Shown here piece after piece: positions 1 to 64,000 of a stretch of 64,000 nt of DNA (within the stretch, counting starts at the first letter, position 1; each line of letters starts with the position of its first letter). The translations under genes and the position numbers were made by a program. Location: positions 1 through 64,000 of the forward strand of contig JBLWVX010000003.1 of NCBI GenBank assembly GCA_048268245.1. The letters are read 5' to 3'. The notes under the pieces are model-generated. The model worked only from the letters and a program-made list of their open reading frames with translations. It searched no databases and was not told where the DNA came from. Origin of the DNA: Arcobacteraceae bacterium. GTDB taxonomy: Bacteria; Campylobacterota; Campylobacteria; Campylobacterales; Arcobacteraceae.

Positions 1-147
1 GGTTCAAGAGAAGTGGAAAAATTCTAGGATTAGAAATTGGAGTGAGATTTATCCTCAACTTAGTATATTTTTCAGTGAGATTATGGAAAAATATACTAAG
101 TGATTAAAAAGTAACTGGTGGGTTTACACAGTTTAATTTACAGGGTC
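1..147 (+). mobile_element. Right end of IS256-family insertion sequence; terminal inverted repeat about 123-147
   Basis: TTTACACAGTTTAATTTACAGGGTC; reverse complement GACCCTGTAAATTAAACTGTGTAAA fits IS256-family ends (GA...TGT...TGTGTAAA). It lies 20 bp after the transposase stop. Confidence 0.75.
2..103 (+). CDS. C-terminus of IS256-family transposase (partial, runs off window start)
   Basis: Frame 2 reads VQEKWKNSRIRNWSEIYPQLSIFFSEIMEKYTK*. The KW..IRNW..I..QLSIFF pattern resembles the IS256 transposase C-terminus, and an IS256-like end follows. Confidence 0.75.
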   Translation, partial: VQEKWKNSRIRNWSEIYPQLSIFFSEIMEKYTK

Positions 148-280
148 CTAAAATCTCATGCATTGATTTTGTATAGTTATCTAAAATATGAAAGTACATC
201 ATCACACCTGTTGTTCCTATTACTAAAAACAAAAAAGCTGTAAATGATGTAGCTAGTTCTCTTTTTCTATGAGTTTTCAA
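148..280 (-). pseudogene. 5' part of a small membrane protein (DUF4405-like, His-containing) interrupted by the IS
   Basis: AGGAG RBS then TTG start at 280: MKTHRKRELATSFTAFLFLVIGTTGVMMYFHILDNYTKSMHEILG, which runs directly into the IS end. Confidence 0.65.
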
Positions 281-360
281 TTATGCTCCTTTTTTAATAT
301 TATTATAAAGAAGCTTTTTTAATAGCATTTAAATTCTAATTTAACATAATATTAACAATA

Positions 361-750
361 CTAATTAGTAAAGAGTTTTGTATTTTTCCCATCAAAACTT
401 ATTTGATTTTTTTTCTTCATATATGCAATATGTTCTTCCCATTCTTCATCTTTTTCTTGTATAGCTTTTGCTTTACAATAAAGTCTTAAAATATTAGCAT
501 TACCTTCAAAAGCACAAAACATTATAGTCATTCTTTCATCTTCTAGTAAGTGAGATGCTGTTTCATTTCCACTTCCAAAATAATTTAACCATAAAATTTC
601 ATTTTCATTTATAATTTTAAATGTATTATCTAAACCTTTTGGAGAAAGATTTATTTTTCCTTTTTTTGGTGCTGTTGATACAAAAAACATTTTTTGTTTT
701 TTTATAAAATTTATATCATCATTTGATAGTTTATTAGTAAAATTTGCCAT
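361..750 (-). CDS. Pyridoxamine 5'-phosphate oxidase-like (FMN-binding split barrel) protein, apparently internally shortened
   Basis: MFFVSTAP, INLSPKG, GSGNETASHL, RMTIMFCAFEG, ILRLY motifs; only 129 aa. Confidence 0.75.
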   Translation of the reverse strand: MANFTNKLSNDDINFIKKQKMFFVSTAPKKGKINLSPKGLDNTFKIINENEILWLNYFGSGNETASHLLEDERMTIMFCAFEGNANILRLYCKAKAIQEKDEEWEEHIAYMKKKNQISFDGKNTKLFTN

Positions 751-781
751 TTATATCCTTTGTACATAAATTTATCATAAA

Positions 782-829
782 AATACAAAATGTCTATATA
801 TTGACTAAAAGTCTATAATTCTATATAAT
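782..829 (+). promoter_or_regulatory. Sigma70 promoter (TTGACT-17-TATAAT) with two 15-bp operator-like boxes
   Basis: -35 at 801-806, -10 at 824-829; boxes AATACAAAATGTCTA (782-796) and TTGACTAAAAGTCTA (801-815). Confidence 0.7.
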
Positions 830-853
830 CATTCAAAAAATTAAGGAATATTT

Positions 854-1705
854 ATGTCAATAGGATTTATTGGACTTGGTAATTTAGGGAGTGCAATTGC
901 TACAAGACTAACTCAAATGGGTGAAGAACTTGTAGTTTATAATAGAACAAAATCAAAAGTTGAAAATTTAGGCTATGAAATAGCTCAGACTCCAAAAGAT
1001 ATTTTAAAAAAATGTGATGTAGTTTTTTTATGTCTTTTTGATTCTCCTGCTGTTGATAATATTTTAAATATGGAAGATGGTTTATTATGTGACGATTTAA
1101 AAGGTAAAACAATTATTGATTTATCTACAAACCATTATGAAGATGTACTAAAATTTCATGAGCAAGTAGAAAAAGCAGATGGAAAATATCTTGAAAATCC
1201 TGTGTTTGGAAGTGTTGCACCTGCACTTATAGGAGCTTTAACTTTAGTTGCTTCTGGAAAAGAGGAAGTATTTAATGAAGTTAAGCCACTTTTAGAAAAA
1301 TTTGGAAAAGAGATTTTCTTCCTAGAGAAACCAGCTGCTGCTACAAAAATGAAACTTATTAATAACCTTTGTTTAGGGTCATTCATGGCAACAATTGCTG
1401 AGTGTACCTCTTTAGCTCAAGATTGTGATATAGATAAATCTAAAGCTTTAGATATTTTAGGAGTAGGTGGCGGAACTTCACTTGTTTTAAATGCTAAAAA
1501 ACAAAAGCTAATAGATGAAGATTTTTCTGCACATTTTTCAAATGATGCAATAAATAAGGATTTACATTTATTACAAGATTTAGCTTATTCAATGAAAAAG
1601 CCACTTTATAGTGCTGCTATACCAAAAGAGCTGTTTTCAAAAATGAAAATGATGGGTAAAGGTGATGAAGATTTCTCTTCAATCTATCAACTTTTTAAAT
1701 CATAA
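854..1705 (+). CDS. NAD(P)-dependent beta-hydroxyacid dehydrogenase (3-hydroxyisobutyrate dehydrogenase/6PGDH family)
   Basis: GFIGLGNLG Rossmann motif, YNRT, IIDLST, PVFGS, catalytic KLINN. Confidence 0.9.
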   Translation: MSIGFIGLGNLGSAIATRLTQMGEELVVYNRTKSKVENLGYEIAQTPKDILKKCDVVFLCLFDSPAVDNILNMEDGLLCDDLKGKTIIDLSTNHYEDVLKFHEQVEKADGKYLENPVFGSVAPALIGALTLVASGKEEVFNEVKPLLEKFGKEIFFLEKPAAATKMKLINNLCLGSFMATIAECTSLAQDCDIDKSKALDILGVGGGTSLVLNAKKQKLIDEDFSAHFSNDAINKDLHLLQDLAYSMKKPLYSAAIPKELFSKMKMMGKGDEDFSSIYQLFKS

Positions 1706-1729
1706 TAGTAAAGCATAGGCTTTACTATT
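1704..1729. terminator. Hairpin terminator between convergent genes
   Basis: AATAGTAAAGC-ATAG-GCTTTACTATT inverted repeat. Confidence 0.7.
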
Positions 1730-2348
1730 TATCCTCTTTTAGCCATTTATAAATAGTTGCTCTTGAAATATCTAAAACCTCACACAGATAGCTTACTACA
1801 TTTCTAATAGAGAAAATACCTTCTTTATTTAAATATATAATCAACTCTTTTTTCTCTTTTATTTTTAAATCTCCAAGTTGTAGATTTTCTTCTTTTAAAA
1901 ACTTATTGATTGTATTATGAGTATGTTCTTTCCAGTCTTGAGAGAAAATAGTTTGAGGTTGCGAAGTTTTATCTTCAATATTTAGAAGCATCTTTAAAGA
2001 ATCATACATTTTCTCAAAAACTTCAACTTTAAAGTTAATACAGATAATCCCAATTGGTTTATTGTTTGTATCTCTTAAAAGAGTTGAAACACTTTTAAGT
2101 TTAGTTCCATCGATATTTGTTTTGTTATAAGGTCCTACTATATCTTCTTTTATAGATTCAAAATCTTTTACATCATTTAGCATATCATCACCTATTTCTC
2201 TTTTTGAAAAAGGGTTTACAATATGTACTAGTTTTTGAGTTTGTAAATCATGTAGTACAACTTCAACATTAGGGTAAAAAAGTTTTCCTATTGAGTCACA
2301 TAAAGGGGTAAATGTTTCTAAAATCTTATTCATAAAAACATGATACAA
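1725..2348 (-). CDS. YheO-family PAS + HTH transcriptional regulator (start may be ATG at 2333)
   Basis: EVVLHDL, SKREIGD, LKSVS, IGIICIN PAS-like region; C-terminal HTH GIFSIRNVV...ISRATIYKWL. Confidence 0.9.
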   Translation of the reverse strand: MYHVFMNKILETFTPLCDSIGKLFYPNVEVVLHDLQTQKLVHIVNPFSKREIGDDMLNDVKDFESIKEDIVGPYNKTNIDGTKLKSVSTLLRDTNNKPIGIICINFKVEVFEKMYDSLKMLLNIEDKTSQPQTIFSQDWKEHTHNTINKFLKEENLQLGDLKIKEKKELIIYLNKEGIFSIRNVVSYLCEVLDISRATIYKWLKEDK

Positions 2349-2361
2349 TAAAGAGCTTTAA

Positions 2362-2419
2362 AATACAGAATGTCTATATAGTTAATTAAATTGACAAAGT
2401 GTCTACAATAAAGTATAAT
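2362..2419 (+). promoter_or_regulatory. Consensus sigma70 promoter of lrgAB (TTGACA-17-TATAAT) with two operator-like boxes
   Basis: -35 at 2391-2396, -10 at 2414-2419; boxes AATACAGAATGTCTA (2362-2376) and TTGACAAAGTGTCTA (2391-2405). Confidence 0.75.
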
Positions 2420-2441
2420 TCAATTTTTTAAGGAATGACAC

Positions 2442-2792
2442 ATGTTAAAAGGAATTATTACACTTTTAGTTTTTCAGTTTTTAGGTGAATGTATTGCAAA
2501 ACTATTTGATTTATTAGTACCAGGCCCTGTTATAGGAATGGTTTTATTACTTATATTTTTAATTATTAGAAAAAGTAGCTTTGCAAGTTTAGATAATGCA
2601 GTTTTTATTCATCTTAAATATCTTCCAATGCTTTTTATTCCAGCTGCTATGGGTATTATAACTCAAATTGATATTATCTCAAAAGAGTTTTGGGCAATTA
2701 CAGTAGCACTATTTTTTGGAACGATTATAGCTTTAGCTTTTTGTGCAAAATTAATGGATTATTTAACTATAAGACAAGAGAGTAAAAAATGA
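2442..2792 (+). CDS. lrgA: CidA/LrgA family membrane protein
   Basis: FQFLGE, PGPVIGM, LPMLFIPAAMG motifs; 116 aa, hydrophobic. Confidence 0.9.
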   Translation: MLKGIITLLVFQFLGECIAKLFDLLVPGPVIGMVLLLIFLIIRKSSFASLDNAVFIHLKYLPMLFIPAAMGIITQIDIISKEFWAITVALFFGTIIALAFCAKLMDYLTIRQESKK

Positions 2793-3505
2793 ATATAGAT
2801 GCACTAATAGATTATATTTCAAATTCAACACTTATTTGGTTGATACTTACTTTAGGCTCTTTTAAACTTGGAATTATTGTATATGAGAAGTGTAATAAAC
2901 ATACTTTATTACAGCCAATTATTATTTCATACATTATTATAATGAGTGTGCTATTTATAACAGGTGTTTCTTATGAAGAGTATTTTAAAGGAGTTGAAAT
3001 AATTCATTTCTTTTTAGGACCTGCTACAGTTGCTTTAGCTCTGCCTTTATACAATAATTTGAAATATATAAAATCTTTATTTTTGCCAATTATGATAACT
3101 TTAGTTATTGCGGGAGTTTTCTCTATTTTAATAGCTGTTTTATTATTATGGGCTTTAGATGCAAATATGCCAACTATTTTATCTATGACTACAAAGTCAA
3201 TTACAGCACCAATTGCTATTATTACAAGTGAGCAAATAGGAGCTATACCTTCTCTTGCAGTTGGATTTGTAATTATTACAGGAATTATAGGAGCACTTTT
3301 AGGCACTTTTATTTTTAAAGTAATAAAAATAAAACACGATACTTCAAAAGGTTTTGCTTTAGGTGTAGTTTCTCATGGAATAGGAACAGCAAGAGCAATT
3401 GAGATAAGTCAAAAAGCAGCAGCCTTTTCAGCTTTAGCTATGGGCTTAAGTGGTATTTTTACAGCAGTATTTTTGCCTTTAATTATTCAGTTTTTAAAAG
3501 CATAA
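2789..3505 (+). CDS. lrgB: LrgB/CidB family membrane protein
   Basis: LGPATVALALPLY, KSITAPIA, SHGIGTARA motifs; overlaps lrgA stop. Confidence 0.92.
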   Translation: MNIDALIDYISNSTLIWLILTLGSFKLGIIVYEKCNKHTLLQPIIISYIIIMSVLFITGVSYEEYFKGVEIIHFFLGPATVALALPLYNNLKYIKSLFLPIMITLVIAGVFSILIAVLLLWALDANMPTILSMTTKSITAPIAIITSEQIGAIPSLAVGFVIITGIIGALLGTFIFKVIKIKHDTSKGFALGVVSHGIGTARAIEISQKAAAFSALAMGLSGIFTAVFLPLIIQFLKA

Positions 3506-3520
3506 AGAGGAGTAGTTTTA

Positions 3521-5986
3521 CTACTTTTCTTTATAGACTTTTACACAGTTTCTTCCTGCACTTTTTGCTTCATATAAAGCATCATCTACATTTGATAAAG
3601 ATTTATTTATAGAGTTGTTCTTTACTTCATAAAGTCCAAAACTTGCTGTTACTTTCATATTTTCATAGAAGTTGAACTTTTCGATTTTTTTTCTTAACTT
3701 TTGGGCTAAAATATAAGCTTCTTCTTCATTTGTAAATGGTGTGATTATTAAAAACTCTTCCCCACCCCATCTTCCAATAAAGTCGGTTTCTCTAATACTA
3801 TTTTTTAATAAGTTTGAAAACTCTTTTAGTATTTCATCTCCACATAAATGACCACAAGTATCATTTATCTTTTTAAAGTAATCAATATCTATAAGTATTA
3901 AAGATAAAGGTTTTTCATTTCTTTTTTTATTTTTAAATTCTAATTCTAAAATCATATCAAGTTTTGTTCTATTATAAATAGATGTTAATTTATCTATTTG
4001 TGAGATTTTTTCTAACTTTTTATTCATAGCTCTTAGTTTTTTGTTGGCTCTATAGATTATAAATAAGATTATAAATAATGAAACAGCAACTATATATAAA
4101 ACAATTTTTACTAAAAGTTCAGTATCTAATTTTTTCTCTTTTATGATAGTTAGCCATCTATTTAGTAGTGCTTCTTTTTCATGTGGCTTTACAGAATTAA
4201 TAGCTTTATTCATAATACTTTGAAGAATTAAATCATCTTTTCTTATGGCTATTTTTGATTTACTTGTAAGTTTTATTTTACCTGATATTTTTACATCATT
4301 TATTTTTGAGTTTTGTAAAGTATAAGCTAATGATGGAAATGAATCTATAAATGCATATGTTAGATTTTGTTTAACTTTTTCTAATCCATCTAAACTGTTT
4401 AATACTTCTACTAACTCAATTTTGGGGTATCTAAATTTTATTAGTTCTGCAATTGAATGATTTTTTATAACAGCAACTTTTTTACCATTTAGTGATTCAA
4501 TTGAATCGATAAATATCTCATTGTCTTTTGTAGCTATCACATTTGAAAACTCAAAGTAGTCTTGAGTAAAATTTAGGTGTGTTTCTCTATTTTTTGTTTG
4601 AACAGTATTTGGCAAAATATCACATTTACCCTTATGAATAAAATCTAAAGATTCACTCCATGAAGAGGTTTTTATAAGCTCAAAATTAATACCACTATTT
4701 TTTGAAAGTTGCTTCATGAAATTTGATATTATTCCAATAAAATTTCCATTTTCATCTATATATTCATAAGGTAAATAGTTTGGATCAATACACATTTTTA
4801 CTTTCTGTTTTTTTGTTAAGTATGAGATTTCATCTTGTGTTAATAAAAAGTCTTTACTTTTTATTTTCTCTAATTTTGCTTTTTTAAACCACTTCTTTTC
4901 TAATTCTTTTATCTCTTCTTTTGAGATTTTTTCTTGAACTTTTTCAATGATTGATTTTAAAACTTTATTTTCTTTATTTACTGTTATATAAAAACTAAGC
5001 TCTTTATCATCATGATTTTCCATGGTTTTTAGATTTGTAAATAGATGTTTATTTATATTGTAATCAAGAACTGTTTTTAAACCATAAGAGGCATCAGCTT
5101 TTTTAGTTGCTACTGCTTCAATCATGCTATAAGTATTAGTTGTAGGGTAGATATTGATTTTTGGATAGTTGTTTTTAACTCTATCATAACTATGATAGCC
5201 TTTAACTAAAGCCATAGTTTCACCTTCAAGCTCTTTGAAAGTATGCACATCTTTATGATCTAATCTTGTAAGCATGGCAAGAGGTGAACTAGCATAAGGT
5301 TTGCTTGTAAATAGAAATTTTTTTTCTCTTTTTTTTGATTTTAGAACATTTAGCATTAAATCAAGGTCATTGTTTTCAAGCATATTTAAAAAATTGTCCC
5401 AATTCCCTTGAACATACTGAACTTCAATTGCAAGCTTATTAGCAATAAGATTCATATAATCAATAGAAAAACCTTTTTGTAATCCATCTTCATTAAAGTT
5501 ATAAGGAGGTAGGTTTGAGTCATTTTGAACTTTTAATACTTTCTTATTTTGAAGGTACTGAAGTTCCTCTTTTGTGAATTTTATCTCTTCTTTAAAATAG
5601 ACTATTAGCTTTGCTACTATTTTATTTTCTTCATTTAAAATATCTGTTGAATAAAACTGCTTCGTTTTATATTTTGGGTCTTTTAAAACTCTATTTTTTA
5701 AAAGATACATTTGTTCATCTTTTTTATATGAACTATAAAGATATCTTCTATCTTGTTTGATTTCAAAAGCTACAATATTTGAGTAGTTTTCATAGTACAA
5801 TTTAAGTAAGTCTCTAATTCTGTTTTCGTTTTTTTGATAATTTGGTGTTAAGAAGTTAAGTTGATATGCTAAAGTATCAATATTTTTTTTTGTATTATTT
5901 TTTAGAATATTAAAATTCTGTGCATATAAGAAACTAAAAAACAGAGTAAAAGTTATATAAAATAATAGTAGTTTTTTTAATCTCAT
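3521..5986 (-). CDS. Diguanylate cyclase with two periplasmic solute-binding (PBPb) domains
   Basis: N-terminal signal/TM; two PBP repeats (NLPPYNF..GFSIDY; NYLPYEY..GII); second TM; DKLTSIYNR, DIDYFKKIND, GRWGGEEF, ALYEAKSAGRN. Confidence 0.92.
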   Translation of the reverse strand: MRLKKLLLFYITFTLFFSFLYAQNFNILKNNTKKNIDTLAYQLNFLTPNYQKNENRIRDLLKLYYENYSNIVAFEIKQDRRYLYSSYKKDEQMYLLKNRVLKDPKYKTKQFYSTDILNEENKIVAKLIVYFKEEIKFTKEELQYLQNKKVLKVQNDSNLPPYNFNEDGLQKGFSIDYMNLIANKLAIEVQYVQGNWDNFLNMLENNDLDLMLNVLKSKKREKKFLFTSKPYASSPLAMLTRLDHKDVHTFKELEGETMALVKGYHSYDRVKNNYPKINIYPTTNTYSMIEAVATKKADASYGLKTVLDYNINKHLFTNLKTMENHDDKELSFYITVNKENKVLKSIIEKVQEKISKEEIKELEKKWFKKAKLEKIKSKDFLLTQDEISYLTKKQKVKMCIDPNYLPYEYIDENGNFIGIISNFMKQLSKNSGINFELIKTSSWSESLDFIHKGKCDILPNTVQTKNRETHLNFTQDYFEFSNVIATKDNEIFIDSIESLNGKKVAVIKNHSIAELIKFRYPKIELVEVLNSLDGLEKVKQNLTYAFIDSFPSLAYTLQNSKINDVKISGKIKLTSKSKIAIRKDDLILQSIMNKAINSVKPHEKEALLNRWLTIIKEKKLDTELLVKIVLYIVAVSLFIILFIIYRANKKLRAMNKKLEKISQIDKLTSIYNRTKLDMILELEFKNKKRNEKPLSLILIDIDYFKKINDTCGHLCGDEILKEFSNLLKNSIRETDFIGRWGGEEFLIITPFTNEEEAYILAQKLRKKIEKFNFYENMKVTASFGLYEVKNNSINKSLSNVDDALYEAKSAGRNCVKVYKEK

Positions 5987-6045
5987 CTTTGTCCTTAGAT
6001 TATTTATATTTTACTACATAGTCTCTTAAAAGTAATATTATATCA

Positions 6046-6089
6046 ATATATCAATATGTCTTGATATATTAGAATTAATTAGATATACT
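6046..6089 (+). promoter_or_regulatory. Putative ArsR operator overlapping arsR promoter
   Basis: Perfect inverted repeat ATATATCAA-TATGTC-TTGATATAT (6046-6069); TTGATA (6061)-17-TATACT (6084). Confidence 0.75.
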
Positions 6090-6111
6090 TTCAAAAATCA
6101 AAGGAGTATAT

Positions 6112-6417
6112 ATGGATATTTTTCTAAAATCTGTTTCTGCGTTAAGTGATGAAACAAGAGTTAAAATACTTAAGTTTATAAATATTCATGGTTCTTGTTG
6201 TGTATGTGATTTGGAACACTCTTTTGATATGATTCAATCAAGATTATCAAGACATTTAAAAATTTTAAAAGAAGCTGGCTTTTTAAGAGTTGATAGACAA
6301 GGAAGATGGGCTTATTATAGTGTAAGAACTCCTCTTGATGAGTTTAGAAGCCATGCTATAAAAGAGATTATGACTTTAGATATTCAATTACCAAATCTAA
6401 TAAAGGCTTGTAGTTAA
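6112..6417 (+). CDS. arsR: ArsR family arsenic-responsive repressor
   Basis: ALSDETR, CCVCDL, QSRLSRHLKILKEAG, GRWAYY; heads the ars genes. Confidence 0.92.
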   Translation: MDIFLKSVSALSDETRVKILKFINIHGSCCVCDLEHSFDMIQSRLSRHLKILKEAGFLRVDRQGRWAYYSVRTPLDEFRSHAIKEIMTLDIQLPNLIKACS

Positions 6418-6767
6418 TGAAAGAGACACTTTTTGTTTATGGAACATTAATGCCAAACTGTCCAAATGGACATGTTTTAGAAAATATTGTAGGAAAATTT
6501 GTTCCTGCAACTGTAAAAGGAAAATTAATTGATGCTGGTTGGTCAGCTTCTATGGGTTATCCAGGGATTAATTTAGAAGCTGGTAATGATACAGTTCATG
6601 GTTACTTATTTTACTCTGATAATTTAATCGACAATTGGGATTATTTAGATGAGTTTGAGGGTGATGAGTTTTTAAGAAAAGAAGTAACAGTTGAAAGGTA
6701 TGATGAGTTAGAAGTAGATACTTTTATCTATACTCTAAAGCCAGAAGTTCAAGAAATGGAAGAGTAA
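6417..6767 (+). CDS. Gamma-glutamylcyclotransferase family protein (YtfP/AIG2-like)
   Basis: LFVYGTL, GYPG, VHGYL, LDEFEG motifs; TAATG stop/start overlap with arsR. Confidence 0.85.
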   Translation: MKETLFVYGTLMPNCPNGHVLENIVGKFVPATVKGKLIDAGWSASMGYPGINLEAGNDTVHGYLFYSDNLIDNWDYLDEFEGDEFLRKEVTVERYDELEVDTFIYTLKPEVQEMEE

Positions 6768-6788
6768 CCAAAGTGTTACTCTTTTTTT
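6761..6788 (+). terminator. Intrinsic terminator after the GGCT gene
   Basis: AGAGTAAC-CAAAGT-GTTACTCT followed by a T run. Confidence 0.65.
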
Positions 6789-6798
6789 ATAAACTCTC

Positions 6799-6818
6799 AT
6801 ATCAATATATCTTGATAT
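6799..6818. promoter_or_regulatory. Second putative ArsR operator upstream of arsB
   Basis: ATATCAA-TATATC-TTGATAT, nearly identical to the palindrome upstream of arsR. Confidence 0.7.
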
Positions 6819-6845
6819 ATAAAAATAAAAGAAATTAGGATTTAT

Positions 6846-8114
6846 ATGTTTTTAGCAAGTAGTATATTTATTATTACACTTATTTTTGTAATTTGGCAAC
6901 CAAAAAATCTTCAAATTGGAACAACTGCTGTTATTGGTGCAATAGTTGCACTTTTATTAGGAGTTGTTTCTCTTTCAGATGTTTGGATAGTAACTGATAT
7001 AGTTTGGGATGCAACTTTATCTTTTATAGGCATTATCATTTTATCTATGGTTTTAGATGAAATTGGTTTCTTTGAATGGTGTGCCTTAAAAATGGCGAAA
7101 TTCTCAAATGGAAGTGGAATGAAGATGTTTGTTTATTCTATTTTATTAGGGGCTTTCGTTTCTGCACTTTTTGCAAATGATGGGGCAGCACTTATTTTAA
7201 CTCCAATTTTACTAGCAAAAATGAGAATTTTGCAGTTAAATATGAAATCAATTATTGCATTTTTACTTGCAGGTGGGTTTATTTCTGATAGTGCTTCATT
7301 ACCACTTGTTTTCTCAAATCTTACAAATATCGTAACGGCAAACTATTTTGATATAGGTTTTGCTGATTATATGGCTAATATGATTATTCCTTATATTGTA
7401 AGTGTTTTAGCTTCCATTTTATTTTTATGGTTGATTTTAAGAAAAGATATTCCAAAACAAGTTGATATATCACTTCTAAAAGAACCAAAAACTGCTATAA
7501 AAGATGAAAGAATGTTTAAACTTTCATGGGTATTTTTAGCTTTACTTTTAGTTGGATACTTTGTTGGTGATGCTTATAATTTACCTGTTGCTGTTTTTGC
7601 TCTTGGTGGAGGAGTTATATTTTTACTTATTGCAACTGCTCTTAAAACTGTTGAGCCAAAGAGTATTATTAAAGAAGCTCCATGGCAAGTTGTATGGTTT
7701 AGTATAGGTTTATATATTGTTGTTTATGGACTTAAAAATGAGGGCTTAACTGATTATTTAACAGTTCTTTTACAAGACTTTGCCACAAGAGGAGATACAT
7801 TTGCTATTGTTGCAACTGGATTTTTATCAGCATTTTTAAGTGCTATTATGAATAATATGCCAACAGTTATGATTATGGATATAGCCTTAGATAATATGGG
7901 TGAGATGACAAATCAAGCCTTAGCATATGCAAATATTATAGGTTGTAACTTAGGGCCTAAAATGACACCATTTGGTTCACTTGCAACTCTTCTTTGGCTT
8001 CATGTTTTAGCTAAAAAGGGTGTAAATATCTCATTTGCTCAGTATAGTAAATTTGGTTTAATTATAACACCACCTGTGTTATTGATAGTATTATTAGCTT
8101 TGGCTATATTTTAA
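6846..8114 (+). CDS. arsB: Arsenite efflux membrane protein ArsB
   Basis: VIWQPK, GFFEW, FANDGAALILTP, SNLTNIVTA, MNNMPTV, LGPKMTPFGSLATLLWLHVL. Confidence 0.95.
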   Translation: MFLASSIFIITLIFVIWQPKNLQIGTTAVIGAIVALLLGVVSLSDVWIVTDIVWDATLSFIGIIILSMVLDEIGFFEWCALKMAKFSNGSGMKMFVYSILLGAFVSALFANDGAALILTPILLAKMRILQLNMKSIIAFLLAGGFISDSASLPLVFSNLTNIVTANYFDIGFADYMANMIIPYIVSVLASILFLWLILRKDIPKQVDISLLKEPKTAIKDERMFKLSWVFLALLLVGYFVGDAYNLPVAVFALGGGVIFLLIATALKTVEPKSIIKEAPWQVVWFSIGLYIVVYGLKNEGLTDYLTVLLQDFATRGDTFAIVATGFLSAFLSAIMNNMPTVMIMDIALDNMGEMTNQALAYANIIGCNLGPKMTPFGSLATLLWLHVLAKKGVNISFAQYSKFGLIITPPVLLIVLLALAIF

Positions 8115-8141
8115 ATTTAATTAAATTAGGAGAAGAAAATT

Positions 8142-8543
8142 ATGGAAAAAAAAGTTTTAATTTTATGTACAGGAAACTCATGTAGAAGTATTATCGCAGA
8201 AGCACTTATTAATGCAAAGTTAGATGGTATTAGTTCTGATTCAAGTGGTGTAAAAGCAAGTGGAAGAGTAAACCCAAATGCACAAGAGTTATTAACTCAA
8301 AAGGGAATTTGGAGAGATGAATATCATTCAAAAACTATCGATAAAGTGATTGATAATGAGTATGATTTAGTAGTAACTGTTTGTGACCATGCAAATGAGA
8401 CTTGTCCCATGTTTCCAAAGGTTACTAAAGTAATTCATGTTGGATTTGAAGATCCAGATGGAAAGGGTTTTGATGCATTTGAACAAACATATAAAGAAAT
8501 AGAAGAGGTATTATTACCAAAAGTTGTAGAGGCATTAAAATAA
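8142..8543 (+). CDS. arsC: Arsenate reductase ArsC (thioredoxin-coupled, LMW-PTP fold)
   Basis: CTGNSCRS P-loop, VTVCD..CP resolving cysteines, EDP motif. Confidence 0.92.
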   Translation: MEKKVLILCTGNSCRSIIAEALINAKLDGISSDSSGVKASGRVNPNAQELLTQKGIWRDEYHSKTIDKVIDNEYDLVVTVCDHANETCPMFPKVTKVIHVGFEDPDGKGFDAFEQTYKEIEEVLLPKVVEALK

Positions 8544-8866
8544 TGAAAACTTTAAAAATATATGATCCTGCTATGTGTTGTCCCACAGGAGTTTGTGGAA
8601 CTGAGGTTGATACAAAACTAGTTCAACTAGCAAATTTTCTGAAATCACTTGATAAATCAAAGTTTGATGTGAAAAGATATGGTTTAACAACTGAACCATC
8701 AGAATATGTAAGTAATAAAGAAGTTGCTAGAATTTTAAATGAAGAGGGTGTTGATAATTTGCCTTTATTTTTTGTGGATAATGAATTAGTTTTTAAAGGT
8801 GAGTATCCTCAAATTCCAGAATTAAGTGCAAAATTAGGACTTGCTTCTTTTGTAGCAAAATTTTAA
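8543..8866 (+). CDS. arsD: Arsenic metallochaperone ArsD
   Basis: IYDPAMCCPTGVCG motif; LPL..VD..G.YP. Confidence 0.95.
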   Translation: MKTLKIYDPAMCCPTGVCGTEVDTKLVQLANFLKSLDKSKFDVKRYGLTTEPSEYVSNKEVARILNEEGVDNLPLFFVDNELVFKGEYPQIPELSAKLGLASFVAKF

Positions 8867-8876
8867 GATACATAAA

Positions 8877-10655
8877 ATGGAAAAATTAATAAATAAAATA
8901 CCAAAATTTCTTTTCTTTACAGGAAAAGGAGGTGTTGGTAAAACATCTATGTCTTGTACTATTAGTGTTAGTTTAGCTCTTAAGGGGAAAAAGGTACTTT
9001 TAATATCAACTGATCCTGCTTCAAATCTTGATGAGGTTCTAGAAACTCCTTTAAACTCAAGCGCTACAAAAGTAAAAAGTATAGAAAATCTTTATGCTAT
9101 GAATATAAATCCAGTAATAGCTGCAAAAGAGTATAAAGAAAAAATAGTAGGACCATATAGGGGAATTTTACCAAAAGAAGCAATACAGCAAATGGAAGAG
9201 CAGTTAAGCGGTGCTTGTACTGTTGAAATTGCAGGTTTTAATGAATTCTCAAAATATGTAGGAGATGAAAGTATCATAAATGAATATGACCATATTATTT
9301 TAGATACAGCACCAACTGGACATACTTTAAGACTTTTAGAACTTCCAAGTGCTTGGAATGATTTTATAGAGCATAATAGCAGTGGTAGTTCTTGTTTAGG
9401 TCCTGTGTCAGGACTTAGTGATTATAAAGAGTTATATGATAGTGTAATTGAGAATTTAAAAGATGAGAGTAAAACATTACTTATATTAGTATCAAGAGCT
9501 GAAAAACTATCTTTTCTTGAAGCTTCAAAAGCAAGTGATGAACTTAAAAAACAAGGTTTAAAAAATCAACATTTGATTATAAATGGAGTATTTACATTAA
9601 ATGATAATGATGAAGTAGCAAAGGCTTTTGAAAAAAAATCAAAAGAAGCTTTAGACTTACTACCTAAAAATTTAGAAAATTTAGAAAAAACACAAGTTGG
9701 CTTTTATCCAAATGGAGTAGTTGGAATTGAGAGTTTAAAGACAATTGCAAAAAATGAAACAGCAAAAGAGTTTGAAAACTCATGTGAAAAATTGAATAAA
9801 CAATTAAAAACAGTAGTTGATGATACACTAAGTTTTGATGAACTTCTTAAAGATATAGAAGTTGATAAAAAAGGTTTGATTATGACTATGGGAAAAGGTG
9901 GAGTTGGTAAAACAACAATGGCTTGTCTAATCGCTTCACAATTAGCAAAAAAAGGTCATAAAGTAACTTTATCTACAACTGATCCTGCTGCTCATTTAGA
10001 GTATATAAAACAAGAAAATGAAAATTTGCAAATTGAGAGAATTGATCCAAAAGTTGAAATAAAAAGACATGTTGATAATGTTATTGCTAAAAATGAGGGT
10101 GTTTTAAGTGATGATGATATGGCTTTATTAAAAGAAGAATTAAGCTCACCATGTATCGAAGAAATAGCAGTATTTGAAGCTTTTGCAAATACAGTTGCAC
10201 AGGCACAAGATAGATTTATTGTTTTAGATACTGCACCTACGGGACATACTTTGCTTTTATTAGATGCCTCAAAAGCTTATCATCAAGAGGTTTTAAAAAA
10301 CACAAAAGATGATATGAGTGAAGCTCTTAAGAATTTACTTCCTAGAATAAAAGATGAAAAATTTACAAAGATTTTATTAACAAGTTTAGCAGAAGCTACA
10401 CCAACACATGAAGCACAAGATTTACAAGAAGATTTACAAAGAGCTGGTATAAAACCTTATGCTTGGCTAGTAAATAGATGTTTTAGTTTAACAAATAGTT
10501 CAAACAATCTTATTTGTCAAAAAGGTTTAAATGAACTAACTTATATAAATAAAATAAAAAATGAGTTATCTAATAAAACAGTATTATTACCTTGGATAAA
10601 AGAGGAAATCAATAGTACAGATGAGCTAGAAAATCTTATAAAAATTAAAAAGTAA
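8877..10655 (+). CDS. arsA: Arsenical pump-driving ATPase ArsA
   Basis: Two GKGGVGKT, two DTAPTGH, metal-binding GACTVE, SCLGP, PCIEE. Confidence 0.96.
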   Translation: MEKLINKIPKFLFFTGKGGVGKTSMSCTISVSLALKGKKVLLISTDPASNLDEVLETPLNSSATKVKSIENLYAMNINPVIAAKEYKEKIVGPYRGILPKEAIQQMEEQLSGACTVEIAGFNEFSKYVGDESIINEYDHIILDTAPTGHTLRLLELPSAWNDFIEHNSSGSSCLGPVSGLSDYKELYDSVIENLKDESKTLLILVSRAEKLSFLEASKASDELKKQGLKNQHLIINGVFTLNDNDEVAKAFEKKSKEALDLLPKNLENLEKTQVGFYPNGVVGIESLKTIAKNETAKEFENSCEKLNKQLKTVVDDTLSFDELLKDIEVDKKGLIMTMGKGGVGKTTMACLIASQLAKKGHKVTLSTTDPAAHLEYIKQENENLQIERIDPKVEIKRHVDNVIAKNEGVLSDDDMALLKEELSSPCIEEIAVFEAFANTVAQAQDRFIVLDTAPTGHTLLLLDASKAYHQEVLKNTKDDMSEALKNLLPRIKDEKFTKILLTSLAEATPTHEAQDLQEDLQRAGIKPYAWLVNRCFSLTNSSNNLICQKGLNELTYINKIKNELSNKTVLLPWIKEEINSTDELENLIKIKK

Positions 10656-10738
10656 AGAGTTCTACTCTTGACTTTTTAATTTAATTTATCTATACTTTCA
10701 AAAACAAAGTAAAAGTTAAGAGTTTAACTCTTAACTTT
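10649..10738 (+). promoter_or_regulatory. Promoter (TTGACT-17-TATACT) bracketed by two 27-bp palindromic operator-like sites
   Basis: AAAGTAAAGAGTTCTACTCTTGACTTT (10649-10675) and perfect AAAGTTAAGAGTT-T-AACTCTTAACTTT (10712-10738); -35 at 10668, -10 at 10691. Confidence 0.7.
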
Positions 10739-10750
10739 AAGGAATTTAAA

Positions 10751-11389
10751 ATGAAAGTTATAGATAATAAAAACTACTATAAAATGAGTGAGTTAGTAGA
10801 GCAAACAAGCTTGAGTAACCACACAATCTCTTTTTATCATAAAAAAGGTTTACTACCAAATAGTTTAAGTACTTCAAAGAATATGAAGTATTATCCAGAG
10901 ATTACAATCACTGTTTTAAATATGATTAAGTACTTCAAAGATAATCTTAGTTTTTCAATAGATTATATAAAAGAGCTTTTTGACTACTATAATATAAACT
11001 TCAATGATAGAGCAGATTTAATACTCCAATCAATTCAGATGATTTCAAGTGAGATTAAAAATCCTGTTTCAAAAAAAGATTTAGAAAAGTTTAGTTTAGA
11101 AGAAGCAATAGCTTTAGACTTAGTGGATAAAAAAGATATTTATTTTAAAACAGAAGTTGAAGTAATCAAGACTTTTAATGAGTTAAAAAAATATGATATT
11201 TCAACGCAACTTATAAATGAGTATGTAACTACAAGTAAAAAATTAGCACTATTAGAAAGAGAACTTAGCTCAAAAGTTTTAGAAAAGACTGGTTTTTTAC
11301 CTGAGATTTTAGTTTTAGATATTTTAAATTCATTTAAACCATACATTTTTAATAGGTCAACTATTGAAGAGTTTAAGAAGGATGTGTAA
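10751..11389 (+). CDS. MerR-type HTH transcriptional regulator
   Basis: YKMSELVEQT..TISFYHKKGLLP..YY, then IK..FSIDYIKE. Confidence 0.85.
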   Translation: MKVIDNKNYYKMSELVEQTSLSNHTISFYHKKGLLPNSLSTSKNMKYYPEITITVLNMIKYFKDNLSFSIDYIKELFDYYNINFNDRADLILQSIQMISSEIKNPVSKKDLEKFSLEEAIALDLVDKKDIYFKTEVEVIKTFNELKKYDISTQLINEYVTTSKKLALLERELSSKVLEKTGFLPEILVLDILNSFKPYIFNRSTIEEFKKDV

Positions 11390-14300
11390 TGAGTAGTTTA
11401 TCAAAAGGTATTAACAATCTAATGTTAATAAAATTTGCTTTTTTATTTGTGGTTTTTGGAAATGTAATTGTAGATGTTTCCCATAAAATATTATTACAAA
11501 ATATTGCATTTAAAATATTTGATGGTAGTACTCAAGTTGTTTGGATTTCTATAATAAATGCTTTAATATTAGTACCATTTTTATTATTATTTACAGTAAG
11601 TGGCTTTTTATCAGATAAATATAATAAAAAAAATATCCTAATTTATGGGGCTATTTCCTCTTTTACTTTATCAGTTTTGATGATTTTCTCTTATTTAAGC
11701 GGTAACTTTTATTTAGCTATGATAAATCTAGTTTTACTAGCAGCACAAAGTGCGATTTATTCACCTGCAAAATTTGGAATTATTATAGATATTTGGGGAA
11801 AGAAAAACCTAGCACGTGGAAACTCAGCTTTGCAAGCTGTATCTATTATTGCTATTTTATTTGCAATTGCTAGTGGTTCTTATATTTTTGAAACATATTA
11901 TATAAGTAATTCTTTAGAAACATTAAAAACAAAAGAAGAGCTTTTAATAGCTACCTTATCTCTTACATATTTTATAGCTCCTGTTGCATTTTTAGAAATG
12001 CTAGTATCCCTAATCATTTTAAGAAGATTAAATACATCACATAAAAGTAATGAGTCTTTAACATTAGATAAAAAAGAACTTTTAAAAGGTAAACTTTTAG
12101 CAAAAAATATAAAAGCAATTACTTCAAATAAAGTAATCTTTTTATCAGTAATTGGATTGTCTGTATTTTGGGGTGTATCTCAAGCTTTAATGGCAGTTTT
12201 CCCATCTTATGCAAAACAGTATTTAGGTGTAACTGATGTATTTGTAATAAATGCAGTTTTAGCAGCATCAGGAATTGGTATTGCTATAGGTTCTATAATT
12301 TATTCAAGAATTTCTAAACATTATATAGAAGTTGGAACTATTCCTTTAGCTGCTTTTGGTATGGCTTTTATGATTTATATTTCAACTATAGTTGAGTCAG
12401 CATTTATGCTAAGTATGACATTTTTAGTATTTGGTATTTTTGGTGGAATGTTTGTAGTTCCTTTAAATGCTTTAATCCAATTTAATGCAAGAAAAAAAGT
12501 TTTAGGAACTATTTTAGCTGGAAATAACTGGTTTCATTCAGTAGCGATGTTTTTTATGCTTTGTTTAACAACAGTTGTATCTTTATATGACTTAGATCCT
12601 TTAAATACAATATTTTTAATTCTTTTAATTACTATAGTTGGAACGGTATATACAGTTGTAAAGTTGCCTCAATCTATGTTACTTCTTTTTGTTAAAGGTG
12701 TGGTTGGATTAAAATATAAACTTGAAGTAAATGGAGTGAAAAATATTCCTTCAAGTGGTGGAGTTTTACTTCTAGGTAATCATGTGTCATGGATTGATTG
12801 GGCAGTAATTTTAATGTCATCACCAAGGGAAGTTAGGTTTGTAATGCATAAACCAATTTATGATAAGTGGTATCTAAACTGGTTACTTAAAATATTTAAT
12901 GCAATACCAATTTCAAATGCTTCTAGCAAATCAACTATGCAAGAAATAGCTAAACAATTAGATGAAGGTCATGTGGTTGTATTATTTCCAGAAGGAGCTA
13001 TTACAAGAAATGGTCACTTAGGAGAGTTTAAAAAAGGTTTTGAAAAGATTTTAGATATGACTCAAAGTGATGTAAAGGTAATCTCTTTTTATATTAGAGG
13101 ACTTTGGGAGTCTATGTTCAGTAGAGCCAGTAAAAAATATAAAAATTCATATAAAACAAATAGTGTAACTGTATCTTTTTCAAAGCCAATTAAAAAACAA
13201 AAAGCAAATGTAATTAGAGTAAAAGATGAAGTAATAGCTTTATCTACAAAAGCTTGGAGTGAGCATGTAGAAAATTTAGGAACTATTAGTGAAACTATTT
13301 TTGATAGACAAAAACAAGTTGGGAATGATTTTAGTTTTGCAGACTCAACAGGTTTAGAGTTAAGTGGAAATAAGTTTTTAACAGTTTCTATTTTATTTAA
13401 AGACTTGCTAAAACCAAGAGTAAAGGGTCAAAATATAGGTCTTTTACTTCCATCAACAGCAGCAGGAGCTTTTATAAATACTTCTATTTTAATGATGGGA
13501 AAAACAGTTGTAAACTTAAACTATACAGCACAAATTGACTCTCTTAAAAAAGCTGTTTTAAAAGCTGAAGTAAAAACTATAGTTGCTTCAAAAAAGTTTG
13601 TTGAAAAGATTGAAAGTAAAGGTATTGATGTAAAAGAGATTTTAGAGCAAGTAGAAGTGATATATGTTGAAGATTTAAAACCTAAAATATCAAAGCTAAA
13701 AGGTTTAGCAACTCTTCTTAGTGTAAAGTTTTTACCTAGTTTTATTTTAAAATCTTTACATGTAAAAAAGATAAAAAAAGATGATACAGTAGTGATTTTG
13801 TTTTCATCAGGAAGCGAAGGTGAACCTAAAGGGATTGAACTTACAAGTGATAATATTGTAGGTAATTCACAACAAACAGCATCAATTTTAAATGCAAATA
13901 ATGATGATATTATAGTTGGTTCTCTTCCAATATTTCATGCCTTTGGTATTACTGTTACTACTTTTTTACCATTGATTGAAGGAATTAAGTGTGTTGCACA
14001 TCCTGATCCAACTGATGGTTTAGGTATTGGAAAATTAGTATCTAAATATAATGCAACAATTATGACAGGAACTTCAACTTTCTTTAGGTTATATACAAAA
14101 AATGCAAAAGTTCATCCTTTGATGTTTGATAGTTTGAGATTGATTGTTGCAGGTGCTGAAAAACTAAGAGCAGATGTTAGAGAGGATTTTAAAAAGAAAT
14201 TTGGAAAAGATATTTTAGAAGGTTATGGAGTTACAGAGACAACTCCTGTGGCTGCTTGTAATCTGCCAAATGTTTTAGCTCCTGATTATAGTGTACAAAT

Positions 14301-14886
14301 TGGTCAGAAAACAGGAAGTGTTGGTATGCCAATACCTGGAACTAGTGTTAAAATTGTTGACCCTGATACTTATGAAGAGTTAGAAGTTGGAAATGAGGGA
14401 ATGATAGTAATTTCTGGTATACAAGTAATGAAAGGATATTTAAAAGATGAGAAGAAAACATCTGAGGTATTAGTAAAAATTGGAAATAGAACTTATTATG
14501 TTACAGGAGATAAAGGAAGACTTGATGAAGATGGTTTTTTAACTATTGTTGATAGATACTCAAGATTCGCGAAACTTGGTGGTGAGATGGTAAGTATGGG
14601 TGCAATAGAAGAGGGTATTTCAAAAATTATTGATTTACCTGAAGATAGTATGGTTGATTATATTGCTACATCTATTGAAGATGAGAAAAAAGGTGAAAAG
14701 ATTGTTTTACTTATTTCAGATGTTAATGAAGAGTTTGTAGATGAACTAAAACAAAAAATAAACAGCTCTTTTGATAATAAACTTATGATACCAAGTGTGA
14801 TTAAAATAGTTGATGATATTCCAAAACTAGGAACAGGGAAAAAAGACTTTAAAAAAGCTAAGAGTTTAGCAAAGAGTTTAGTTTAA
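11389..14886 (+). CDS. aas: Fused LplT-like MFS / acyltransferase / acyl-ACP synthetase (Aas)
   Basis: N-terminal MFS (YSPAKFG), NHVSWID and FPEG acyltransferase motifs, AMP-binding FSSGSEGEPKG, EGYGVTE, TGDKG, RFAKLGGEMV. Confidence 0.93.
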   Translation: MSSLSKGINNLMLIKFAFLFVVFGNVIVDVSHKILLQNIAFKIFDGSTQVVWISIINALILVPFLLLFTVSGFLSDKYNKKNILIYGAISSFTLSVLMIFSYLSGNFYLAMINLVLLAAQSAIYSPAKFGIIIDIWGKKNLARGNSALQAVSIIAILFAIASGSYIFETYYISNSLETLKTKEELLIATLSLTYFIAPVAFLEMLVSLIILRRLNTSHKSNESLTLDKKELLKGKLLAKNIKAITSNKVIFLSVIGLSVFWGVSQALMAVFPSYAKQYLGVTDVFVINAVLAASGIGIAIGSIIYSRISKHYIEVGTIPLAAFGMAFMIYISTIVESAFMLSMTFLVFGIFGGMFVVPLNALIQFNARKKVLGTILAGNNWFHSVAMFFMLCLTTVVSLYDLDPLNTIFLILLITIVGTVYTVVKLPQSMLLLFVKGVVGLKYKLEVNGVKNIPSSGGVLLLGNHVSWIDWAVILMSSPREVRFVMHKPIYDKWYLNWLLKIFNAIPISNASSKSTMQEIAKQLDEGHVVVLFPEGAITRNGHLGEFKKGFEKILDMTQSDVKVISFYIRGLWESMFSRASKKYKNSYKTNSVTVSFSKPIKKQKANVIRVKDEVIALSTKAWSEHVENLGTISETIFDRQKQVGNDFSFADSTGLELSGNKFLTVSILFKDLLKPRVKGQNIGLLLPSTAAGAFINTSILMMGKTVVNLNYTAQIDSLKKAVLKAEVKTIVASKKFVEKIESKGIDVKEILEQVEVIYVEDLKPKISKLKGLATLLSVKFLPSFILKSLHVKKIKKDDTVVILFSSGSEGEPKGIELTSDNIVGNSQQTASILNANNDDIIVGSLPIFHAFGITVTTFLPLIEGIKCVAHPDPTDGLGIGKLVSKYNATIMTGTSTFFRLYTKNAKVHPLMFDSLRLIVAGAEKLRADVREDFKKKFGKDILEGYGVTETTPVAACNLPNVLAPDYSVQIGQKTGSVGMPIPGTSVKIVDPDTYEELEVGNEGMIVISGIQVMKGYLKDEKKTSEVLVKIGNRTYYVTGDKGRLDEDGFLTIVDRYSRFAKLGGEMVSMGAIEEGISKIIDLPEDSMVDYIATSIEDEKKGEKIVLLISDVNEEFVDELKQKINSSFDNKLMIPSVIKIVDDIPKLGTGKKDFKKAKSLAKSLV

Positions 14887-14916
14887 ATAAAGCAGTAAAT
14901 AGTTACTGCTTTATTT
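14885..14916. terminator. Bidirectional hairpin terminator between aas and glnD
   Basis: AAATAAAGCAGTAA-ATAG-TTACTGCTTTATTT. Confidence 0.75.
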
Positions 14917-17448
14917 ATCACTTGTACACATGAGTTCTAATATTTCATCTTGTTGTGAACAGAAATTTCCATTTTTTTCAATAAGAATCAAATCTCTAGC
15001 AAGATCTTTATGCGTGTGAATTTTTGCACTTTCAATATCTATACCAAAGTCATCAAAAATTTTAGCAATATATGCAAAGAGACCTTTTTGATCTTTTTCT
15101 TTAATTTGCATAGATGCTAAGTAAGCTGTATGATTACAATTTACAGTAACATTTTCTTTCTTGATTACAGGAGTTACAAGTTTTGTAGTTCTATTCATAT
15201 CAAAAGAGTCTTCTATAATTTTTTCAACATATGGAATATCTTCATCATCAACTCTTTCACTAAAAGAGATGTAGAAGGCTTTTTTATCATCAAAAAGTTT
15301 AAAGATATTCATAGAAGCGATATTTAAAAACTCTAGCTTACCAAGTAAGTATCCTAAATTTAAAGGAACTTTTCTAATAATTCTAATAGTTAAATGTGTT
15401 GGTTTATTTACAACTTTGTATGTATAATCTTTTACATTTAAAGCATGAAGTGCAATATCTAAAATATCTTCTGCTTTTAGTCTTAAGAACATTTGATTTG
15501 ATGAAATATAGTTGATTTTCTTCTTTTTGATATTTGGAAGATTTTTATATCTCTCAAGTTTTTTAATAGTATTTAGTTTTTCAACTCTTCGAGCTCCTTC
15601 ATTTAATAAGTCTTCATTTTCAAAAGCAGGTAATGACTGTAAATAAAGTTGTTTTAAAAGTGATGAGGTAGAGTTATTAAAGATATTTTTTCCTACAGCT
15701 GAAATATCACAGTATGTAACTACATACAACATTTTTAAGGCTACTTCTGTTTTTATCAAACCTGTAAAGTTTAAGATAGTTTTTTCTGAATAGATATCTT
15801 CATGGGTTGCTACAAAAGACATCATATTATGGTATCTAACTAATCTAGCTCCTAATTGAGTTAACTTTTCATCAAAACCAAAAACTTGTCCCATTTCTTT
15901 GAAGATTCTTTCCCCTAATATATGATGGTCTTGAGTCCTACCTTTTCCTATATCATGGAAAAGTGCTACAAGTCTTACAATAACTTTTTGGGAAGAATTA
16001 AGTGAGTTAAAAATAGATTTTATATACTCATCTTCTATATTTTGAGCAAATTTTAGTGTTTTGAGTGAATGTACATCAGTTGGATGCTGATGATAGCCAT
16101 CAAATTGGGGTTGATCGATAATAACCTTTGCCCAAGGAATAACTACTTCAAAAAGTCCTGCATTATATAAAAGTTTTATTACAGGATATAAACTAGGTTT
16201 AAATAAAACTGATTTGATACTTTTTTTTAACTCTTTTGATTGAGTTTTAGGAAGTTTAGTTTTACTTGCATAATAAATATAAGATCTATCAAATCTAGTA
16301 ACTTTATCAGGAAGAGATATTAATTCTTTTAGTAAACCATTTAAGGTTTTAGGCTTAGCATTAAATGAAGTATATAAAGTATTTCCTACTATATATAGAT
16401 TTTTTTTGAATCTTGATTCTTTTAGTTTTGAAATATTCTCATCTTTAAAGATTGTAGGTCTAGTAAACTTCTTTACCATTGTTGCAGAAAAACTGTGTAC
16501 AGCATGCAAACTATTTAAAAGTTTTGCCATGCACTGTCTTTCTTTTGTATATCTTGGTTTATTGGAAAAACCAAGTTTTGAACTTAAATCAGGAAGAATA
16601 TCAAAAGTTACTTGGTCTTGTTTTTTTCTTGCTATATTATGAAGAGCATTTCTAACTCTAAAGATAAATTCTAATGCTTGTCTATATTTTTTGTACTCTT
16701 CTTCTGTATACTCAATACCTATTAGTTGTTTTGTATTAGTAGCACCATATAAAACATTTGCTATCCAATACATCATATTTGATTCTCTAACACCTCCAAA
16801 ACCATCTTTGATATTTGGTTGCATTTTAAGTGGATATTTTAAAAGTCTTTGTTTATGCTCTTCTAATTTTTCTAAAATAAACTCTTTTTGTTTTGTTTTT
16901 CTTATAGTTGTAAGAACTTTTTCATATGAAAACCAAAGATATTTAGAACCATAAATAAGTCTTGATTCAATAATTGAACTTTTAATAGTAATATCTTCTT
17001 TTACACTATCTTCAATTTCTGATAATTCATGAACTCTTGAGCCTAATTTTAATCCACAATCCCAAGCAAGAGTAATAAACTCTTCCATTATTTCTCTTAA
17101 GTTATAACCTTTTATATCTTCATACAAAATCATAATATCAATATCAGAATAGATACATAACTCTTCTCTTCCATATGAACCTAAGGCAATTAGTGAAATA
17201 GGTACAGAAGTACTCATAGGTTGATATGAACCAAAGTTTTTTCTTAGGATGTATTTATAAAGTTGGATTAGAAATTTATCAGTATGTTTTGTATGTTTTA
17301 TAAAGAAGTCTTTACCACCGGTGCTTTCAAAAGTAGTATCTATTGAGTTTACATATGTTTTAAAATAGTTTTTAAAAACCTTTGAAATCTCAAAATCACT
17401 TGCATCATTTGATATAAGTTCTTCGATTAGAATATTTAATTCACTCAT
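14911..17448 (-). CDS. glnD: [Protein-PII] uridylyltransferase / uridylyl-removing enzyme
   Basis: ALGSYGREEL..SDIDI nucleotidyltransferase motif, PNIKDGFGG, HD domain (YH..DVHS, LFHDIGKGR), C-terminal ACT-like DQKGLF; near PII genes. Confidence 0.9.
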   Translation of the reverse strand: MSELNILIEELISNDASDFEISKVFKNYFKTYVNSIDTTFESTGGKDFFIKHTKHTDKFLIQLYKYILRKNFGSYQPMSTSVPISLIALGSYGREELCIYSDIDIMILYEDIKGYNLREIMEEFITLAWDCGLKLGSRVHELSEIEDSVKEDITIKSSIIESRLIYGSKYLWFSYEKVLTTIRKTKQKEFILEKLEEHKQRLLKYPLKMQPNIKDGFGGVRESNMMYWIANVLYGATNTKQLIGIEYTEEEYKKYRQALEFIFRVRNALHNIARKKQDQVTFDILPDLSSKLGFSNKPRYTKERQCMAKLLNSLHAVHSFSATMVKKFTRPTIFKDENISKLKESRFKKNLYIVGNTLYTSFNAKPKTLNGLLKELISLPDKVTRFDRSYIYYASKTKLPKTQSKELKKSIKSVLFKPSLYPVIKLLYNAGLFEVVIPWAKVIIDQPQFDGYHQHPTDVHSLKTLKFAQNIEDEYIKSIFNSLNSSQKVIVRLVALFHDIGKGRTQDHHILGERIFKEMGQVFGFDEKLTQLGARLVRYHNMMSFVATHEDIYSEKTILNFTGLIKTEVALKMLYVVTYCDISAVGKNIFNNSTSSLLKQLYLQSLPAFENEDLLNEGARRVEKLNTIKKLERYKNLPNIKKKKINYISSNQMFLRLKAEDILDIALHALNVKDYTYKVVNKPTHLTIRIIRKVPLNLGYLLGKLEFLNIASMNIFKLFDDKKAFYISFSERVDDEDIPYVEKIIEDSFDMNRTTKLVTPVIKKENVTVNCNHTAYLASMQIKEKDQKGLFAYIAKIFDDFGIDIESAKIHTHKDLARDLILIEKNGNFCSQQDEILELMCTSDK

Positions 17449-18197
17449 AATAACTCTTTGTGTATGTCAATTTTTTTTCTAAGGGTAATTCTATTAAGTC
17501 CAAGATTTTTTGCAACTTGAACTTGAGATTTATATTTTTTTGTAGAAGCTTTTATTAAAGGTACTTCAAATAAGTATATTAAGTCTTTATATGCATTTTC
17601 ACCATCTAAGTGCTCACTTAAATATCTCTCTAAAAACATTAAAATCTCTTCTTCTCCAATAGTCTCAAATAGATAAGAAAAATAAATAGATTTTCTTAAA
17701 CTGTGAGTATTATTTGATATATTGATAATAAGCTTTGAAGTGGGGATTGTAAGCATATCTAAAGTAGAACTAGCTTCTTGTGAGAACTTTTGTACTAATA
17801 ACTTTGTATCATTCTCTCTTTTTGATAAGTCAGGTATTTCAAGGTTAATAGAAAATATATCTTTAAGTTTTTGATTTAATACATCACTATTTGATATGGC
17901 AATTACTCTTATTGAGTTATCTTCAATCCATTTTAGAAGTAAACTTACATTTGTTATATCTTGAATTTTATCAATTATTATTGCATTATTTTTTATAGTA
18001 ATAACTTCATCAATAATATCTTGTTGTAGTGCTTTTGCCTCAAAAATTTGAGATTTCGGGAGTATGTATTTAGCTAGAGACTTTTTCCCTACTCCATTTG
18101 AACCAATAATCAAAGCATTTACATTTACTGCTTGAAGCAGTTTTGCAGAGTTTAGAATCTCTTTGGATATTTCATCTTGTGCGATATATTCTTGCAT
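17445..18197 (-). CDS. Fis/NtrC-type HTH regulator with degenerate AAA+ domain and no receiver domain
   Basis: GSNGVGKKSLA Walker A-like, IIIDKI Walker B-like, IPDLSKREND, C-terminal QVAKNLGLNRITLRKKI HTH. Confidence 0.8.
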   Translation of the reverse strand: MQEYIAQDEISKEILNSAKLLQAVNVNALIIGSNGVGKKSLAKYILPKSQIFEAKALQQDIIDEVITIKNNAIIIDKIQDITNVSLLLKWIEDNSIRVIAISNSDVLNQKLKDIFSINLEIPDLSKRENDTKLLVQKFSQEASSTLDMLTIPTSKLIINISNNTHSLRKSIYFSYLFETIGEEEILMFLERYLSEHLDGENAYKDLIYLFEVPLIKASTKKYKSQVQVAKNLGLNRITLRKKIDIHKELL

Positions 18198-18289
18198 ATA
18201 ATTTAACCTTTGTAATCATAGAGATATTATACAAAATTTGTCTATTAAATATATTATACTGTATATTTTTACTCTGTTTTATCAAATAT

Positions 18290-18306
18290 TGTATATATAA
18301 TAGACA
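18290..18306. promoter_or_regulatory. Candidate nitrogen-regulon box upstream of the regulator-glnD operon
   Basis: TGTAT-ATATAAT-AGACA, matching boxes upstream of both amtB genes. Confidence 0.45.
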
Positions 18307-18380
18307 GTTAAATAATTATCCTACTAATAAGAATAATTAAAATTTCTATGAAAACTTGACAAAAAGAATTATATGATGTA

Positions 18381-18412
18381 AAATAATAACTAAATAATAA
18401 CTAAATAATAAC
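18381..18412 (+). repeat. 11-bp tandem repeat (about 3 copies) over the -10/start region of the kinase promoter
   Basis: AAATAATAACT twice plus AAATAATAAC; promoter TTGACA (18356)-17-TAAAAT (18379). Confidence 0.8.
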
Positions 18413-18431
18413 ATAAAAGAGTCTATTTAGA

Positions 18432-20225
18432 ATGAAAAAAAGTTCTTATAAGATATTTACCATCTTAATATATTTTATAGTCTCTTTATTAGCTTTTAGT
18501 ATTACTACAAACTATATTCTAGAAAAAGAAAATAAACTTTTACATAAAAAATATAATGCAATTAGCAATAATCTCGATGATAAAATAAACTCTTTAATTC
18601 AGAAAAAGAAAAATGCAACCTTAGCTTTTACAATAACTTTGGGAAATAATGCAGAAGTATCTGAAATATTAAATAGTAAGCAATACACAAAAGATAGCTT
18701 AAATAAGTTGTCTTTAGTTCTTCGAAAAGAGACAGACTTTAAAAATGTATGGTTTCAAATAATCAATAAAAATGGAATATCATTATATCGTTCATGGTCA
18801 GATAAAAAAGGTGATGATATCTCAAGTGTTAGAACTGATTTGAAAGAGATGATTAAAACACCTAAGATTCAAAGCACAATAAGTGTTGGTAAATATGATA
18901 TGACATTTAAGGCTATGGTTCCTATTTTTAAAGAGGGAAAGTTTGAAGGTGTTATTGAATCAATCACGCATTTTAACTCAATTTCAAGAGGACTTAGAAA
19001 AACAGATTTATTTGATCCTGTAATTGTAGTTGATAAGAAGTATACAAATCAATTGAAAAAAAATGCTTTTACAAAAATATTTGTTGACGATTATTATATA
19101 GCTAATTTATCAGCAAATAAAAAACTTTTAGAGTATTTAGGTGCAAATAATATTGAGAAATTTCTAAATATAACTGATTATAAAGTTTTGGATGAATATT
19201 TAATTGTTAATACACCCGTTTTTTATAATGACAATAAATTAGCAAATTTTTTAAGTTTTAAAAAGTTAAAACAAATAGATACCCAATATATAGAAGAATA
19301 TAAATATAATACTTTTTTATATTTGATTTTCTTTATAGTTTTACTTGGTTTAGTTTTATATAGTTCAAGTCATTATTTATATTCTAAGGAACTTAAAAAA
19401 CTATATATAAGATTAAACGAAAATCAAGATAAACTTCATAATCTAAATAGCTCTTTACAAAAAACAGTTGAAAAAGAAGTTACAAAAAATTATGAAAAAA
19501 ACAAAATCCTTTTTCAACAAAGTAAAATGGCTGCTATGGGTGAAATGATTGGAAATATAGCCCATCAATGGAGACAACCTTTATCTGTAATTACAACAGC
19601 AGCAACAGGTATAAGAATGAAAAAAGAAATAGGTATTTTAAGTGATGAAGAGTATAAAGACTCTTTAGATATTATAGTAAATTCTGCAAACTATTTGTCT
19701 AATACTATAGATGATTTCAGAAATTTTTTCTCACCTACAAAAGATAAAAATATAGTAAATTCAAATGAATTTATAGAAAAAGTATTTAGTTTAATAAGAA
19801 GCAATTATCAAAGTAAAGATATAGATATTATTACAGAAATTGAAGATGTGCAAATACTAACTTATGAGAATGAACTTTTACAAGTAATGATAAATCTTTT
19901 AAATAACTCAAGGGATGAGCTTATAAGAAAAAAAGATAATACTCAAAGATTTGTATTTATTGACTTATATGCAAAAAATGAAAATCTAATAATTAGTGTA
20001 AAAGATAGTGCTGGTGGAATAAGTGAGGATATTATAGATAGAATATTTGAACCTTATTTTACTACAAAACATCAATCACAAGGTACAGGAATAGGACTTT
20101 TTATGTGTGAAGAAATAATTTGTAAACATATGCATGGAAAAATTGAAGTATTTAATGATGAGTTTATGTATAAAAATCAAGAGTACAAAGGTGCAAGATT
20201 TAAAGTAAGCATACCCTTAAAATAG
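18432..20225 (+). CDS. Membrane sensor histidine kinase with periplasmic (Cache-like) domain
   Basis: Two TMs, MGEMIGNIAHQWRQPL H-box, DSAGGI, FEPYFTTK, GTGIGL. Confidence 0.92.
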   Translation: MKKSSYKIFTILIYFIVSLLAFSITTNYILEKENKLLHKKYNAISNNLDDKINSLIQKKKNATLAFTITLGNNAEVSEILNSKQYTKDSLNKLSLVLRKETDFKNVWFQIINKNGISLYRSWSDKKGDDISSVRTDLKEMIKTPKIQSTISVGKYDMTFKAMVPIFKEGKFEGVIESITHFNSISRGLRKTDLFDPVIVVDKKYTNQLKKNAFTKIFVDDYYIANLSANKKLLEYLGANNIEKFLNITDYKVLDEYLIVNTPVFYNDNKLANFLSFKKLKQIDTQYIEEYKYNTFLYLIFFIVLLGLVLYSSSHYLYSKELKKLYIRLNENQDKLHNLNSSLQKTVEKEVTKNYEKNKILFQQSKMAAMGEMIGNIAHQWRQPLSVITTAATGIRMKKEIGILSDEEYKDSLDIIVNSANYLSNTIDDFRNFFSPTKDKNIVNSNEFIEKVFSLIRSNYQSKDIDIITEIEDVQILTYENELLQVMINLLNNSRDELIRKKDNTQRFVFIDLYAKNENLIISVKDSAGGISEDIIDRIFEPYFTTKHQSQGTGIGLFMCEEIICKHMHGKIEVFNDEFMYKNQEYKGARFKVSIPLK

Positions 20226-20227
20226 GG

Positions 20228-21091
20228 TTACTTACTTTTTTTATTTGAAAAGTATACAAATATTGTAAGAGAGATTAAAATAAGTGCAATACCTGCTATT
20301 AGATAAAATGCATTTATCATCTCATCGTAACCATTTAATGCAATTTTAAATACTACAATTAAAGCTTCAATAGATAAGGCAATAATAATTGTACTTAAAA
20401 ACTTAACAAGTAGTTTTGTTTCAACTTTTGAATTTTTGGAGTAGGATTTAAAAAATACCTCTTGTTCTAAAATTGTTTTTGCCAAATCAAAGATTGCAAT
20501 ACCTAATGTTAAAGCAATTATTGGTTTAAACATAACTTCCAATGAAATTTCTGCTTTTATAAATAGATAATATACAAAGTCAAATAGTGAAAACCCAATA
20601 GTAATAATTGCAAGTATTGCCATTGAGAAACCTGCTAGAATATAAAAGCCTTTTGTTAAAGCATGAAATGGCTTATTTAATTCTAGTAGATTTAATTTTT
20701 CAAGTAAGATATCAATTCTAAAATCTAAAAAAAGAATCTCATCTCCCTCTTTAACTGTAACTGTCATACAACTATTTCTTGTGGCACTACTTATATATGG
20801 TCTTGAAAATGCCATGTTGTTATCTTTGAATTCAAGTTTTGTGATAATAGAGGATCTATCTTTATTTTTTGCACTTAAATCCATTTTATCTTTGTATATA
20901 TTAGCTGAGGTTTGAATCTTAGTATCTTTATTTGTAATATATACTAATTCTAATGATGGGAAAAGAGAAAATAGTTGTTTAAAGTCATCTTTTTTTAAAG
21001 AACTTAAATGACCTAGATTTCTAATACTCTCTTGTATAAAAAACTCTATATCATCTTTATGTTGTTTGTAGGTTTCTATAAACTCTTTCAT
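20228..21091 (-). CDS. PDC/Cache-like sensor domain plus C-terminal 4-TM membrane protein
   Basis: N-terminal soluble domain with DRS..SRPYISSAT..C; four hydrophobic helices including IFDLAKTILEQEV. Confidence 0.6.
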   Translation of the reverse strand: MKEFIETYKQHKDDIEFFIQESIRNLGHLSSLKKDDFKQLFSLFPSLELVYITNKDTKIQTSANIYKDKMDLSAKNKDRSSIITKLEFKDNNMAFSRPYISSATRNSCMTVTVKEGDEILFLDFRIDILLEKLNLLELNKPFHALTKGFYILAGFSMAILAIITIGFSLFDFVYYLFIKAEISLEVMFKPIIALTLGIAIFDLAKTILEQEVFFKSYSKNSKVETKLLVKFLSTIIIALSIEALIVVFKIALNGYDEMINAFYLIAGIALILISLTIFVYFSNKKSK

Positions 21092-21152
21092 TTAAAATCC
21101 TGATAATTTTTTCTTTATTGTACAGTTTTATTATGAATATGATAGAAAAATA

Positions 21153-21259
21153 TGATTATTTTATATACATCTGTTTAATTTTTGTATGAAAGTATTATTC
21201 ATAATGATTAAAAAATATCAAAAAGAAAAAAATATTTACAAGTATATATTTTATATACA
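21153..21259. promoter_or_regulatory. Cluster of candidate nitrogen-regulon boxes between divergent genes
   Basis: TGATT-ATTTTAT-ATACA (21153-21169), TGATT-AAAAAAT-ATCAA (21205-21221), TATAT-ATTTTAT-ATACA (21243-21259). Confidence 0.45.
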
Positions 21260-21325
21260 AAATCTCTTTTTATTAAATAATTATTCTATGTTATAGTAGA
21301 CTACGTTAAAAAAGGAGAGTTTAAT

Positions 21326-22513
21326 ATGATTGATAAAATAATTGCAAATAAACTAATTGATATTTATTTTCAACCAATAGTATCTGTAAGAACTAAATCA
21401 ATATTTGCATTTGAGGCTTTGTGTAGATGTTCGTATAATGAGCAAGTAATACCTCCTGATTTGCTATTTAAACTTGCAAAACAAAATGATCTTCTTTTAA
21501 AGCTTGATATTATGGCTAGAAAAAAGGCTATAGAGAAGTTTTCTTATTATTATAAAAGGAATAAGGATCTAATTCTTTTTTTAAATTTTGAATCATCACT
21601 TTTAAATGATTTAAAGTCTTTTGAGAAAATCAATAGTTTTTTAGAAGATATTATAGATTTGAAAATACCTTTTAAAAACTTTGTATTAGAGATAAAAGAG
21701 GATGAAATTTCTAATATTGAAGTTTTAAACGAGTTTTGTAAAAGATACAAAGATTTAGGTTTTATGATAGCACTAGATGACTTTGGTACTGGAAGTTCTA
21801 CTTTTCATCGAATAAATATTATAAAACCTGATATTATAAAAATAGATAGGTCTTTATTTAGTGACTATGACAATCAAATAAATAAAGAGATTGTAAAAGC
21901 AATTGCAAGAATGAGTCATAATTTGGGTATAAGAGTTTTAGCTGAGGGTGTTGAAACTGAGCAATGTATTTGTACTTCTTTAAAAGCATCTATAAATTTA
22001 TATCAAGGTTTTTATTTTTCTAAAGCACAAAAAAATATACAAGATAAAGATATAAAATCTATAGAATACAAGATAAGTGATATTGCAAAGATTTTTAAAG
22101 AAAAAAATATAGAGGCAATTAATGCAAAGAGTCAAGCCATTGATACCTATGATAATATGGTGACAAATATAATTTCAAAAATTTCTTGTTTAAATACTTT
22201 TTATAAAAATTTAGAAGAAGCTTGTATCGCATATGAAAATATTGAGGCTGTATATTTAATAGATACAAAGTCCTCAAAACAAATACATGATACATTGGTT
22301 CTTAAAAATATAAATGATAGGTTTAAAGCAACAAAAGATGGTTTTGAACATTATTTAAAAGAATATTACTACATTACAATAGAATCAAAAAAGGGAATTT
22401 TTTTAAGTCAAAAGTATATCTCATACGCTACAGGAAGCCTTTGTAAGACTTTTGCTAAAAGATTTTCATTGAATAATAAAAGCTATATTTTATGTATAGA
22501 TATAGTTTTATAG
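21326..22513 (+). CDS. EAL c-di-GMP phosphodiesterase with C-terminal PDC-like domain (YkuI-like architecture)
   Basis: YFQPIV, FEALCR, LFLN, LEIKE, ALDDFGTG, IKIDRS, AEGVET, YQGFYF; C-terminal YISYATG..C. Confidence 0.9.
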   Translation: MIDKIIANKLIDIYFQPIVSVRTKSIFAFEALCRCSYNEQVIPPDLLFKLAKQNDLLLKLDIMARKKAIEKFSYYYKRNKDLILFLNFESSLLNDLKSFEKINSFLEDIIDLKIPFKNFVLEIKEDEISNIEVLNEFCKRYKDLGFMIALDDFGTGSSTFHRINIIKPDIIKIDRSLFSDYDNQINKEIVKAIARMSHNLGIRVLAEGVETEQCICTSLKASINLYQGFYFSKAQKNIQDKDIKSIEYKISDIAKIFKEKNIEAINAKSQAIDTYDNMVTNIISKISCLNTFYKNLEEACIAYENIEAVYLIDTKSSKQIHDTLVLKNINDRFKATKDGFEHYLKEYYYITIESKKGIFLSQKYISYATGSLCKTFAKRFSLNNKSYILCIDIVL

Positions 22514-22552
22514 TTCTTATAATTTATACTGTTGAATATATATTTATATAAA

Positions 22553-22607
22553 TGATTAAAAAATATACAGATAACATGTTTACACTTTTGTCAGTTTGTT
22601 TTATAAT
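22553..22607 (+). promoter_or_regulatory. Candidate nitrogen box followed by a sigma70-type amtB promoter
   Basis: TGATT-AAAAAAT-ATACA (22553-22569); TTTACA (22579)-17-TATAAT (22602). Confidence 0.55.
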
Positions 22608-22636
22608 GACTGTAGATAAATTGACAAAGGAGTCTT

Positions 22637-23851
22637 ATGGAAAATTTTACTGATGTAAAGTATATACTAGATGGTTTCCTGTTTGTATTCTCAGGAGTTC
22701 TAGTAATGTGGATGGCAGCTGGTTTTGCCATGTTAGAAGCTGGTTTAACAAGAACAAAAAATAACGTTACTGTTTTAACTAAAAATATTGGGTTATTCTC
22801 AATATCTTGTATTATGTTCTACTTCGTAGGTTATAATGCAATGTATGGTGAGGGAAATGCCTTCATTGGTTCTATCTCAATGTTTAGTGGTGAAAATGCA
22901 CCAGATGCAGCATATCCTGCATTTGCTGACTTTTTCTTTCAAGTAATGTTTGTTGCAACTGCTGCATCTGTAATCTCAGGAACAGTTGCAGAAAGAATGA
23001 AATTATGGCCATTCTTAATCTTTGTTGTTGTGTTATCATCTTTAATTTACCCAATTCAAGGTCACTGGACATGGGGAGGAACTGAATTAGGTGGTTTAAT
23101 TGCTGGTTTCTCTGACTTCGCTGGTTCAACTATTGTTCACTCTGTAGGTGGATGGGCTGCATTAGCAGGTGTATTAATCCTTGGTGCTAGAAAAGGTAAA
23201 TATGGTAAAAATGGGCAAGTAAGACCAATTCCAGGTTCAAACTTAACATTAGCAACTTTAGGTACATTCATTTTATGGATGGGATGGTTCGGATTCAATG
23301 GTGGTTCTCAATTAGCATTAGGTTCTAAAGCTGATATTGATGGTATTGCTTTAGTTGTTGCTGATACAAATATGGCCGCTGCTGCTGGTGCTATTGCAGC
23401 TGCACTTTTAACTCAACTTATTTACAAGAAAGTTGATTTAACTATGGTTTTAAATGGTGCTTTAGCAGGACTTGTTTCTGTAACAGCTGGTCCTGATTTA
23501 GGTATGTTAGTTTCATTTGTTGAAGGTATTGTTGGTGGTGCTTTAGTAGTATTTGCTGTTCCTTTCTTTGACAAGTTAAGAATTGATGATCCTGTTGGTG
23601 CTTTATCTGTTCACTTAGTAGCAGGTATCTGGGGAACAATAGCTGTTGGTATCTTTAATCCAGATGTGACTATTTTAGCTCAACTTAAAGGTATTGTTGT
23701 GATTGGTGCATTTGTATTCATAACTTCATTCATTGTATGGAAAATATTAGATATTACAATTGGACTTAGAGTTGATGAAGAAACTGAAGTTAATGGTCTT
23801 GATATTCATGAAACAGGACTTGAAGCTTACCCAGAATTCAAAAGAGCCTAA
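22637..23851 (+). CDS. amtB: Ammonium transporter
   Basis: GFAMLEAG, FQVMF, DFAGSTIVH, WMGWFGFNGGS, DDPVGALSVH (twin His). Confidence 0.96.
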   Translation: MENFTDVKYILDGFLFVFSGVLVMWMAAGFAMLEAGLTRTKNNVTVLTKNIGLFSISCIMFYFVGYNAMYGEGNAFIGSISMFSGENAPDAAYPAFADFFFQVMFVATAASVISGTVAERMKLWPFLIFVVVLSSLIYPIQGHWTWGGTELGGLIAGFSDFAGSTIVHSVGGWAALAGVLILGARKGKYGKNGQVRPIPGSNLTLATLGTFILWMGWFGFNGGSQLALGSKADIDGIALVVADTNMAAAAGAIAAALLTQLIYKKVDLTMVLNGALAGLVSVTAGPDLGMLVSFVEGIVGGALVVFAVPFFDKLRIDDPVGALSVHLVAGIWGTIAVGIFNPDVTILAQLKGIVVIGAFVFITSFIVWKILDITIGLRVDEETEVNGLDIHETGLEAYPEFKRA

Positions 23852-23863
23852 GGAGAATTATAG

Positions 23864-24202
<339 letters not shown>

Positions 24203-24228
24203 TTTTGAAAGATTAGAAATTATACAAC

Positions 24229-24261
24229 ACAATCCAAGATACATACTTTTTCTTGGATTGT
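24229..24261 (+). terminator. Hairpin after glnK
   Basis: ACAATCCAAGA / TCTTGGATTGT 11-bp stem followed by a T-rich tract. Confidence 0.55.
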
Positions 24262-24275
24262 ATATTTTTTATACA
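24259..24275. promoter_or_regulatory. Candidate nitrogen box upstream of second amtB
   Basis: Perfect-armed TGTAT-ATTTTTT-ATACA. Confidence 0.55.
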
Positions 24276-24340
24276 TAAACCTTCTATACAAATATTTTTT
24301 ATACCTATATAATAAAAGAAAACAAACAAAGGAATCTTTT

Positions 24341-25525
24341 ATGGGTGTAGAAGTATCTTACGTAATTGACACGCTATATGCAATCTTTGCAATGACTTTA
24401 ATTATTTTCATGGTACCAGGCTTTGCTATGCTTGAAGCAGGAATCGTTAGAACAAAAAATGTTACAGCTGTATTAACTATTAATACTTTAATTTATGCTA
24501 TTGCATCATTAGCATTTTTACTTGTAGGTTATTCAGTAGCATTTGGTGATTTTGGTGCTGATGGTATGAGTAAATGGGCAGCGTTTTTATTTCAAATGGC
24601 ATTTGTTGGAAAAGTAGTAAATATTATGAGTGGGGGAGTTAGTGAAAGAGCTAAAGTAATTCCCTTAGCATTATTTACTATTATCATGGCAGCTGTTATA
24701 TATCCTTTAGTTGTAAATGTAACATGGGGGTCAAACTTTCTTGAAGGTACTGCTTTAGCTTTATCTATGTATGACTTAGCTGGTTCAACAGTAATTCATA
24801 GTACAGGTGGATGGGCATTATTAGCCGCAATTTTGATTATAGGTGCAAGAAAAGGAAGATATACTCCAACAGGAGGAATTAGAGTAATACCAGCTTCTAA
24901 TATTCCCTTACTTACTTTAGGTGCTTTTCTTTTATGGATTGGTTGGTTTGGATTTAATGGTGGTTCAGTAGGTTCAATTGCTTCAAAAGAAGGAGCAGAT
25001 GCAGTAGCATTAACTATTATGAATACAAATACAGCAGGTCTTGCAGGTGCTATTATGGTAGCAGTTATTATGTATATAAAGTATAAGAAACTTGATATTA
25101 CAATGATTCTAAATGGTGCATTAGGTGGTTTAGTAGCTATTACAGCAGGACCTGATCTTTATGATATTCACACTCCAATCTTAATTGGTGCAATTGGTGG
25201 AGCTTTAGTTGTATTTGGTGTATCTTTCTTTGATAAATTAAGATTAGACGACCCAGTTGGTGCCTTATCAGTTCACCTAGTAAATGGTATTTGGGGAACA
25301 TTAGCAGTAGGTATCTTTGCTTCAAATGGAGAGAATATTACTTTCTTAGGTCAATTAAAAGGTGTTATAGTCATAGCAATATTTGCATTTATAGTTTCTT
25401 ACGTAATTTTATATCTTATAAATAAAGTAATGCCATTAAGAGCACATAAAGATGAAGAAGTTCAAGGACTTGATGTTGAAGAGTGTGGAGTAGAGGCTTA
25501 TCCAGAATTCAAAAGAGCCTTTTAG
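24341..25525 (+). CDS. amtB: Ammonium transporter, second divergent paralog
   Basis: PGFAMLEAG, DLAGSTVIH, WIGWFGFNGGS, DDPVGALSVH. Confidence 0.93.
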   Translation: MGVEVSYVIDTLYAIFAMTLIIFMVPGFAMLEAGIVRTKNVTAVLTINTLIYAIASLAFLLVGYSVAFGDFGADGMSKWAAFLFQMAFVGKVVNIMSGGVSERAKVIPLALFTIIMAAVIYPLVVNVTWGSNFLEGTALALSMYDLAGSTVIHSTGGWALLAAILIIGARKGRYTPTGGIRVIPASNIPLLTLGAFLLWIGWFGFNGGSVGSIASKEGADAVALTIMNTNTAGLAGAIMVAVIMYIKYKKLDITMILNGALGGLVAITAGPDLYDIHTPILIGAIGGALVVFGVSFFDKLRLDDPVGALSVHLVNGIWGTLAVGIFASNGENITFLGQLKGVIVIAIFAFIVSYVILYLINKVMPLRAHKDEEVQGLDVEECGVEAYPEFKRAF

Positions 25526-25668
25526 AATTAGCAAATAGCTGGCATCTTTTGCCTACTATCTGCGTTGGAAAAGTTAATTTTCTTCTCACTTACTTCAAGT
25601 AAGCTCCTACGAAAATTAACTTTACCGCCTTGATACTGAACAAAATCTACCAACTCTTTGCCAATTCT
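25524..25668. repeat. ERIC-like palindromic intergenic element (MITE-like), about 145 bp
   Basis: Imperfect terminal IRs (AGAATTAGCAAATAGCTGG / CCAACTCTTTGCCAATTCT), inner IR AAAGTTAATTTTC / GAAAATTAACTTT; minus strand has CAAGGCGG..GGAGCTTAC..AAGTAAGTGA..CCAACGCAG. Confidence 0.75.
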
Positions 25669-25746
25669 TTATTGCAAAAATTTGTAGAAATTTGTTTGGT
25701 TTTATTATTAAATAGTCATTAAAAAGACTAGATAATTTAAATTTAA

Positions 25747-26126
<380 letters not shown>

Positions 26127-26127
<1 letters not shown>

Positions 26128-27152
26128 TGAGTAGTGTAACTACTTTTGAAATAAATGAACCTTTAGATATGCACCTTCACTTACGTGATGGTGATATGTT
26201 AAAGCTTGTTGGTCCACTAACATCAAACACATTTAGTGGAGCTTTAATAATGCCTAATTTAGTACCACCAGTAACTACTAAAGAAGCCTTATTATCTTAT
26301 AAACAAAGAATTAAAGAAGCATGTGAAGGGGATACTTTTGAACCTTACTGTACACTTTTTTTCCAAAATGACTACTCTTATGAATTTTTAGAAGATATAA
26401 AAGATGATATCATAGGTATTAAGCTTTATCCAGCAGGTATTACTACAAACTCAGAAACTGGTGTTTCTTCTATGGATGTTGAAGTTTTAAGACCTACGCT
26501 TGAGTCTATGAGTAAACTTGGTATTCCTTTATGTGTTCATGGTGAAACAAATGGTTTTGTTATGGATAGAGAGAAAGAGTTTATGCCAATTTATGAATCA
26601 ATTGCAAGTGCATTCCCTGAGTTAACAATTATTATGGAGCATATTACTACAAAAGACGCAGTTGAACTACTTGATAAATATGATAATTTATATGCAACTG
26701 TAACACTACATCATTTACTTATTACACTTGATGATGTTGCAGGTGGAATGTTGCAACCACATCTTTTCTGTAAGCCAATTGCAAAAAGATACGAAGATAA
26801 AAACGCACTTTTAGATGCTGCTTTAAAAGCTCATCCAAAACTTATGTTTGGTTCAGATTCTGCGCCACACCCAAAACATAAAAAAGAGTGTTGTGGATGT
26901 GCAGCTGGTGTATTTACTTCACCAATTGCATTACAAGTTTTAACTGAGTTATTTGAAAAGTACCAAGCTCTAGATAATTTAAATGCTTTTGTATCTTTAA
27001 ACGCTCAAAAAATTTATAACTTCAAACCTTTAACTAAGAAAATTAAATTAGTTAAAAAAGATTTTGTTGTACCTGAAATTTATGAATATAAAAATGAAAA
27101 TGTAGTACCAATGTACGCAGGGGAAACTTTATCTTGGAGTATAGAAGATTAG
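26127..27152 (+). CDS. pyrC: Dihydroorotase (type II)
   Basis: [41 protein letters not shown]. Confidence 0.96.
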
Positions 27153-27167
27153 GAATTAAAAGGGATA

Positions 27168-28286
27168 TTAATATTTCCCTTTTCTTTTTTCTTCTTCTTT
27201 TTCTTTAAGAAGTCTTTTGATGTTTTCAGCTGTTTCTTTTGCTTTTGTAATTCTCTCTTCTCTCATTATTCTTAATGTATCTAAAGTCTCTTGTTTTTCT
27301 TTATCTAAATTAGTTTGAATCTGTATAGCTTTTCTATTGTTTGAAACACCAGATACGGTAAGGAATTTCTCTTTTCTATTAATATAAACTTTTGTAGATG
27401 CTGATGTGGCATTTTTGTTAAACACTATGATATCGTTTTCTTTAAGATTTAATATCTCTTCTGCTGTTAACTCTGTTTCAGCCATAATAGCTTCAATTTT
27501 CATCTTTGCACCAGAAATAAGTGTAGTAATATCTCTTTTTCTACTTGATTTCCTATTTTTACCCTCAGAGAATACTTTTTCAACTACTTTCCCTAAAAGA
27601 GGTTCAATATAAGAAATAGGATAACAAATTGATAAGAAACCTGACTCTTCATCAATTGTTACTTCAAGTACTACTAGTAATACAATCTCATGGTCAGAAA
27701 TAATTTGGATTGCATTTGCATTTGTATCTTTTGATTCAACTTTAAAGTTTAAAGTTGATACATCATCCCATGTTTTATAAAGATTTTTAATAACAAGTTC
27801 ATAAAAATGATCTAAGATTTCAACTTCAATTTCAGTAAGTTCTCTATCTAGATTATCACTTGTATTTACTGCACCTGAACCTAATAGCTCAGCAATAATT
27901 TTATGTGAAATTCCTGGGTTTGATTCAATTACAATTCTTCCTTCCATTGGTTTTATAGAAAGGGTATTAAGTGATGTTATTTGAGGAATAGATAAAATAA
28001 ACTCCCCATAAGTCATTTGTTCAATTGAGTAAAGCTTAATATCTACAATTTTTCTTAACATCGCTGAAAGATCGGTAATAAAGTCTCTAAGCATTTTGTC
28101 ATGCATAGTTGAGAAGGCTTTAAATTGCTCTGGTGAAATTCTATTTGGTTTTTTAAAATCGTAAATTGAATAGTTTTTTTCTTTTGATACAACTTTATCG
28201 GCAGGACTAGCATTATCAATGTCCTCACCTTGTTCGGCAATATCTAAAAGTGCATCAATTTCATCTTGACTTAAAAATTCTGCCAT
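27168..28286 (-). CDS. fliM: Flagellar motor switch protein FliM
   Basis: LSQDEIDALL CheY-binding peptide, YDFKKP, QMTYGEF, LTEIE. Confidence 0.95.
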   Translation of the reverse strand: MAEFLSQDEIDALLDIAEQGEDIDNASPADKVVSKEKNYSIYDFKKPNRISPEQFKAFSTMHDKMLRDFITDLSAMLRKIVDIKLYSIEQMTYGEFILSIPQITSLNTLSIKPMEGRIVIESNPGISHKIIAELLGSGAVNTSDNLDRELTEIEVEILDHFYELVIKNLYKTWDDVSTLNFKVESKDTNANAIQIISDHEIVLLVVLEVTIDEESGFLSICYPISYIEPLLGKVVEKVFSEGKNRKSSRKRDITTLISGAKMKIEAIMAETELTAEEILNLKENDIIVFNKNATSASTKVYINRKEKFLTVSGVSNNRKAIQIQTNLDKEKQETLDTLRIMREERITKAKETAENIKRLLKEKEEEKRKGKY

Positions 28287-28287
28287 A

Positions 28288-29346
28288 CTATCCTCTTATC
28301 TCAAATTCAACATCAATCGCACCAAGTTCTTTTATCATCTTAAGTGTATCAATTATCTCTGTCATCGGAAGTTTCATAACCTTCATAGCTCTAACTAAGT
28401 CAGCTACTGTTGGTTGTTGTTTTGTATCAATTCTTGCATTGTTTATATCTACAACAGGCTTATCTACGATTTTAACACCATCTCCAACATCTACACCTTT
28501 ATTTAGTTTCTCATCTCTCCATTGTTTTTCTGTAAGAGGAGTTTTCTTGATTCTAACTGTAAATGAATCTCTTGCTATGGTTACTGGATCAATTATAATA
28601 TCTCCACCTGTAATAACTGATTTTCTATTCATGTCAATAATTATTTTCTTTTTGAAACTTGAGTCAAGTTCAATTCCTTCAACCATTGCAATAAATTTTA
28701 CAATAGACATTTCTGGCGGTTTAATCACATCAATTGTTCTAGTATCTAGTGCTGTTGCTAATTTCCTACCAAATTTCTTATTGATTTTTGTCTGAATCAA
28801 ATCTGCATTTTTTGCTGAACTTTTAAGCAAACTAAGTCTAATTGAGTCTTCATCTTTTAGATTAAAATCAATTTCATTTTCAACTGTAGCTCCATCATAA
28901 ATAAAACCTGTAGTTTCATTATCAGCATCTGCAATAATAGTACCTTGAGCTAAAGCATAAACTTTTCCATCTACACCCTTTAGCTGAGTTATTAATAATT
29001 CACCTTTATCAACAGATTTTGCATCACCTATTGTAGATACTTTTACTTTTACTTTATCACCTTGTCTTGAAAATGGTGGAAGTTTTCCTGTTACCATTAC
29101 AGCTGCAATATTTTTTGAGTTAATTGAACCTGCTGGTATTTTTATATAGGAGTTTCTAAGAAGGTTTTGTAAGCTTTGCATAGTAAACTTAGATTTATCT
29201 CCAGTTCCTGCAAGTCCAACTACTAAACCATATCCAATAAGTTGGTTTTCTCTAATTCCAATTATGTTTGATATATCTTTTATAGTTTGCGAATATAACG
29301 ATGAAATAAATAATACTACTAAAAAAAAATACTTCAAAATAAACAC
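28288..29346 (-). CDS. flgI: Flagellar P-ring protein FlgI
   Basis: GIRENQLIGYGLVVGLAGTGD, NIAAVMVT, GDAKS, YALAQG. Confidence 0.96.
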   Translation of the reverse strand: MFILKYFFLVVLFISSLYSQTIKDISNIIGIRENQLIGYGLVVGLAGTGDKSKFTMQSLQNLLRNSYIKIPAGSINSKNIAAVMVTGKLPPFSRQGDKVKVKVSTIGDAKSVDKGELLITQLKGVDGKVYALAQGTIIADADNETTGFIYDGATVENEIDFNLKDEDSIRLSLLKSSAKNADLIQTKINKKFGRKLATALDTRTIDVIKPPEMSIVKFIAMVEGIELDSSFKKKIIIDMNRKSVITGGDIIIDPVTIARDSFTVRIKKTPLTEKQWRDEKLNKGVDVGDGVKIVDKPVVDINNARIDTKQQPTVADLVRAMKVMKLPMTEIIDTLKMIKELGAIDVEFEIRG

Positions 29347-29436
29347 CCTCTAATTAAGTGTATTTATTTTATCAAAAATTTAATAAAAAAAGGTATAATC
29401 TATACAATAAAAATGATTGTATTATAGGGTTTTGGT

Positions 29437-30633
29437 TTGAATGTATATATTTATGGCAATAGCGGATTTAAAAAAGAAATTCATGAGACTTTAGAACACG
29501 CTAATATTAAATTTAAACTTGATGCAAATAGCATCATAAAAGACATTAATAACTTAGAAGAATTAAAAACGATAATTAAAAATAACCCTAATGATATATA
29601 CTTAATTGATGATGAAAAAATCATCAAAAAAGATGCTTTCTCAAAAAAAATAAAATTTCTTACTCCAAAAGATGGGATTGAAGAAGAATTTCTTCTTGAC
29701 AATGGAATTGCTGATTTATCAGTAGATTCTTTAAAAGAAATCCCTAAATATATTATAGAAAAACACGAACAGCAAAAAAAAACTGAAACACAAGATATTC
29801 AAAGTTCGATTGCTGACATAGTAGATGATGCTTATAGTCAAGAAGAAGAAAATAATAAAGCTAATGAAGATGAAAAAGAAAATGATTCTAATAGTTTAGA
29901 TTTTTCAGATGATTTTGAATTAGATGCAGAGTTAGCTTCTTTACTTGAAAAAGGTGAAAGTTCATCTGTTGAAATAATAGAAGAAGCACCGCAAGATAAC
30001 AAAATTGAAGAAAAATTTGATTTTATTGATGACTCGGATAACCTTATGTCTGAAAAAGAATTAGAAAATTTGATGAATTTTGAAGATGATATGGGATTAA
30101 ATAATACTTCTTTTGATTATGATGAAAGTTCAAATAAACAAGAAGATGAACTAGAAAACTTTGAAAAAGAATTAAATAATGATGATAATGAAATAGATTC
30201 ACTAATTAATGATTTAGAAAATGATGATATAATAAATCAATTAGATAATGAATTGGATTTTGAACCAATAGAAGAGAATATTGAAGAAGACCATGAAGAT
30301 TTAGATGTCTTATTAAATGAAGATTACTTAACTAATAGTGAGTCTTTTGAGAAAGATATAGAAGAAACAATTCAAGGAGAGAAGATGAGTGATGAGTTTT
30401 CAGAATTAGATTCATTAAATGAAGATGATATTTTAAGTGCTATTGAAAATTTAAATGATGTGAAACCTATAAATACAAAGAGTTTAGAATCACAAATCCA
30501 ATCTTCTTCAAATAGTAATAAAAATGAACAAAGTATTGAAGTAAGTAGTTCTAGTGCACAAGATATTGCAGAGCTAATTACTAAACTTTTAAATAATAAA
30601 ACATTAGAGATTACAATTAAGATAAAAGATTAA
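29437..30633 (+). CDS. Highly acidic protein of unknown function heading the flagellar operon
   Basis: TTG start; folded-looking N-terminus, long D/E-rich low-complexity middle, short C-terminal LLNNKTLEITIKIKD. Confidence 0.75.
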   Translation: MNVYIYGNSGFKKEIHETLEHANIKFKLDANSIIKDINNLEELKTIIKNNPNDIYLIDDEKIIKKDAFSKKIKFLTPKDGIEEEFLLDNGIADLSVDSLKEIPKYIIEKHEQQKKTETQDIQSSIADIVDDAYSQEEENNKANEDEKENDSNSLDFSDDFELDAELASLLEKGESSSVEIIEEAPQDNKIEEKFDFIDDSDNLMSEKELENLMNFEDDMGLNNTSFDYDESSNKQEDELENFEKELNNDDNEIDSLINDLENDDIINQLDNELDFEPIEENIEEDHEDLDVLLNEDYLTNSESFEKDIEETIQGEKMSDEFSELDSLNEDDILSAIENLNDVKPINTKSLESQIQSSSNSNKNEQSIEVSSSSAQDIAELITKLLNNKTLEITIKIKD

Positions 30634-30635
30634 TA

Positions 30636-30896
30636 ATGGATTTAATGGCTATTGCAGAAAATACTGTAAAAATCATTCTTATTTTAGGAATGCCTTCATT
30701 AATTGTAAGTATGATTATTGGTTTAATAATTTCAGTATTTCAAGCAGTAACTCAAGTAAGTGATGCTTCTTTGTCTTTTGTACCTAAAATGATTTTTGTA
30801 TCTGCTTTTATATTAGTAACACTACCTTGGGTAGGTGATCATATCACTACTTATACAAAAGATCTTTGGGATTTAATGTTGATTTTTGGGAATTAG
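30636..30896 (+). CDS. fliQ: Flagellar export protein FliQ
   Basis: GLIISVFQAVTQV.D.SLSFVPK, LPW. Confidence 0.95.
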   Translation: MDLMAIAENTVKIILILGMPSLIVSMIIGLIISVFQAVTQVSDASLSFVPKMIFVSAFILVTLPWVGDHITTYTKDLWDLMLIFGN

Positions 30897-30899
30897 ATT

Positions 30900-31304
30900 A
30901 TGATTGAAAAACTATATAATTTAAAACAAACTCAAACAGATCAAAAGCTAATGGAAAAAGGTCAATTACAAGCAAAAATTGATACTTTAGAAGCAGAAAT
31001 TATGTTTACACAAAATAAAATTGACACTGCAACTTTACATAAATTTGGGTCAGTATCTGATTTTGCAGTTCTTGCAATGCATAAAAATACAATGAGACAG
31101 TATATTGCAAAACTTGAAGAAGAAAAAAAAGAAGTTGAAAAAGTAATGGAAGTAGTAATTGAAGAGGTAATTGAACTTCAAAAAGAGACAGAGCAATTTG
31201 CTTATATTTTAGAAGAAGAAAAAAGAGAAGCTTTGAAAAAGTTACTATTAGCTGAACAAGAAGCTTCTGAAGAATATATTCAAAGCAAATATATAAGCGG
31301 TTAA
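30900..31304 (+). CDS. Coiled-coil flagellar protein, FliJ-like
   Basis: 134-aa all-helical coiled coil in the flagellar operon; no diagnostic motif. Confidence 0.5.
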   Translation: MIEKLYNLKQTQTDQKLMEKGQLQAKIDTLEAEIMFTQNKIDTATLHKFGSVSDFAVLAMHKNTMRQYIAKLEEEKKEVEKVMEVVIEEVIELQKETEQFAYILEEEKREALKKLLLAEQEASEEYIQSKYISG

Positions 31305-31316
31305 AAAGGAGTATTT

Positions 31317-31811
31317 TTGATAAAAGTTTTACTGTTTATGGTTTTGTTACTTACTTTTTCTAATGCCCAACAATCTACTGATAGCAGTTCTCTTACAAAA
31401 CAAAAATTAGAGATAAAAGAGCTAAAAAAAGAATTAAACCTATTTTATAATCAAAAAGAAAAAGAGTATCAAGAAAGAAAAAAAGAACTAGAAACAATTT
31501 TAGCAAAAATTGAGTCAGAGAAAAAACAGATACAACAACTTTATAGCAAGAATGAGCAAGTTTTAAGAGATATTAATCAAACAGTTGAGAGTAAAACAAC
31601 TAAAATTTTTAATAAAATGAAACCAAAAGTAGCTTCAAAAATATTTGATGAAATGATTGCTGAGGGAAAACTTGAAGATGTTTTTGATATAATCATTAGA
31701 TTAAAAGAAAAAAATATCACACAACTATTTAAATCATTAAGTGTTCAAAATGCAGCACAATTAACTGAAATGTTAGAAAACTTTAATATAAAAGATGAAA
31801 AGGGAAAGTAA
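31317..31811 (+). CDS. MotE/FlbB-like periplasmic flagellar protein
   Basis: Signal peptide, coiled coil, KIFNKMKPKVASKIF motif typical of MotE-like proteins. Confidence 0.65.
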   Translation: MIKVLLFMVLLLTFSNAQQSTDSSSLTKQKLEIKELKKELNLFYNQKEKEYQERKKELETILAKIESEKKQIQQLYSKNEQVLRDINQTVESKTTKIFNKMKPKVASKIFDEMIAEGKLEDVFDIIIRLKEKNITQLFKSLSVQNAAQLTEMLENFNIKDEKGK

Positions 31812-32347
31812 TGGCAGAAGAAACAGAAGCACAAGCAAATAATTCAGGTGGTGGAAAAGGACTAATGATAGTTCTTATAGCACTTGTTGTTATTCTTATT
31901 CTTGCAGTAGCTGGTGGAGCTTATTTCTTATATTCACAAGGAGTACTTTCTCCAAAAGAAGGACAAACTCAGGAAGAAACAGTTAAAAAAGAAGAGGCAG
32001 CTGATTCAAAAGAGACATTTAAAGCAGAACTTAATGATTTAGTTTTAAATATCACTAATTCAAAAGGTAGAGAAAAACTTATGAAACTATCTTTTGCAAT
32101 AAAAAGTGTAGAGCCTACAATTGCTGCATTAGTAGAAAATTATAGAGCAGAAATCATTGATGTTGTTATTAGACAAATTAGTGCAAGAAGTTCTGAAGAG
32201 CTATTAACAGTTGGAGGAAAAGCTTTATTAAAAGAAGAATTAATTGAAGAGATAAATTCAGTGTTAAATGAAGCAACATCTTCAAATGAAAATATTAAAG
32301 CTAATCATATTAAACAAATACTTTTTACTACTTTTGTAATAAAATAA
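31811..32347 (+). CDS. fliL: Flagellar basal body-associated protein FliL
   Basis: N-terminal TM, LVLNI, I.D.VI..IS, GK..LKEEL, ILFTTFVIK end. Confidence 0.9.
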   Translation: MAEETEAQANNSGGGKGLMIVLIALVVILILAVAGGAYFLYSQGVLSPKEGQTQEETVKKEEAADSKETFKAELNDLVLNITNSKGREKLMKLSFAIKSVEPTIAALVENYRAEIIDVVIRQISARSSEELLTVGGKALLKEELIEEINSVLNEATSSNENIKANHIKQILFTTFVIK

Positions 32348-32357
32348 GAAGTTAAAA

Positions 32358-32783
32358 ATGATAGTTGCTGTAAAAAGAAATAGAAAACAAAAACTTATAA
32401 AGTTTTTGTCGCTTATTGTTGTAATTCTGATGTTTGCAGGTTATTATTGGCATATGAGTAATGAAATGCAAAAGCAACAAGAAGCTGAAATAAAAGCTAA
32501 ACAAGCAGCACTTCAAGAACAAAAAGAAAAAGATGACGAGAAGAAAAAAGTTGAAGGTATTATTGTAAATGAAGTTCAAAAGGCTGTTGAACTAATAGGT
32601 CAAGAAAATGTAAGACATGTTAAAATCATCGAAAATAGATTGATTTTAATTTGTGAATTAAATACTAATCTTGAACCTTTGATGGTAAGATATGGAACAA
32701 TGGCATTAGTTAAAAATACTTTGAATGAAATAATCATTGCTATTGATGTTCAATATATTTTAAAAAGTAGGTTGAATGTATAA
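32358..32783 (+). CDS. Hypothetical single-TM protein in the flagellar operon
   Basis: Basic N-terminus, TM, coiled coil, small alpha/beta domain; overlaps flgH start. Confidence 0.7.
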   Translation: MIVAVKRNRKQKLIKFLSLIVVILMFAGYYWHMSNEMQKQQEAEIKAKQAALQEQKEKDDEKKKVEGIIVNEVQKAVELIGQENVRHVKIIENRLILICELNTNLEPLMVRYGTMALVKNTLNEIIIAIDVQYILKSRLNV

Positions 32784-33471
32784 ATATATTAGTCCTTTTA
32801 TTGCAGTAGTTTTTTTTACTGCTTGTGCTTCTAATGAACCACAAATAAAGTTTGAGGAACCAAAAGTTCAAATACCAAAGCCTCAACCAAGCCCTAAAAA
32901 AAATAAAGGTTCACTATACTCTATGGAAGGTGCTTCTTTATTTGCTGATAAAAAAGACCTTCAAGTTGGAGATATTATTCAAGTGAATATTGATGAGAAT
33001 TTAACATCTAATACAAATAATAAAAGAGAACTTTCAAATGATAGAAATAGTAGTTTAGGTGGAGGTGTCTTAGCTGGTGCTGGTTTAGGTAGTACAGCCT
33101 CTAAAATTACAGATAAATTTAATAGAAACCTTGGAGTTGATTTTTCAACGCAAAGTACAAACTCTGACTCAGGAGAAGTAAAAACTAGTTTTGCTGAGAG
33201 TTTTTCTACATCAATTTCTGCAATAATTCAACAAACATATCAAAATGGTAACTACTATATTAAGGGTTCAAAAGAGTTATTGATCGATGGACAAAAACAA
33301 GTTATAATAGTTACAGGTGTGATAAGACCATATGATATTAGTTCAGAAAACTCAATTAGCTCAAATCAAATAGCTAATTTAAAACTTATGTATGATAAAG
33401 AAGGTACAGAAGCTGATATTATGGAGACTCCATGGGGAGTAAAACTCATGAGAGCTATATGGCCTTTTTAA
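32776..33471 (+). CDS. flgH: Flagellar L-ring protein FlgH
   Basis: Lipobox FTAC, GSLY, LFADKK..VGDII, NGNY.I.G.K, GVIRPYDI. Confidence 0.95.
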   Translation: MYKYISPFIAVVFFTACASNEPQIKFEEPKVQIPKPQPSPKKNKGSLYSMEGASLFADKKDLQVGDIIQVNIDENLTSNTNNKRELSNDRNSSLGGGVLAGAGLGSTASKITDKFNRNLGVDFSTQSTNSDSGEVKTSFAESFSTSISAIIQQTYQNGNYYIKGSKELLIDGQKQVIIVTGVIRPYDISSENSISSNQIANLKLMYDKEGTEADIMETPWGVKLMRAIWPF

Positions 33472-33527
33472 TCTAACTTTAAGAAATGTAATGCAATAAT
33501 TAGACAATACACTAAAAAGGAGTCTCT

Positions 33528-35438
33528 ATGCTTAATACATTAAACGTTTCACAAACTGGTTTAACAGCTGCAAAAATAGCAGTTGAGAATGTTTCTAATA
33601 ATATAGCTAATGAGAATACTCCTGGTTATAAAAAAAGAGTTGTTGATATAAAAGAGCTTGAGCAAACTGACACTAGATTTACAGGTCGTGGTGTTGGTGC
33701 TGATAATGCATATAGGGTTACAAACCAGTATATGTTTGACAGACTTATGACTGAAAATACTAGAGAACAAGGTTATACAAAACTTTCAAGTATTTTAGGA
33801 AGTGTTGAAACAGCTTTTAAAGAGACTGATACAAGTGGTTTTTCTTCAGATTTAAATAGATATTTCCAAGCAGTTGAAAATTTAAGGTCAAATCCAAATT
33901 CAGAAGTATATAAAAATGGACTTATAAATGAAGGTAAACTTTTAGTTGAGTCTTTACAAAATTTATATAGAGGAATTGAAAGAGCACAAGAGTTAGAAGA
34001 ACAAGAGTTAGGTTCTAATGTAGATAAAGTAAATGACATTCTTAGTGAAATAGGTCAAATCAATGAAAAATTAGGAAAGCAATCAGAATCTACAAATGAC
34101 TTACTTGATAGAAGAGATTACTTAGAAGAACAACTATCTGCATATGTAGATATAGATGTAGACAGATCATACGGTGAATATGAATTAAAAATTGCTGGTA
34201 ATGTAGCCGTAAGATATAACACAAATGTAAGAGATGTTAGCGTACAAGAAGAACATACAGCTCAAATAGATAGATTTGCAGATAATGCAGGTACGGGAAG
34301 TAGTCTTACTTTTATTGATAATACGACAGGTGCAGTAACTAATACCCCTGAAATAGGTGATAAAATCACTTATAAGCTTAACAACGATCAAGAAGTGACT
34401 ATTACAGTAGGTAGCTCACAATATACTGATAAAGATGGAAATGCAGTTGATATTGACTTTGATGAAGATGGTATACCAGATGTTGTAGATGCAAGTAATT
34501 ATGTAAGAGCATTAGCTTATGCAATAAATGATAATCCAAGTACAAAAGGATTAATTACAGCATACAATGGTAACTATAGAGTTGATGAAGATGGGAATAA
34601 GATTGATATTGATGGAGAAGATAAATTTCTACTTATAGAATCAGATAGTCCAGGTGTAAATGGAAAATTTGAAGGAAGAATTACAATTACTGAAAGTAAT
34701 GATATAGATGGTGATGGTAATCTTGATGAAGTTAGAAATAGTTTTTACAAAGATGAATTACAAAGTAAAGATGCTGTAAGTAGAACTTACATAGCAATTT
34801 ATGATAAAGAAGTTGATTTAAAATCTGGTGTTTTAAAAGTTCAAACGGATAGTATTAGTTCGGATTCACCAAATAATAAACTTGAAATTTATAAAGATAA
34901 ACTTGATAAGTTTGCAAAAGTTTTAGCAGATGTTACTGATAAATATATAAGAACAGGTGTTGATGAGTATAAATTTGGTGAAAAAGCAATTGATGAACTT
35001 GATAGTACAGTTGGTGATACTGTTAAACTTGGATTGTTTTCAGGAACTAGTGTAAGTACTTTAAAATTTAATGAAACAGCAATTAATGATTTAGACCAAA
35101 AAGATTTAGATTATTTAGCAGAACTACAATGGAAAAAAGATTTATCTTTTACAGATGGAGCACAAGATCCAACAGATAATGATAGAACATCTTTTTCAGA
35201 GTTTTTTCAAGAAATTAGAGCAATTGTTTCAGAAGATAAAGAAAGTACAGATTTTGTTTTAGATACTCAAAAAGATATAAAAGCAGCTTTAACATCTTCA
35301 TATAATGAACTTGTAAAAGTTGATAAAGACGAAGAAATGCTTAATTTAGTTAAGTTTCAAGCAGCATATTCAGCAAATGCTAAAATTGTAACTGTAATTG
35401 ATGAAATGCTACAGACTTTATTAGGTCTTAAAAGATAA
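33528..35438 (+). CDS. flgK: Flagellar hook-associated protein FlgK
   Basis: SNNIANENTPGY, G.GV, NDLLDRRD, VDKDEEMLNLVKFQAAYSANAK. Confidence 0.95.
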   Translation: MLNTLNVSQTGLTAAKIAVENVSNNIANENTPGYKKRVVDIKELEQTDTRFTGRGVGADNAYRVTNQYMFDRLMTENTREQGYTKLSSILGSVETAFKETDTSGFSSDLNRYFQAVENLRSNPNSEVYKNGLINEGKLLVESLQNLYRGIERAQELEEQELGSNVDKVNDILSEIGQINEKLGKQSESTNDLLDRRDYLEEQLSAYVDIDVDRSYGEYELKIAGNVAVRYNTNVRDVSVQEEHTAQIDRFADNAGTGSSLTFIDNTTGAVTNTPEIGDKITYKLNNDQEVTITVGSSQYTDKDGNAVDIDFDEDGIPDVVDASNYVRALAYAINDNPSTKGLITAYNGNYRVDEDGNKIDIDGEDKFLLIESDSPGVNGKFEGRITITESNDIDGDGNLDEVRNSFYKDELQSKDAVSRTYIAIYDKEVDLKSGVLKVQTDSISSDSPNNKLEIYKDKLDKFAKVLADVTDKYIRTGVDEYKFGEKAIDELDSTVGDTVKLGLFSGTSVSTLKFNETAINDLDQKDLDYLAELQWKKDLSFTDGAQDPTDNDRTSFSEFFQEIRAIVSEDKESTDFVLDTQKDIKAALTSSYNELVKVDKDEEMLNLVKFQAAYSANAKIVTVIDEMLQTLLGLKR

Positions 35439-35451
35439 TAAGGAGTAAATT

Positions 35452-36810
35452 ATGGCTGAAGGAATTTTAGGACTAGGAACAGGACAATCTACTGCTTTAA
35501 ATCAAGAGTTAATTGAAAAATTAAAAGCAGCAGAAAGAAGAGCATTAGTTGAGCCTTTAGAAACAAGTTTAGAAGATATAGTAAAAGAAAAAGAGACTTT
35601 TGCTACAATTGATGCAAAAGTAAATGAATTACTTGAAACTATAAAACCTTTTGACCTTTTTGTTACAAGTGGATCAAATGCTTTTGAAGAAAAATCTGCT
35701 ACAACATCAGGAGATTCTGTTGTTTTTAATGCAACTGATTCAAAAAATGTAAATGTTGGTATTACAACAGTAGATGTAAAAGGTTTAGCACAAAAAGATG
35801 TATATCAATCAGACGCTATTAATACAGCTACTAAAGATGCTTTAGGTGATATTGGAGTTTTAACTATTGATGTTGATGGAACAACACACAACTTTGATAC
35901 ATCAACTTATAGAACATATGATGAGTTAGCAACAGCAATAAATGACACAATAGGTATTAACGCTTCTCTAGAACAAGTAGGTGATGATTCATATAGATTA
36001 GTTTTAAAAAGTGAGAGTTCTGGACTTGCAAATGCTCTAACAATTTCTGGTACAGCTAGTCAAGCTTTAGGTTATACAACTGATGGTACAACTATAAATG
36101 CAACAAATCATACACTAATAGCTCAGGATATGAGTTTAGAAGTAGATGGTGTTGCTTATACTTCTGCTGAAAATAAGATTACAGTTGATGGTTTAGATAT
36201 AACTGCAACAAAACTAGGTGTTTCTTCTATTAATGTAACAAAAGATACTTCTTTTATCGAAACACAAATTACAGATTTTATTACAAAATATAATGAACTT
36301 GTAGATTTAGTTGGTACGGAAATAGATAGTGCAGATAGTGCTATTGCTGATAAATCATCATTAAGAACAATGCTTTCTCAAATAAAAGAAAAATTCTTTG
36401 GTGAATACGGTGAGAATTCAGATAAGTCTTTATTTAATTATGGATTTGAGTTAGATAAATCAGGTAAAATATCTTTAGATTTAGTTGCTTTTAATGAAGT
36501 ATTAACTGATAATCCAGATGAACTTAAAGATATATTTGTAGGTACTGCTGCCAAAGAAGGTTTTGGTACACAGTTAAAAGCTACTTTAGATGAATTAAAC
36601 TTTACAGGTGGTTTATTAGATATTTATGAAAAAGGTATAGACTCAAGAGAAAAAACTCTTGAAAAAGAAAAAGAAAAAGCTGTAGAAAAACTAGATGACA
36701 AATATAGTCAGCTAGCAAATCAATTTGCAGCTTATACAGCACTTATTACTCAATTTGAATCGTCTTTCTCAGGTCTAAAAATGATGATTCAACAATCTAC
36801 ATCAAGTTAA
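35452..36810 (+). CDS. fliD: Flagellar filament cap FliD
   Basis: ILGLGTG..LIEKLKAAE, LAQKD, FITKYNEL, C-terminal Y..L..QFAAY. Confidence 0.92.
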   Translation: MAEGILGLGTGQSTALNQELIEKLKAAERRALVEPLETSLEDIVKEKETFATIDAKVNELLETIKPFDLFVTSGSNAFEEKSATTSGDSVVFNATDSKNVNVGITTVDVKGLAQKDVYQSDAINTATKDALGDIGVLTIDVDGTTHNFDTSTYRTYDELATAINDTIGINASLEQVGDDSYRLVLKSESSGLANALTISGTASQALGYTTDGTTINATNHTLIAQDMSLEVDGVAYTSAENKITVDGLDITATKLGVSSINVTKDTSFIETQITDFITKYNELVDLVGTEIDSADSAIADKSSLRTMLSQIKEKFFGEYGENSDKSLFNYGFELDKSGKISLDLVAFNEVLTDNPDELKDIFVGTAAKEGFGTQLKATLDELNFTGGLLDIYEKGIDSREKTLEKEKEKAVEKLDDKYSQLANQFAAYTALITQFESSFSGLKMMIQQSTSS

Positions 36811-36899
36811 TAAAAAGAGAAAATTATTTTTTCTCTTTTTGTTTAAAATTAAGCAAATATATAATATACTTATTACTAGATGAATAACGGAGATACTTT

Positions 36900-37256
36900 A
36901 TGGGATTAGATGTATATAATCAACAAAATGCAGTTTCAGATGACCCTTATGTACTGATACTTAAATTATACGAAGGTATTATTAAATATCTTTCATTTGT
37001 TAAAAATGCAATGGAAGAGGGCGATATTGAAGCAAAGTTTACTTATATAAACAAAACAATTGCTATTTTTGATGAGTTAAGAAATGTACTAGACTTTGAT
37101 GGTGGTGATGTTGCTTATTATTTAGATGGATTATATTTATATCAAATAGAGACACTTTTTTCTGCTGGTATTGACGATAATATAAATGCTGTAAATCAAG
37201 TAATGAAAGTAGCACAAGGGTTAATAGAAGCATGGAAAGAAGAGACAGGTCAATAA
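36900..37256 (+). CDS. fliS: Flagellin chaperone FliS
   Basis: Y.QQN, LILKLYEG, I..EL..LD..GG.VA..L..LY.Y, L.EAW. Confidence 0.92.
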   Translation: MGLDVYNQQNAVSDDPYVLILKLYEGIIKYLSFVKNAMEEGDIEAKFTYINKTIAIFDELRNVLDFDGGDVAYYLDGLYLYQIETLFSAGIDDNINAVNQVMKVAQGLIEAWKEETGQ

Positions 37257-37501
37257 AGGCCTTAGAAGAACTAATTAGGATTGATTCCCTAGACTCTTAT
37301 GAAAAAGCTGATGCTCTTGTATCTTGGTATGAAGAGTATATAGGTCAAAATAGCGTAGAAGATTTTGACTTAAAGCTTGAAGAGCTTAAACAAATGGAAG
37401 AACTTTTTTTTAAAAGTATTAACTTCCTAAAAAATCAAAAAGTACAAGCAAAAGATGATTTAAATGAAACTAGAAAGATGAGAAAGTTTTTAAATAACTA
37501 A
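37232..37501 (+). CDS. Small helical hypothetical protein after fliS (FliT position)
   Basis: 89-aa helical ORF overlapping the fliS end; function from position only. Confidence 0.6.
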   Translation: MERRDRSIKALEELIRIDSLDSYEKADALVSWYEEYIGQNSVEDFDLKLEELKQMEELFFKSINFLKNQKVQAKDDLNETRKMRKFLNN

Positions 37502-38467
37502 TCCATTTAAGTCTATGTTTTTTTCATATAAATAAAATCTTATATTTTTAGGTATTTTTTTTACTCTACATTTTTCTTTAAATTTTTTATCCATTATTAT
37601 TTTCGAATTTGGACAGATGAAAATATATTTATCTGTAATACTTACTGCAATTTTATGTGAAACTATAATTTCTTTTTGTTTTAAAATCTCTTTTCTTGAT
37701 GCTTTTGAAAGAATAAAGCCTCTTCTTTTTAAACTTTTGTCAATAACTCTAATATTTAAATTGTCATCATTTAAATTTTTATAGATTTCAAGCTCATCAA
37801 TTTTTTGTAAATGTTTATTATTTATGCATAAAGAGTTAATATCTTCTTGCAGATATTCAAAAGAGTTTATAACTCCATCTTTAAACTCATTTACAAATTT
37901 ATCACTAAAATTATGTCTAAAATAGTTTCTTTTATATTTTATATCAATATTTGTTTCATCTATAAAGTATTTTAGTTTATTTGTTTTTAGGTAATTTTCA
38001 AGCTCATCTTTTGTGATATTTAAAAGGGGTTTAAAAATTTTATAAACCTCTTTTTCTTCCCAAGTATTAAATCCTATTAGTTCACTTAATCCTGCACCTT
38101 TTGAAAACTGCATCAAAAACCATTCTAACTTGTCATTTAATTGATGAGCTGTAATTAAAGTAGTATAATTATGCTCTTTGATAAGTTCTTCAAAAAAATT
38201 ATATCTAATATCTCTTGCTTTTTTCTCAAAGTTTGAGCCACTTAAAATTACTTCTTTTATGTAAATCTTCTTATTATATTTTTTCGCAAGATCTTTTGCA
38301 TAAGCTACTTCTTCTTTTGATTGCTCTCTTAAATTATAATCAACAATGGCAATGTCAAAAGGAATATTTTCTTCAACTAAAAGAAAGAATAGTGCAGAAG
38401 AGTCTATACCTGCTGAGAAAGCAAGTAGATTTTTTGACTCTTTTATTGCACTAAAGTTTAAGTTCAT
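37490..38467 (-). CDS. tilS: tRNA(Ile)-lysidine synthetase
   Basis: AFSAGIDS PP-loop, ARDIRY, TAHQLND, DETN..Y.RN.FR. Confidence 0.95.
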   Translation of the reverse strand: MNLNFSAIKESKNLLAFSAGIDSSALFFLLVEENIPFDIAIVDYNLREQSKEEVAYAKDLAKKYNKKIYIKEVILSGSNFEKKARDIRYNFFEELIKEHNYTTLITAHQLNDKLEWFLMQFSKGAGLSELIGFNTWEEKEVYKIFKPLLNITKDELENYLKTNKLKYFIDETNIDIKYKRNYFRHNFSDKFVNEFKDGVINSFEYLQEDINSLCINNKHLQKIDELEIYKNLNDDNLNIRVIDKSLKRRGFILSKASRKEILKQKEIIVSHKIAVSITDKYIFICPNSKIIMDKKFKEKCRVKKIPKNIRFYLYEKNIDLNGLVI

Positions 38468-38468
38468 G

Positions 38469-39821
38469 TTATTTAATAACAGTTGCTAGTAGTTTATCAC
38501 CTACAAGTTCAGTGATTTTTACAGTATAGATTTTTCCAAATTCTAACTGTTTCGCTTCACCTTTTTCATCTGTTAGTTCATTATCATTGATGTAAATCTC
38601 TCCATCAATATCAGGAGCCCAAATAGTTTTTCTTGCACTTAATAAGTATTCGTGTTCATCACTCTCACCATCCACATATACTTCAAAAGTTTGACCTACT
38701 TCTTTTTCAAGAGATTCTTGAGTAGTTTGGGCAATAATTTCACCTAAAATATCCGCTCTTTCATCTATGATTTCTTGCTCAACTTTTGCATCTGATTTTG
38801 AAGCTGTAGTACCTTCTTCATCAGAGTAAGAAAATACATTTGCTCTATCAAATTTATACTCTTCGATATATTTTGCTAAGGCTTCAAAATCTTCTTGTGT
38901 CTCACCTGGATGACCTGCAATAAATGTAGTTCTTATAAAAGAGTTTGGTTTTGATTTCATATGATCCATAAGTTCAATAAGTTTTTCAACACCTTTTCCT
39001 CTTTTCATGGTTTTTAACATTGAAGGAGTGATATGTTGAAGTGGCATATCAAAGTAGTTTACAAATACTTTTGAATCTGCAATTTTATCAATAAGTGATA
39101 AAGTTGTAGTTGATGGGTAAAGGTATAAAATTCTAGCAGTTTTTACACCTTCTATTTTTTCAACAGTTGAAATAAGTTGTTCTAAACCATCTTTTTCTCC
39201 TAAATCTCTTAAAAATGAAGAAGAGTCTTGAGATACAAAAGAAAAATCTGTAAAACCTTTTGAAACAAGGGATTTTACTTCTTTTTCTAGTGATATTAAA
39301 GTTCTTGAGTGGAGTTTCCCTTTGAAGCTAGGAATAGCACAGAATGAACAAACTTGATTACATCCTTCACTTAGTTTTACATAAGCGTGGTAGTTTGAAC
39401 CAGTGATTACTCTATCATTAGTTTCACTTGCTAAAAATACATCATTTGTAAAGTTTGATCTTTTAGCATTTACAAGTTCATCAATTCTATCGTAGTCACC
39501 AACCCCTGTAAATACATCAATTTCAGGTAGTTCTTTTTGTAATTCTTCTTTATATCTTTCACTTAAGCAACCAGCCATTACCAATACTGATTCTTCTTTT
39601 CTTTCATCATGTAAATTTAAAATAGTATTGATACTCTCTTCTTTTGCAGAGTCAATAAAACCACATGTATTTACAATAATAACATCTGCATTTGAAGAGT
39701 CATTTGTAAGTGTATAATCTTTTAGTTTTCCAAGCATTACTTCTGAATCAACAAGATTTTTTGTACAGCCAAGTGATACAAGATGTAATGATTTATCGGG
39801 ATTTTGAGTTGTAAATTTCAT
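38469..39821 (-). CDS. rimO: Ribosomal protein S12 methylthiotransferase
   Basis: SLGCTKNLVDSE, NTCGFI, CNQVCSFC radical SAM, YLYP, APDIDG. Confidence 0.96.
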   Translation of the reverse strand: MKFTTQNPDKSLHLVSLGCTKNLVDSEVMLGKLKDYTLTNDSSNADVIIVNTCGFIDSAKEESINTILNLHDERKEESVLVMAGCLSERYKEELQKELPEIDVFTGVGDYDRIDELVNAKRSNFTNDVFLASETNDRVITGSNYHAYVKLSEGCNQVCSFCAIPSFKGKLHSRTLISLEKEVKSLVSKGFTDFSFVSQDSSSFLRDLGEKDGLEQLISTVEKIEGVKTARILYLYPSTTTLSLIDKIADSKVFVNYFDMPLQHITPSMLKTMKRGKGVEKLIELMDHMKSKPNSFIRTTFIAGHPGETQEDFEALAKYIEEYKFDRANVFSYSDEEGTTASKSDAKVEQEIIDERADILGEIIAQTTQESLEKEVGQTFEVYVDGESDEHEYLLSARKTIWAPDIDGEIYINDNELTDEKGEAKQLEFGKIYTVKITELVGDKLLATVIK

Positions 39822-39910
39822 TTATTACCTATTACTTTTTTCGCAATTTTATCATAAATTTAGTAAAAGTTTAAATTTAAATAAAATATAGAAAAAAGTA
39901 AAAGATATTT

Positions 39911-40483
39911 TTAGTTAACTTTTTCTTTTATACCTTGAACATCAATTAGAAGTTTTACATTATTACTCACTGCAACACCACCCATTTCTAAGGCTTTGTT
40001 CCATTTAATACCATAGTCTTGTCTATTAATTTTTCCTTCAAGAGAAAAACCTGCTCTTTCATTTCCCCAAGGATCTTTTACTGTAGAAATTTCATTTATA
40101 TCTAAAGCAATATTTTTTGTGATACCTCTTAATGTGAAATCACCATAAGCTTTACCATTTTCAACTTTAGTAAGTTTAAATTTAATTTCTGGGAACTTTT
40201 TAGCTGCAAATAATTCTTCTTCTTTTAAGTGTTCGTCTCTTTCTTTATCTGCTGTGTTAATTGAAGCAACCTTTATTGTTGCATTTAAATTTTTTAATTT
40301 TTTAGTTTTCTCATCATAAATAAATGAACCATCAAAATTATCAAACGAACCTTTTACATTTGAAATCATCATGTGTTTTACTTGGAATCCTACGTTAGTA
40401 TGGCTTTTATCTACTTTATATGTGCCTGCAAATAAAGACCCTACTAATAAAACACTTGATAATAATAGTCTATCTAATTTCAT
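39911..40483 (-). CDS. YceI family periplasmic polyisoprenoid-binding protein
   Basis: Signal peptide, D.SHT.V.F.VKH, SINT..RDEHL, INRQDYG. Confidence 0.92.
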   Translation of the reverse strand: MKLDRLLLSSVLLVGSLFAGTYKVDKSHTNVGFQVKHMMISNVKGSFDNFDGSFIYDEKTKKLKNLNATIKVASINTADKERDEHLKEEELFAAKKFPEIKFKLTKVENGKAYGDFTLRGITKNIALDINEISTVKDPWGNERAGFSLEGKINRQDYGIKWNKALEMGGVAVSNNVKLLIDVQGIKEKVN

Positions 40484-40556
40484 ATATAATCCTTTTTGAT
40501 TTTAATTATCAGAATTATAAGTGCAATACGCTTAAATTATCTTGAATGATATTTTA

Positions 40557-41375
40557 TTATAACCAAATATTATCAAGAAGTCTTGTATTTCCAAATCTTG
40601 CAACTACTAGAATTACTGTATTTTTAAGCTCAATAGTTTCTATTTCATTAAACTCTTTATCAACTATTGCTACATACTCCACATCAAGACTTGACATAAC
40701 CTCATAGATTTTATCTTTTACTTTTTTTACATCAAGTTCACCTTTTGCTATAAGTGAAGCAGCATTATAAAGTGACTTTGAAATAAGTAGAGCATCTTTT
40801 CTTTGAGTTTCATCAAGATATACATTTCTTGAACTCATAGCAAGTCCATCTTTTTCTCTTATAATATCACAAGGTACTATATTTATAGGTAAGAAAAGGT
40901 TTTTAACCATTTGTTCTATAAGTGATAGTTGTTGAGCGTCTTTTTTCCCAAAGTAAGCGTTTGTTGGTTGAACTAAACCAAATAGTTTTAAAACTACTTG
41001 TAAAACACCATCAAAGTGTCCTGGTCTAGTTTTCCCTTCTAACATATAGCTTTTATTTGGAGCTTTTATTAAAATCTCTTCACTACCATACATAGTAGAT
41101 ATCTCAGGCATAAATACATAATCAACCTTGCACATTTCACAGATTTTTTTATCTGCTTCATCACGTCTAGGATATGCGTCTAAATCCTCACCTGGAAGAA
41201 ATTGTGTAGGGTTTACAAAGATAGATACTATAACTATCTCATTTTCTTCTCTTGCTTTTTTGATTAAAGAGATGTGTCCATCATGTAAAGCTCCCATTGT
41301 TGGAACAAATCCAACTGTTGAGTTAATATTTTTTCTAACTTCTTGTAACTCGTCTATAGTTTTTAAAACTTTCAA
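40557..41375 (-). CDS. panC: Pantoate--beta-alanine ligase
   Basis: FVPTMGALHDGH, FVNPTQF, RPGHFDGV, FGKKD, GLAMSSRN, RLLDN. Confidence 0.97.
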   Translation of the reverse strand: MKVLKTIDELQEVRKNINSTVGFVPTMGALHDGHISLIKKAREENEIVIVSIFVNPTQFLPGEDLDAYPRRDEADKKICEMCKVDYVFMPEISTMYGSEEILIKAPNKSYMLEGKTRPGHFDGVLQVVLKLFGLVQPTNAYFGKKDAQQLSLIEQMVKNLFLPINIVPCDIIREKDGLAMSSRNVYLDETQRKDALLISKSLYNAASLIAKGELDVKKVKDKIYEVMSSLDVEYVAIVDKEFNEIETIELKNTVILVVARFGNTRLLDNIWL

Positions 41376-41398
41376 TTATGTTTCCTTAATTAAATTTT

Positions 41399-42358
41399 TT
41401 ATTTTCCATCATAGTTTGGGTTTAATTTTAGCAAGAATAAATCTGCTAGGATATTTCCAAGTAGTGTTAAAAACGCTCCGATGATTAATATTCCCATAAT
41501 AACAGGATAGTCATGAGCTAAAGCACTTTGAAAAAATAAAAGTCCCATTCCATCAATTGAAAAAATTGTTTCAAGTATTACTGAACCACCAATAATTCCT
41601 GGAAGTGATAATCCAAGTAGTGTAATAACTGGTGGATATAGATTTGGTAAGATATAGTATCTTAGAATTTGTTTGTTATTTAAACCTCTTGCCTTTGCAA
41701 AGAAAATATAATCTGACTTTAAAATCTCAATAGTCAATGATCTAATATATAAAGTCAAGCTTCCAATTCCACTAAATATTATGATTGAAATAGGAAGTAT
41801 TAAGTGCCATGCAAAATCTAAATAGTAAGTTAAACTTCCATCATCTGGTACGGAGTGTAAGCCTGCTATTGGTAAAACTTCAAAGTTTATAGCAAAAATT
41901 AAAACTAAAAGTAAGGCTAAATAAAAAGATGGCATAGAAAAACTAAGAAGCGATAATTGTCCTGTGAATCTATCAAAAAAACTATTTTTATTTAATGCTG
42001 CTTTTATTCCAAGATAAAGTGAAATAAAGAAGATAAATACCATTGAGATTATATTTATCGTAAGTGTGATTGGAATTCTACTTAATATCTCTTCTTTAAC
42101 TTGTGAACCACTTGCAAATGAAATACCAAAATCAAGTTGAACCATAGCTATAAGCCATGAAAAATACTGTACATATAAAGGTTTGTCTAAACCATAAATA
42201 GCTTTTAATTGAGCGATTGATTCTTCTGTGATATTAGGATTTAACTGCCCACTTGCAAAAAAAGAGTTTGGAGCTGCATTTATAGCTATAAATGAAATCA
42301 AACTAATTATAAAAAGCATGATGATAAGATATAACAGCTTTCGTATGAACAGTTTCAT
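41399..42358 (-). CDS. ABC transporter permease, DppB/OppB family
   Basis: YGLDKPL..QY, DFG.SF, HLILP, DYI..AKARGL, LETIF..GMG; no partner genes adjacent. Confidence 0.9.
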   Translation of the reverse strand: MKLFIRKLLYLIIMLFIISLISFIAINAAPNSFFASGQLNPNITEESIAQLKAIYGLDKPLYVQYFSWLIAMVQLDFGISFASGSQVKEEILSRIPITLTINIISMVFIFFISLYLGIKAALNKNSFFDRFTGQLSLLSFSMPSFYLALLLVLIFAINFEVLPIAGLHSVPDDGSLTYYLDFAWHLILPISIIIFSGIGSLTLYIRSLTIEILKSDYIFFAKARGLNNKQILRYYILPNLYPPVITLLGLSLPGIIGGSVILETIFSIDGMGLLFFQSALAHDYPVIMGILIIGAFLTLLGNILADLFLLKLNPNYDGK

Positions 42359-42526
42359 AAGTGTTAAATCTCCCCCATTTATAGACTTTTGAAAATAAAA
42401 ATAATTTTTTATATTGTTTTTTACTATATTTTCAATTATATCGTAAGTTTAGTAATTTAAAAATGGTATTCTAGCATTTTTTTAATATAAAGATTATAAG
42501 GGATGAGAAGATTTATAAGAGTAGTA

Positions 42527-42564
42527 ATTATTAAGAGAGATTTATTTTAGTCTCTCTTAATAAT
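42527..42564. terminator. Hairpin downstream of the lipoprotein operon
   Basis: ATTATTAAGAGAGA / TCTCTCTTAATAAT 14-bp stem. Confidence 0.6.
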
Positions 42565-42587
42565 ATCAATAAAATGCTACAAAAAAA

Positions 42588-43253
42588 CTATTTTAGTTGT
42601 AAGTCTTTATTAAAGTTTGGTGAGTAATTTCCATATAAAATACAATCATTGCAATCTGTTGCAAATAAAATATTGTTTGCAATCATTGAAGTTTTGTATG
42701 CTTGGTCACTTGATTCGTTTACAATTTGAGTAACTACAGCACTAACTAACATACCAATTATACCACCGCCTCCATCTCCAGAAGATTTCACAAATTTAGA
42801 GTTTTTATTCCAAATAGTTTTTCCACTATGTAAATCTACTAATTTAGCTTCTAATTCTATTTCCGTTTTACTAGATAAAACAGTATAGTTATTACCATAT
42901 TTTTTAACATTTATGTAAAGTACAGAATCTGCTCCAAAAATCTCTTTTAATTTTTCTAAAGAAACATTTCTAATTTCTTTTGCTTCATATACTCCATTAT
43001 GTTTAAATGTCTCATTTACTAATGCTGGTGGGAAAACATAATAACCAGCTTCACTTAAAGGCAAAATTGAATTCGCAAGTGTAGCTGAGCTACCTTTTAT
43101 ATCTAAAGATTCATTTGTAGGTAGTACAACTAAAATAGACTTAGGCTTATTTTTAATAAAAGAGCTATAATCATATAATTCTTGATTTTTAGCACAACCT
43201 GACAAAAATATCATCACAGTGATTGAAAATATAATAGTAAAAATATTTTTCAT
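42588..43253 (-). CDS. DUF799-like lipoprotein
   Basis: Lipobox LSGC, PKSILV.LP.NES, PLSEAGYYVFP, FGADSVLY. Confidence 0.8.
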   Translation of the reverse strand: MKNIFTIIFSITVMIFLSGCAKNQELYDYSSFIKNKPKSILVVLPTNESLDIKGSSATLANSILPLSEAGYYVFPPALVNETFKHNGVYEAKEIRNVSLEKLKEIFGADSVLYINVKKYGNNYTVLSSKTEIELEAKLVDLHSGKTIWNKNSKFVKSSGDGGGGIIGMLVSAVVTQIVNESSDQAYKTSMIANNILFATDCNDCILYGNYSPNFNKDLQLK

Positions 43254-43609
43254 TATTTCACGCCTTTATTTTTTAAAAAAGTAATATATTGTTTTGATTC
43301 AGGAAACATTTCTATTTCTTTATTTAAATTCATTATTGATTTAGAATTATTTCCAACTTTAGAATACAAAAGTCCTAATTGTGCATATAACCCTGGAGCA
43401 ATTTTTTTCTTATTTGTATAACTATCTTGTATAATTTTTTCTAAATTAGAGATTTGTGTATTTATATCACCTTCTTCATTTATTGATTCATATACTGAAT
43501 CAATATAGGCTCTATCCCAGTGATAAATGTTTTGCTTGGCTGCACTACCACAACCAGTAAATAAAACTACTGAAATACTTATTATAAAAGTATTAATAAA
43601 GAATTTCAT
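43253..43609 (-). CDS. DUF4810-like small lipoprotein
   Basis: Lipobox FTGC, Y.W..Y, PGLYAQLGLLY, E..FPES. Confidence 0.8.
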   Translation of the reverse strand: MKFFINTFIISISVVLFTGCGSAAKQNIYHWDRAYIDSVYESINEEGDINTQISNLEKIIQDSYTNKKKIAPGLYAQLGLLYSKVGNNSKSIMNLNKEIEMFPESKQYITFLKNKGVK

Positions 43610-43622
43610 TTATAATACCTTC

Positions 43623-44270
43623 TTAGTGAATTTTTTTTGCTAAATTATTTACTGCTTCATTAATTGCTAAACTTAAAACTTTGTCATTTAAAGTCGCATC
43701 ATAACCAGCTGTTCCACCAAAGCCAATAATTTCTCTATTTGATAATGTAAATTCTCCTGCACCTTGAGATGAATATACTACAGCTGTACTATTAACATCA
43801 ATAACATTTAAATTAACTTTTGCATAAGCTACTTGTTTTTTACCTTTTCCAAGTATTCCAAAAAACTGGTGATCTCCCACTGTTTTTCTACCAAATTCTA
43901 CTACATCTCCTGATATAACATATTTAGCACCTTTTATATTTTGATTTACTTTTGAAAAGTTACTTTCTTGTTTTAATGCAGTTAAATTTGTTCTATCAAG
44001 AACTAAAAAATGACCACTTTGTTGTAAACTTGTAGTTAATATTGTTTGAGCTTGATTTCCTAATCTATCTTTTCCATTTGAAAATATACCATTGTTGTAT
44101 GCAGATCTATTATCAAATCTACCAATTGAAATTATCATTTTTTCACCATTATATAGTACTCTTTCGGCTTTATTTTCTGGTACTTTTATAGATTGTGAAC
44201 TTTCTGTTGCACAACCACTAAATAGTGTAATTAAAGCTGTAGTTATTAAAGCAACTTTTAATTTTGACAT
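43623..44270 (-). CDS. CsgG/HfaB family lipoprotein
   Basis: Lipobox FSGC, GRFDNRS, F.VLDR, GDVVEFGRK, YSSQGAGE. Confidence 0.85.
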   Translation of the reverse strand: MSKLKVALITTALITLFSGCATESSQSIKVPENKAERVLYNGEKMIISIGRFDNRSAYNNGIFSNGKDRLGNQAQTILTTSLQQSGHFLVLDRTNLTALKQESNFSKVNQNIKGAKYVISGDVVEFGRKTVGDHQFFGILGKGKKQVAYAKVNLNVIDVNSTAVVYSSQGAGEFTLSNREIIGFGGTAGYDATLNDKVLSLAINEAVNNLAKKIH

Positions 44271-44404
44271 TATTTTATCTCCTTGGATTATTTTATTATT
44301 TTTATTTTACCTAAAATAGAATTAATTATTGTGTAAAATAATTTGTATATAATTTATGTGAAACAACGCTATAATTATTAAATTGAATAAATAGGTTAAA
44401 AAGA

Positions 44405-44755
44405 ATGATAGGTATAGATGTAGCTTCTGTTGATAGAATAAAAAGAATGTATGAGAAGTTTGGAAGAAAGGCTTATGAAAGATTTTTAGATGATGAAGAA
44501 ATAGAACTTATAAAAAGACCTGAAAGTGCTGCTGGTTTTTGGGCTGCTAAAGAGGCTGCTTCAAAGGCTTTAGGTACAGGTATTGGTAAGAAATGTGGTT
44601 TTCATGATATTAAAATCAAAAAGTCAAAGCTTGGTGCTCCAAAAATAAAGTATAAAAAAGAAATAAGAAAAAAATATAAGATTAAAAAGTCTTATTTATC
44701 TATCACTCATGACCAAGGTTTAGCAATTGCAGTGGTTCACAACACTAAAAAATAG
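44405..44755 (+). CDS. acpS: Holo-[ACP] synthase
   Basis: IGIDV, WAAKEA.SKALGTG, LSITHD. Confidence 0.95.
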   Translation: MIGIDVASVDRIKRMYEKFGRKAYERFLDDEEIELIKRPESAAGFWAAKEAASKALGTGIGKKCGFHDIKIKKSKLGAPKIKYKKEIRKKYKIKKSYLSITHDQGLAIAVVHNTKK

Positions 44756-44788
44756 AGTTTAAACTTGAAGTTTTAGAGATATTTAGTA

Positions 44789-45169
44789 TTAGTTTTTTGC
44801 TAAATATCTCTCTAGTATTATTTTTGCAGCAAGGGAGTCAACTCTTCCATCTCTTTTGTATTTGATTTCACCTTTCATCATATCTTCTGCCTCGATCGAG
44901 CTCATATTCTCTTCTTGAAATTCATAAGGTATATCAAGTTCTAGTAGTTTTACAAAGTGATTGATTCTTTTTTGCATATCTTCACTTGCACTTGGAAAGC
45001 CAACTATTAATTTCTCTATTTCCCACTCTTTTAAAAAAGCATTTACATCATTTGAGGCTTGATTTCTATTTTTTCGCAGAATTGCTTCTTGTGGTGTTAC
45101 TATGTTTGAGCTAACACAGATTGCAATTCCTATTCTTTTAAGTCCTATATCAATGCAAGCAAGTTTCAA
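44789..45169 (-). CDS. ruvX: YqgF/RuvX family pre-16S rRNA nuclease
   Basis: IDIGLKRIGIA, VG.P, EE..SS..A, VDSLAA.IILE. Confidence 0.92.
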   Translation of the reverse strand: MKLACIDIGLKRIGIAICVSSNIVTPQEAILRKNRNQASNDVNAFLKEWEIEKLIVGFPSASEDMQKRINHFVKLLELDIPYEFQEENMSSIEAEDMMKGEIKYKRDGRVDSLAAKIILERYLAKN

Positions 45170-45234
45170 TCAGTTTCCTTTAGTTAATTTTAGATATTAT
45201 TATAACCTTTAAAGAATAAAACTAGGGAAAATTA

Positions 45235-45855
45235 ATGAAATTAGCTGTATTTGATTTTGATTCAACACTTATGGATGGAGAAACAATTGACTTTCTTGCA
45301 AAGCCTTTAGGATTAGAGGAAAAAGTTGCAGGAATCACTGAAAAAGCAATGGCTGGAGAGTTAGACTTTTTTGAATCTTTAATTGAAAGAGTATCTTTAC
45401 TTAAGGGTTTAGAATATTCAAAAGCTGTTGAGATTTGTAAAGATTTACCTTTAATGCCAGGTGCTTATGAAATTATTCCTGAACTTAAAAAAATGGGATA
45501 TAAGGTTGTATGTTTTTCAGGTGGGTTTAGAATAGGAACATCACCTGCTAAAGATAAACTTGGACTTGATGCAGACTTTTCAAATGTACTACATGAAAGA
45601 GATGGTATTTTAACTGGACTTGTTGGTGGAGATATGATGTTTGGATATTCAAAAGGTGATATGATTCAAAGATTACAAAATATTTTAGGTGTTTCAAAAG
45701 CTGATACTTTAGTATGTGGTGATGGTGCAAATGATTTATCAATGTTCGCTCACGCTGACACTAGAGTTGCTTTTTGTGCTAAAGAAGTATTAAAGAAAGA
45801 AGCTAATATTATAGTTGACACAAAAGATTTAACAAAAATCTTAGATAATTTATAA
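45235..45855 (+). CDS. serB: Phosphoserine phosphatase
   Basis: FDFDSTL..ETID, AMAGELDF, SGGF, GDGANDL. Confidence 0.95.
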   Translation: MKLAVFDFDSTLMDGETIDFLAKPLGLEEKVAGITEKAMAGELDFFESLIERVSLLKGLEYSKAVEICKDLPLMPGAYEIIPELKKMGYKVVCFSGGFRIGTSPAKDKLGLDADFSNVLHERDGILTGLVGGDMMFGYSKGDMIQRLQNILGVSKADTLVCGDGANDLSMFAHADTRVAFCAKEVLKKEANIIVDTKDLTKILDNL

Positions 45856-45866
45856 GGGATATAAAC

Positions 45867-46859
45867 ATGAGTTTAAAAGAAGACATTAACTACTCTTTAT
45901 GGTGTGATTTTATTGAAAGAGATTTCTTAGAAAATAGATTCCAAGAGATTATAAAAGATGAAGTAATACAAGGTGCTACTTCAAATCCTGCGATTTTTGC
46001 ATCATCTATTACTAACTCTGTTGCATATAAACAACAACTTGATATGTTACAAGCAAATAATGCAAAAACAATCTATGAAGAGTTAGCTCTAACTGATATA
46101 AAAAGAGCTGCTTGTTTACTTGATGAATTACATAAAAACGATGCTGATGATGGATTTATCTCTATTGAAGTTGACCCAACACTTTGTGACGATGCTCAAG
46201 GTACTATAGAAGAGGGTGTTAGATTACACAACTCAATTGGTGTTGATAATGTAATGATTAAAGTTCCTGCAACACAAGCTGGGTACATTGCAATGAGAGA
46301 GTTAACATCAAAGGGTATTCATGTAAATGCAACACTTATTTTCTCAGTTGAACAAGCTATTAAATGTGCACAAGCTTTAGATGAGGGAATAAAAGAATCA
46401 AACAAAGATATTAAAGCTGTAATTTCTGTATTTGTTTCAAGATTTGATAGATTGTGTGATGGTGATTTTGCTTCAAAAGGTTTAGAAACTTCAAAACTTG
46501 GAATTATAAATGCAACAAAATGTTACCATGAAGTAAATAAATTTGAAAATAAAAACATAAGAACACTATTTGCAAGTACTGGTGTAAAAGGTGATGAATT
46601 AGCACCATCTTACTATGTAGATAATTTAATCTATCCAAACTCAGTAAATACTGCTCCTTTAGCAACTATTGAAGACTGGCTACAAGTTGGAGTAAAAGAG
46701 CAATCAGATATTATGACTGAAAAACAGTGTGATGAATACTTCGAATTATTAGAAGAAAAAGGTGTTAAAATGAATGACATCTATGAGAAACTTTTAATAG
46801 AAGGACTTGATGCATTTAAAGTATCATTTAAAGAACTTCTTTCTAAATTAGTAGCATAA
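45867..46859 (+). CDS. tal: Transaldolase
   Basis: GATSNPAIF, SIEVDP, MIKVPAT, VNATLIFS, FVSRFD, LFASTGVK, VNTAP. Confidence 0.95.
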   Translation: MSLKEDINYSLWCDFIERDFLENRFQEIIKDEVIQGATSNPAIFASSITNSVAYKQQLDMLQANNAKTIYEELALTDIKRAACLLDELHKNDADDGFISIEVDPTLCDDAQGTIEEGVRLHNSIGVDNVMIKVPATQAGYIAMRELTSKGIHVNATLIFSVEQAIKCAQALDEGIKESNKDIKAVISVFVSRFDRLCDGDFASKGLETSKLGIINATKCYHEVNKFENKNIRTLFASTGVKGDELAPSYYVDNLIYPNSVNTAPLATIEDWLQVGVKEQSDIMTEKQCDEYFELLEEKGVKMNDIYEKLLIEGLDAFKVSFKELLSKLVA

Positions 46860-46865
46860 AATTTA

Positions 46866-46890
46866 GGCATATTAGTAATTCTAATATGCC
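46866..46890 (+). terminator. Hairpin after tal
   Basis: GGCATATTAG-TAATT-CTAATATGCC. Confidence 0.55.
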
Positions 46891-47004
46891 AAACCTTACA
46901 TAAACCCCTATAGTAGTTACAATTTAGTAACAAAACAAACTTTTTTTATTAAGTATAGTTTGGATAAAATCACTTATTATTAAATAAACAACAAAGGCAA
47001 AGAA

Positions 47005-48369
47005 ATGAAAAATTGGAATCCAAGTAGTTGGAGAGATTTTCCAATCAAACAACAACCAACATATAATGACTTAGAAAAGTTAAAGAAAGTAGAGAATGAA
47101 TTAGCTTCATATCCACCTTTAATTTTTGCTGGTGAAGCTTTAAGTCTAAAAAATAAGTTAGCAGACGTTGTAAATGGAAAGGCTTTTCTTTTACAAGGAG
47201 GAGATTGTGCTGAATCATTTGCTTCATTTGATGCAAATAACATTAAAGACTTATTTAAAGTTATGATGCAAATGGCAGTAGTTTTAACTTTCTCTGGTGG
47301 ATGTCCTGTTGTAAAAGTTGGACGAGTTGCAGGTCAATTTGCAAAGCCAAGAAGTGCAGATTTTGAAGAAATAAATGGTATTTCTTTACCTTCATATAGA
47401 GGTGATATTGTAAATGATATGGACTTTACAGAAAAAGCAAGAAATCCAAAAGCTAAGAAATTACTAAAAGCTTACAATCAAAGTGCTGCAACAATGAACC
47501 TTTTAAGAGCATTCTCAAGAGGTGGTATGGCAGATTTAAATCAAGTTCAATTATGGAATTTAGGTTTCTTAAAAGACCATGAATTAGATGAAAGATATCA
47601 AGATGTATCAAATAGAATTTCAGAAGCACTTAACTTTATGAAATCATGTGGTATTACAAGTAAAAATACTGCTCAATTAAGTGAAACATCACTATTTACT
47701 TCACATGAAGCACTTTTACTTAACTATGAAGAAGCCCTTACAAGAAAAGATTCAATCACGGGTGATTGGTTTAACTGTGCTGCTCATATGTTATGGATTG
47801 GTGATAGAACAAGAGATTTAAAAGATGCTCATATTGAGTATTTTAGAGGTATTAAAAACCCAATTGGATGTAAAGTTGGCCCTTCTATGAAAGAAGATGA
47901 ATTAATTCAATTAATTGATAAATTAAATCCAGAAAATGAAGCAGGAAGATTAAATCTTATTGTTAGAATGGGTGCAAATAAAATTGAAGATCATTTCCCT
48001 AAATTATTAGCAAGAGTTAAAAAAGAAGGGAAAAATGTATTATGGTCATCTGATCCAATGCATGGAAATACAATCAAAACTGATAATGGTTATAAAACAA
48101 GAGATTTTGAAGCAATTTTAAGTGAAGTTAGAAAATTTTTCCAAATTCATAGAGCAGAGGGTACATATGCAGGGGGTATTCACTTAGAAATGACGGGACA
48201 AGATGTAACTGAATGTACAGGAAGTGCAAGTTCTGCTATTACAAAAGAAGGATTAGCAAGTAGATACCATACTCAATGTGATCCAAGATTAAATGCTGAC
48301 CAAGCTTTAGAATTAGCATTTATGATTGCTGATACACTAAAAGAAGCAAGAAAAGATATAATAGTTTAA
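47005..48369 (+). CDS. Class II DAHP synthase (3-deoxy-7-phosphoheptulonate synthase)
   Basis: [46 protein letters not shown]. Confidence 0.96.
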
Positions 48370-48391
48370 TTTATATCTTTTTAAAGGGCAT

Positions 48392-48430
48392 AAAAAAAGG
48401 AAAGAAGTTTAACTTCTTTCCTTTTTTTTT
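48392..48430. terminator. Bidirectional intrinsic terminator
   Basis: A-tract, GGAAAGAAGTT-T-AACTTCTTTCC, T-tract; lies between the DAHP synthase and the convergent ArsC/Spx gene. Confidence 0.85.
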
Positions 48431-48770
48431 ATAAAAATTTTTCTTTATATTCCTCTTCATTAAAACCAACAACTACATCATCACTTAGTTCAACTATAGG
48501 TCTTTTTAAAAGCATTGGCTCTTTACATAGCCACTCAAACTTACCTTGTTCATCAAGATTAAGCTCTTTTAACTTTAAACTTCTATATTTAGTTCCTCTA
48601 CTATTGAAAACTAAATCAATACCCGCTTTTTCAATCCAAAACTCGATAGAAGTTGAAGTAGGTGTTTCTTTTTTAGTATCAAAGAATTCTACTTCTATAT
48701 TGTTGTCCTTAAAAAACCTTAAGGCTTTTCTAACAGAGTTTCAGGTTTTAATTCCATAAACCTTAAACAT
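48429..48770 (-). CDS. ArsC/Spx/YffB-family thioredoxin-fold protein with in-frame UGA at codon 10 (candidate selenoprotein); absent from the ORF track
   Basis: RBS AAGGA, ATG at 48770: MFKVYGIKT[UGA]NSVRKALRFFKDNNIEVEFFD...P.LLKRPIVE...VVGFNEEEYKEKFL*, 113 codons, otherwise open. Confidence 0.85.
48701..48740 (-). promoter_or_regulatory. Candidate bacterial SECIS hairpin
   Basis: After UGA: ..UGUU-AGAAAAG-CCUUAA-[GGUUUU]-UUAAGG-AC-AACA; the apical loop starts with G, 22 nt after the UGA. Confidence 0.55.
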
Positions 48771-48787
48771 TGTTTTCCTTTTATTTA

Positions 48788-49078
48788 CTACTCAATAATC
48801 TTTGGAACTTTAAAGTATCCATCTTCTGACTCAGGAGCATTTTTTAAAATATGATTAGATAACTCTAAATCTTGTTTTGCAACATCTTCTCTTAAAGGTG
48901 TTCCACCTTCAACAGTGCTAAATGTAGCTTCAATTTTTGATACATCAATTTCATTTAAATTTTCAACAAAGTTAATAATATCAGCTAGTTCAGATTTTAA
49001 GTTCTCTTTTCTTGACTCATCAATCTCTAAACTAGAAAGTCTTGATAATTTCTCAATTAGTTTATCATCTACAGTCAT
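48788..49078 (-). CDS. gatC: Asp/Glu-tRNA amidotransferase subunit C
   Basis: LSRLSSL, I..FVE.L.E.D, TPLRED, NAP..DGYFKVPKIIE. Confidence 0.95.
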   Translation of the reverse strand: MTVDDKLIEKLSRLSSLEIDESRKENLKSELADIINFVENLNEIDVSKIEATFSTVEGGTPLREDVAKQDLELSNHILKNAPESEDGYFKVPKIIE

Positions 49079-49300
49079 AGTTTTCCTTATTCTTGTATAT
49101 AAAGGCGATTATATCTAAAAAGAGTTTGTAGAGGCTTTAAAGAGTAGTTATGAAAGATATATAGCTAAAATACAATAATTTTGATGATAATAAATAATAA
49201 AGTTATAAAAGTTATTTATTTAATTGTAAATAATACTTTTATGATACTTTTAAGTAATACTTAAGAATATATGTGTAACAATTACAGTAACGACATATAT

Positions 49301-49374
49301 TAGTGATAGCCAAACTTATCGTGAGGTAGGGACGGAAAGCCACGGATCTTGATGAAGATAGCCGGGTTGCATTC
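49301..49374 (+). ncRNA. c-di-GMP-I (GEMM-I) riboswitch in the 5' leader of the flp/tad operon
   Basis: GCCAAAC-TTATC[GTGA]GGTAG-GGACGGAAAGCC-ACGG-ATCT[TGATGA]AGAT-AGCCGGGTTGC matches the GEMM-I pattern (GNRA-capped P2, GACGNAAAGC, AGCCG.GTT.C); GC-rich island in AT-rich intergenic DNA. Confidence 0.88.
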
Positions 49375-49454
49375 TTATTTATTATTTAATTAAAATTGCA
49401 ATACTGACTACTTAACTAAAATTATTTTATACTTATCAAAACAAGGAGAACAAA

Positions 49455-49649
49455 ATGTTAGATTTCTTAAAAAGAAGATTAAAAAGTGAAAAAGGTGCAA
49501 TGGATAAAATTCTTGTAACTTTATTATTAGTTATTGTTGGTGTTGGAGCAGTTGTTGGTTTAAATACTTGGGTTGATGGTGAAAAAACAAAAGTTGAAAC
49601 AGCAGCTACAAATAAAATCACTGAAGTAACTGGTTCTACTTCTGAGTAG
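49455..49649 (+). CDS. flp: Flp-type major pilin (non-canonical)
   Basis: 64 aa, strong AAGGAG RBS, basic leader ending SEKG, then hydrophobic helix; first gene of the tad locus. Confidence 0.8.
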   Translation: MLDFLKRRLKSEKGAMDKILVTLLLVIVGVGAVVGLNTWVDGEKTKVETAATNKITEVTGSTSE

Positions 49650-49685
49650 TATTAAGTTAAAAGGCTTATGCCTTTTACTTAATAC
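49649..49685 (+). terminator. Stem-loop after pilin gene (partial terminator or mRNA stabiliser)
   Basis: GTATTAAGT-T-AAAAGGC-TTAT-GCCTTTT-ACTTAATAC. Confidence 0.65.
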
Positions 49686-49699
49686 ATGAAAAGACAAAT

Positions 49700-50128
49700 G
49701 TGTTTACAATAATCTTTTATATATTTTCTACAGTTTTATCTTATACTGACTTCAAAAAATACTTAGTACCAAATAATATTTTACTTACTATGGCAATAAT
49801 GCTTTTAATATTTGGCTTTTTTGAATCGAAAATATATATAAGTTCTATTGTTTTATCTTTAGGTGTTCTTCTTTTTTTCATTATTCTTATGCTTATAAAT
49901 AGACAAATGATACTTGGTGGTGGAGATATAAAGTATATGATGCTTGTAGCACTATTTTTAGGACTAAAACCATTTGCTATTTTTTTGATAGTTACAGGTC
50001 TTCTTCAAAGCATAGTTTTATTATTTATGCAAAAAATAAGAAAAAGAAGAGTAGCTGCTATGGTACCAGTTATGTTTGTTTCTGTTATAATAGTAGATAT
50101 ATTAAATTATTTGAATATATTTTTGTAA
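49700..50128 (+). CDS. Prepilin peptidase, A24 family (TadV/CpaA-like)
   Basis: TDFKKYLVPN and GGGDIK aspartate motifs; short, with no methylase domain. Confidence 0.88.
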   Translation: MFTIIFYIFSTVLSYTDFKKYLVPNNILLTMAIMLLIFGFFESKIYISSIVLSLGVLLFFIILMLINRQMILGGGDIKYMMLVALFLGLKPFAIFLIVTGLLQSIVLLFMQKIRKRRVAAMVPVMFVSVIIVDILNYLNIFL

Positions 50129-50164
50129 AGAATATAATCTTCAAAGATAAGGTTAGGAAGAAAT

Positions 50165-51754
50165 ATGACATTAGATGATTTTAAAGATAAACTTGATTCA
50201 AATAAAGAGAATAGTATTTTAAATACGCAAATCCAAGAGGCTTTAGAACTATTTGCTGATCTTGCAAACCTAGATGATATTTCGTATTATAAGTATGAGT
50301 ATGAATATAATAATTTCTTTCATAAATTAACTATTGATAAAGATGGAAATAGACTTGAAGAAAAAAGTCATAATGAACAAAAATACAGAATAACATTGAG
50401 AAAAAATAAACTTGTATATGGATATATATCTATTAATAAGCGAATAAAATCAACTTCTATTGTAAAAAAAATTCTAAATAAACTAATAAAATATCTAGAT
50501 AAGCAAAAAGAATTAGAAAAAAAACTTTTAGGTTCTGATGTATCTTTTAATATATATTTATTTCATGATGATACTTTAGATATGTTTGCCCAAAATCTAA
50601 AAGGTGGACTAGAAGGTCTTTTTAATGTTGATGTAATTGTAGATAATTCAATTGAAAAACATATATCTTCTATTCGAAGTAAAGAGACTAAGCATATAAT
50701 TGTTTATTTAATTGATGATGAAAGAAATATCAAGAAGTATGAATCTGTAATTAAGTCATTAAATGAATTAATAATAGTTTTAGGTCCAAATGACCATAAA
50801 ATATCTATGTATTGTGGGAAACTAGGAATTCAGAACTATATTTCTATAAATGAATTTAAAGCAGAAACAATAAAAGAAATAATTCTAAATACAAGAAATG
50901 AACTTCTAAATAAAAATAAATATGGGAATAAAATTATAGCTTTAAGTGGTATTTCAGGAGGTATAGGAACTACTACTATTGGTATGAATATGTCTGATTT
51001 ACTATCACAAAATTTACCTGATAAGAATATTTTATATATTGATTTATCAACTACAAAAGCTGTTAGCAATCTATTTTTACAAAAAAATCCACTTCCTAAT
51101 AAAACTATTGTTGATTTGATTAATACAAGTGAATTTCACTTGGAAAATAATCTTCAAAATGGTTTATGTAAAGTTCGTGAAAACTTTTATTGTATTACAG
51201 GAATTCAAAAACATATAGATAAAGAGTACATAGAAAAAGATGTATTTATTAGTAAACTTTTAGAGTATGTATCAAATTCAAGTGATTATTTTAATTTTAT
51301 AATTATAGATTTAGGTTTAGCAGATGCTTCAAATCTAAAGACAACTATATATGATATTGTAAATGAAATCTGGCTTTTAACAGAAATGAATCTTCCTCAT
51401 ATTTCAAAAGTAAAAACATTTTATTCTTTAATGAAAAGAGCAGGGTTAAAGGAGAAAATATCTTTTATTGTAAACAGATATGATTCTCAAAATGCAATTT
51501 CAGTGAATGATGTAACTTCAATTTTAAATATGACAAGTGGGGACAAAATACAATTTGATAATTATAAAATCCCAAATGATTATAAAACTTTAGGTAAATG
51601 TTGGAATTACTGTGAGTTAGCAAGTGTAAGTGATAAAGACTCACTATTTATAGAGAAACTTGAAGATATTTTGAAGAAAAAAGAGTTTTATCAAAGTGAA
51701 GATAAAAAAAGAAAAGAAGGATTCTTTTCATCTTTATTTAAAAAGAGTAAATAA
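50165..51754 (+). CDS. TadZ/CpaE-like MinD/ParA-family pilus localisation protein with long N-terminal extension
   Basis: Degenerate Walker A SGGIGTTT, YIDL, FIIIDLG, IVNRYD, IPND. Confidence 0.8.
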   Translation: MTLDDFKDKLDSNKENSILNTQIQEALELFADLANLDDISYYKYEYEYNNFFHKLTIDKDGNRLEEKSHNEQKYRITLRKNKLVYGYISINKRIKSTSIVKKILNKLIKYLDKQKELEKKLLGSDVSFNIYLFHDDTLDMFAQNLKGGLEGLFNVDVIVDNSIEKHISSIRSKETKHIIVYLIDDERNIKKYESVIKSLNELIIVLGPNDHKISMYCGKLGIQNYISINEFKAETIKEIILNTRNELLNKNKYGNKIIALSGISGGIGTTTIGMNMSDLLSQNLPDKNILYIDLSTTKAVSNLFLQKNPLPNKTIVDLINTSEFHLENNLQNGLCKVRENFYCITGIQKHIDKEYIEKDVFISKLLEYVSNSSDYFNFIIIDLGLADASNLKTTIYDIVNEIWLLTEMNLPHISKVKTFYSLMKRAGLKEKISFIVNRYDSQNAISVNDVTSILNMTSGDKIQFDNYKIPNDYKTLGKCWNYCELASVSDKDSLFIEKLEDILKKKEFYQSEDKKRKEGFFSSLFKKSK

Positions 51755-53355
51755 TGAGAAGTTTAAGAGATTTAATTGAAGATCAAGAAAAAAATAGCAT
51801 TAGTTTAGATGATAATGTTGTTGAAGAATCTACAGAAGAAGACTCTATTCTAAAAGAGACAAAAGAAAAAATCACTAAGATAAAAAAACAAGCAGTAAAT
51901 TCTTTATTACAGTTTCCTGATATTTATACAAACAAAGAGTTATATGATTTAGCTTTACGAATAAATGATAGTTTTATGATGAACTTAAAATCTGATCAGA
52001 AGATTACAGAAGAGAATCTTGAAGAAGTATTACCTGATTATATTCAATCTTATAACAAAGAAACTAGAACTTTATCTAAAGAGTATTTAGAAGATATAAA
52101 ACAAATGATTATAAATAATATTGTAGGTTATGGTCATATATCTACAATATTTGACATTGCTAAAGATGGATTAAATGATGTAATTATAAATACAAAAGAT
52201 TATGTAGATATTATTTATAAAGGTAAAACAGAACAAACCCCTTTTACTTTTAGAAGTGAAGAAGAGCTTAGAAAAATTATAGATAAAATGCTTGCTGAAA
52301 ACAATAGAAAAATTGATGAAGCACATCCTATTATTTCAAGTAAATTAAATGATGGTTCAAGGGTAGAAGTTCAAATCCCACCAATTGCTGCAAACGGTGG
52401 AAGTTGTGTGACAATTAGAAAATTCAATGAAATACCACTTTTATTAGAAATGCTAATTGATGCAGGTCAGATGGATATGAAAATGGCATATTTTCTAGTA
52501 AAAGTTTCAAAAGGAAAATGTAATATTATTGTATCTGGTGGTACATCAAGTGGTAAAACAACTTTCTTAAATGCAATGACAAGGTTTGTTGATGGAAATG
52601 AACAACTTATGGTTATTGAAGATACAAAAGAGATGCAACCTCAAATGCCTTGCCATTCAATTAGGTCTTATGAATCAAGAATGGCAAACGAAGAGGGTAA
52701 AGGTGCTATTCCTTTAGAGTATCTTTTAAGATCAGCTCTAAGATCAAGTCCAAGAAGGATTATTGTAGGTGAGTGTAGAGGACCTGAGATTGTAACAATG
52801 TTAAATGCTATGAATACAGGTCACCCAGGTTCTATGACAACTGTTCATGCAGATAGTACAAAAGAAGCTCTTGTTAGAATTGAAAATATGTACTTAGAAG
52901 CCAGACCAAGTGCTAATATTAATTTTATTAGAACTCAAATTGTTTCAGCAGTTGATTTAATCATTCAGTTAGTTAGATTTCCAGATGGTACTAGAAAATT
53001 AGTTGCTATTTCAGAGATTGAGCGAAGAATGGAAGATAATGGAGTTGTATCTTTAAATAATATCTTTGAATTTAAAAGAGATACAAGTGATCTTAAAAAA
53101 ACAAAAGGAGAGTTTCAAACTCTATCAACTCCTACTAGAACAATAGATCAAATGAATATGTTTGGTGTAGATATTGATAAAAGAGTGTTTGATCCAAATT
53201 TTGAGATGCCTAAATCAATGCTTATCGAAGCACTTGAAACAGATTTACCATCAGTTATGTGTGGTTGGAAGGATGAGTTCCTGAAAGTGTTTATTGAAAG
53301 AGATCCTCAGCTTTTTCATAAATGGCCACATTTTTTAAAGATGAAAGAAGAGTAA
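51754..53355 (+). CDS. tadA: TadA/CpaF pilus assembly ATPase
   Basis: DGSRV, TIRKF, SGGTSSGKTT, IEDTKE, RIIVGECRG.E, AMNTGHPGSMTTVHA, RFPDGTRK. Confidence 0.93.
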   Translation: MRSLRDLIEDQEKNSISLDDNVVEESTEEDSILKETKEKITKIKKQAVNSLLQFPDIYTNKELYDLALRINDSFMMNLKSDQKITEENLEEVLPDYIQSYNKETRTLSKEYLEDIKQMIINNIVGYGHISTIFDIAKDGLNDVIINTKDYVDIIYKGKTEQTPFTFRSEEELRKIIDKMLAENNRKIDEAHPIISSKLNDGSRVEVQIPPIAANGGSCVTIRKFNEIPLLLEMLIDAGQMDMKMAYFLVKVSKGKCNIIVSGGTSSGKTTFLNAMTRFVDGNEQLMVIEDTKEMQPQMPCHSIRSYESRMANEEGKGAIPLEYLLRSALRSSPRRIIVGECRGPEIVTMLNAMNTGHPGSMTTVHADSTKEALVRIENMYLEARPSANINFIRTQIVSAVDLIIQLVRFPDGTRKLVAISEIERRMEDNGVVSLNNIFEFKRDTSDLKKTKGEFQTLSTPTRTIDQMNMFGVDIDKRVFDPNFEMPKSMLIEALETDLPSVMCGWKDEFLKVFIERDPQLFHKWPHFLKMKEE

Positions 53356-53358
53356 ATT

Positions 53359-54285
53359 ATGAGTAATTTAGTTCTATTTTTTATCATAGTAATTCCTATA
53401 CTATTTATAAGTTTTGCTTTTTATTTATACTCATTTTATGTGAAAATGAATCAGCAAAAAGTGATAATAAATACTTTAGTAAATACAAATAGTAAAATCC
53501 TAGATAATAATAGAAATGATAATGTATTCGAAGATGATACAAATTTTTTAAGAAAGAAACTTAGATTTGCAGGCTTCTCTACTCAAGGTGCTGAGTATGT
53601 TTTTTTACTTATTTGTATTGGTTTTGGACTTTTAACAAGCTTTTTTATTTTTTTAATAGCAAGTTCTAAGATCATATTTGTATGTACATTTTTTATATTT
53701 ATGGGCTTTCCTTATTTGGTTTTAGTAAATATTATAAAAGCTAGACAAGAAGAGTTTAACTTTGCATTAAAAGAGATTATTGATAAAGTTACTAGTATGA
53801 TGAGAAGTGGTGTAGGTTTTGAGCAAGCTTTAAAAAAATCAATCCTTACTTCAAAATCAAAACTTGCACAAAAAGTTCTAGGTATTTATATAAATGAAAA
53901 ATCAGTTATAGGTGAAGATAAATGTTTTGAGAAGATGTTTAAACTTATTGAGTCTAAAGAACTTAGAATTTTTTATCTTACAATTTCAATTGGTAGAAAA
54001 TCAGGTGGTAAGTTTTCAAATACTTTAGAAAAACTAAGAAAAACACTACATGACCAAGGGGAAATAAAACAAGAAATTACATCTTCAACAAAAGAGATAA
54101 AAGTGGGTACTTATATGATTATAGGGCTTATTATTTTTACATATATTATGATGAATAGTGCATTAAATGATTCTTTAAATGCTCACTTTTTTGGTAGTGA
54201 TACAGGTAAAATCCAAATGTTTTTTATTATTGTTTGGATTTCTTTTGGACTATTTGTAAATAGCTTATTAACAAAGATAAAATGA
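53359..54285 (+). CDS. tadB: TadB-like inner-membrane platform protein
   Basis: T2SS-F fold pattern MRSG..FEQAL, SGGK..L; follows tadA. Confidence 0.85.
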   Translation: MSNLVLFFIIVIPILFISFAFYLYSFYVKMNQQKVIINTLVNTNSKILDNNRNDNVFEDDTNFLRKKLRFAGFSTQGAEYVFLLICIGFGLLTSFFIFLIASSKIIFVCTFFIFMGFPYLVLVNIIKARQEEFNFALKEIIDKVTSMMRSGVGFEQALKKSILTSKSKLAQKVLGIYINEKSVIGEDKCFEKMFKLIESKELRIFYLTISIGRKSGGKFSNTLEKLRKTLHDQGEIKQEITSSTKEIKVGTYMIIGLIIFTYIMMNSALNDSLNAHFFGSDTGKIQMFFIIVWISFGLFVNSLLTKIK

Positions 54286-55127
54286 TGGATAAAACACTTA
54301 TTGTATTTATACTAGCACCAATGTTAATAGCAGTAGCCATAATTGCAACAGTGCTAATACTTCAGAGAAAGAAACAGCAAAGAAATATTGTACTTCTTTC
54401 AAAGTTAGATAATAAAGCAATTATAGAAGAGCAAAAAAAAGGCGAAAATAAAAGTAATGATAGTTTGAATATGCAATTAATTCAAGCAGGAATTACTTAT
54501 AAAGAGTATACAGAAGCAAGACTTCTTTTTGCTTTGATTGGAATAATTATAATGGGAGTTCTACCATTTTTCTTCTCTTTTATAGTTGGAGTAATTAGTG
54601 TAATTGTAGGTATTTTATGTATTGCATTTGGAGGAAAGTTTTATTTATCAATTGCAAAGGCAGAGAGAATTGAAAAAATTGATAAAGATTTAGGGATTTT
54701 TCTTGATTTAGTAAATGTAATTCTTGAAGCAGGAGGAAGTTTAAAAAATGCCTTTTTTGAAGTTTCTAAAAGAGCCCATGGAATTATTGATGAAGAGTTA
54801 CTAAAAGAAATCTCTATTTTAGAGTACGAAATGACAAATTACTCTACAAAAGTAGCCTATGAAAATCTTAAAAATAGGGTCGATAGTAGACAACTTGATA
54901 AAATAGTGGATTTTTTGATACTTAGTGAAGAGACAGGTATTGGAGTAAAAAACATTTTTACAATGCAATCAGATGAAATGAGAAAAGAAAAGTTCTATAA
55001 AATAAAAGGGAAGGTTAATACTTTAAATATGTATTTGATGCTGATTATTTTCCTTTTTGTTTTACCAGCATTTGGAGCATTTATTGTTTTCCCTATTATG
55101 GGTGGAACACTAACAATTGGAATATAA
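54282..55127 (+). CDS. tadC: TadC-like inner-membrane platform protein
   Basis: FLDL..LEAG.SL..AF, SEETG, C-terminal IIFLFVLP; overlaps tadB stop. Confidence 0.85.
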   Translation: MMDKTLIVFILAPMLIAVAIIATVLILQRKKQQRNIVLLSKLDNKAIIEEQKKGENKSNDSLNMQLIQAGITYKEYTEARLLFALIGIIIMGVLPFFFSFIVGVISVIVGILCIAFGGKFYLSIAKAERIEKIDKDLGIFLDLVNVILEAGGSLKNAFFEVSKRAHGIIDEELLKEISILEYEMTNYSTKVAYENLKNRVDSRQLDKIVDFLILSEETGIGVKNIFTMQSDEMRKEKFYKIKGKVNTLNMYLMLIIFLFVLPAFGAFIVFPIMGGTLTIGI

Positions 55128-55145
55128 ATTTAATAAGGATTTTAC

Positions 55146-56351
55146 ATGCAAGCTAACAAACAAATAATTATAATACTAATACTAGCCTCGCTACTATTTT
55201 CAGCACTTGGGGCTGCTTTTTATTTTTTTAAAAAGAATAAACAAGCCCAAAAGAGTAATAATGAACTTGTCACAATTTATATTGCAAAAGCTGATATAAA
55301 AAAAGGAACATTAATTACTGTAGATCAAATGGCCCAAACTAAAATAGCAAAACAATTCTTATTAAATAAACCATTGATGAAAAAAGAGATTATTGGAAAA
55401 TATACTAGTGAAAAAATCTTTAAAAATGAGATGTTCTTAAAACAAAAACTATCAACACAAATTGAGAAAGAAAGAGCTAAAGTTCTTGATTTTACTAGCA
55501 GTAGTTACAACATGAAGTTTGATATGTTTGATAACCCCAATTATACTTTAGTTCAAGGGGATTTTATAAATATCATATCTGTTCTTCCAAAGGGAAAACC
55601 TGATAATAAAGGTAAATATTCAGATTTTGATGTTCAATATATAGCAAATAATATTAAAGTTTTAGGATTTATTAAAGATGGTGTAAATGAGTCTTCAAGT
55701 ATTACAAAAGAAAAAATTAAAAAAGTAATAAAGAAAAAAGTTGTAGAAGAAATAGTAAATATAAAAGCAAATGAAATGATACTTGATATAGATCCAAATG
55801 TTTTGATTTCACTTATTAAAGATTATAATAAAGGAAATCAATTATGGATGGTAAAAACTAAAGAGTCTATTCAGATTAAACCACTTGATGAAATGACAAA
55901 AGAAGAAACAAAAGAGTTTAAAAAAGAAATAAAAGAACCTTTATCAAAAGAAAATAAAAAAGTAAAAAAAGTATATAAGCCAAAGGTTTATAAGTACCAA
56001 TGGTATAAATCAAAGGTTAATACTATTACTAAAAGTGCAGTAATTGATTATACAAATGATAAAGGTGATAGTAAAACTAAAAAAAGAAGTGTAGAAATAA
56101 AAGTTGATTCACAAAGGATATGTAACTCTATAAAAGATAAGTTTATTATAGGAACATCTGCAAGGTTTTATATAAGAAATGAGCCAACAACTAGATCAAG
56201 TAAAAAAAGTATCTTAGAAAAAAATACAATTATTCCTTATGTTGAAAAATTAGACACTTGGTATAGGACTTGTGATGGACAGTTTGTAAGTTCAAAAGTT
56301 GCAAATGAGATTTCATATTCAAATGCAGTAAAAAAAGCAGGTAAAAGATGA
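55146..56351 (+). CDS. RcpC/CpaB-like SAF-domain protein with C-terminal SH3-like domain
   Basis: TM, SAF pattern IYIAKADIKKGTLIT..IIGKY..I.KNE, LVQGDFINI, NIKVLG; C-terminal IRNEPTTRS..WY...G.FVS. Confidence 0.75.
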   Translation: MQANKQIIIILILASLLFSALGAAFYFFKKNKQAQKSNNELVTIYIAKADIKKGTLITVDQMAQTKIAKQFLLNKPLMKKEIIGKYTSEKIFKNEMFLKQKLSTQIEKERAKVLDFTSSSYNMKFDMFDNPNYTLVQGDFINIISVLPKGKPDNKGKYSDFDVQYIANNIKVLGFIKDGVNESSSITKEKIKKVIKKKVVEEIVNIKANEMILDIDPNVLISLIKDYNKGNQLWMVKTKESIQIKPLDEMTKEETKEFKKEIKEPLSKENKKVKKVYKPKVYKYQWYKSKVNTITKSAVIDYTNDKGDSKTKKRSVEIKVDSQRICNSIKDKFIIGTSARFYIRNEPTTRSSKKSILEKNTIIPYVEKLDTWYRTCDGQFVSSKVANEISYSNAVKKAGKR

Positions 56352-56791
56352 AAAATCAAACAGTAAAAAATAAACCTAATTTAAAAGATGCTGTAGTAGA
56401 GCAAATCATTTTATGGATTGTTATATTTATATCTTTTGTAAGTATTTTATTTTTTATTATTGATTATTCAAATGCACTAAAAGCTAGTGAAAATGCAGAT
56501 TCAATTGCTAATTACACAGCAAGAATGGTAGCACTAAATGAATCGGAAAGTGATATTGCTGATGGTATTAATAGAATAAAAGGTGATTATGTACAAGCAG
56601 TTACAACAGCTGGTATTTCTTGTACAGAAGATACAACTGATGCAAGTAGACAAGTAATAGTAAATGTATCTGGAACACTACCAAATAATATTATTCTAAC
56701 AGGAAGTAATAATATAAACTCAAAAGCAGTAGTTTATAATGAAAGTAGTGAATATAAAAAAGAGTGTAGTATAGCACTTAGCTTTAACTAG
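56348..56791 (+). CDS. TadE/TadF-like minor pilin
   Basis: N-terminal AVVEQ plus hydrophobic helix, A...AR..A motif, two Cys; inside the tad operon. Confidence 0.65.
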   Translation: MKNQTVKNKPNLKDAVVEQIILWIVIFISFVSILFFIIDYSNALKASENADSIANYTARMVALNESESDIADGINRIKGDYVQAVTTAGISCTEDTTDASRQVIVNVSGTLPNNIILTGSNNINSKAVVYNESSEYKKECSIALSFN

Positions 56792-56800
56792 GAGAGAGTT

Positions 56801-58283
56801 ATGAAAGTAGTATTAAAAAGTTTATTTATTTTATGTATATTTTTAAGTATAGGAAATACAAATGAGCTTATAAGTAAAAATTTACATGATAAAAACATAT
56901 CCGTAAGCAAAGGTTCATTTAAAGTCTTTGAGTTTAAAAAGATGATTAAGAATATAAAAGTAAGTGATGAGTCTATGATAGATGTAGACTTTTTAGAAAA
57001 TAGTGAAAAGCCTTTGCAGGCTATAAAAGTGTTTACTAAAAAACTTGGAAATGGAAATATCCTAGTTACTTTCTATGACTCAAGTTCATTACATATAAAT
57101 ATAAATATCACTGAAAATTTAAATACTATAGTTGAAGTTGCAAATATAATAAGTCCTAAGTTAAAAGTAAAACAAACTAATGGAAAAGTAATCTTAAGTG
57201 GAAGTGTAAAGAATCAAAAACAAAAAGATAAGATTTTAGACTTATTTAAAAAAGCAGGTGTGAATCTAGAGACTGATTTAGTTGATTTAGCTACACTTGA
57301 AAATCCAGATAAGATGGTAAGAATCAAGCTTTATGCAGTTGAAGTAAATAATGATAAAGGGCTTACAATAAAGAATAATTGGTTTAGTTCAGGTAAGAAC
57401 TATATTCAAAATATTAATGATGAAGGACTTTATTATAATACTCCTTTGGATTATTCTGGAAGTACTCAAGAATATAGCGATGCAAATAATCAAAGAAATA
57501 TTTTAGTACATGATGCAATTGATAATCTTATGAAAGATGCAGTATCTCTAACAGGTGGATTAACTGGTGCTGCTAATGTATTAGGTAAATATTTTAATGT
57601 AGGAGTTACTTTAAACTACTTATCTTCAAAAGGTGTAGCTGAGGTTTTAGATGAAACAACACTTTTAACATTAGAAAACCAAGAAGCAGATTTTTTAGCA
57701 GGTGGAACTTTAAATATAAGAACACAAACTACAACTTCTCAAGGTGTACCATCAACTGAATTAAAAGAGATAAAGTATGGTTTACAACTTAATATAAAAG
57801 CTAAAAATATTGTAGATGATAAGTTTATAAAACTAAATATTGTTACAAAATCAAGTAGTGCAGATTTTGCAAATACAGTAGATGGAATCCCAAATATTAC
57901 AGAGAAATCAATCACTACAAATGTAGTAGTAGCAAATAAATCTACTATTGTTTTAGGTGGTTTAATAAATAGAAAAAATGCAAGTGATATAGAAAAAATA
58001 CCATTACTTGGGGATATTCCAGTATTAGGGTTTCTATTTACAAGTAAAGCTTTTAAAGAAGGGAAAAGTGAGCTAGTGTTTTTTATTACACCTGAAATAG
58101 TTGATCCAAAAGCAAACAACCAACAGCAAGAGTTCTTACAAAAAACAACATTTACAAAAGCCATAGATGAAAAATTTGAAAATGATAAAAAAGAAGTAGA
58201 GAAAGAAAAAAATAAAAGTTTTAATAAAAAAGAAGACTCACAAAGCTTACATGAGCAAAGAGTAAAAGAGATTTTAGGATATT

Positions 58284-58285
<2 letters not shown>
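56801..58285 (+). CDS. RcpA/CpaC secretin
   Basis: Signal peptide, pilus-N domain, BON-like LSGSV, FLAGG, YGLQL, IVLGGL, KIPLLGDIPVLGFLF, ELVFFITP. Confidence 0.9.
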
Positions 58286-59434
<1,149 letters not shown>

Positions 59435-59459
59435 TTAAAATTTCGCAATTATATCTAAA

Positions 59460-59942
59460 TTATGTTGATAGTTTTTCTTCTAGTTGTTTTTTTAAACTTT
59501 CATTCTCTTCTTTTAGAGTTTTGATTTTTAAAAGTAGTTCTTTTCTCTCATTTGCAGGTTCAATTGCTTTAGATATTGATATAATAATATTTCTAATATC
59601 AATTGGTTTGATTATGTAAGAGGTGATTCCAAGTTCTATTGCTTGTTTTAAGTAGCTTATATCTTGATGGGCAGTTGTGATTAAAACAGGAACATCTTTA
59701 TTGATTTTTTTTATTTCTTCAATCATTTCTAAGCCATCCATGTTAGGCATGGAAAGGTCTGTAACTATAATATCAATTTCTTCTTGATTCTCTATGAACT
59801 TTTCTAAACCATCCTTCCCATCAACTGCAGGGATAATCTTGGCATTTACAAGTTCTAATGTTACTATAGTATTTTGCTGTATAGCATTATCATCTTCTAC
59901 GTATAAAACTGTTATGTCTTTTAACATTTGTTCATTAATCAT
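59460..59942 (-). CDS. Response regulator (receiver plus coiled coil, no DNA-binding domain)
   Basis: VLYVEDD, VTDLSMPNMDG, TAH, YIIKP. Confidence 0.9.
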   Translation of the reverse strand: MINEQMLKDITVLYVEDDNAIQQNTIVTLELVNAKIIPAVDGKDGLEKFIENQEEIDIIVTDLSMPNMDGLEMIEEIKKINKDVPVLITTAHQDISYLKQAIELGITSYIIKPIDIRNIIISISKAIEPANERKELLLKIKTLKEENESLKKQLEEKLST

Positions 59943-60066
59943 TATATTTAGGCCTCTTTTGATAACTTATAGTATCTATAGTTGGATAAAAAAGTTATTA
60001 AATCTTGCTTTTATTAATATTATTTAATTTTAGATATAATGATAAATATTTACACAAAGGTCATAA

Positions 60067-61467
60067 ATGAAATTACTTTTAGTTTTTATTCTAAGTATTA
60101 GTTTTTTATACTCAAAAGAGCTTAAATCAATCACACTAGAAGAAGCAATTCAAATAGCTTTAGAAAACAATAAAAGAAATAAAGTGTCTAAACTAGCTTT
60201 AGAAGTTGCAAATGCACAATATAACCAAGCATTAAGTGCAAACTATCCAACTATAAATGCAATGTTGGTTGGTATTAGAAAAGATGAAAATCCTATTTAT
60301 CAGCAAAGAGGTGAATTTACATTACCAGATGGATTAAAAAATTTGTTAGAAGGTTTAGCTAGTGCACAGGCAGGTCAGCAAGTAACTATTGACCCTACAA
60401 TTCCAGCAAATATGAATACAACAAGTTACGGTAGAGATATAGTAAAAGGTTCAATTAATGTACAATACCCAGTTTATACAGGTGGAAAAATCTCAGCTAT
60501 CATTGAGCAAGCTAAACTAAACAAACAAATTGCTTTTAATGCTATGAAAAGAGAAGAAGAGAGTGTTGTATTTGATACTAAGAAATACTTTTATGGATAT
60601 GTATTAACAAATGAGTTACATAAAATTGCTAAAGACTCTTATGAGAGAATGCAGTTTATTTCAGATTTGACTAAAAAGTTTTATGAAAGTGGTGAGTCTT
60701 TAACTGTTAAAAAAACTGATTATTTATCAGTTCAAGTTACAGTTACATTAATAGAATCAATTGTTTCAAAACTTGAAGCAAACAAAAATCTTGTAAAATC
60801 AGCTTTAATTAACTCTATGGGTTTATCATGGGATAGTGATATAAATATCTCATATACAAATAGATTAGTTCCTCCAAATTACACTCTTGCAAAATTAGTT
60901 GAAAAAGCATACTCTTCAAATAAAGATATAAATGAAATAGATATAGCTTTAAAGGTTACAAAAGAGCAAATAAAAGAGAAAAAAGCCGGACATTATCCTA
61001 CTTTAGCTTTTATGGGTGAAGTTTCAAGAACTTATAACTCATATGAGTATGGTTTTTTAAATGAAGACCAAAGAAATAGATGGAATATAGGTTTTGCAGC
61101 AAACTTACCACTATTTGATGGGTTTAAAACTACAAGTGAAGTAGAAGAAAAAATTGCTGAAAAAAAGAAAATGTATCTAATAAGAGATATGTTAAAAGAT
61201 GCAGTAGCTATGCAAGTTAAAAATGAGTTAACAAATGCACTGATTGGTTTTAAACAAATCAAAACACTTAAAAAAGCAAAAGAACTTGCTAAAGATAGTA
61301 GAGAATTAAATATAAGAGCTTATCAAATTGAAGCAGTTGAGCCAAAAGATGTAGTTCAAGCTCAATATATTGAAGCTTATGTAAAAGCAGATTATTTAAA
61401 ATATGTACATGATTATTTAATCTCATTAGCAAAAATTGATAAACTAGTTGGAAAAGAGTTAAAATAA
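60067..61467 (+). CDS. TolC family outer-membrane protein
   Basis: Signal peptide, ITLEEAI..AL.NN, two repeats with YPT, P.YTGG / PLFDGF. Confidence 0.88.
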   Translation: MKLLLVFILSISFLYSKELKSITLEEAIQIALENNKRNKVSKLALEVANAQYNQALSANYPTINAMLVGIRKDENPIYQQRGEFTLPDGLKNLLEGLASAQAGQQVTIDPTIPANMNTTSYGRDIVKGSINVQYPVYTGGKISAIIEQAKLNKQIAFNAMKREEESVVFDTKKYFYGYVLTNELHKIAKDSYERMQFISDLTKKFYESGESLTVKKTDYLSVQVTVTLIESIVSKLEANKNLVKSALINSMGLSWDSDINISYTNRLVPPNYTLAKLVEKAYSSNKDINEIDIALKVTKEQIKEKKAGHYPTLAFMGEVSRTYNSYEYGFLNEDQRNRWNIGFAANLPLFDGFKTTSEVEEKIAEKKKMYLIRDMLKDAVAMQVKNELTNALIGFKQIKTLKKAKELAKDSRELNIRAYQIEAVEPKDVVQAQYIEAYVKADYLKYVHDYLISLAKIDKLVGKELK

Positions 61468-61468
61468 T

Positions 61469-63106
61469 ATGGAAACAAATTACAGTAAAAATAAGCTATT
61501 TAAAAAAGTATATGTTCTTCTTTTTTTAGGAATCACATTGATTACTATTATTTTTGCTGCAATTGGAGTGTCTTTACAGAAAAAAGCAGTTTTAGAACTT
61601 ATGCAGTCAGAAGCTAAAAGTTTAGCTCAATCTATTACTTTTGTAATCTCTAAATCTTTGTTAATTGATGATGATTCATCAATTATTGATTTTAATAAAC
61701 AATACATAAAAAAAGCAGATAAAGTTAAAAATATAATAATTTCAAAATCAAATGGAAAAGATTACTTTATAATTAGAAAAGAGTCTTGGGAACATAGACA
61801 AAATATTAGTGAAACCTTTACAAATATGCAAAAGAATATACCTACAAACTCTATGATTTATTCAGCATTTTTAAATGAAGAAGTTTTTCATTATGTATAT
61901 CCTATGCAAATATCAGGAATTACATGGGGTTGGCTTCATATTAGTTTAGATTTAAAGAAATATTATGAAAAGTTAGAACATCTTTATGCTCAATATTTAG
62001 TACTGTTTTTATCTTTTACATTTTTAGCTTTTGTAATTTCTTTTTATATAGCTAGAACTTTTGTTAGACCTATTGTAGAACTTAATAAAACAGTATCTCA
62101 AGTAAGCTCTGATAATTTAGATGTTATAAAAGTTGATAATGTTAGTAATGATGAGGTAGGAGAGTTAACGAAAGCTTTTAACTCGATGATTTCACAGTTA
62201 AGTATCTCTCAAAAAAGTCTTAAAAAATACCAAGCAGATTTAGAAAAAAGAGTACAAGAAAGAACAGCTGATTTAGAAAAAGCAAACAAAAGTTTAAATG
62301 AAAAATCAGAACAACTAGAAGAGTTAAATAGAAACCTTGATACAAAAGTAAAAAAAGAGATTGAGAAAAGAAAAGAGCAAGAAGAAATGCTTTTACAGCA
62401 ATCAAGACTTGCTGCAATGGGTGAAATGGTAGGAAATATTGCTCACCAATGGAGACAACCTTTAAATGCTTTAGGAATTATTATTCAAAATATTGATTTA
62501 TCTTATAAAATAGGTAAATTAAATGAAGAGTTTATGAAAAAATCAATTGATGAGTCTTTAGATTTAACTACTATGATGTCAAAAACTATTGATGATTTTA
62601 GAAATTTCTTTATACCAAATAAGAAAAAAGAGAATTTTTTACTTCATGAGAGTTTAAATAGCTCATTAGAGTTAATTGGTTCTACATTTAAAAACTATAA
62701 TATTAGTGTGAAAAGAGATATTGACAAAGGCTTAGAGGTTTTTGGTTTTCCAAATGAGTTTGCTCAAGCTTTACTAAATATTTTGTCAAATGCAAAAGAT
62801 GCTTTAATCGAAAAAAGAGTTGCTAAACCTGAAGTTTGTGTGAAGCTAAAAAAATATGAAGACATAGGAAAAATATTTATAAGTGATAATGCTGGTGGAA
62901 TAGATGATGAAGTAATGCTTAAAATATTTGAACCATATTTCACTACAAAAGAGCAAGGGAAAGGTACAGGAATTGGTCTTTATATGTCAAAAATGATTAT
63001 TGAACAAAATATGAAAGGTAAAATTTATGCTAGAAATATAGATAATGGTGTAAGTTTTATAATTGAAATACCTTTAAAACAAAAAGATGAAGGAAAAACT
63101 ATTTAA
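61469..63106 (+). CDS. HAMP-domain sensor histidine kinase
   Basis: Two TMs, HAMP (RPI..L..DEVGEL..AFN.M), AHQWRQPL, DNAGGI, FEPYFTTK, GTGIGL. Confidence 0.92.
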   Translation: METNYSKNKLFKKVYVLLFLGITLITIIFAAIGVSLQKKAVLELMQSEAKSLAQSITFVISKSLLIDDDSSIIDFNKQYIKKADKVKNIIISKSNGKDYFIIRKESWEHRQNISETFTNMQKNIPTNSMIYSAFLNEEVFHYVYPMQISGITWGWLHISLDLKKYYEKLEHLYAQYLVLFLSFTFLAFVISFYIARTFVRPIVELNKTVSQVSSDNLDVIKVDNVSNDEVGELTKAFNSMISQLSISQKSLKKYQADLEKRVQERTADLEKANKSLNEKSEQLEELNRNLDTKVKKEIEKRKEQEEMLLQQSRLAAMGEMVGNIAHQWRQPLNALGIIIQNIDLSYKIGKLNEEFMKKSIDESLDLTTMMSKTIDDFRNFFIPNKKKENFLLHESLNSSLELIGSTFKNYNISVKRDIDKGLEVFGFPNEFAQALLNILSNAKDALIEKRVAKPEVCVKLKKYEDIGKIFISDNAGGIDDEVMLKIFEPYFTTKEQGKGTGIGLYMSKMIIEQNMKGKIYARNIDNGVSFIIEIPLKQKDEGKTI

Positions 63107-64000
63107 TTAGTTTTACTGTATCTTTTGTTTTAGTTCCTATAATTTTTAGTTGAAATTCAAATTGATCATAATCACCATTAATTTTTTTATATGTTGTACT
63201 TGGATTTGCTAAAAGTTCAACTTCTATGAATTTATTAATCAATAGATTATCAGCTGTACTTCCACACTCAAATAGTGCCATGTGCATTCTCGCACCTGTT
63301 AAATCGTAAGAGTTTTCTAAATTTTTAAAAGATTGACTTATTTGTTTTGGGTCATTATTTTGTTCCTTTGTTAAAGAATCAACCATAGGAACACAAAAGT
63401 CATTATATATATCTGTATCTAAAACCGACTGATCATTTCTTATAAAACCATCATCAGTATAAAAATATTTTATATCATTTTTAAAGTGTGACCAATTTGA
63501 ATTCCCTGATGCGGTACAAGCATTTCCTAAATCAACTCCATAAAATTCATCATAATCTGTATCTGTATATCCTCTATGACCACTTAAATTAAATGTTATT
63601 ATATTGCCTTTAAATAAATGTGAATTATCACATCCATTTATTCCAAATGGTGATAAGTCTGATGTCTCTGTTAAGTCTGCTATTATTGCTACAGAGCTTG
63701 TACTTAAATCAAAGCTTGCTAAATCAAGGAATTTATACCAAAAAGTTTCATGTGTGTAATTTGGAAGTGAAACTGTTACTGTATAAGGGTCAGATATAAA
63801 ATCCCAAGTATATGTGATTTCATCTTTTATTTGTGCACCTAATGGAGTTTGAGCTAGTATATCATTTGCAATAGTTTCAGCATTAGTTGTATCCATATCA
63901 ACATCAATATAGTACTTTGCAGCACTTAATGCAGCATTATCTGTTAAAGCTTTAAGCTTATAATATTTATTTCTAGCTTCAATATCATCTAGTATAGTCG
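63099..64000 (-). CDS. TadG-like pilus-associated protein (5' end outside window)
   Basis: The frame stays open beyond the ORF-track start (63896) to the window edge: TILDDIEARNKYYKLKALTDNAALSAAKYY..., containing the Tad N-terminal L...D.AAL.AA motif. Confidence 0.7.
   Translation of the reverse strand, partial: TILDDIEARNKYYKLKALTDNAALSAAKYYIDVDMDTTNAETIANDILAQTPLGAQIKDEITYTWDFISDPYTVTVSLPNYTHETFWYKFLDLASFDLSTSSVAIIADLTETSDLSPFGINGCDNSHLFKGNIITFNLSGHRGYTDTDYDEFYGVDLGNACTASGNSNWSHFKNDIKYFYTDDGFIRNDQSVLDTDIYNDFCVPMVDSLTKEQNNDPKQISQSFKNLENSYDLTGARMHMALFECGSTADNLLINKFIEVELLANPSTTYKKINGDYDQFEFQLKIIGTKTKDTVKLIK

Follow-up and report, generated by a model that had tools for sequence, protein, structure and literature searches.

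The gene considered here lies on the minus strand of contig JBLWVX010000003.1 from an Arcobacteraceae bacterium (assembly GCA_048268245.1), of which the first 64,000 nucleotides constitute the analysed stretch of DNA, hereafter the window. It is a frame of 113 codons located directly downstream of the gene gatC, and it is interrupted only by a TGA triplet at codon 10. The stop codon is followed by a terminator-like hairpin that separates this gene from a convergent gene for a class-II DAHP synthase. The features of the locus are as follows, in the order in which they are read.

48788..49078, minus strand: gatC (Pfam GatC, 68.9 bits), with a gap of 17 nt to the start of the next gene
48776..48780, minus strand: AAGGA, Shine-Dalgarno-like element 5 nt 5' of the ATG, read from the sequence
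48770-48768, minus strand: ATG start codon, read from the sequence
48429..48770, minus strand: gene of 113 codons for a protein of the ArsC/Spx/YffB fold (PF03960 and TIGR01617 passed)
48741..48743, minus strand: in-frame UGA, codon 10, the proposed selenocysteine (Sec) codon at the conserved catalytic Cys column (translation and alignments)
48707..48724, minus strand: proposed SECIS hairpin (folding, Sec-versus-Cys comparison, covariation and recoding control)
48429..48431, minus strand: TAA, the stop codon that ends the full-length frame (sequence and translation)
48392..48428, minus strand: intrinsic-terminator-like hairpin and U-run (folding)

When the TGA is translated as U, the product is MFKVYGIKT-U-NSVRKALRFFKDNNIE..., the start of which reads MFKVYGIKT-U-NSVRKA. 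A preliminary description of this DNA had proposed a 113-codon minus-strand frame downstream of gatC, equipped with a ribosome binding site and a terminator but missed by the ORF track. All of this holds: the ATG, the TGA at codon 10 and the TAA occur in their expected places, and the AAGGA element (48780-48776) precedes the ATG by 5 nt. There are no minus-strand ORFs of at least 40 amino acids listed within 48429-48770, which is why the gene is absent from a plain ORF track. The hairpin and U-run after the stop codon (48428-48392) are not listed by a simple terminator pattern scan. However, direct folding does reveal the hairpin, with an energy of -19.3 kcal/mol (z = -6.1) that none of 200 shuffled sequences equalled. 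Elsewhere in the window, away from the gene, a c-di-GMP-I riboswitch is the sole Rfam match at the gathering level.

The gene gatC is found directly 5' of the frame in all 30 loci examined, regardless of whether the ortholog carries Sec or Cys. This linkage suggests that gatC and the ArsC-fold gene constitute an operon, and the two are probably co-transcribed. RNA-library contigs cover parts of the gene, and as contigs they are no proof of transcription.

Because a single base separates TGA from TGT or TGC, one explanation for the interrupted frame is a base-call error, or a nonsense change that has inactivated an ordinary Cys-type arsC-like gene. The preliminary description had likewise asked whether the UGA might be unsupported by reads. 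Contigs from other sequencing runs carry the same TGA. A DNA contig from run X3 covers the whole of an 851-base stretch with seven differences, none of which falls at 48741-48743, and a contig from the metagenome run X9 also spans the triplet. In addition, an RNA-library contig (X15, 48621-48920) includes the TGA and continues into gatC, with DNA carry-over being possible in libraries of this type.

Protein family and the UGA column

The read-through protein is a member of the ArsC fold, as it passes the Pfam ArsC model PF03960 (68.3 bits, cut-off 24) and the NCBIfam model TIGR01617 (92.9 bits, cut-off 75.05). It fails the YffB equivalog model NF008107 (65.9 bits, cut-off 121), the arsC model TIGR00014 (42.7 bits, cut-off 106.05) and the selenoprotein-specific model NF041106 (30 bits, cut-off 85). 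It also fails all of the Spx models, namely NF002459 (33.1 bits, cut-off 123), NF009210 (28.1 bits, cut-off 159) and NF009885 (22.3 bits, cut-off 152). The closest relative of solved structure, as judged by phmmer, is 2m46 (E = 1.2e-17), followed by the YffB protein 1rw1 (1e-13) and 2kok (3e-13), and Spx is more distant.

All of the printed alignments match the UGA column with the conserved N-terminal Cys of 1rw1 and 2kok, and of 2m46 and Spx, which are CxxC proteins. This agrees with the motif alignment on which the preliminary description had relied. There are 150 distant representatives of the family, drawn from a library of 1.84 billion proteins, and 136 of them have Cys in this column (57 as CxT, 43 as CxS and 21 as CxxC). 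Among the others, the column holds W, the result of translating TGA with a different code, in three, is absent in nine and holds another residue in two. The active-site motif is U-N-S-V, wherein there is no CxxC and no Cys at position +3, and the earlier proposal that a UxS sequence stands in place of the Cys motif is also borne out. Two more distant TGA forms, P0174 and P0205, likewise pass TIGR01617, which shows that the use of Sec in this branch extends beyond the relatives of Arcobacter.

The names given to related proteins would assign this one a more specific task. Cys-type orthologs are called 'arsenate reductase family protein' or 'Spx/MgsR family' in public records, TIGR01617 itself bears the Spx/MgsR name, and the title of 2m46, the best solved relative, is 'arsenate reductase, putative'. 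It nevertheless seems unlikely that the protein is a true arsenate reductase (ArsC) or a regulator of the Spx type that binds RNA polymerase, given that TIGR00014 and the three Spx models all score well below their cut-offs, that the motif is U-N-S-V rather than one with CxxC, and that the neighbours are gatC (30 of 30 loci) and a DAHP synthase gene instead of ars genes. A YffB-like general reductase is the reading that we favour.

The biochemical role of the protein can be approached through its family membership. For YffB itself, the role of a glutathione-dependent thiol reductase has reportedly been proposed. For the protein described here, the single-nucleophile motif U-N-S, the lack of a Cys at +3 and the variability among orthologs of the Cys at residue 82 make a monoselenol reductase that is served by an external thiol system the most likely function. 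A profile search of the genome that contains the window found no gshA, and for the gshB model there are only sub-threshold matches (70 bits versus a cut-off of 299). There is one weak match to a glutaredoxin domain in the same genome. The failure to find gshA and gshB makes a glutathione/glutaredoxin route doubtful, and thioredoxin or another low-molecular-weight thiol is more likely to be the reductant.

Sec and Cys forms among orthologs

A protein search of 151 genomes from the same bacterial family yielded a match in 142, of which 28 have exactly one in-frame TGA. One Cys form among these matches carries a TAA. Nucleotide-level comparisons were made with 106 of the 142 orthologs, which comprise all 28 TGA forms and 78 others that were selected in the order of the matches rather than at random; the 36 further rows are of the Cys type. 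Codon 10 is TGA in 27 of these 106 orthologs, TGT in 60 and TGC in 19. The remaining TGA form (L050, from genome G064) has TGC at codon 10 and its TGA at codon 11.

The TGA forms span nine genera, and several of those genera also contain Cys forms. Within the genus of the window's own genome, codon 10 is TGA in four species and TGT in one. Thus, the concern expressed in the preliminary description that the UGA could be unique to this strain can be set aside, because the same codon alternates between UGA and Cys codons among the orthologs. Across the orthologs, the start codon, the nine codons upstream of the UGA and the stop codon all keep the same register.

There is also evidence of purifying selection on the frame downstream of the UGA, whose conservation the preliminary description had named as a test. 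Sec forms from different genera diverge in this region mostly at synonymous sites. For 10 pairs of Sec forms, dN/dS ranges from 0.094 to 0.481 with dS values of 0.64-1.38 (an eleventh pair was dropped due to a difference in length), which excludes a dead gene. It is true that a congener (L017, from genome G073) has TGT at codon 10 and a nearly identical downstream sequence, as might be expected if a single substitution had disabled the gene. However, the sharing of this TGA by 27 of 106 orthologs across nine genera, the selection past the TGA (dN/dS 0.09-0.48), the independent contigs and the preserved register of start, upstream codons and stop together effectively refute both a pseudogene and a sequencing error.

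The genome that contains the window (99.3% complete, GC content 27.9%) encodes the machinery for Sec, and a check for selA, selB, selC and selD that had been called for earlier therefore found all four. Profile searches give scores above the cut-offs for selA (571 bits), selB (293 bits) and selD (356 bits). The tRNA-Sec, at C15:29177-29271, adjoins selA and was found both by ARAGORN and by Rfam (48.6 bits). Two other genes of this genome carry UGA codons at classical positions, as selD has its own in-frame UGA at the G-U-A site and fdhA has one at the ARI-U-HSS site. These genes (selA, selB, selD, tRNA-Sec and the UGA-bearing fdhA) all reside within approximately 24 kb of contig C15.

The same association is seen among the other genomes. 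Of the 28 genomes with a TGA form, 25 yielded a selA gene, versus 88 of the 151 genomes of the bacterial family overall. The three TGA-bearing genomes in which selA was not found are fragmented drafts, G092 (90% complete), G103 (94%) and G016 (74%), and no selB, selD or tRNA-Sec was found above threshold in any of these. However, G092 and G103 carry an fdhA ortholog (94% and 92% identity) with an in-frame TGA, and they are therefore Sec users whose sel cluster is missing from the assembly. In G016, neither Sec machinery nor an fdhA ortholog was found. Consequently, selA or a UGA-containing fdhA is found in 27 of the 28 TGA-bearing genomes.

The hairpin downstream of the UGA

A short hairpin follows the UGA within the coding sequence, where it is formed by the codons for A-L-R-F-F-K-D. 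The 5' arm CCUUAA (48724-48719) and the 3' arm UUAAGG (48712-48707) enclose the sequence GGUUUU (48718-48713), and the stem comprises 6-7 bp, the longer reading extending the arms to the G at 48718 and from the U at 48713. The preliminary description had given this sequence and its G-initiated loop correctly, and had placed the hairpin 22 nt downstream of the UGA. That value is the distance to the loop, and the stem begins after 16 nt. For bacterial SECIS elements, the permitted distance from the UGA to the loop is 16-37 nt. In the selD and fdhA genes of the same genome the stem starts about 11-13 nt after the UGA, such that the loop of the present hairpin lies 4-5 nt further away.

The folding energy of the hairpin is unremarkable when compared with dinucleotide shuffles (z = -0.01), though this test is uninformative because the stem is so short. 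In addition, an Rfam scan of the window at gathering thresholds matched no family of the SECIS type. The hairpin was instead evaluated by comparing Sec with Cys forms, by covariation and by synonymous recoding.

An in-register 6-bp stem with an energy of -3 kcal/mol or lower is present in 25 of the 27 Sec forms versus 12 of the 78 Cys forms. The two exceptions among the Sec forms are L024, with a stem displaced by a single base, and L044, whose stem contains one less G-C pair. Across the 27 Sec sequences, 19 of which are distinct, 97.7% of the cells in the stem are paired, and this value falls to 69-70% if the partner is slid by one column. Two pairs covary, with compensatory changes from C-G to U-A and from A-U to G-C that are each found in three distinct rows. 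The four sites involved are third codon positions at which the changes are synonymous (Ala GCC/GCU, Lys AAG/AAA, Leu UUA/UUG and Phe UUU/UUC), and thus the pairing of the RNA is kept while the protein is untouched. These changes may represent as few as two or three events, and the hairpin counts across Sec forms are not independent because the Sec forms constitute one clade. Conservation of the hairpin in the UGA-bearing orthologs, on which the preliminary description had made its proposal depend, is therefore evident in both the stability of the stem and its synonymous compensation.

The loop is also conserved. If the stem is read as 6 bp, the 6-nt loop opens at column 26, where 26 of the 27 aligned Sec rows have G. 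The hairpin of L024 is located one base later, and its six-base 5' arm is likewise followed by G. SECIS elements of epsilonproteobacteria are described in PMC4607533 as hairpins of 5/6 bp with an invariant G in the loop that occur a few nucleotides after the UGA, and the shape of the candidate hairpin fits that account.

The codons that form the stem, which the preliminary description had thought GC-rich for this genome, are rare in it. Their shares of their codon families are 4.9% for GCC, 5.9% for AGG, 14.1% for AAG and 13.8% for GAC. If the peptide encoded in the window is recoded with synonymous codons, only 0.36% of 20,000 trials are as stable as the real hairpin. Of the 19 distinct Sec sequences, 15 have a corresponding fraction of at most 1% and two have one of 2-3.3%, whereas L024 and L044 reach 17-19%; the codon usage of the window's genome was applied to all 19.

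These controls matter because the peptide itself favours a palindrome. At the codon level, the sequence L-[KRS]-F-F-K is semi-palindromic, which accounts for the AU-only hairpins and for the 12 of 78 Cys forms that fold well. Perhaps, then, the hairpin is a by-product of the L-R-F-F-K codons, and the UGA is read through by near-cognate suppression with Trp or Cys, or translation terminates there and re-initiates. The spacing of the hairpin, which is unlike that of selD and fdhA, might be taken to support such a view. We nevertheless consider decoding without Sec to be very improbable. The position of the UGA coincides exactly with the redox Cys column, as is classically seen for Sec, and rare codons strengthen the stem, which synonymous compensatory changes have preserved. 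Moreover, selA or a UGA-containing fdhA accompanies the TGA in 27 of 28 genomes, and there is no in-frame start codon after the UGA from which re-initiation would yield a product of at least 40 amino acids.

A probable YffB-like branch of ArsC-fold selenoproteins

Taken together, this evidence indicates that the locus is very probably a genuine selenoprotein gene, which is predicted to encode a 113-residue protein of the ArsC/Spx/YffB fold through translation of the UGA at codon 10 as Sec. We infer from the established SelB/SECIS mechanism that SelB carrying Sec-tRNA(Sec) would be recruited by the hairpin that begins 16 nt downstream of the UGA. Sec would then be delivered at codon 10, which is where the family has its nucleophilic N-terminal Cys, such that U-N-S replaces C-x-S/T. 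The resulting protein may act as a small reductase of the monothiol type (here monoselenol), as proposed for YffB. In such a reaction, Sec would attack the substrate or a mixed disulfide and would subsequently be regenerated by an external thiol system.

Selenoproteins with an ArsC fold are already known, as the preliminary description had remarked, and have been predicted since 2005. The sources are PMC1088965 (Sargasso Sea), PMC2398784 (GOS, 2008) and the reviews PMC9312934 and PMC13188914, in which an 'Arsenate reductase' family with the motif UxxS is assigned to COG1393/pfam03960. The 2026 review (PMC13188914) lists this UxxS family as TIGR00014. A second family, 'Arsenate reductase 2' or 'arsenate reductase-like', has the motif UxxC and corresponds to cd03032 and NF041106 (PMC2398784, PMC13188914). 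MBT3519430.1 and MDE3003982.1 are published representatives of these two families.

As these accounts describe the UxxS family, it shares with the present protein the PF03960 fold, Sec in place of the N-terminal nucleophilic Cys, the lack of a second Cys in the motif and a downstream hairpin with a G in the loop. It differs in that the present motif is U-x-S rather than U-x-x-S, TIGR00014 is failed (42.7 bits versus 106), and the best models are TIGR01617 and, below its cut-off, YffB. The UxxC family, as presented in the same sources, also consists of small ArsC/Spx-fold proteins with Sec at the first redox position, and its genes are routinely missed or truncated by gene callers. However, the present protein has no resolving Cys at +3 and instead has the monoselenol motif U-N-S-V, and its score with NF041106 is 30 bits versus a cut-off of 85. 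Thus, the U-x-S, YffB-like branch fails both of the published family models and differs from them in its motif.

The nearest likeness is to proteins that use Cys. YffB proteins (1rw1 from Pseudomonas aeruginosa, and 2kok) have approximately 113-120 residues and the motif YGIK-x-C-x-T/S-x-KKA, the Cys of which is located at the UGA column. The present protein differs from these by having Sec for Cys, by its failure with NF008107 (65.9 bits versus 121) and by residing in a genome wherein gshA and gshB were not found. The Cys-type orthologs from relatives of Arcobacter (e.g. WP_128996364.1, 'arsenate reductase family protein') are 65-88% identical, have the same length and show the same gatC linkage. 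They differ in having TGT or TGC at codon 10, and their hairpins are mostly weaker and AU-only.

We found no description of a YffB-like U-x-S selenoprotein, or of a case from Arcobacter, in the literature searched. The main text of a 2015 study of the epsilonproteobacterial selenoproteome (PMC4607533) contains neither 'ArsC' nor 'arsenate', and a look-up of the terms TIGR01617, PF03960, YffB and UxS in the 2026 review (PMC13188914) returned none of them. In a large protein collection, TGA forms occur only as translations that carry W at position 10 and no name, which make up 59 of the best 120 matches. None of six TGA-form clusters that were checked by exact-sequence look-up, to which U-bearing records are invisible, has a name or accession. 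The TGA gene is probably unannotated in public records.

The history of the Sec codon was examined with a quick maximum-likelihood tree of 106 rows and 111 columns, from which the Sec column was left out. All 27 Sec forms and 19 Cys forms make up a single clade of 46 rows (SH-aLRT 81), and every row outside this clade has Cys. The tree requires at least seven changes of state between Sec and Cys. The simplest reading of this weakly resolved tree is that Sec was gained once and that several reversions to Cys followed. Of the 12 Cys forms that fold well, five are outside the Sec clade and seven are inside it (L017, L038, L041, L042, L059, L061 and L063), and the latter fit what would be expected of fossil SECIS elements.

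A broader scenario can be drawn from these observations, which we offer tentatively and rate at slightly below an even chance. The gene may represent an uncatalogued third branch of ArsC-fold selenoproteins, consisting of YffB-like monoselenol proteins with the motif U-x-S/T that belong to TIGR01617 and are linked to gatC. Sec might have arisen once in relatives of Arcobacter, where a pre-existing palindrome of L-K/R-F-F-K codons would have been strengthened to a SECIS element through the use of rare synonymous codons ending in G or C. Later reversions to Cys would then have left fossil hairpins behind.

The finding entails neither a new decoding mechanism nor a new kind of protein. It does correct the annotation of a gene that is missed entirely by plain ORF finding, as no frame of at least 40 amino acids survives the UGA, and the catalogue of ArsC-fold selenoproteins (UxxS and UxxC) would gain a third, YffB-like U-x-S branch. 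The lineage has cultivable members, which makes 75Se labelling and Sec/Cys swaps feasible. With Sec and Cys orthologs mixed in single genera, at least seven changes between the two states and Cys forms that have kept the hairpin, these genes offer a comparative set for Sec/Cys exchange and for the evolution of SECIS elements. If the broader scenario is true, they would provide a compact natural series for the birth of a SECIS element inside a coding sequence and for its later decay.

Selenium genes of the genome

Every selenium gene found in the genome that carries the window lies in one cluster, at about 8.9-32.5 kb of its contig C15:

UGA at 11213, minus strand: fdhA with UGA
UGA at 22167: selD with UGA
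29177-29271: tRNA-Sec
29339-30658: selA
30685-32499: selB

This clustering on a single stretch may explain how the entire selenium gene set can drop out of a draft assembly at once.

Orthologs with unusual reading frames

The ortholog L050 (genome G064, contig C13) has the motif ...YGIKS-C-U-GVRKA, wherein codon 10 is TGC and codon 11 is TGA. There is no Ser at +2, and the hairpin proposed as the SECIS is kept. An adjacent Cys-Sec pair of this kind would be a different active-site design, represented here by one draft genome in which the gene is located at a contig end and is cut by it. Another ortholog, the Cys-type L058 (genome G020, contig C2), carries an in-frame TAA at about codon 104, near its 3' end (...VGFK*DMYKETFL). 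Truncation and error are both possible causes.

A riboswitch in a divergent intergenic region

A divergent intergenic region of the window, 5' of two plus-strand ORFs, contains an aptamer of the c-di-GMP-I riboswitch class (RF01051; score 58.1 bits, gathering score 35):

49299-49374, plus strand: c-di-GMP-I riboswitch aptamer
49700-50128, plus strand: type IV leader peptidase-like protein of 142 amino acids
50165-51754, plus strand: protein of 529 amino acids with no Pfam match

Database translations at the Sec position

The conserved N-terminal Cys column is missing from nine of the 150 distant representatives (P0173, P0276, P0145 and P0239 among them), and several of the nine start just past this column. 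Additional UGA forms from other lineages, called with a truncated 5' end, may account for some of them. Among the best 120 database hits (P0002-P0121), 59 have W at the Sec position, and these are gene calls on short contigs made with a code in which TGA is read as Trp. Translations of this sort conceal selenoproteins behind a wrong residue.

Follow-up and report, generated by a model that had tools for sequence, protein, structure and literature searches.

A predicted cyclic-di-GMP riboswitch in the pilin leader of a divergent Tad-type pilus gene cluster in Arcobacteraceae

An RNA resembling a class I cyclic-di-GMP aptamer lies ahead of a putative pilin gene in an Arcobacteraceae genome, and a block of genes resembling the Tad/Flp pilus machinery follows. 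The arrangement raises the questions of whether the aptamer and the block are what they seem, and in which direction the one would act on the other. We addressed them in a window of 64 kb, the whole stretch of DNA that was analysed, and in homologous loci of the family (Table 1).

Table 1. Features of the 64-kb window discussed in the text
Feature	Position	Strand	Basis or remark
GGDEF protein	3521-5986		
EAL protein	21326-22513		
Flagellar genes	27168-37256		
gatC	48788-49078	-	Gene list; flanks the block
Promoter-like motif TTAAG...TGTGTAACAAT, extended -10 type (TGn + AACAAT)	49261-49282	+	Read from sequence
c-di-GMP-I (GEMM-I) aptamer	49299-49374	+	Rfam RF01051
Alternative hairpin	49359-49410	+	Folds of window and homologues
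Shine-Dalgarno AGGAG	49444-49448	+	Sequence; kept in all leaders listed
Pilin start codon ATG	49455-49457	+	Sequence; kept in all leaders listed
Major pilin, Flp-like but non-canonical, 64 aa	49455-49649	+	ORF
Strong stem-loop directly 3' of pilin stop codon	49649-49685	+	Predicted fold, -19.0 kcal/mol for 49647-49700
Peptidase_A24 prepilin peptidase, short TadV/CpaA type, 142 aa, GTG start	49700-50128	+	50.7 bits, cut-off 26.5
TadZ/CpaE-like ParA/MinD-family protein, 529 aa (weak assignment)	50165-51754	+	AAA_31 25.1 bits, below cut-off 27
TadA/CpaF secretion ATPase, 533 aa	51754-53355	+	T2SSE 153 bits
TadB-like platform protein	53359-54285	+	T2SSF 33.0 bits, cut-off 25.2
TadC-like platform protein	54282-55127	+	T2SSF 33.2 bits, cut-off 25.2
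CpaB/RcpC-like periplasmic protein, 401 aa (weak assignment)	55146-56351	+	TIGR03177 pilus_cpaB 25.8 bits, cut-off 71
TadE-like pseudopilin candidate, 147 aa (weak assignment)	56348-56791	+	Protein atlas neighbours
Outer-membrane secretin (RcpA/CpaC role), N-terminal BON-like domain	56801-58285	+	Secretin 137 bits, BON 25 bits
tgt	58295-59428	-	Gene list; flanks the block
TadG-like protein gene, 323 aa	63099-64070 (window holds 63099-64000)	-	Homology and atlas

The aptamer matches RF01051 over the full model (positions 1-87 of 87) with 58.1 bits and an E-value of 9.1e-09, against a gathering score of 35, and is the sole Rfam match in the window at the gathering threshold. The riboswitch proposed by the first-pass annotation is thus borne out, its start at 49301 falling 2 nt inside the match. 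As in Vc2 of Vibrio cholerae, the type example of RF01051, the RNA has a two-hairpin architecture and keeps the equivalents of the contact bases G20, A47 and C92 (G49309, A49336 and C49370). The helices are intact, and their single departure, an A at 49346, restores a Watson-Crick pair; unlike in the RF01051 class, the second hairpin is shortened, with 11 model positions deleted. Homologous aptamers score 74-93 bits with a custom model (R1). G49309 occupies model position 11, the unpaired G immediately 5' of the first helix, and this column is G in all 29 aligned aptamers from Arcobacteraceae, in agreement with the earlier reading of the base as the discriminating G20 equivalent. According to the accessible part of PMC6140456, G20 binds the alpha guanine of the ligand, C92 pairs with the beta guanine, and cGAMP switches have A at position 20. 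Because the three contact bases are kept and G20 is invariant, c-di-GMP is the predicted ligand, which supports the original choice of the c-di-GMP class over the cGAMP class.

The genes downstream support a divergent Tad-type pilus cluster with the riboswitch in the 5' leader of its first gene. Nine co-oriented ORFs are tightly packed: neighbours overlap or are separated by no more than 50 nt, and by no more than 36 nt from peptidase to secretin. The gene list and the co-oriented block between gatC and tgt hold as first annotated. Kinship with Tad systems is clearest in the ATPase: its best relatives of solved structure are CpaF at 239 bits, with archaeal GspE/FlaI at 110, it has the Walker A, GE.R and His-box motifs, and it scores 231 bits with TIGR03819, below the cut-off of 373. 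In the peptidase, the two Asp residues are D17 and, within GGGD, D76; the secretin matches PilQ (74 bits), GspD (71) and RcpA (8odn, 68.7) in the PDB. The TadZ, CpaB and TadE assignments are weak. The TadZ-like protein has a deviant P-loop (GISGGIGTTT), weak CBP_BcsQ and CbiA matches, and PDB matches only to ParA/MinD proteins at 26 and 23 bits; its gene precedes tadA in all loci. The CpaB-like protein reaches 17.9 bits with SAF against a cut-off of 21, at a conserved gene position. The TadE-like ORF has no family match in Pfam or NCBIfam, and its nearest named atlas clusters carry PF07811 TadE (score 0.93, 170 shared features), which is a lead only. With the CpaF-type ATPase, the TadB/C pair, the short A24 peptidase, the secretin, the ParA-like protein in the TadZ position, the CpaB-like, TadE-like and TadG-like proteins and a mature pilin of about 50 aa, the set resembles Cpa of Caulobacter, Tad of Aggregatibacter and Rcp/Tad of Pseudomonas. 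Unlike canonical Tad/Flp systems, its pilin, TadE-like and TadG-like proteins are recognised by no profile, its TadZ measures about 529 aa, with an extended N-terminal part that matches no family, and no TadD-type lipoprotein is visible in the block.

A further Tad gene, missed in the earlier account, lies apart from the block. Its TadG-like product is 52% identical to that of a gene found between the peptidase gene and tadZ in other genera, and 25 of its 30 named atlas matches carry PF13400 (Tad), with a top score of 0.96; hmmscan gave no Pfam match. The gene is preceded by a promoter-like motif of its own, TTTAGAAAAT...TGCTATAAT.

The pilin itself consists of a basic leader of 14 residues ending in G, followed by AMDK and a hydrophobic helix, with a predicted mature protein of 50 aa. 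G14, A15, M16, D17 and K18 are invariant in the 41 aligned homologues (41/41). Homologous clusters number 373; the 120 of them that are listed have no Pfam domain and go by the NCBI name 'hypothetical protein'. Searches of the pilin against Pfam and NCBIfam gave no recognition, and no Flp family match even at E up to 10. Canonical Flp pilins have the motif Glu+5/Tyr+6. Judged by its sequence, the present pilin belongs to an unannotated family in which G|AMDK is invariant and, unlike in canonical pilins, the Flp E5/Y6 motif is missing. Of the original 'flp' label, the pilin-like ORF in this place stands, and recognition by a Flp profile in Pfam or NCBIfam does not.

The arrangement recurs within the family. 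The order riboswitch, pilin, peptidase is seen in all genomes of the genus that bear TadA (5 of 5), in 9 of the 27 TadA-bearing genomes from other genera and in three further named loci; 17 distinct leaders, representing at least seven genera of Arcobacteraceae, keep it. All 33 named loci whose sequence reaches the 5' end have pilin, peptidase and machinery in this order. The aptamer is patchy across orthologous operons, present in some and absent in others, so that at least three gains or losses are needed. Transcription is predicted to start near 49289-49291, and all other leaders inspected (9 of 9) carry the same promoter-like motif equally far ahead of the aptamer; in four riboswitch-less Aliarcobacter loci, this motif lies directly ahead of the ribosome-binding site. 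A 179-nt RNA-library contig is identical to the window at 49309-49487, with its first base in the aptamer and its last in the pilin ORF, such contigs being silent on strand, level and ends and possibly including DNA.

Between aptamer and ATG lie 80 nt, for which the first-pass annotation had seen no clear terminator; a terminator scan of 49000-50300 likewise found none (0 sites). Set against the c-di-GMP-I class, this switch has a Campylobacterota host and a platform with neither a canonical terminator nor a mask over the ribosome site. What the leader does contain is a second partner for the aptamer's 3' strand. UAG.CGG.GUUGCA (49359-49371), which includes C49370, can pair with the conserved arm UGCAAU.CUG.CUA (49397-49410). 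Across 12 leaders, 70 of the 72 cells of the 6-bp core are paired, these leaders being the 12 of 17 in which the hairpin is visible and the same sequences from which the structure was derived. Two compensatory changes (G-C to A-U and C-G to U-A) occur in the core; equally good cores arose in 5 of 500 shuffles, and slid controls reached at most 65.5%. Single leaders give shuffle p values of 0.014-0.17, each alone barely above chance. G093 and G109 have a long equivalent stem, which uses the aptamer 3' strand and is followed by a U-run; the ligand-pairing C lies outside the best stem in 4 of the 17 leaders (G093, G132, L079 and L083), and no U-tract follows the alternative hairpin in the window. 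When 11 leaders were folded under constraint, the ribosome site was no more accessible in the ligand-bound state.

A close parallel for such a fold is the pilM GEMM-Ib switch of Geobacter metallireducens, described in the accessible part of PMC9262584 as an ON switch that acts on transcription ahead of type IV pilus assembly genes, whose terminator sequesters the ligand-pairing C and whose two folds are mutually exclusive. Both leaders share the exclusive choice between aptamer and alternative fold, the ligand-pairing C within the latter and type IV filament genes downstream. As described there, pilM has A at the G20 position, responds to cGAMP and has a true terminator as its alternative fold; the present leader has G at that position, heads a Tad-type cluster and lacks a U-tract behind the hairpin. 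By this analogy, an ON polarity seems somewhat the better bet, at slightly better than even odds in our judgement. Also in favour of this account, aptamer decay and loss of the adjacent terminator go together between the sister loci L079 and L081.

The opposite polarity, in which c-di-GMP would lower pilin expression and the pilus would belong to a low-c-di-GMP motile or exploring state, we consider unlikely. Caulobacter Tad pili do act on swarmer cells before c-di-GMP rises, and in the constrained folds the ribosome site is more accessible in the ligand-free hairpin state by over 0.05 in 5 of 11 leaders and never less accessible by that much (the other six lie within 0.05). One locus, L079, has a free-standing canonical terminator just after the aptamer, which does not overlap it and could coexist with it, the layout of the Cd1 OFF switch (PMC9262584, as far as its accessible text goes). 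Against these stand the sequestration of the ligand-pairing C and of the whole 3' strand by the alternative hairpin, as in pilM, the long stems of G093 and G109 with their U-runs, which have the ON layout, and the window itself, where no structure compatible with the aptamer is seen that would end transcription or mask the ribosome site. It is highly improbable that the true ligand is a different cyclic dinucleotide, 3'3'-cGAMP for instance, or that the aptamer is an inactive relic here. The two GEMM-I specificities are nearly alike and some aptamers are bispecific (PMC6140456, accessible part), and decayed aptamers do exist in this operon family, clearly in L081 and marginally in L085 (14.2 bits); the invariant G20, the retained A47 and C92 equivalents, the score and intact helices of the present copy and the 39 GGDEF matches in the genome argue against both versions. 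That number also weakens the earlier idea of a motile-to-sessile switch formed with the GGDEF, EAL and flagellar genes of the window, which are 12-45 kb away and were linked to the pilus by proximity alone.

How far the effect would reach along the operon is a separate matter. The riboswitch may effectively gate the pilin gene only, the machinery from 49700 onwards being expressed mainly from its own promoter and the TadG-like gene certainly separately, a possibility that we find somewhat doubtful. It draws on the hairpin of -19 kcal/mol between pilin and peptidase, on the stable hairpins that 11 of the 13 loci examined have at this site, different in sequence each time and in several cases followed by U-tracts (canonical in L080, L079 and L054), on promoter-like sites at 49686-49713 and 50111-50138, and on the TadG-like gene with its own promoter-like motif. 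Since the promoter scan gave 9 sites against 9.6 expected by chance, however, the promoter-like sites carry no weight; the window hairpin has no U-tail, and both the tight spacing from peptidase to secretin and the gene order common to the 33 loci speak for joint expression. The stem-loop probably serves as an attenuator or stabiliser, setting how much pilin is made relative to the machinery. The original claim that the whole system is under the riboswitch is qualified by the post-pilin hairpin and by the separate TadG-like gene with its promoter-like motif.

To our knowledge, a c-di-GMP riboswitch ahead of a major pilin gene has been tested experimentally only once, in the pilA1 leader of Clostridioides difficile, reportedly described by Bordeleau et al. 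in 2015 as a c-di-GMP-II ON switch; unlike pilA1, whose host is Gram-positive, the present RNA is of class I and precedes genes for another type of pilus. The novelty first claimed for the locus was overrated: by 2007 GEMM had been tied to the cpaA, pulF and hofQ families (PMC1950547, Table 2), and because this list includes a cpaA-type link, the pairing of riboswitch and Tad genes was already known bioinformatically. In its accessible part, the list of Weinberg et al. names no case from Epsilonproteobacteria or Campylobacterota and gives no analysis of platform or distribution (PMC1950547). Our literature search turned up no paper in which a Tad pilus of Campylobacterota is characterised, as the first-pass annotation had supposed; the only mention found is genomic, in the accessible part of a report on a Sulfurospirillum epibiont (PMC10470745).

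A genuine riboswitch of the c-di-GMP-I class, predicted to sense cyclic-di-GMP, stands ahead of the pilin gene, and its pairing with a Tad cluster was to be expected. The account we favour, with a confidence that is moderate, is an aptamer with exclusive folds that gates the Tad pilus operon as an ON switch. Transcription from the promoter-like motif would yield a leader of about 165 nt holding the aptamer, whose strand 49359-49371 could pair either within the aptamer or with the downstream arm 49397-49410. Bound c-di-GMP, one guanine of which should pair with C49370, would lock the 3' strand in the aptamer; without ligand the alternative hairpin would form and destroy the binding pocket. By analogy with pilM this fold would be the OFF state. 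As neither a U-tract nor masking of the ribosome site is visible, its route to lower expression can only be guessed at: weak or Rho-dependent termination, or RNA decay. High c-di-GMP would then raise pilin expression and, through partial read-through of the post-pilin hairpin, that of the peptidase, TadZ, TadA, TadB, TadC, CpaB-like, TadE-like and secretin genes; the filament built would be a type IVc (Tad) pilus for attachment.

The leader of the pilus operon carries a c-di-GMP-I riboswitch aptamer. Its full-length match to RF01051, the Rfam c-di-GMP-I (GEMM-I) family, scores 58.1 bits against a gathering score of 35, which upholds the class named in the first-pass annotation, and RF01051 is the sole Rfam family to reach its threshold in the 64-kb window. 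Model positions 11, 38 and 83 fall on three nucleotides, G49309, A49336 and C49370. The first is the unpaired site directly 5' of the first helix in the RF01051 alignment, the second is the first A past the GACGG junction, and the third is the first C past the last helix. We take them to be the equivalents of the ligand-contact nucleotides G20, A47 (the intercalating base) and C92 of the Vibrio Vc2 aptamer, a mapping of our own from the consensus and the Vc2 numbering. The G20 equivalent is G in all 29 aligned aptamers from Arcobacteraceae, and the window aptamer also keeps the A47 and C92 equivalents. The lone departure of the window aptamer, A49346 in place of the G found elsewhere, turns a G-U pair into an A-U pair. 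According to an excerpt of the ligand-recognition literature, one of the two ligand guanines is recognised by G20 and the other pairs with C92, and relatives that sense cGAMP have A at position 20 (PMC6140456). Since the G20 equivalent is invariant and the sole departure preserves pairing, c-di-GMP rather than cGAMP is a well-founded prediction for the ligand, as had been proposed from the base at this site.

The genome (2.68 Mb in 57 contigs) contains two RF01051 copies. About 100 nt downstream of the second copy lies a conserved 40-codon ORF encoding a small hydrophobic peptide, which is present in all four genus members with this copy (loci L001, L012, L014 and L015). Riboswitches of other Arcobacteraceae genera are found before other membrane-anchored proteins of 55-81 aa (L007-L009, L011, L013, L017 and L021). 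To judge by these arrangements, the small proteins look like families of riboswitch-gated mini-proteins.

The pilin ORF (64 codons) is preceded by AGGAG and starts 80 nt 3' of the aptamer. Eight further co-oriented ORFs follow it, spaced by no more than 50 nt or slightly overlapping, and the block is bounded by a divergent gatC and a convergent tgt. The block had been described as a Tad/Flp pilus system, and this description holds in part: the peptidase, TadA, TadB/TadC and the secretin are confirmed by profiles, the assignments of TadZ, RcpC and TadE are weak, and the pilin has no Flp match. The peptidase fits the short TadV/CpaA type, in which two Asp residues are catalytic. Other solved relatives of the ATPase score lower than CpaF (archaeal GspE/FlaI at about 110 bits, VirB11 at 88 bits), and its match to TIGR03819 reaches 231 bits, under the equivalog cut-off of 373. 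The secretin matches RcpA (8odn) with 68.7 bits, near the values for PilQ and GspD, so that its subtype is not separable from the scores. The ParA-like protein TadZ/CpaE is a Tad-specific marker in TXSScan; the conserved position and deviant P-loop of the candidate in the window are consistent with TadZ, and a search of solved structures added nothing beyond weak ParA/MinD matches. Extra domains returned at lenient Pfam thresholds for the pilin, the 147-aa ORF and the CpaB-like and TadZ-like proteins (MacB_PCD, TPR_21, Pho86, DUF6377, SH3_3) were dismissed as chance-level.

Features of the pilus locus, its genome and related loci. Positions are those of the window unless a contig of the same genome (G000:C3, G000:C5) or a locus (L059, L108) is named.
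Feature	Location (strand)	Size	Evidence or content	Assignment
c-di-GMP-I aptamer	49299-49374 (+)		RF01051, model positions 1-87 of 87	
Alternative hairpin	49359-49371 with 49397-49410		aptamer 3' strand with downstream arm	
Salt-marsh metatranscriptome contig	49309-49487	179 nt	identical to the window	
Post-pilin stem-loop	49649-49685		-19 kcal/mol; directly 3' of the pilin stop codon	
Prepilin peptidase		142 aa	Peptidase_A24 50.7 bits; Asp17, Asp76 (D76 in GGGD)	secure
TadA/CpaF ATPase			T2SSE 153 bits; CpaF of the Caulobacter Tad pilus 239 bits among solved relatives	secure
TadB, TadC			two adjacent T2SSF proteins, 33.0 and 33.2 bits against a cut-off of 25.2	secure
Secretin			Secretin domain 137 bits	secure
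TadZ-like protein			sub-threshold only: AAA_31 25.1 against 27; PDB ParA/MinD 26 and 23 bits	weak
CpaB-like protein			25.8 bits against a cut-off of 71	weak
TadE-like candidate		147 aa	without profile match; nearest language-model atlas clusters carry TadE, score 0.93	lead only
TadG-like gene	G000:C3:63099-64070 (-)		52%-identical copy of the 347-aa gene; extends past the window end	
Promoter-like motif of TadG-like gene	upstream of the gene, whose window part is 63099-64000 (-)		TTTAGAAAAT-N-TGCTATAAT	
Halarcobacter-type pilin leader	L108:1272-1459		same motif type, before the pilin of a riboswitch-less Tad operon	
Structured-looking leader	L059:1100-1430		Poseidonibacter MAG; before an orthologous pilin; matches no Rfam family	
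Second c-di-GMP-I riboswitch	G000:C5:32577-32654 (-)		62.8 bits; locus L001	
Arsenic-resistance operon	6112-10655 (+)		ArsR, GGACT-domain protein, ArsB, low-molecular-weight phosphatase (ArsC type), ArsD, ArsA	
GlnD-like uridylyltransferase	14911-17448			
Ammonium transporter/P-II genes	22637-26127 (+)		two tandem gene pairs adjoining the EAL gene	
Flagellar-cluster ORFs	29437-31811, 32358-32783 (+)	398, 134, 164, 141 aa	four ORFs, no Pfam match up to E 1e-5	
Lipoprotein gene trio	42588-44270 (-)		CsgG-like, DUF4810, GNA1162-like; conserved outer-membrane module	

In overall design the pilin resembles type IVc pilins: its size, a basic leader of 14 residues with a terminal Gly and a hydrophobic helix are all consistent with this class, and the mature protein has about 50 residues. 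Canonical Flp_Fap pilins carry a G/xxxxEY processing motif. All 41 aligned pilins of the window family display G|AMDK(I/L) instead, with neither Glu at +5 nor Tyr at +6; no Pfam or NCBIfam model matches the window pilin, and Flp gives no match up to E 10; the flp of the first-pass annotation is thus Flp-like in build but not recognised by profiles. The family comprises 373 clusters in a large protein collection, where none of the 120 among the matches listed carries a Pfam domain and the NCBI name is 'hypothetical protein'. In other genera, a 347-aa gene sits between the peptidase and tadZ; the window genome lacks it there and has a copy elsewhere. This protein has no hmmscan match, and PF13400 clusters make up 25 of its 30 named atlas matches (top score 0.96), which serves as a lead only to a TadG-like identity. 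The motif shared by the TadG-like gene and the Halarcobacter-type pilin leaders may be a common promoter or regulator site.

A terminator scan of 49000-50300 returned no sites, which agrees with the earlier remark that no clear terminator lies between aptamer and start codon; a canonical terminator in the window leader was rejected on this result. The aptamer 3' end, GUUGCA, includes the ligand-pairing C and can pair with a downstream UGCAAY in 12 of the 17 distinct riboswitch-pilin leaders that remain after removal of duplicates between the genome and locus sets; folds extend this pairing over the whole 3' strand. Taken singly, the alternative hairpins lie barely above chance (shuffle p 0.014-0.17). 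Aligned together, the 12 leaders have 70 of 72 cells paired, a value equalled by 5 of 500 shuffles, with slid controls at 65.5% or less. Compensatory changes occur at two pairs, G-C to A-U in one family genome (G127) and C-G to U-A in another (G005). Because the leaders were picked for a visible hairpin and the structure was derived from the same sequences, these figures amount to moderate evidence for the hairpin. The equivalent stem is long and followed by a U-run in genomes G093 and G109.

The direction of control can be approached by analogy. The pilM GEMM-I riboswitch is described, in an excerpt, as an ON switch whose terminator and aptamer folds exclude each other, the ligand-pairing C being taken up by the terminator (PMC9262584). 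The alternative hairpin of the window family also takes this C, and the likeness in fold logic leads us to favour an ON switch, with c-di-GMP raising pilin expression. The OFF fold of the window genome would then lower expression by weak termination, Rho-dependent termination or RNA decay, all of which are guesses. Several observations speak against an ON switch: the window hairpin has no U-tract; constrained folds show no gain in access to the ribosome site for the ligand-bound fold, and 5 of the 11 leaders go the other way; and one riboswitch-bearing locus, L079, has a free-standing terminator, a layout of the OFF type, in which c-di-GMP would lower expression. Masking of the ribosome site was rejected as a platform, with no consistent change in SD-AUG unpaired probability when either aptamer or hairpin was enforced in the 11 leaders (0.55 bound and 0.53 with the hairpin in the window). 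The 191-nt window leader folds no more stably than its shuffles (z = 0.16). A P1 pairing of the 5' flank with the A/U-rich loop appears in constrained folds of the window leader and that of genome G003; it is devoid of co-variation and was set aside for that reason. In the 176-233-nt leaders of L049 (G076), L083 and L041 (G132), another extended -10-like element, TGTTATAAT or TGGTACAAT, lies after the riboswitch and ahead of the pilin ribosome site, and the pilin of these loci may also have a riboswitch-independent promoter.

Of 13 loci that were folded, 11 have a stable hairpin at this position behind the pilin gene; the sequences are unrelated, and several have canonical U-tracts. Given this stem-loop, the pilin is the most direct target of the riboswitch, and expression of the machinery genes probably relies on read-through. 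We found no RNA runs of the source organism, and among public RNA runs, all stored as contigs, the best word share was 0.23. A salt-marsh metatranscriptome contig identical to the window extends from the aptamer into the pilin region, and in two further studies contigs from related bacteria link the aptamer with the beginning of the pilin gene. These contigs fit co-transcription of aptamer and pilin and fall short of proof, since neither strand nor level nor ends can be read from them, stretches they leave uncovered carry no information, and environmental RNA libraries may contain DNA. Adapter-like letters stand directly before 49308-49310 in contigs of two RNA libraries from different studies, and might point to recurrent 5' ends, of RNA or of fragments, in the 5' tail of the aptamer.

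The closest locus is that of Arcobacter sp. YIC-464 (95% TadA identity); other relatives belong to Poseidonibacter, Aliarcobacter and Halarcobacter within Arcobacteraceae, and more distant orthologous clusters occur in Sulfurospirillum and Sulfurimonas MAGs. A TadA orthologue with at least 68% identity is present in 32 of 121 sampled family genomes. All 5 TadA-bearing genomes of the window genus combine riboswitch, pilin and peptidase, as do 9 of the 27 from other genera. Seven of these nine have the riboswitch on the TadA contig, 3.4-4.2 kb upstream of TadA, and the remaining two have it directly 5' of the pilin at a contig end. No riboswitch was found beside TadA in the other 18 of the 27 genomes, some of which are fragmented assemblies. 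Among 55 named loci, 33 reach the 5' side of the pilin, one of them (L065) with a leader that reads N. Our own covariance model of the family aptamers, R1, detects a clear aptamer in 8 of the 33, at 74-93 bits; its match in L085 is marginal (14.2 bits). This R1 match is the sole evidence for an aptamer relic in L085, the other matches being sub-threshold and at chance level: a search for known RNA families in the riboswitch-less leaders of L059 and L085 gave chance-level snoRNA and miRNA matches below gathering scores. Four riboswitch-less Aliarcobacter loci keep the promoter-like motif of the riboswitch-bearing leaders, TTAAGT...TGTCATAAT, in their case directly 5' of the ribosome site, and Halarcobacter-type loci have another motif, TTTAGAAAA...TGCTATAAT.

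The TadA tree of 38 rows (the window and the 37 of 55 loci with near-complete TadA and known pilin position) places the nine riboswitch-bearing rows in two well-supported clades, intermixed with riboswitch-less rows. The pattern takes four changes on this tree, at least three of them forced by strongly supported branches. Locus L081 is sister to the riboswitch-bearing L079 with support of 100/100. Of the aptamer it retains only the 3' half, the core having diverged, and a 7-nt deletion together with mutation of the U-tract has removed the terminator hairpin that follows the L079 aptamer. With both elements decayed in L081 relative to L079, aptamer and downstream hairpin evolve as one unit.

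The window also holds a GGDEF protein, an EAL protein and a flagellar cluster, which the first-pass annotation had joined with the pilus into a motile-to-sessile switch. Their tie to the riboswitch is proximity only, at 12-45 kb, in a genome with 39 GGDEF matches; such a module is a reasonable reading of the general c-di-GMP picture and not a finding on the window.

Pilus-related gene families were already among those apparently regulated in the excerpted Table 2 of the 2007 paper that defined GEMM (cpaA, pulF, hofQ and pilQ; PMC1950547). The one paper found on c-di-GMP riboswitches in Arcobacter does not treat the window element in the portion available, and main texts of non-subscription articles on Tad, Flp or tight adherence in Arcobacter yielded nothing on the window system. 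For Tad pili in Campylobacterota or Epsilonproteobacteria, the sole result, from an excerpt, came from genomics and concerned a Sulfurospirillum epibiont (PMC10470745), in keeping with the earlier statement that no such pilus is known to have been characterised in the phylum. The only riboswitch-gated pilus named in the excerpts returned for c-di-GMP riboswitches with Tad or Flp was the class-II pilA1 of C. difficile. Three features are of some interest: a pilin family that lacks annotation and departs from the Flp motif, a platform with no terminator, and an aptamer that has come and gone patchily between a single promoter and a single ribosome site.

These strands could be joined into a single reading, which we consider improbable as a whole. 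Campylobacterota would have a Tad lineage of their own, with an invariant Asp3-Lys4 in the major pilin instead of the Glu5/Tyr6 of Flp; the switch would operate with neither terminator nor ribosome-site mask, through a minimal hairpin that captures the ligand-pairing C and an output via Rho or RNA decay; and the aptamer would have been repeatedly inserted or lost between one promoter and ribosome site. If this were true, close species would provide a naturally occurring series in which the same pilus is found with and without gating by c-di-GMP.

General knowledge of c-di-GMP riboswitches and Tad pili is left unchanged by the locus. Arcobacter and its relatives inhabit sewage, sediments, shellfish and animals, some are emerging pathogens, and their attachment is poorly known. 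For these bacteria, the sequence of the locus offers a concrete candidate for an attachment organelle with direct second-messenger input. The patchy presence of the aptamer before orthologous operons, intact in one sister and decayed in another, constitutes a natural experiment on the gain and loss of riboswitch control.
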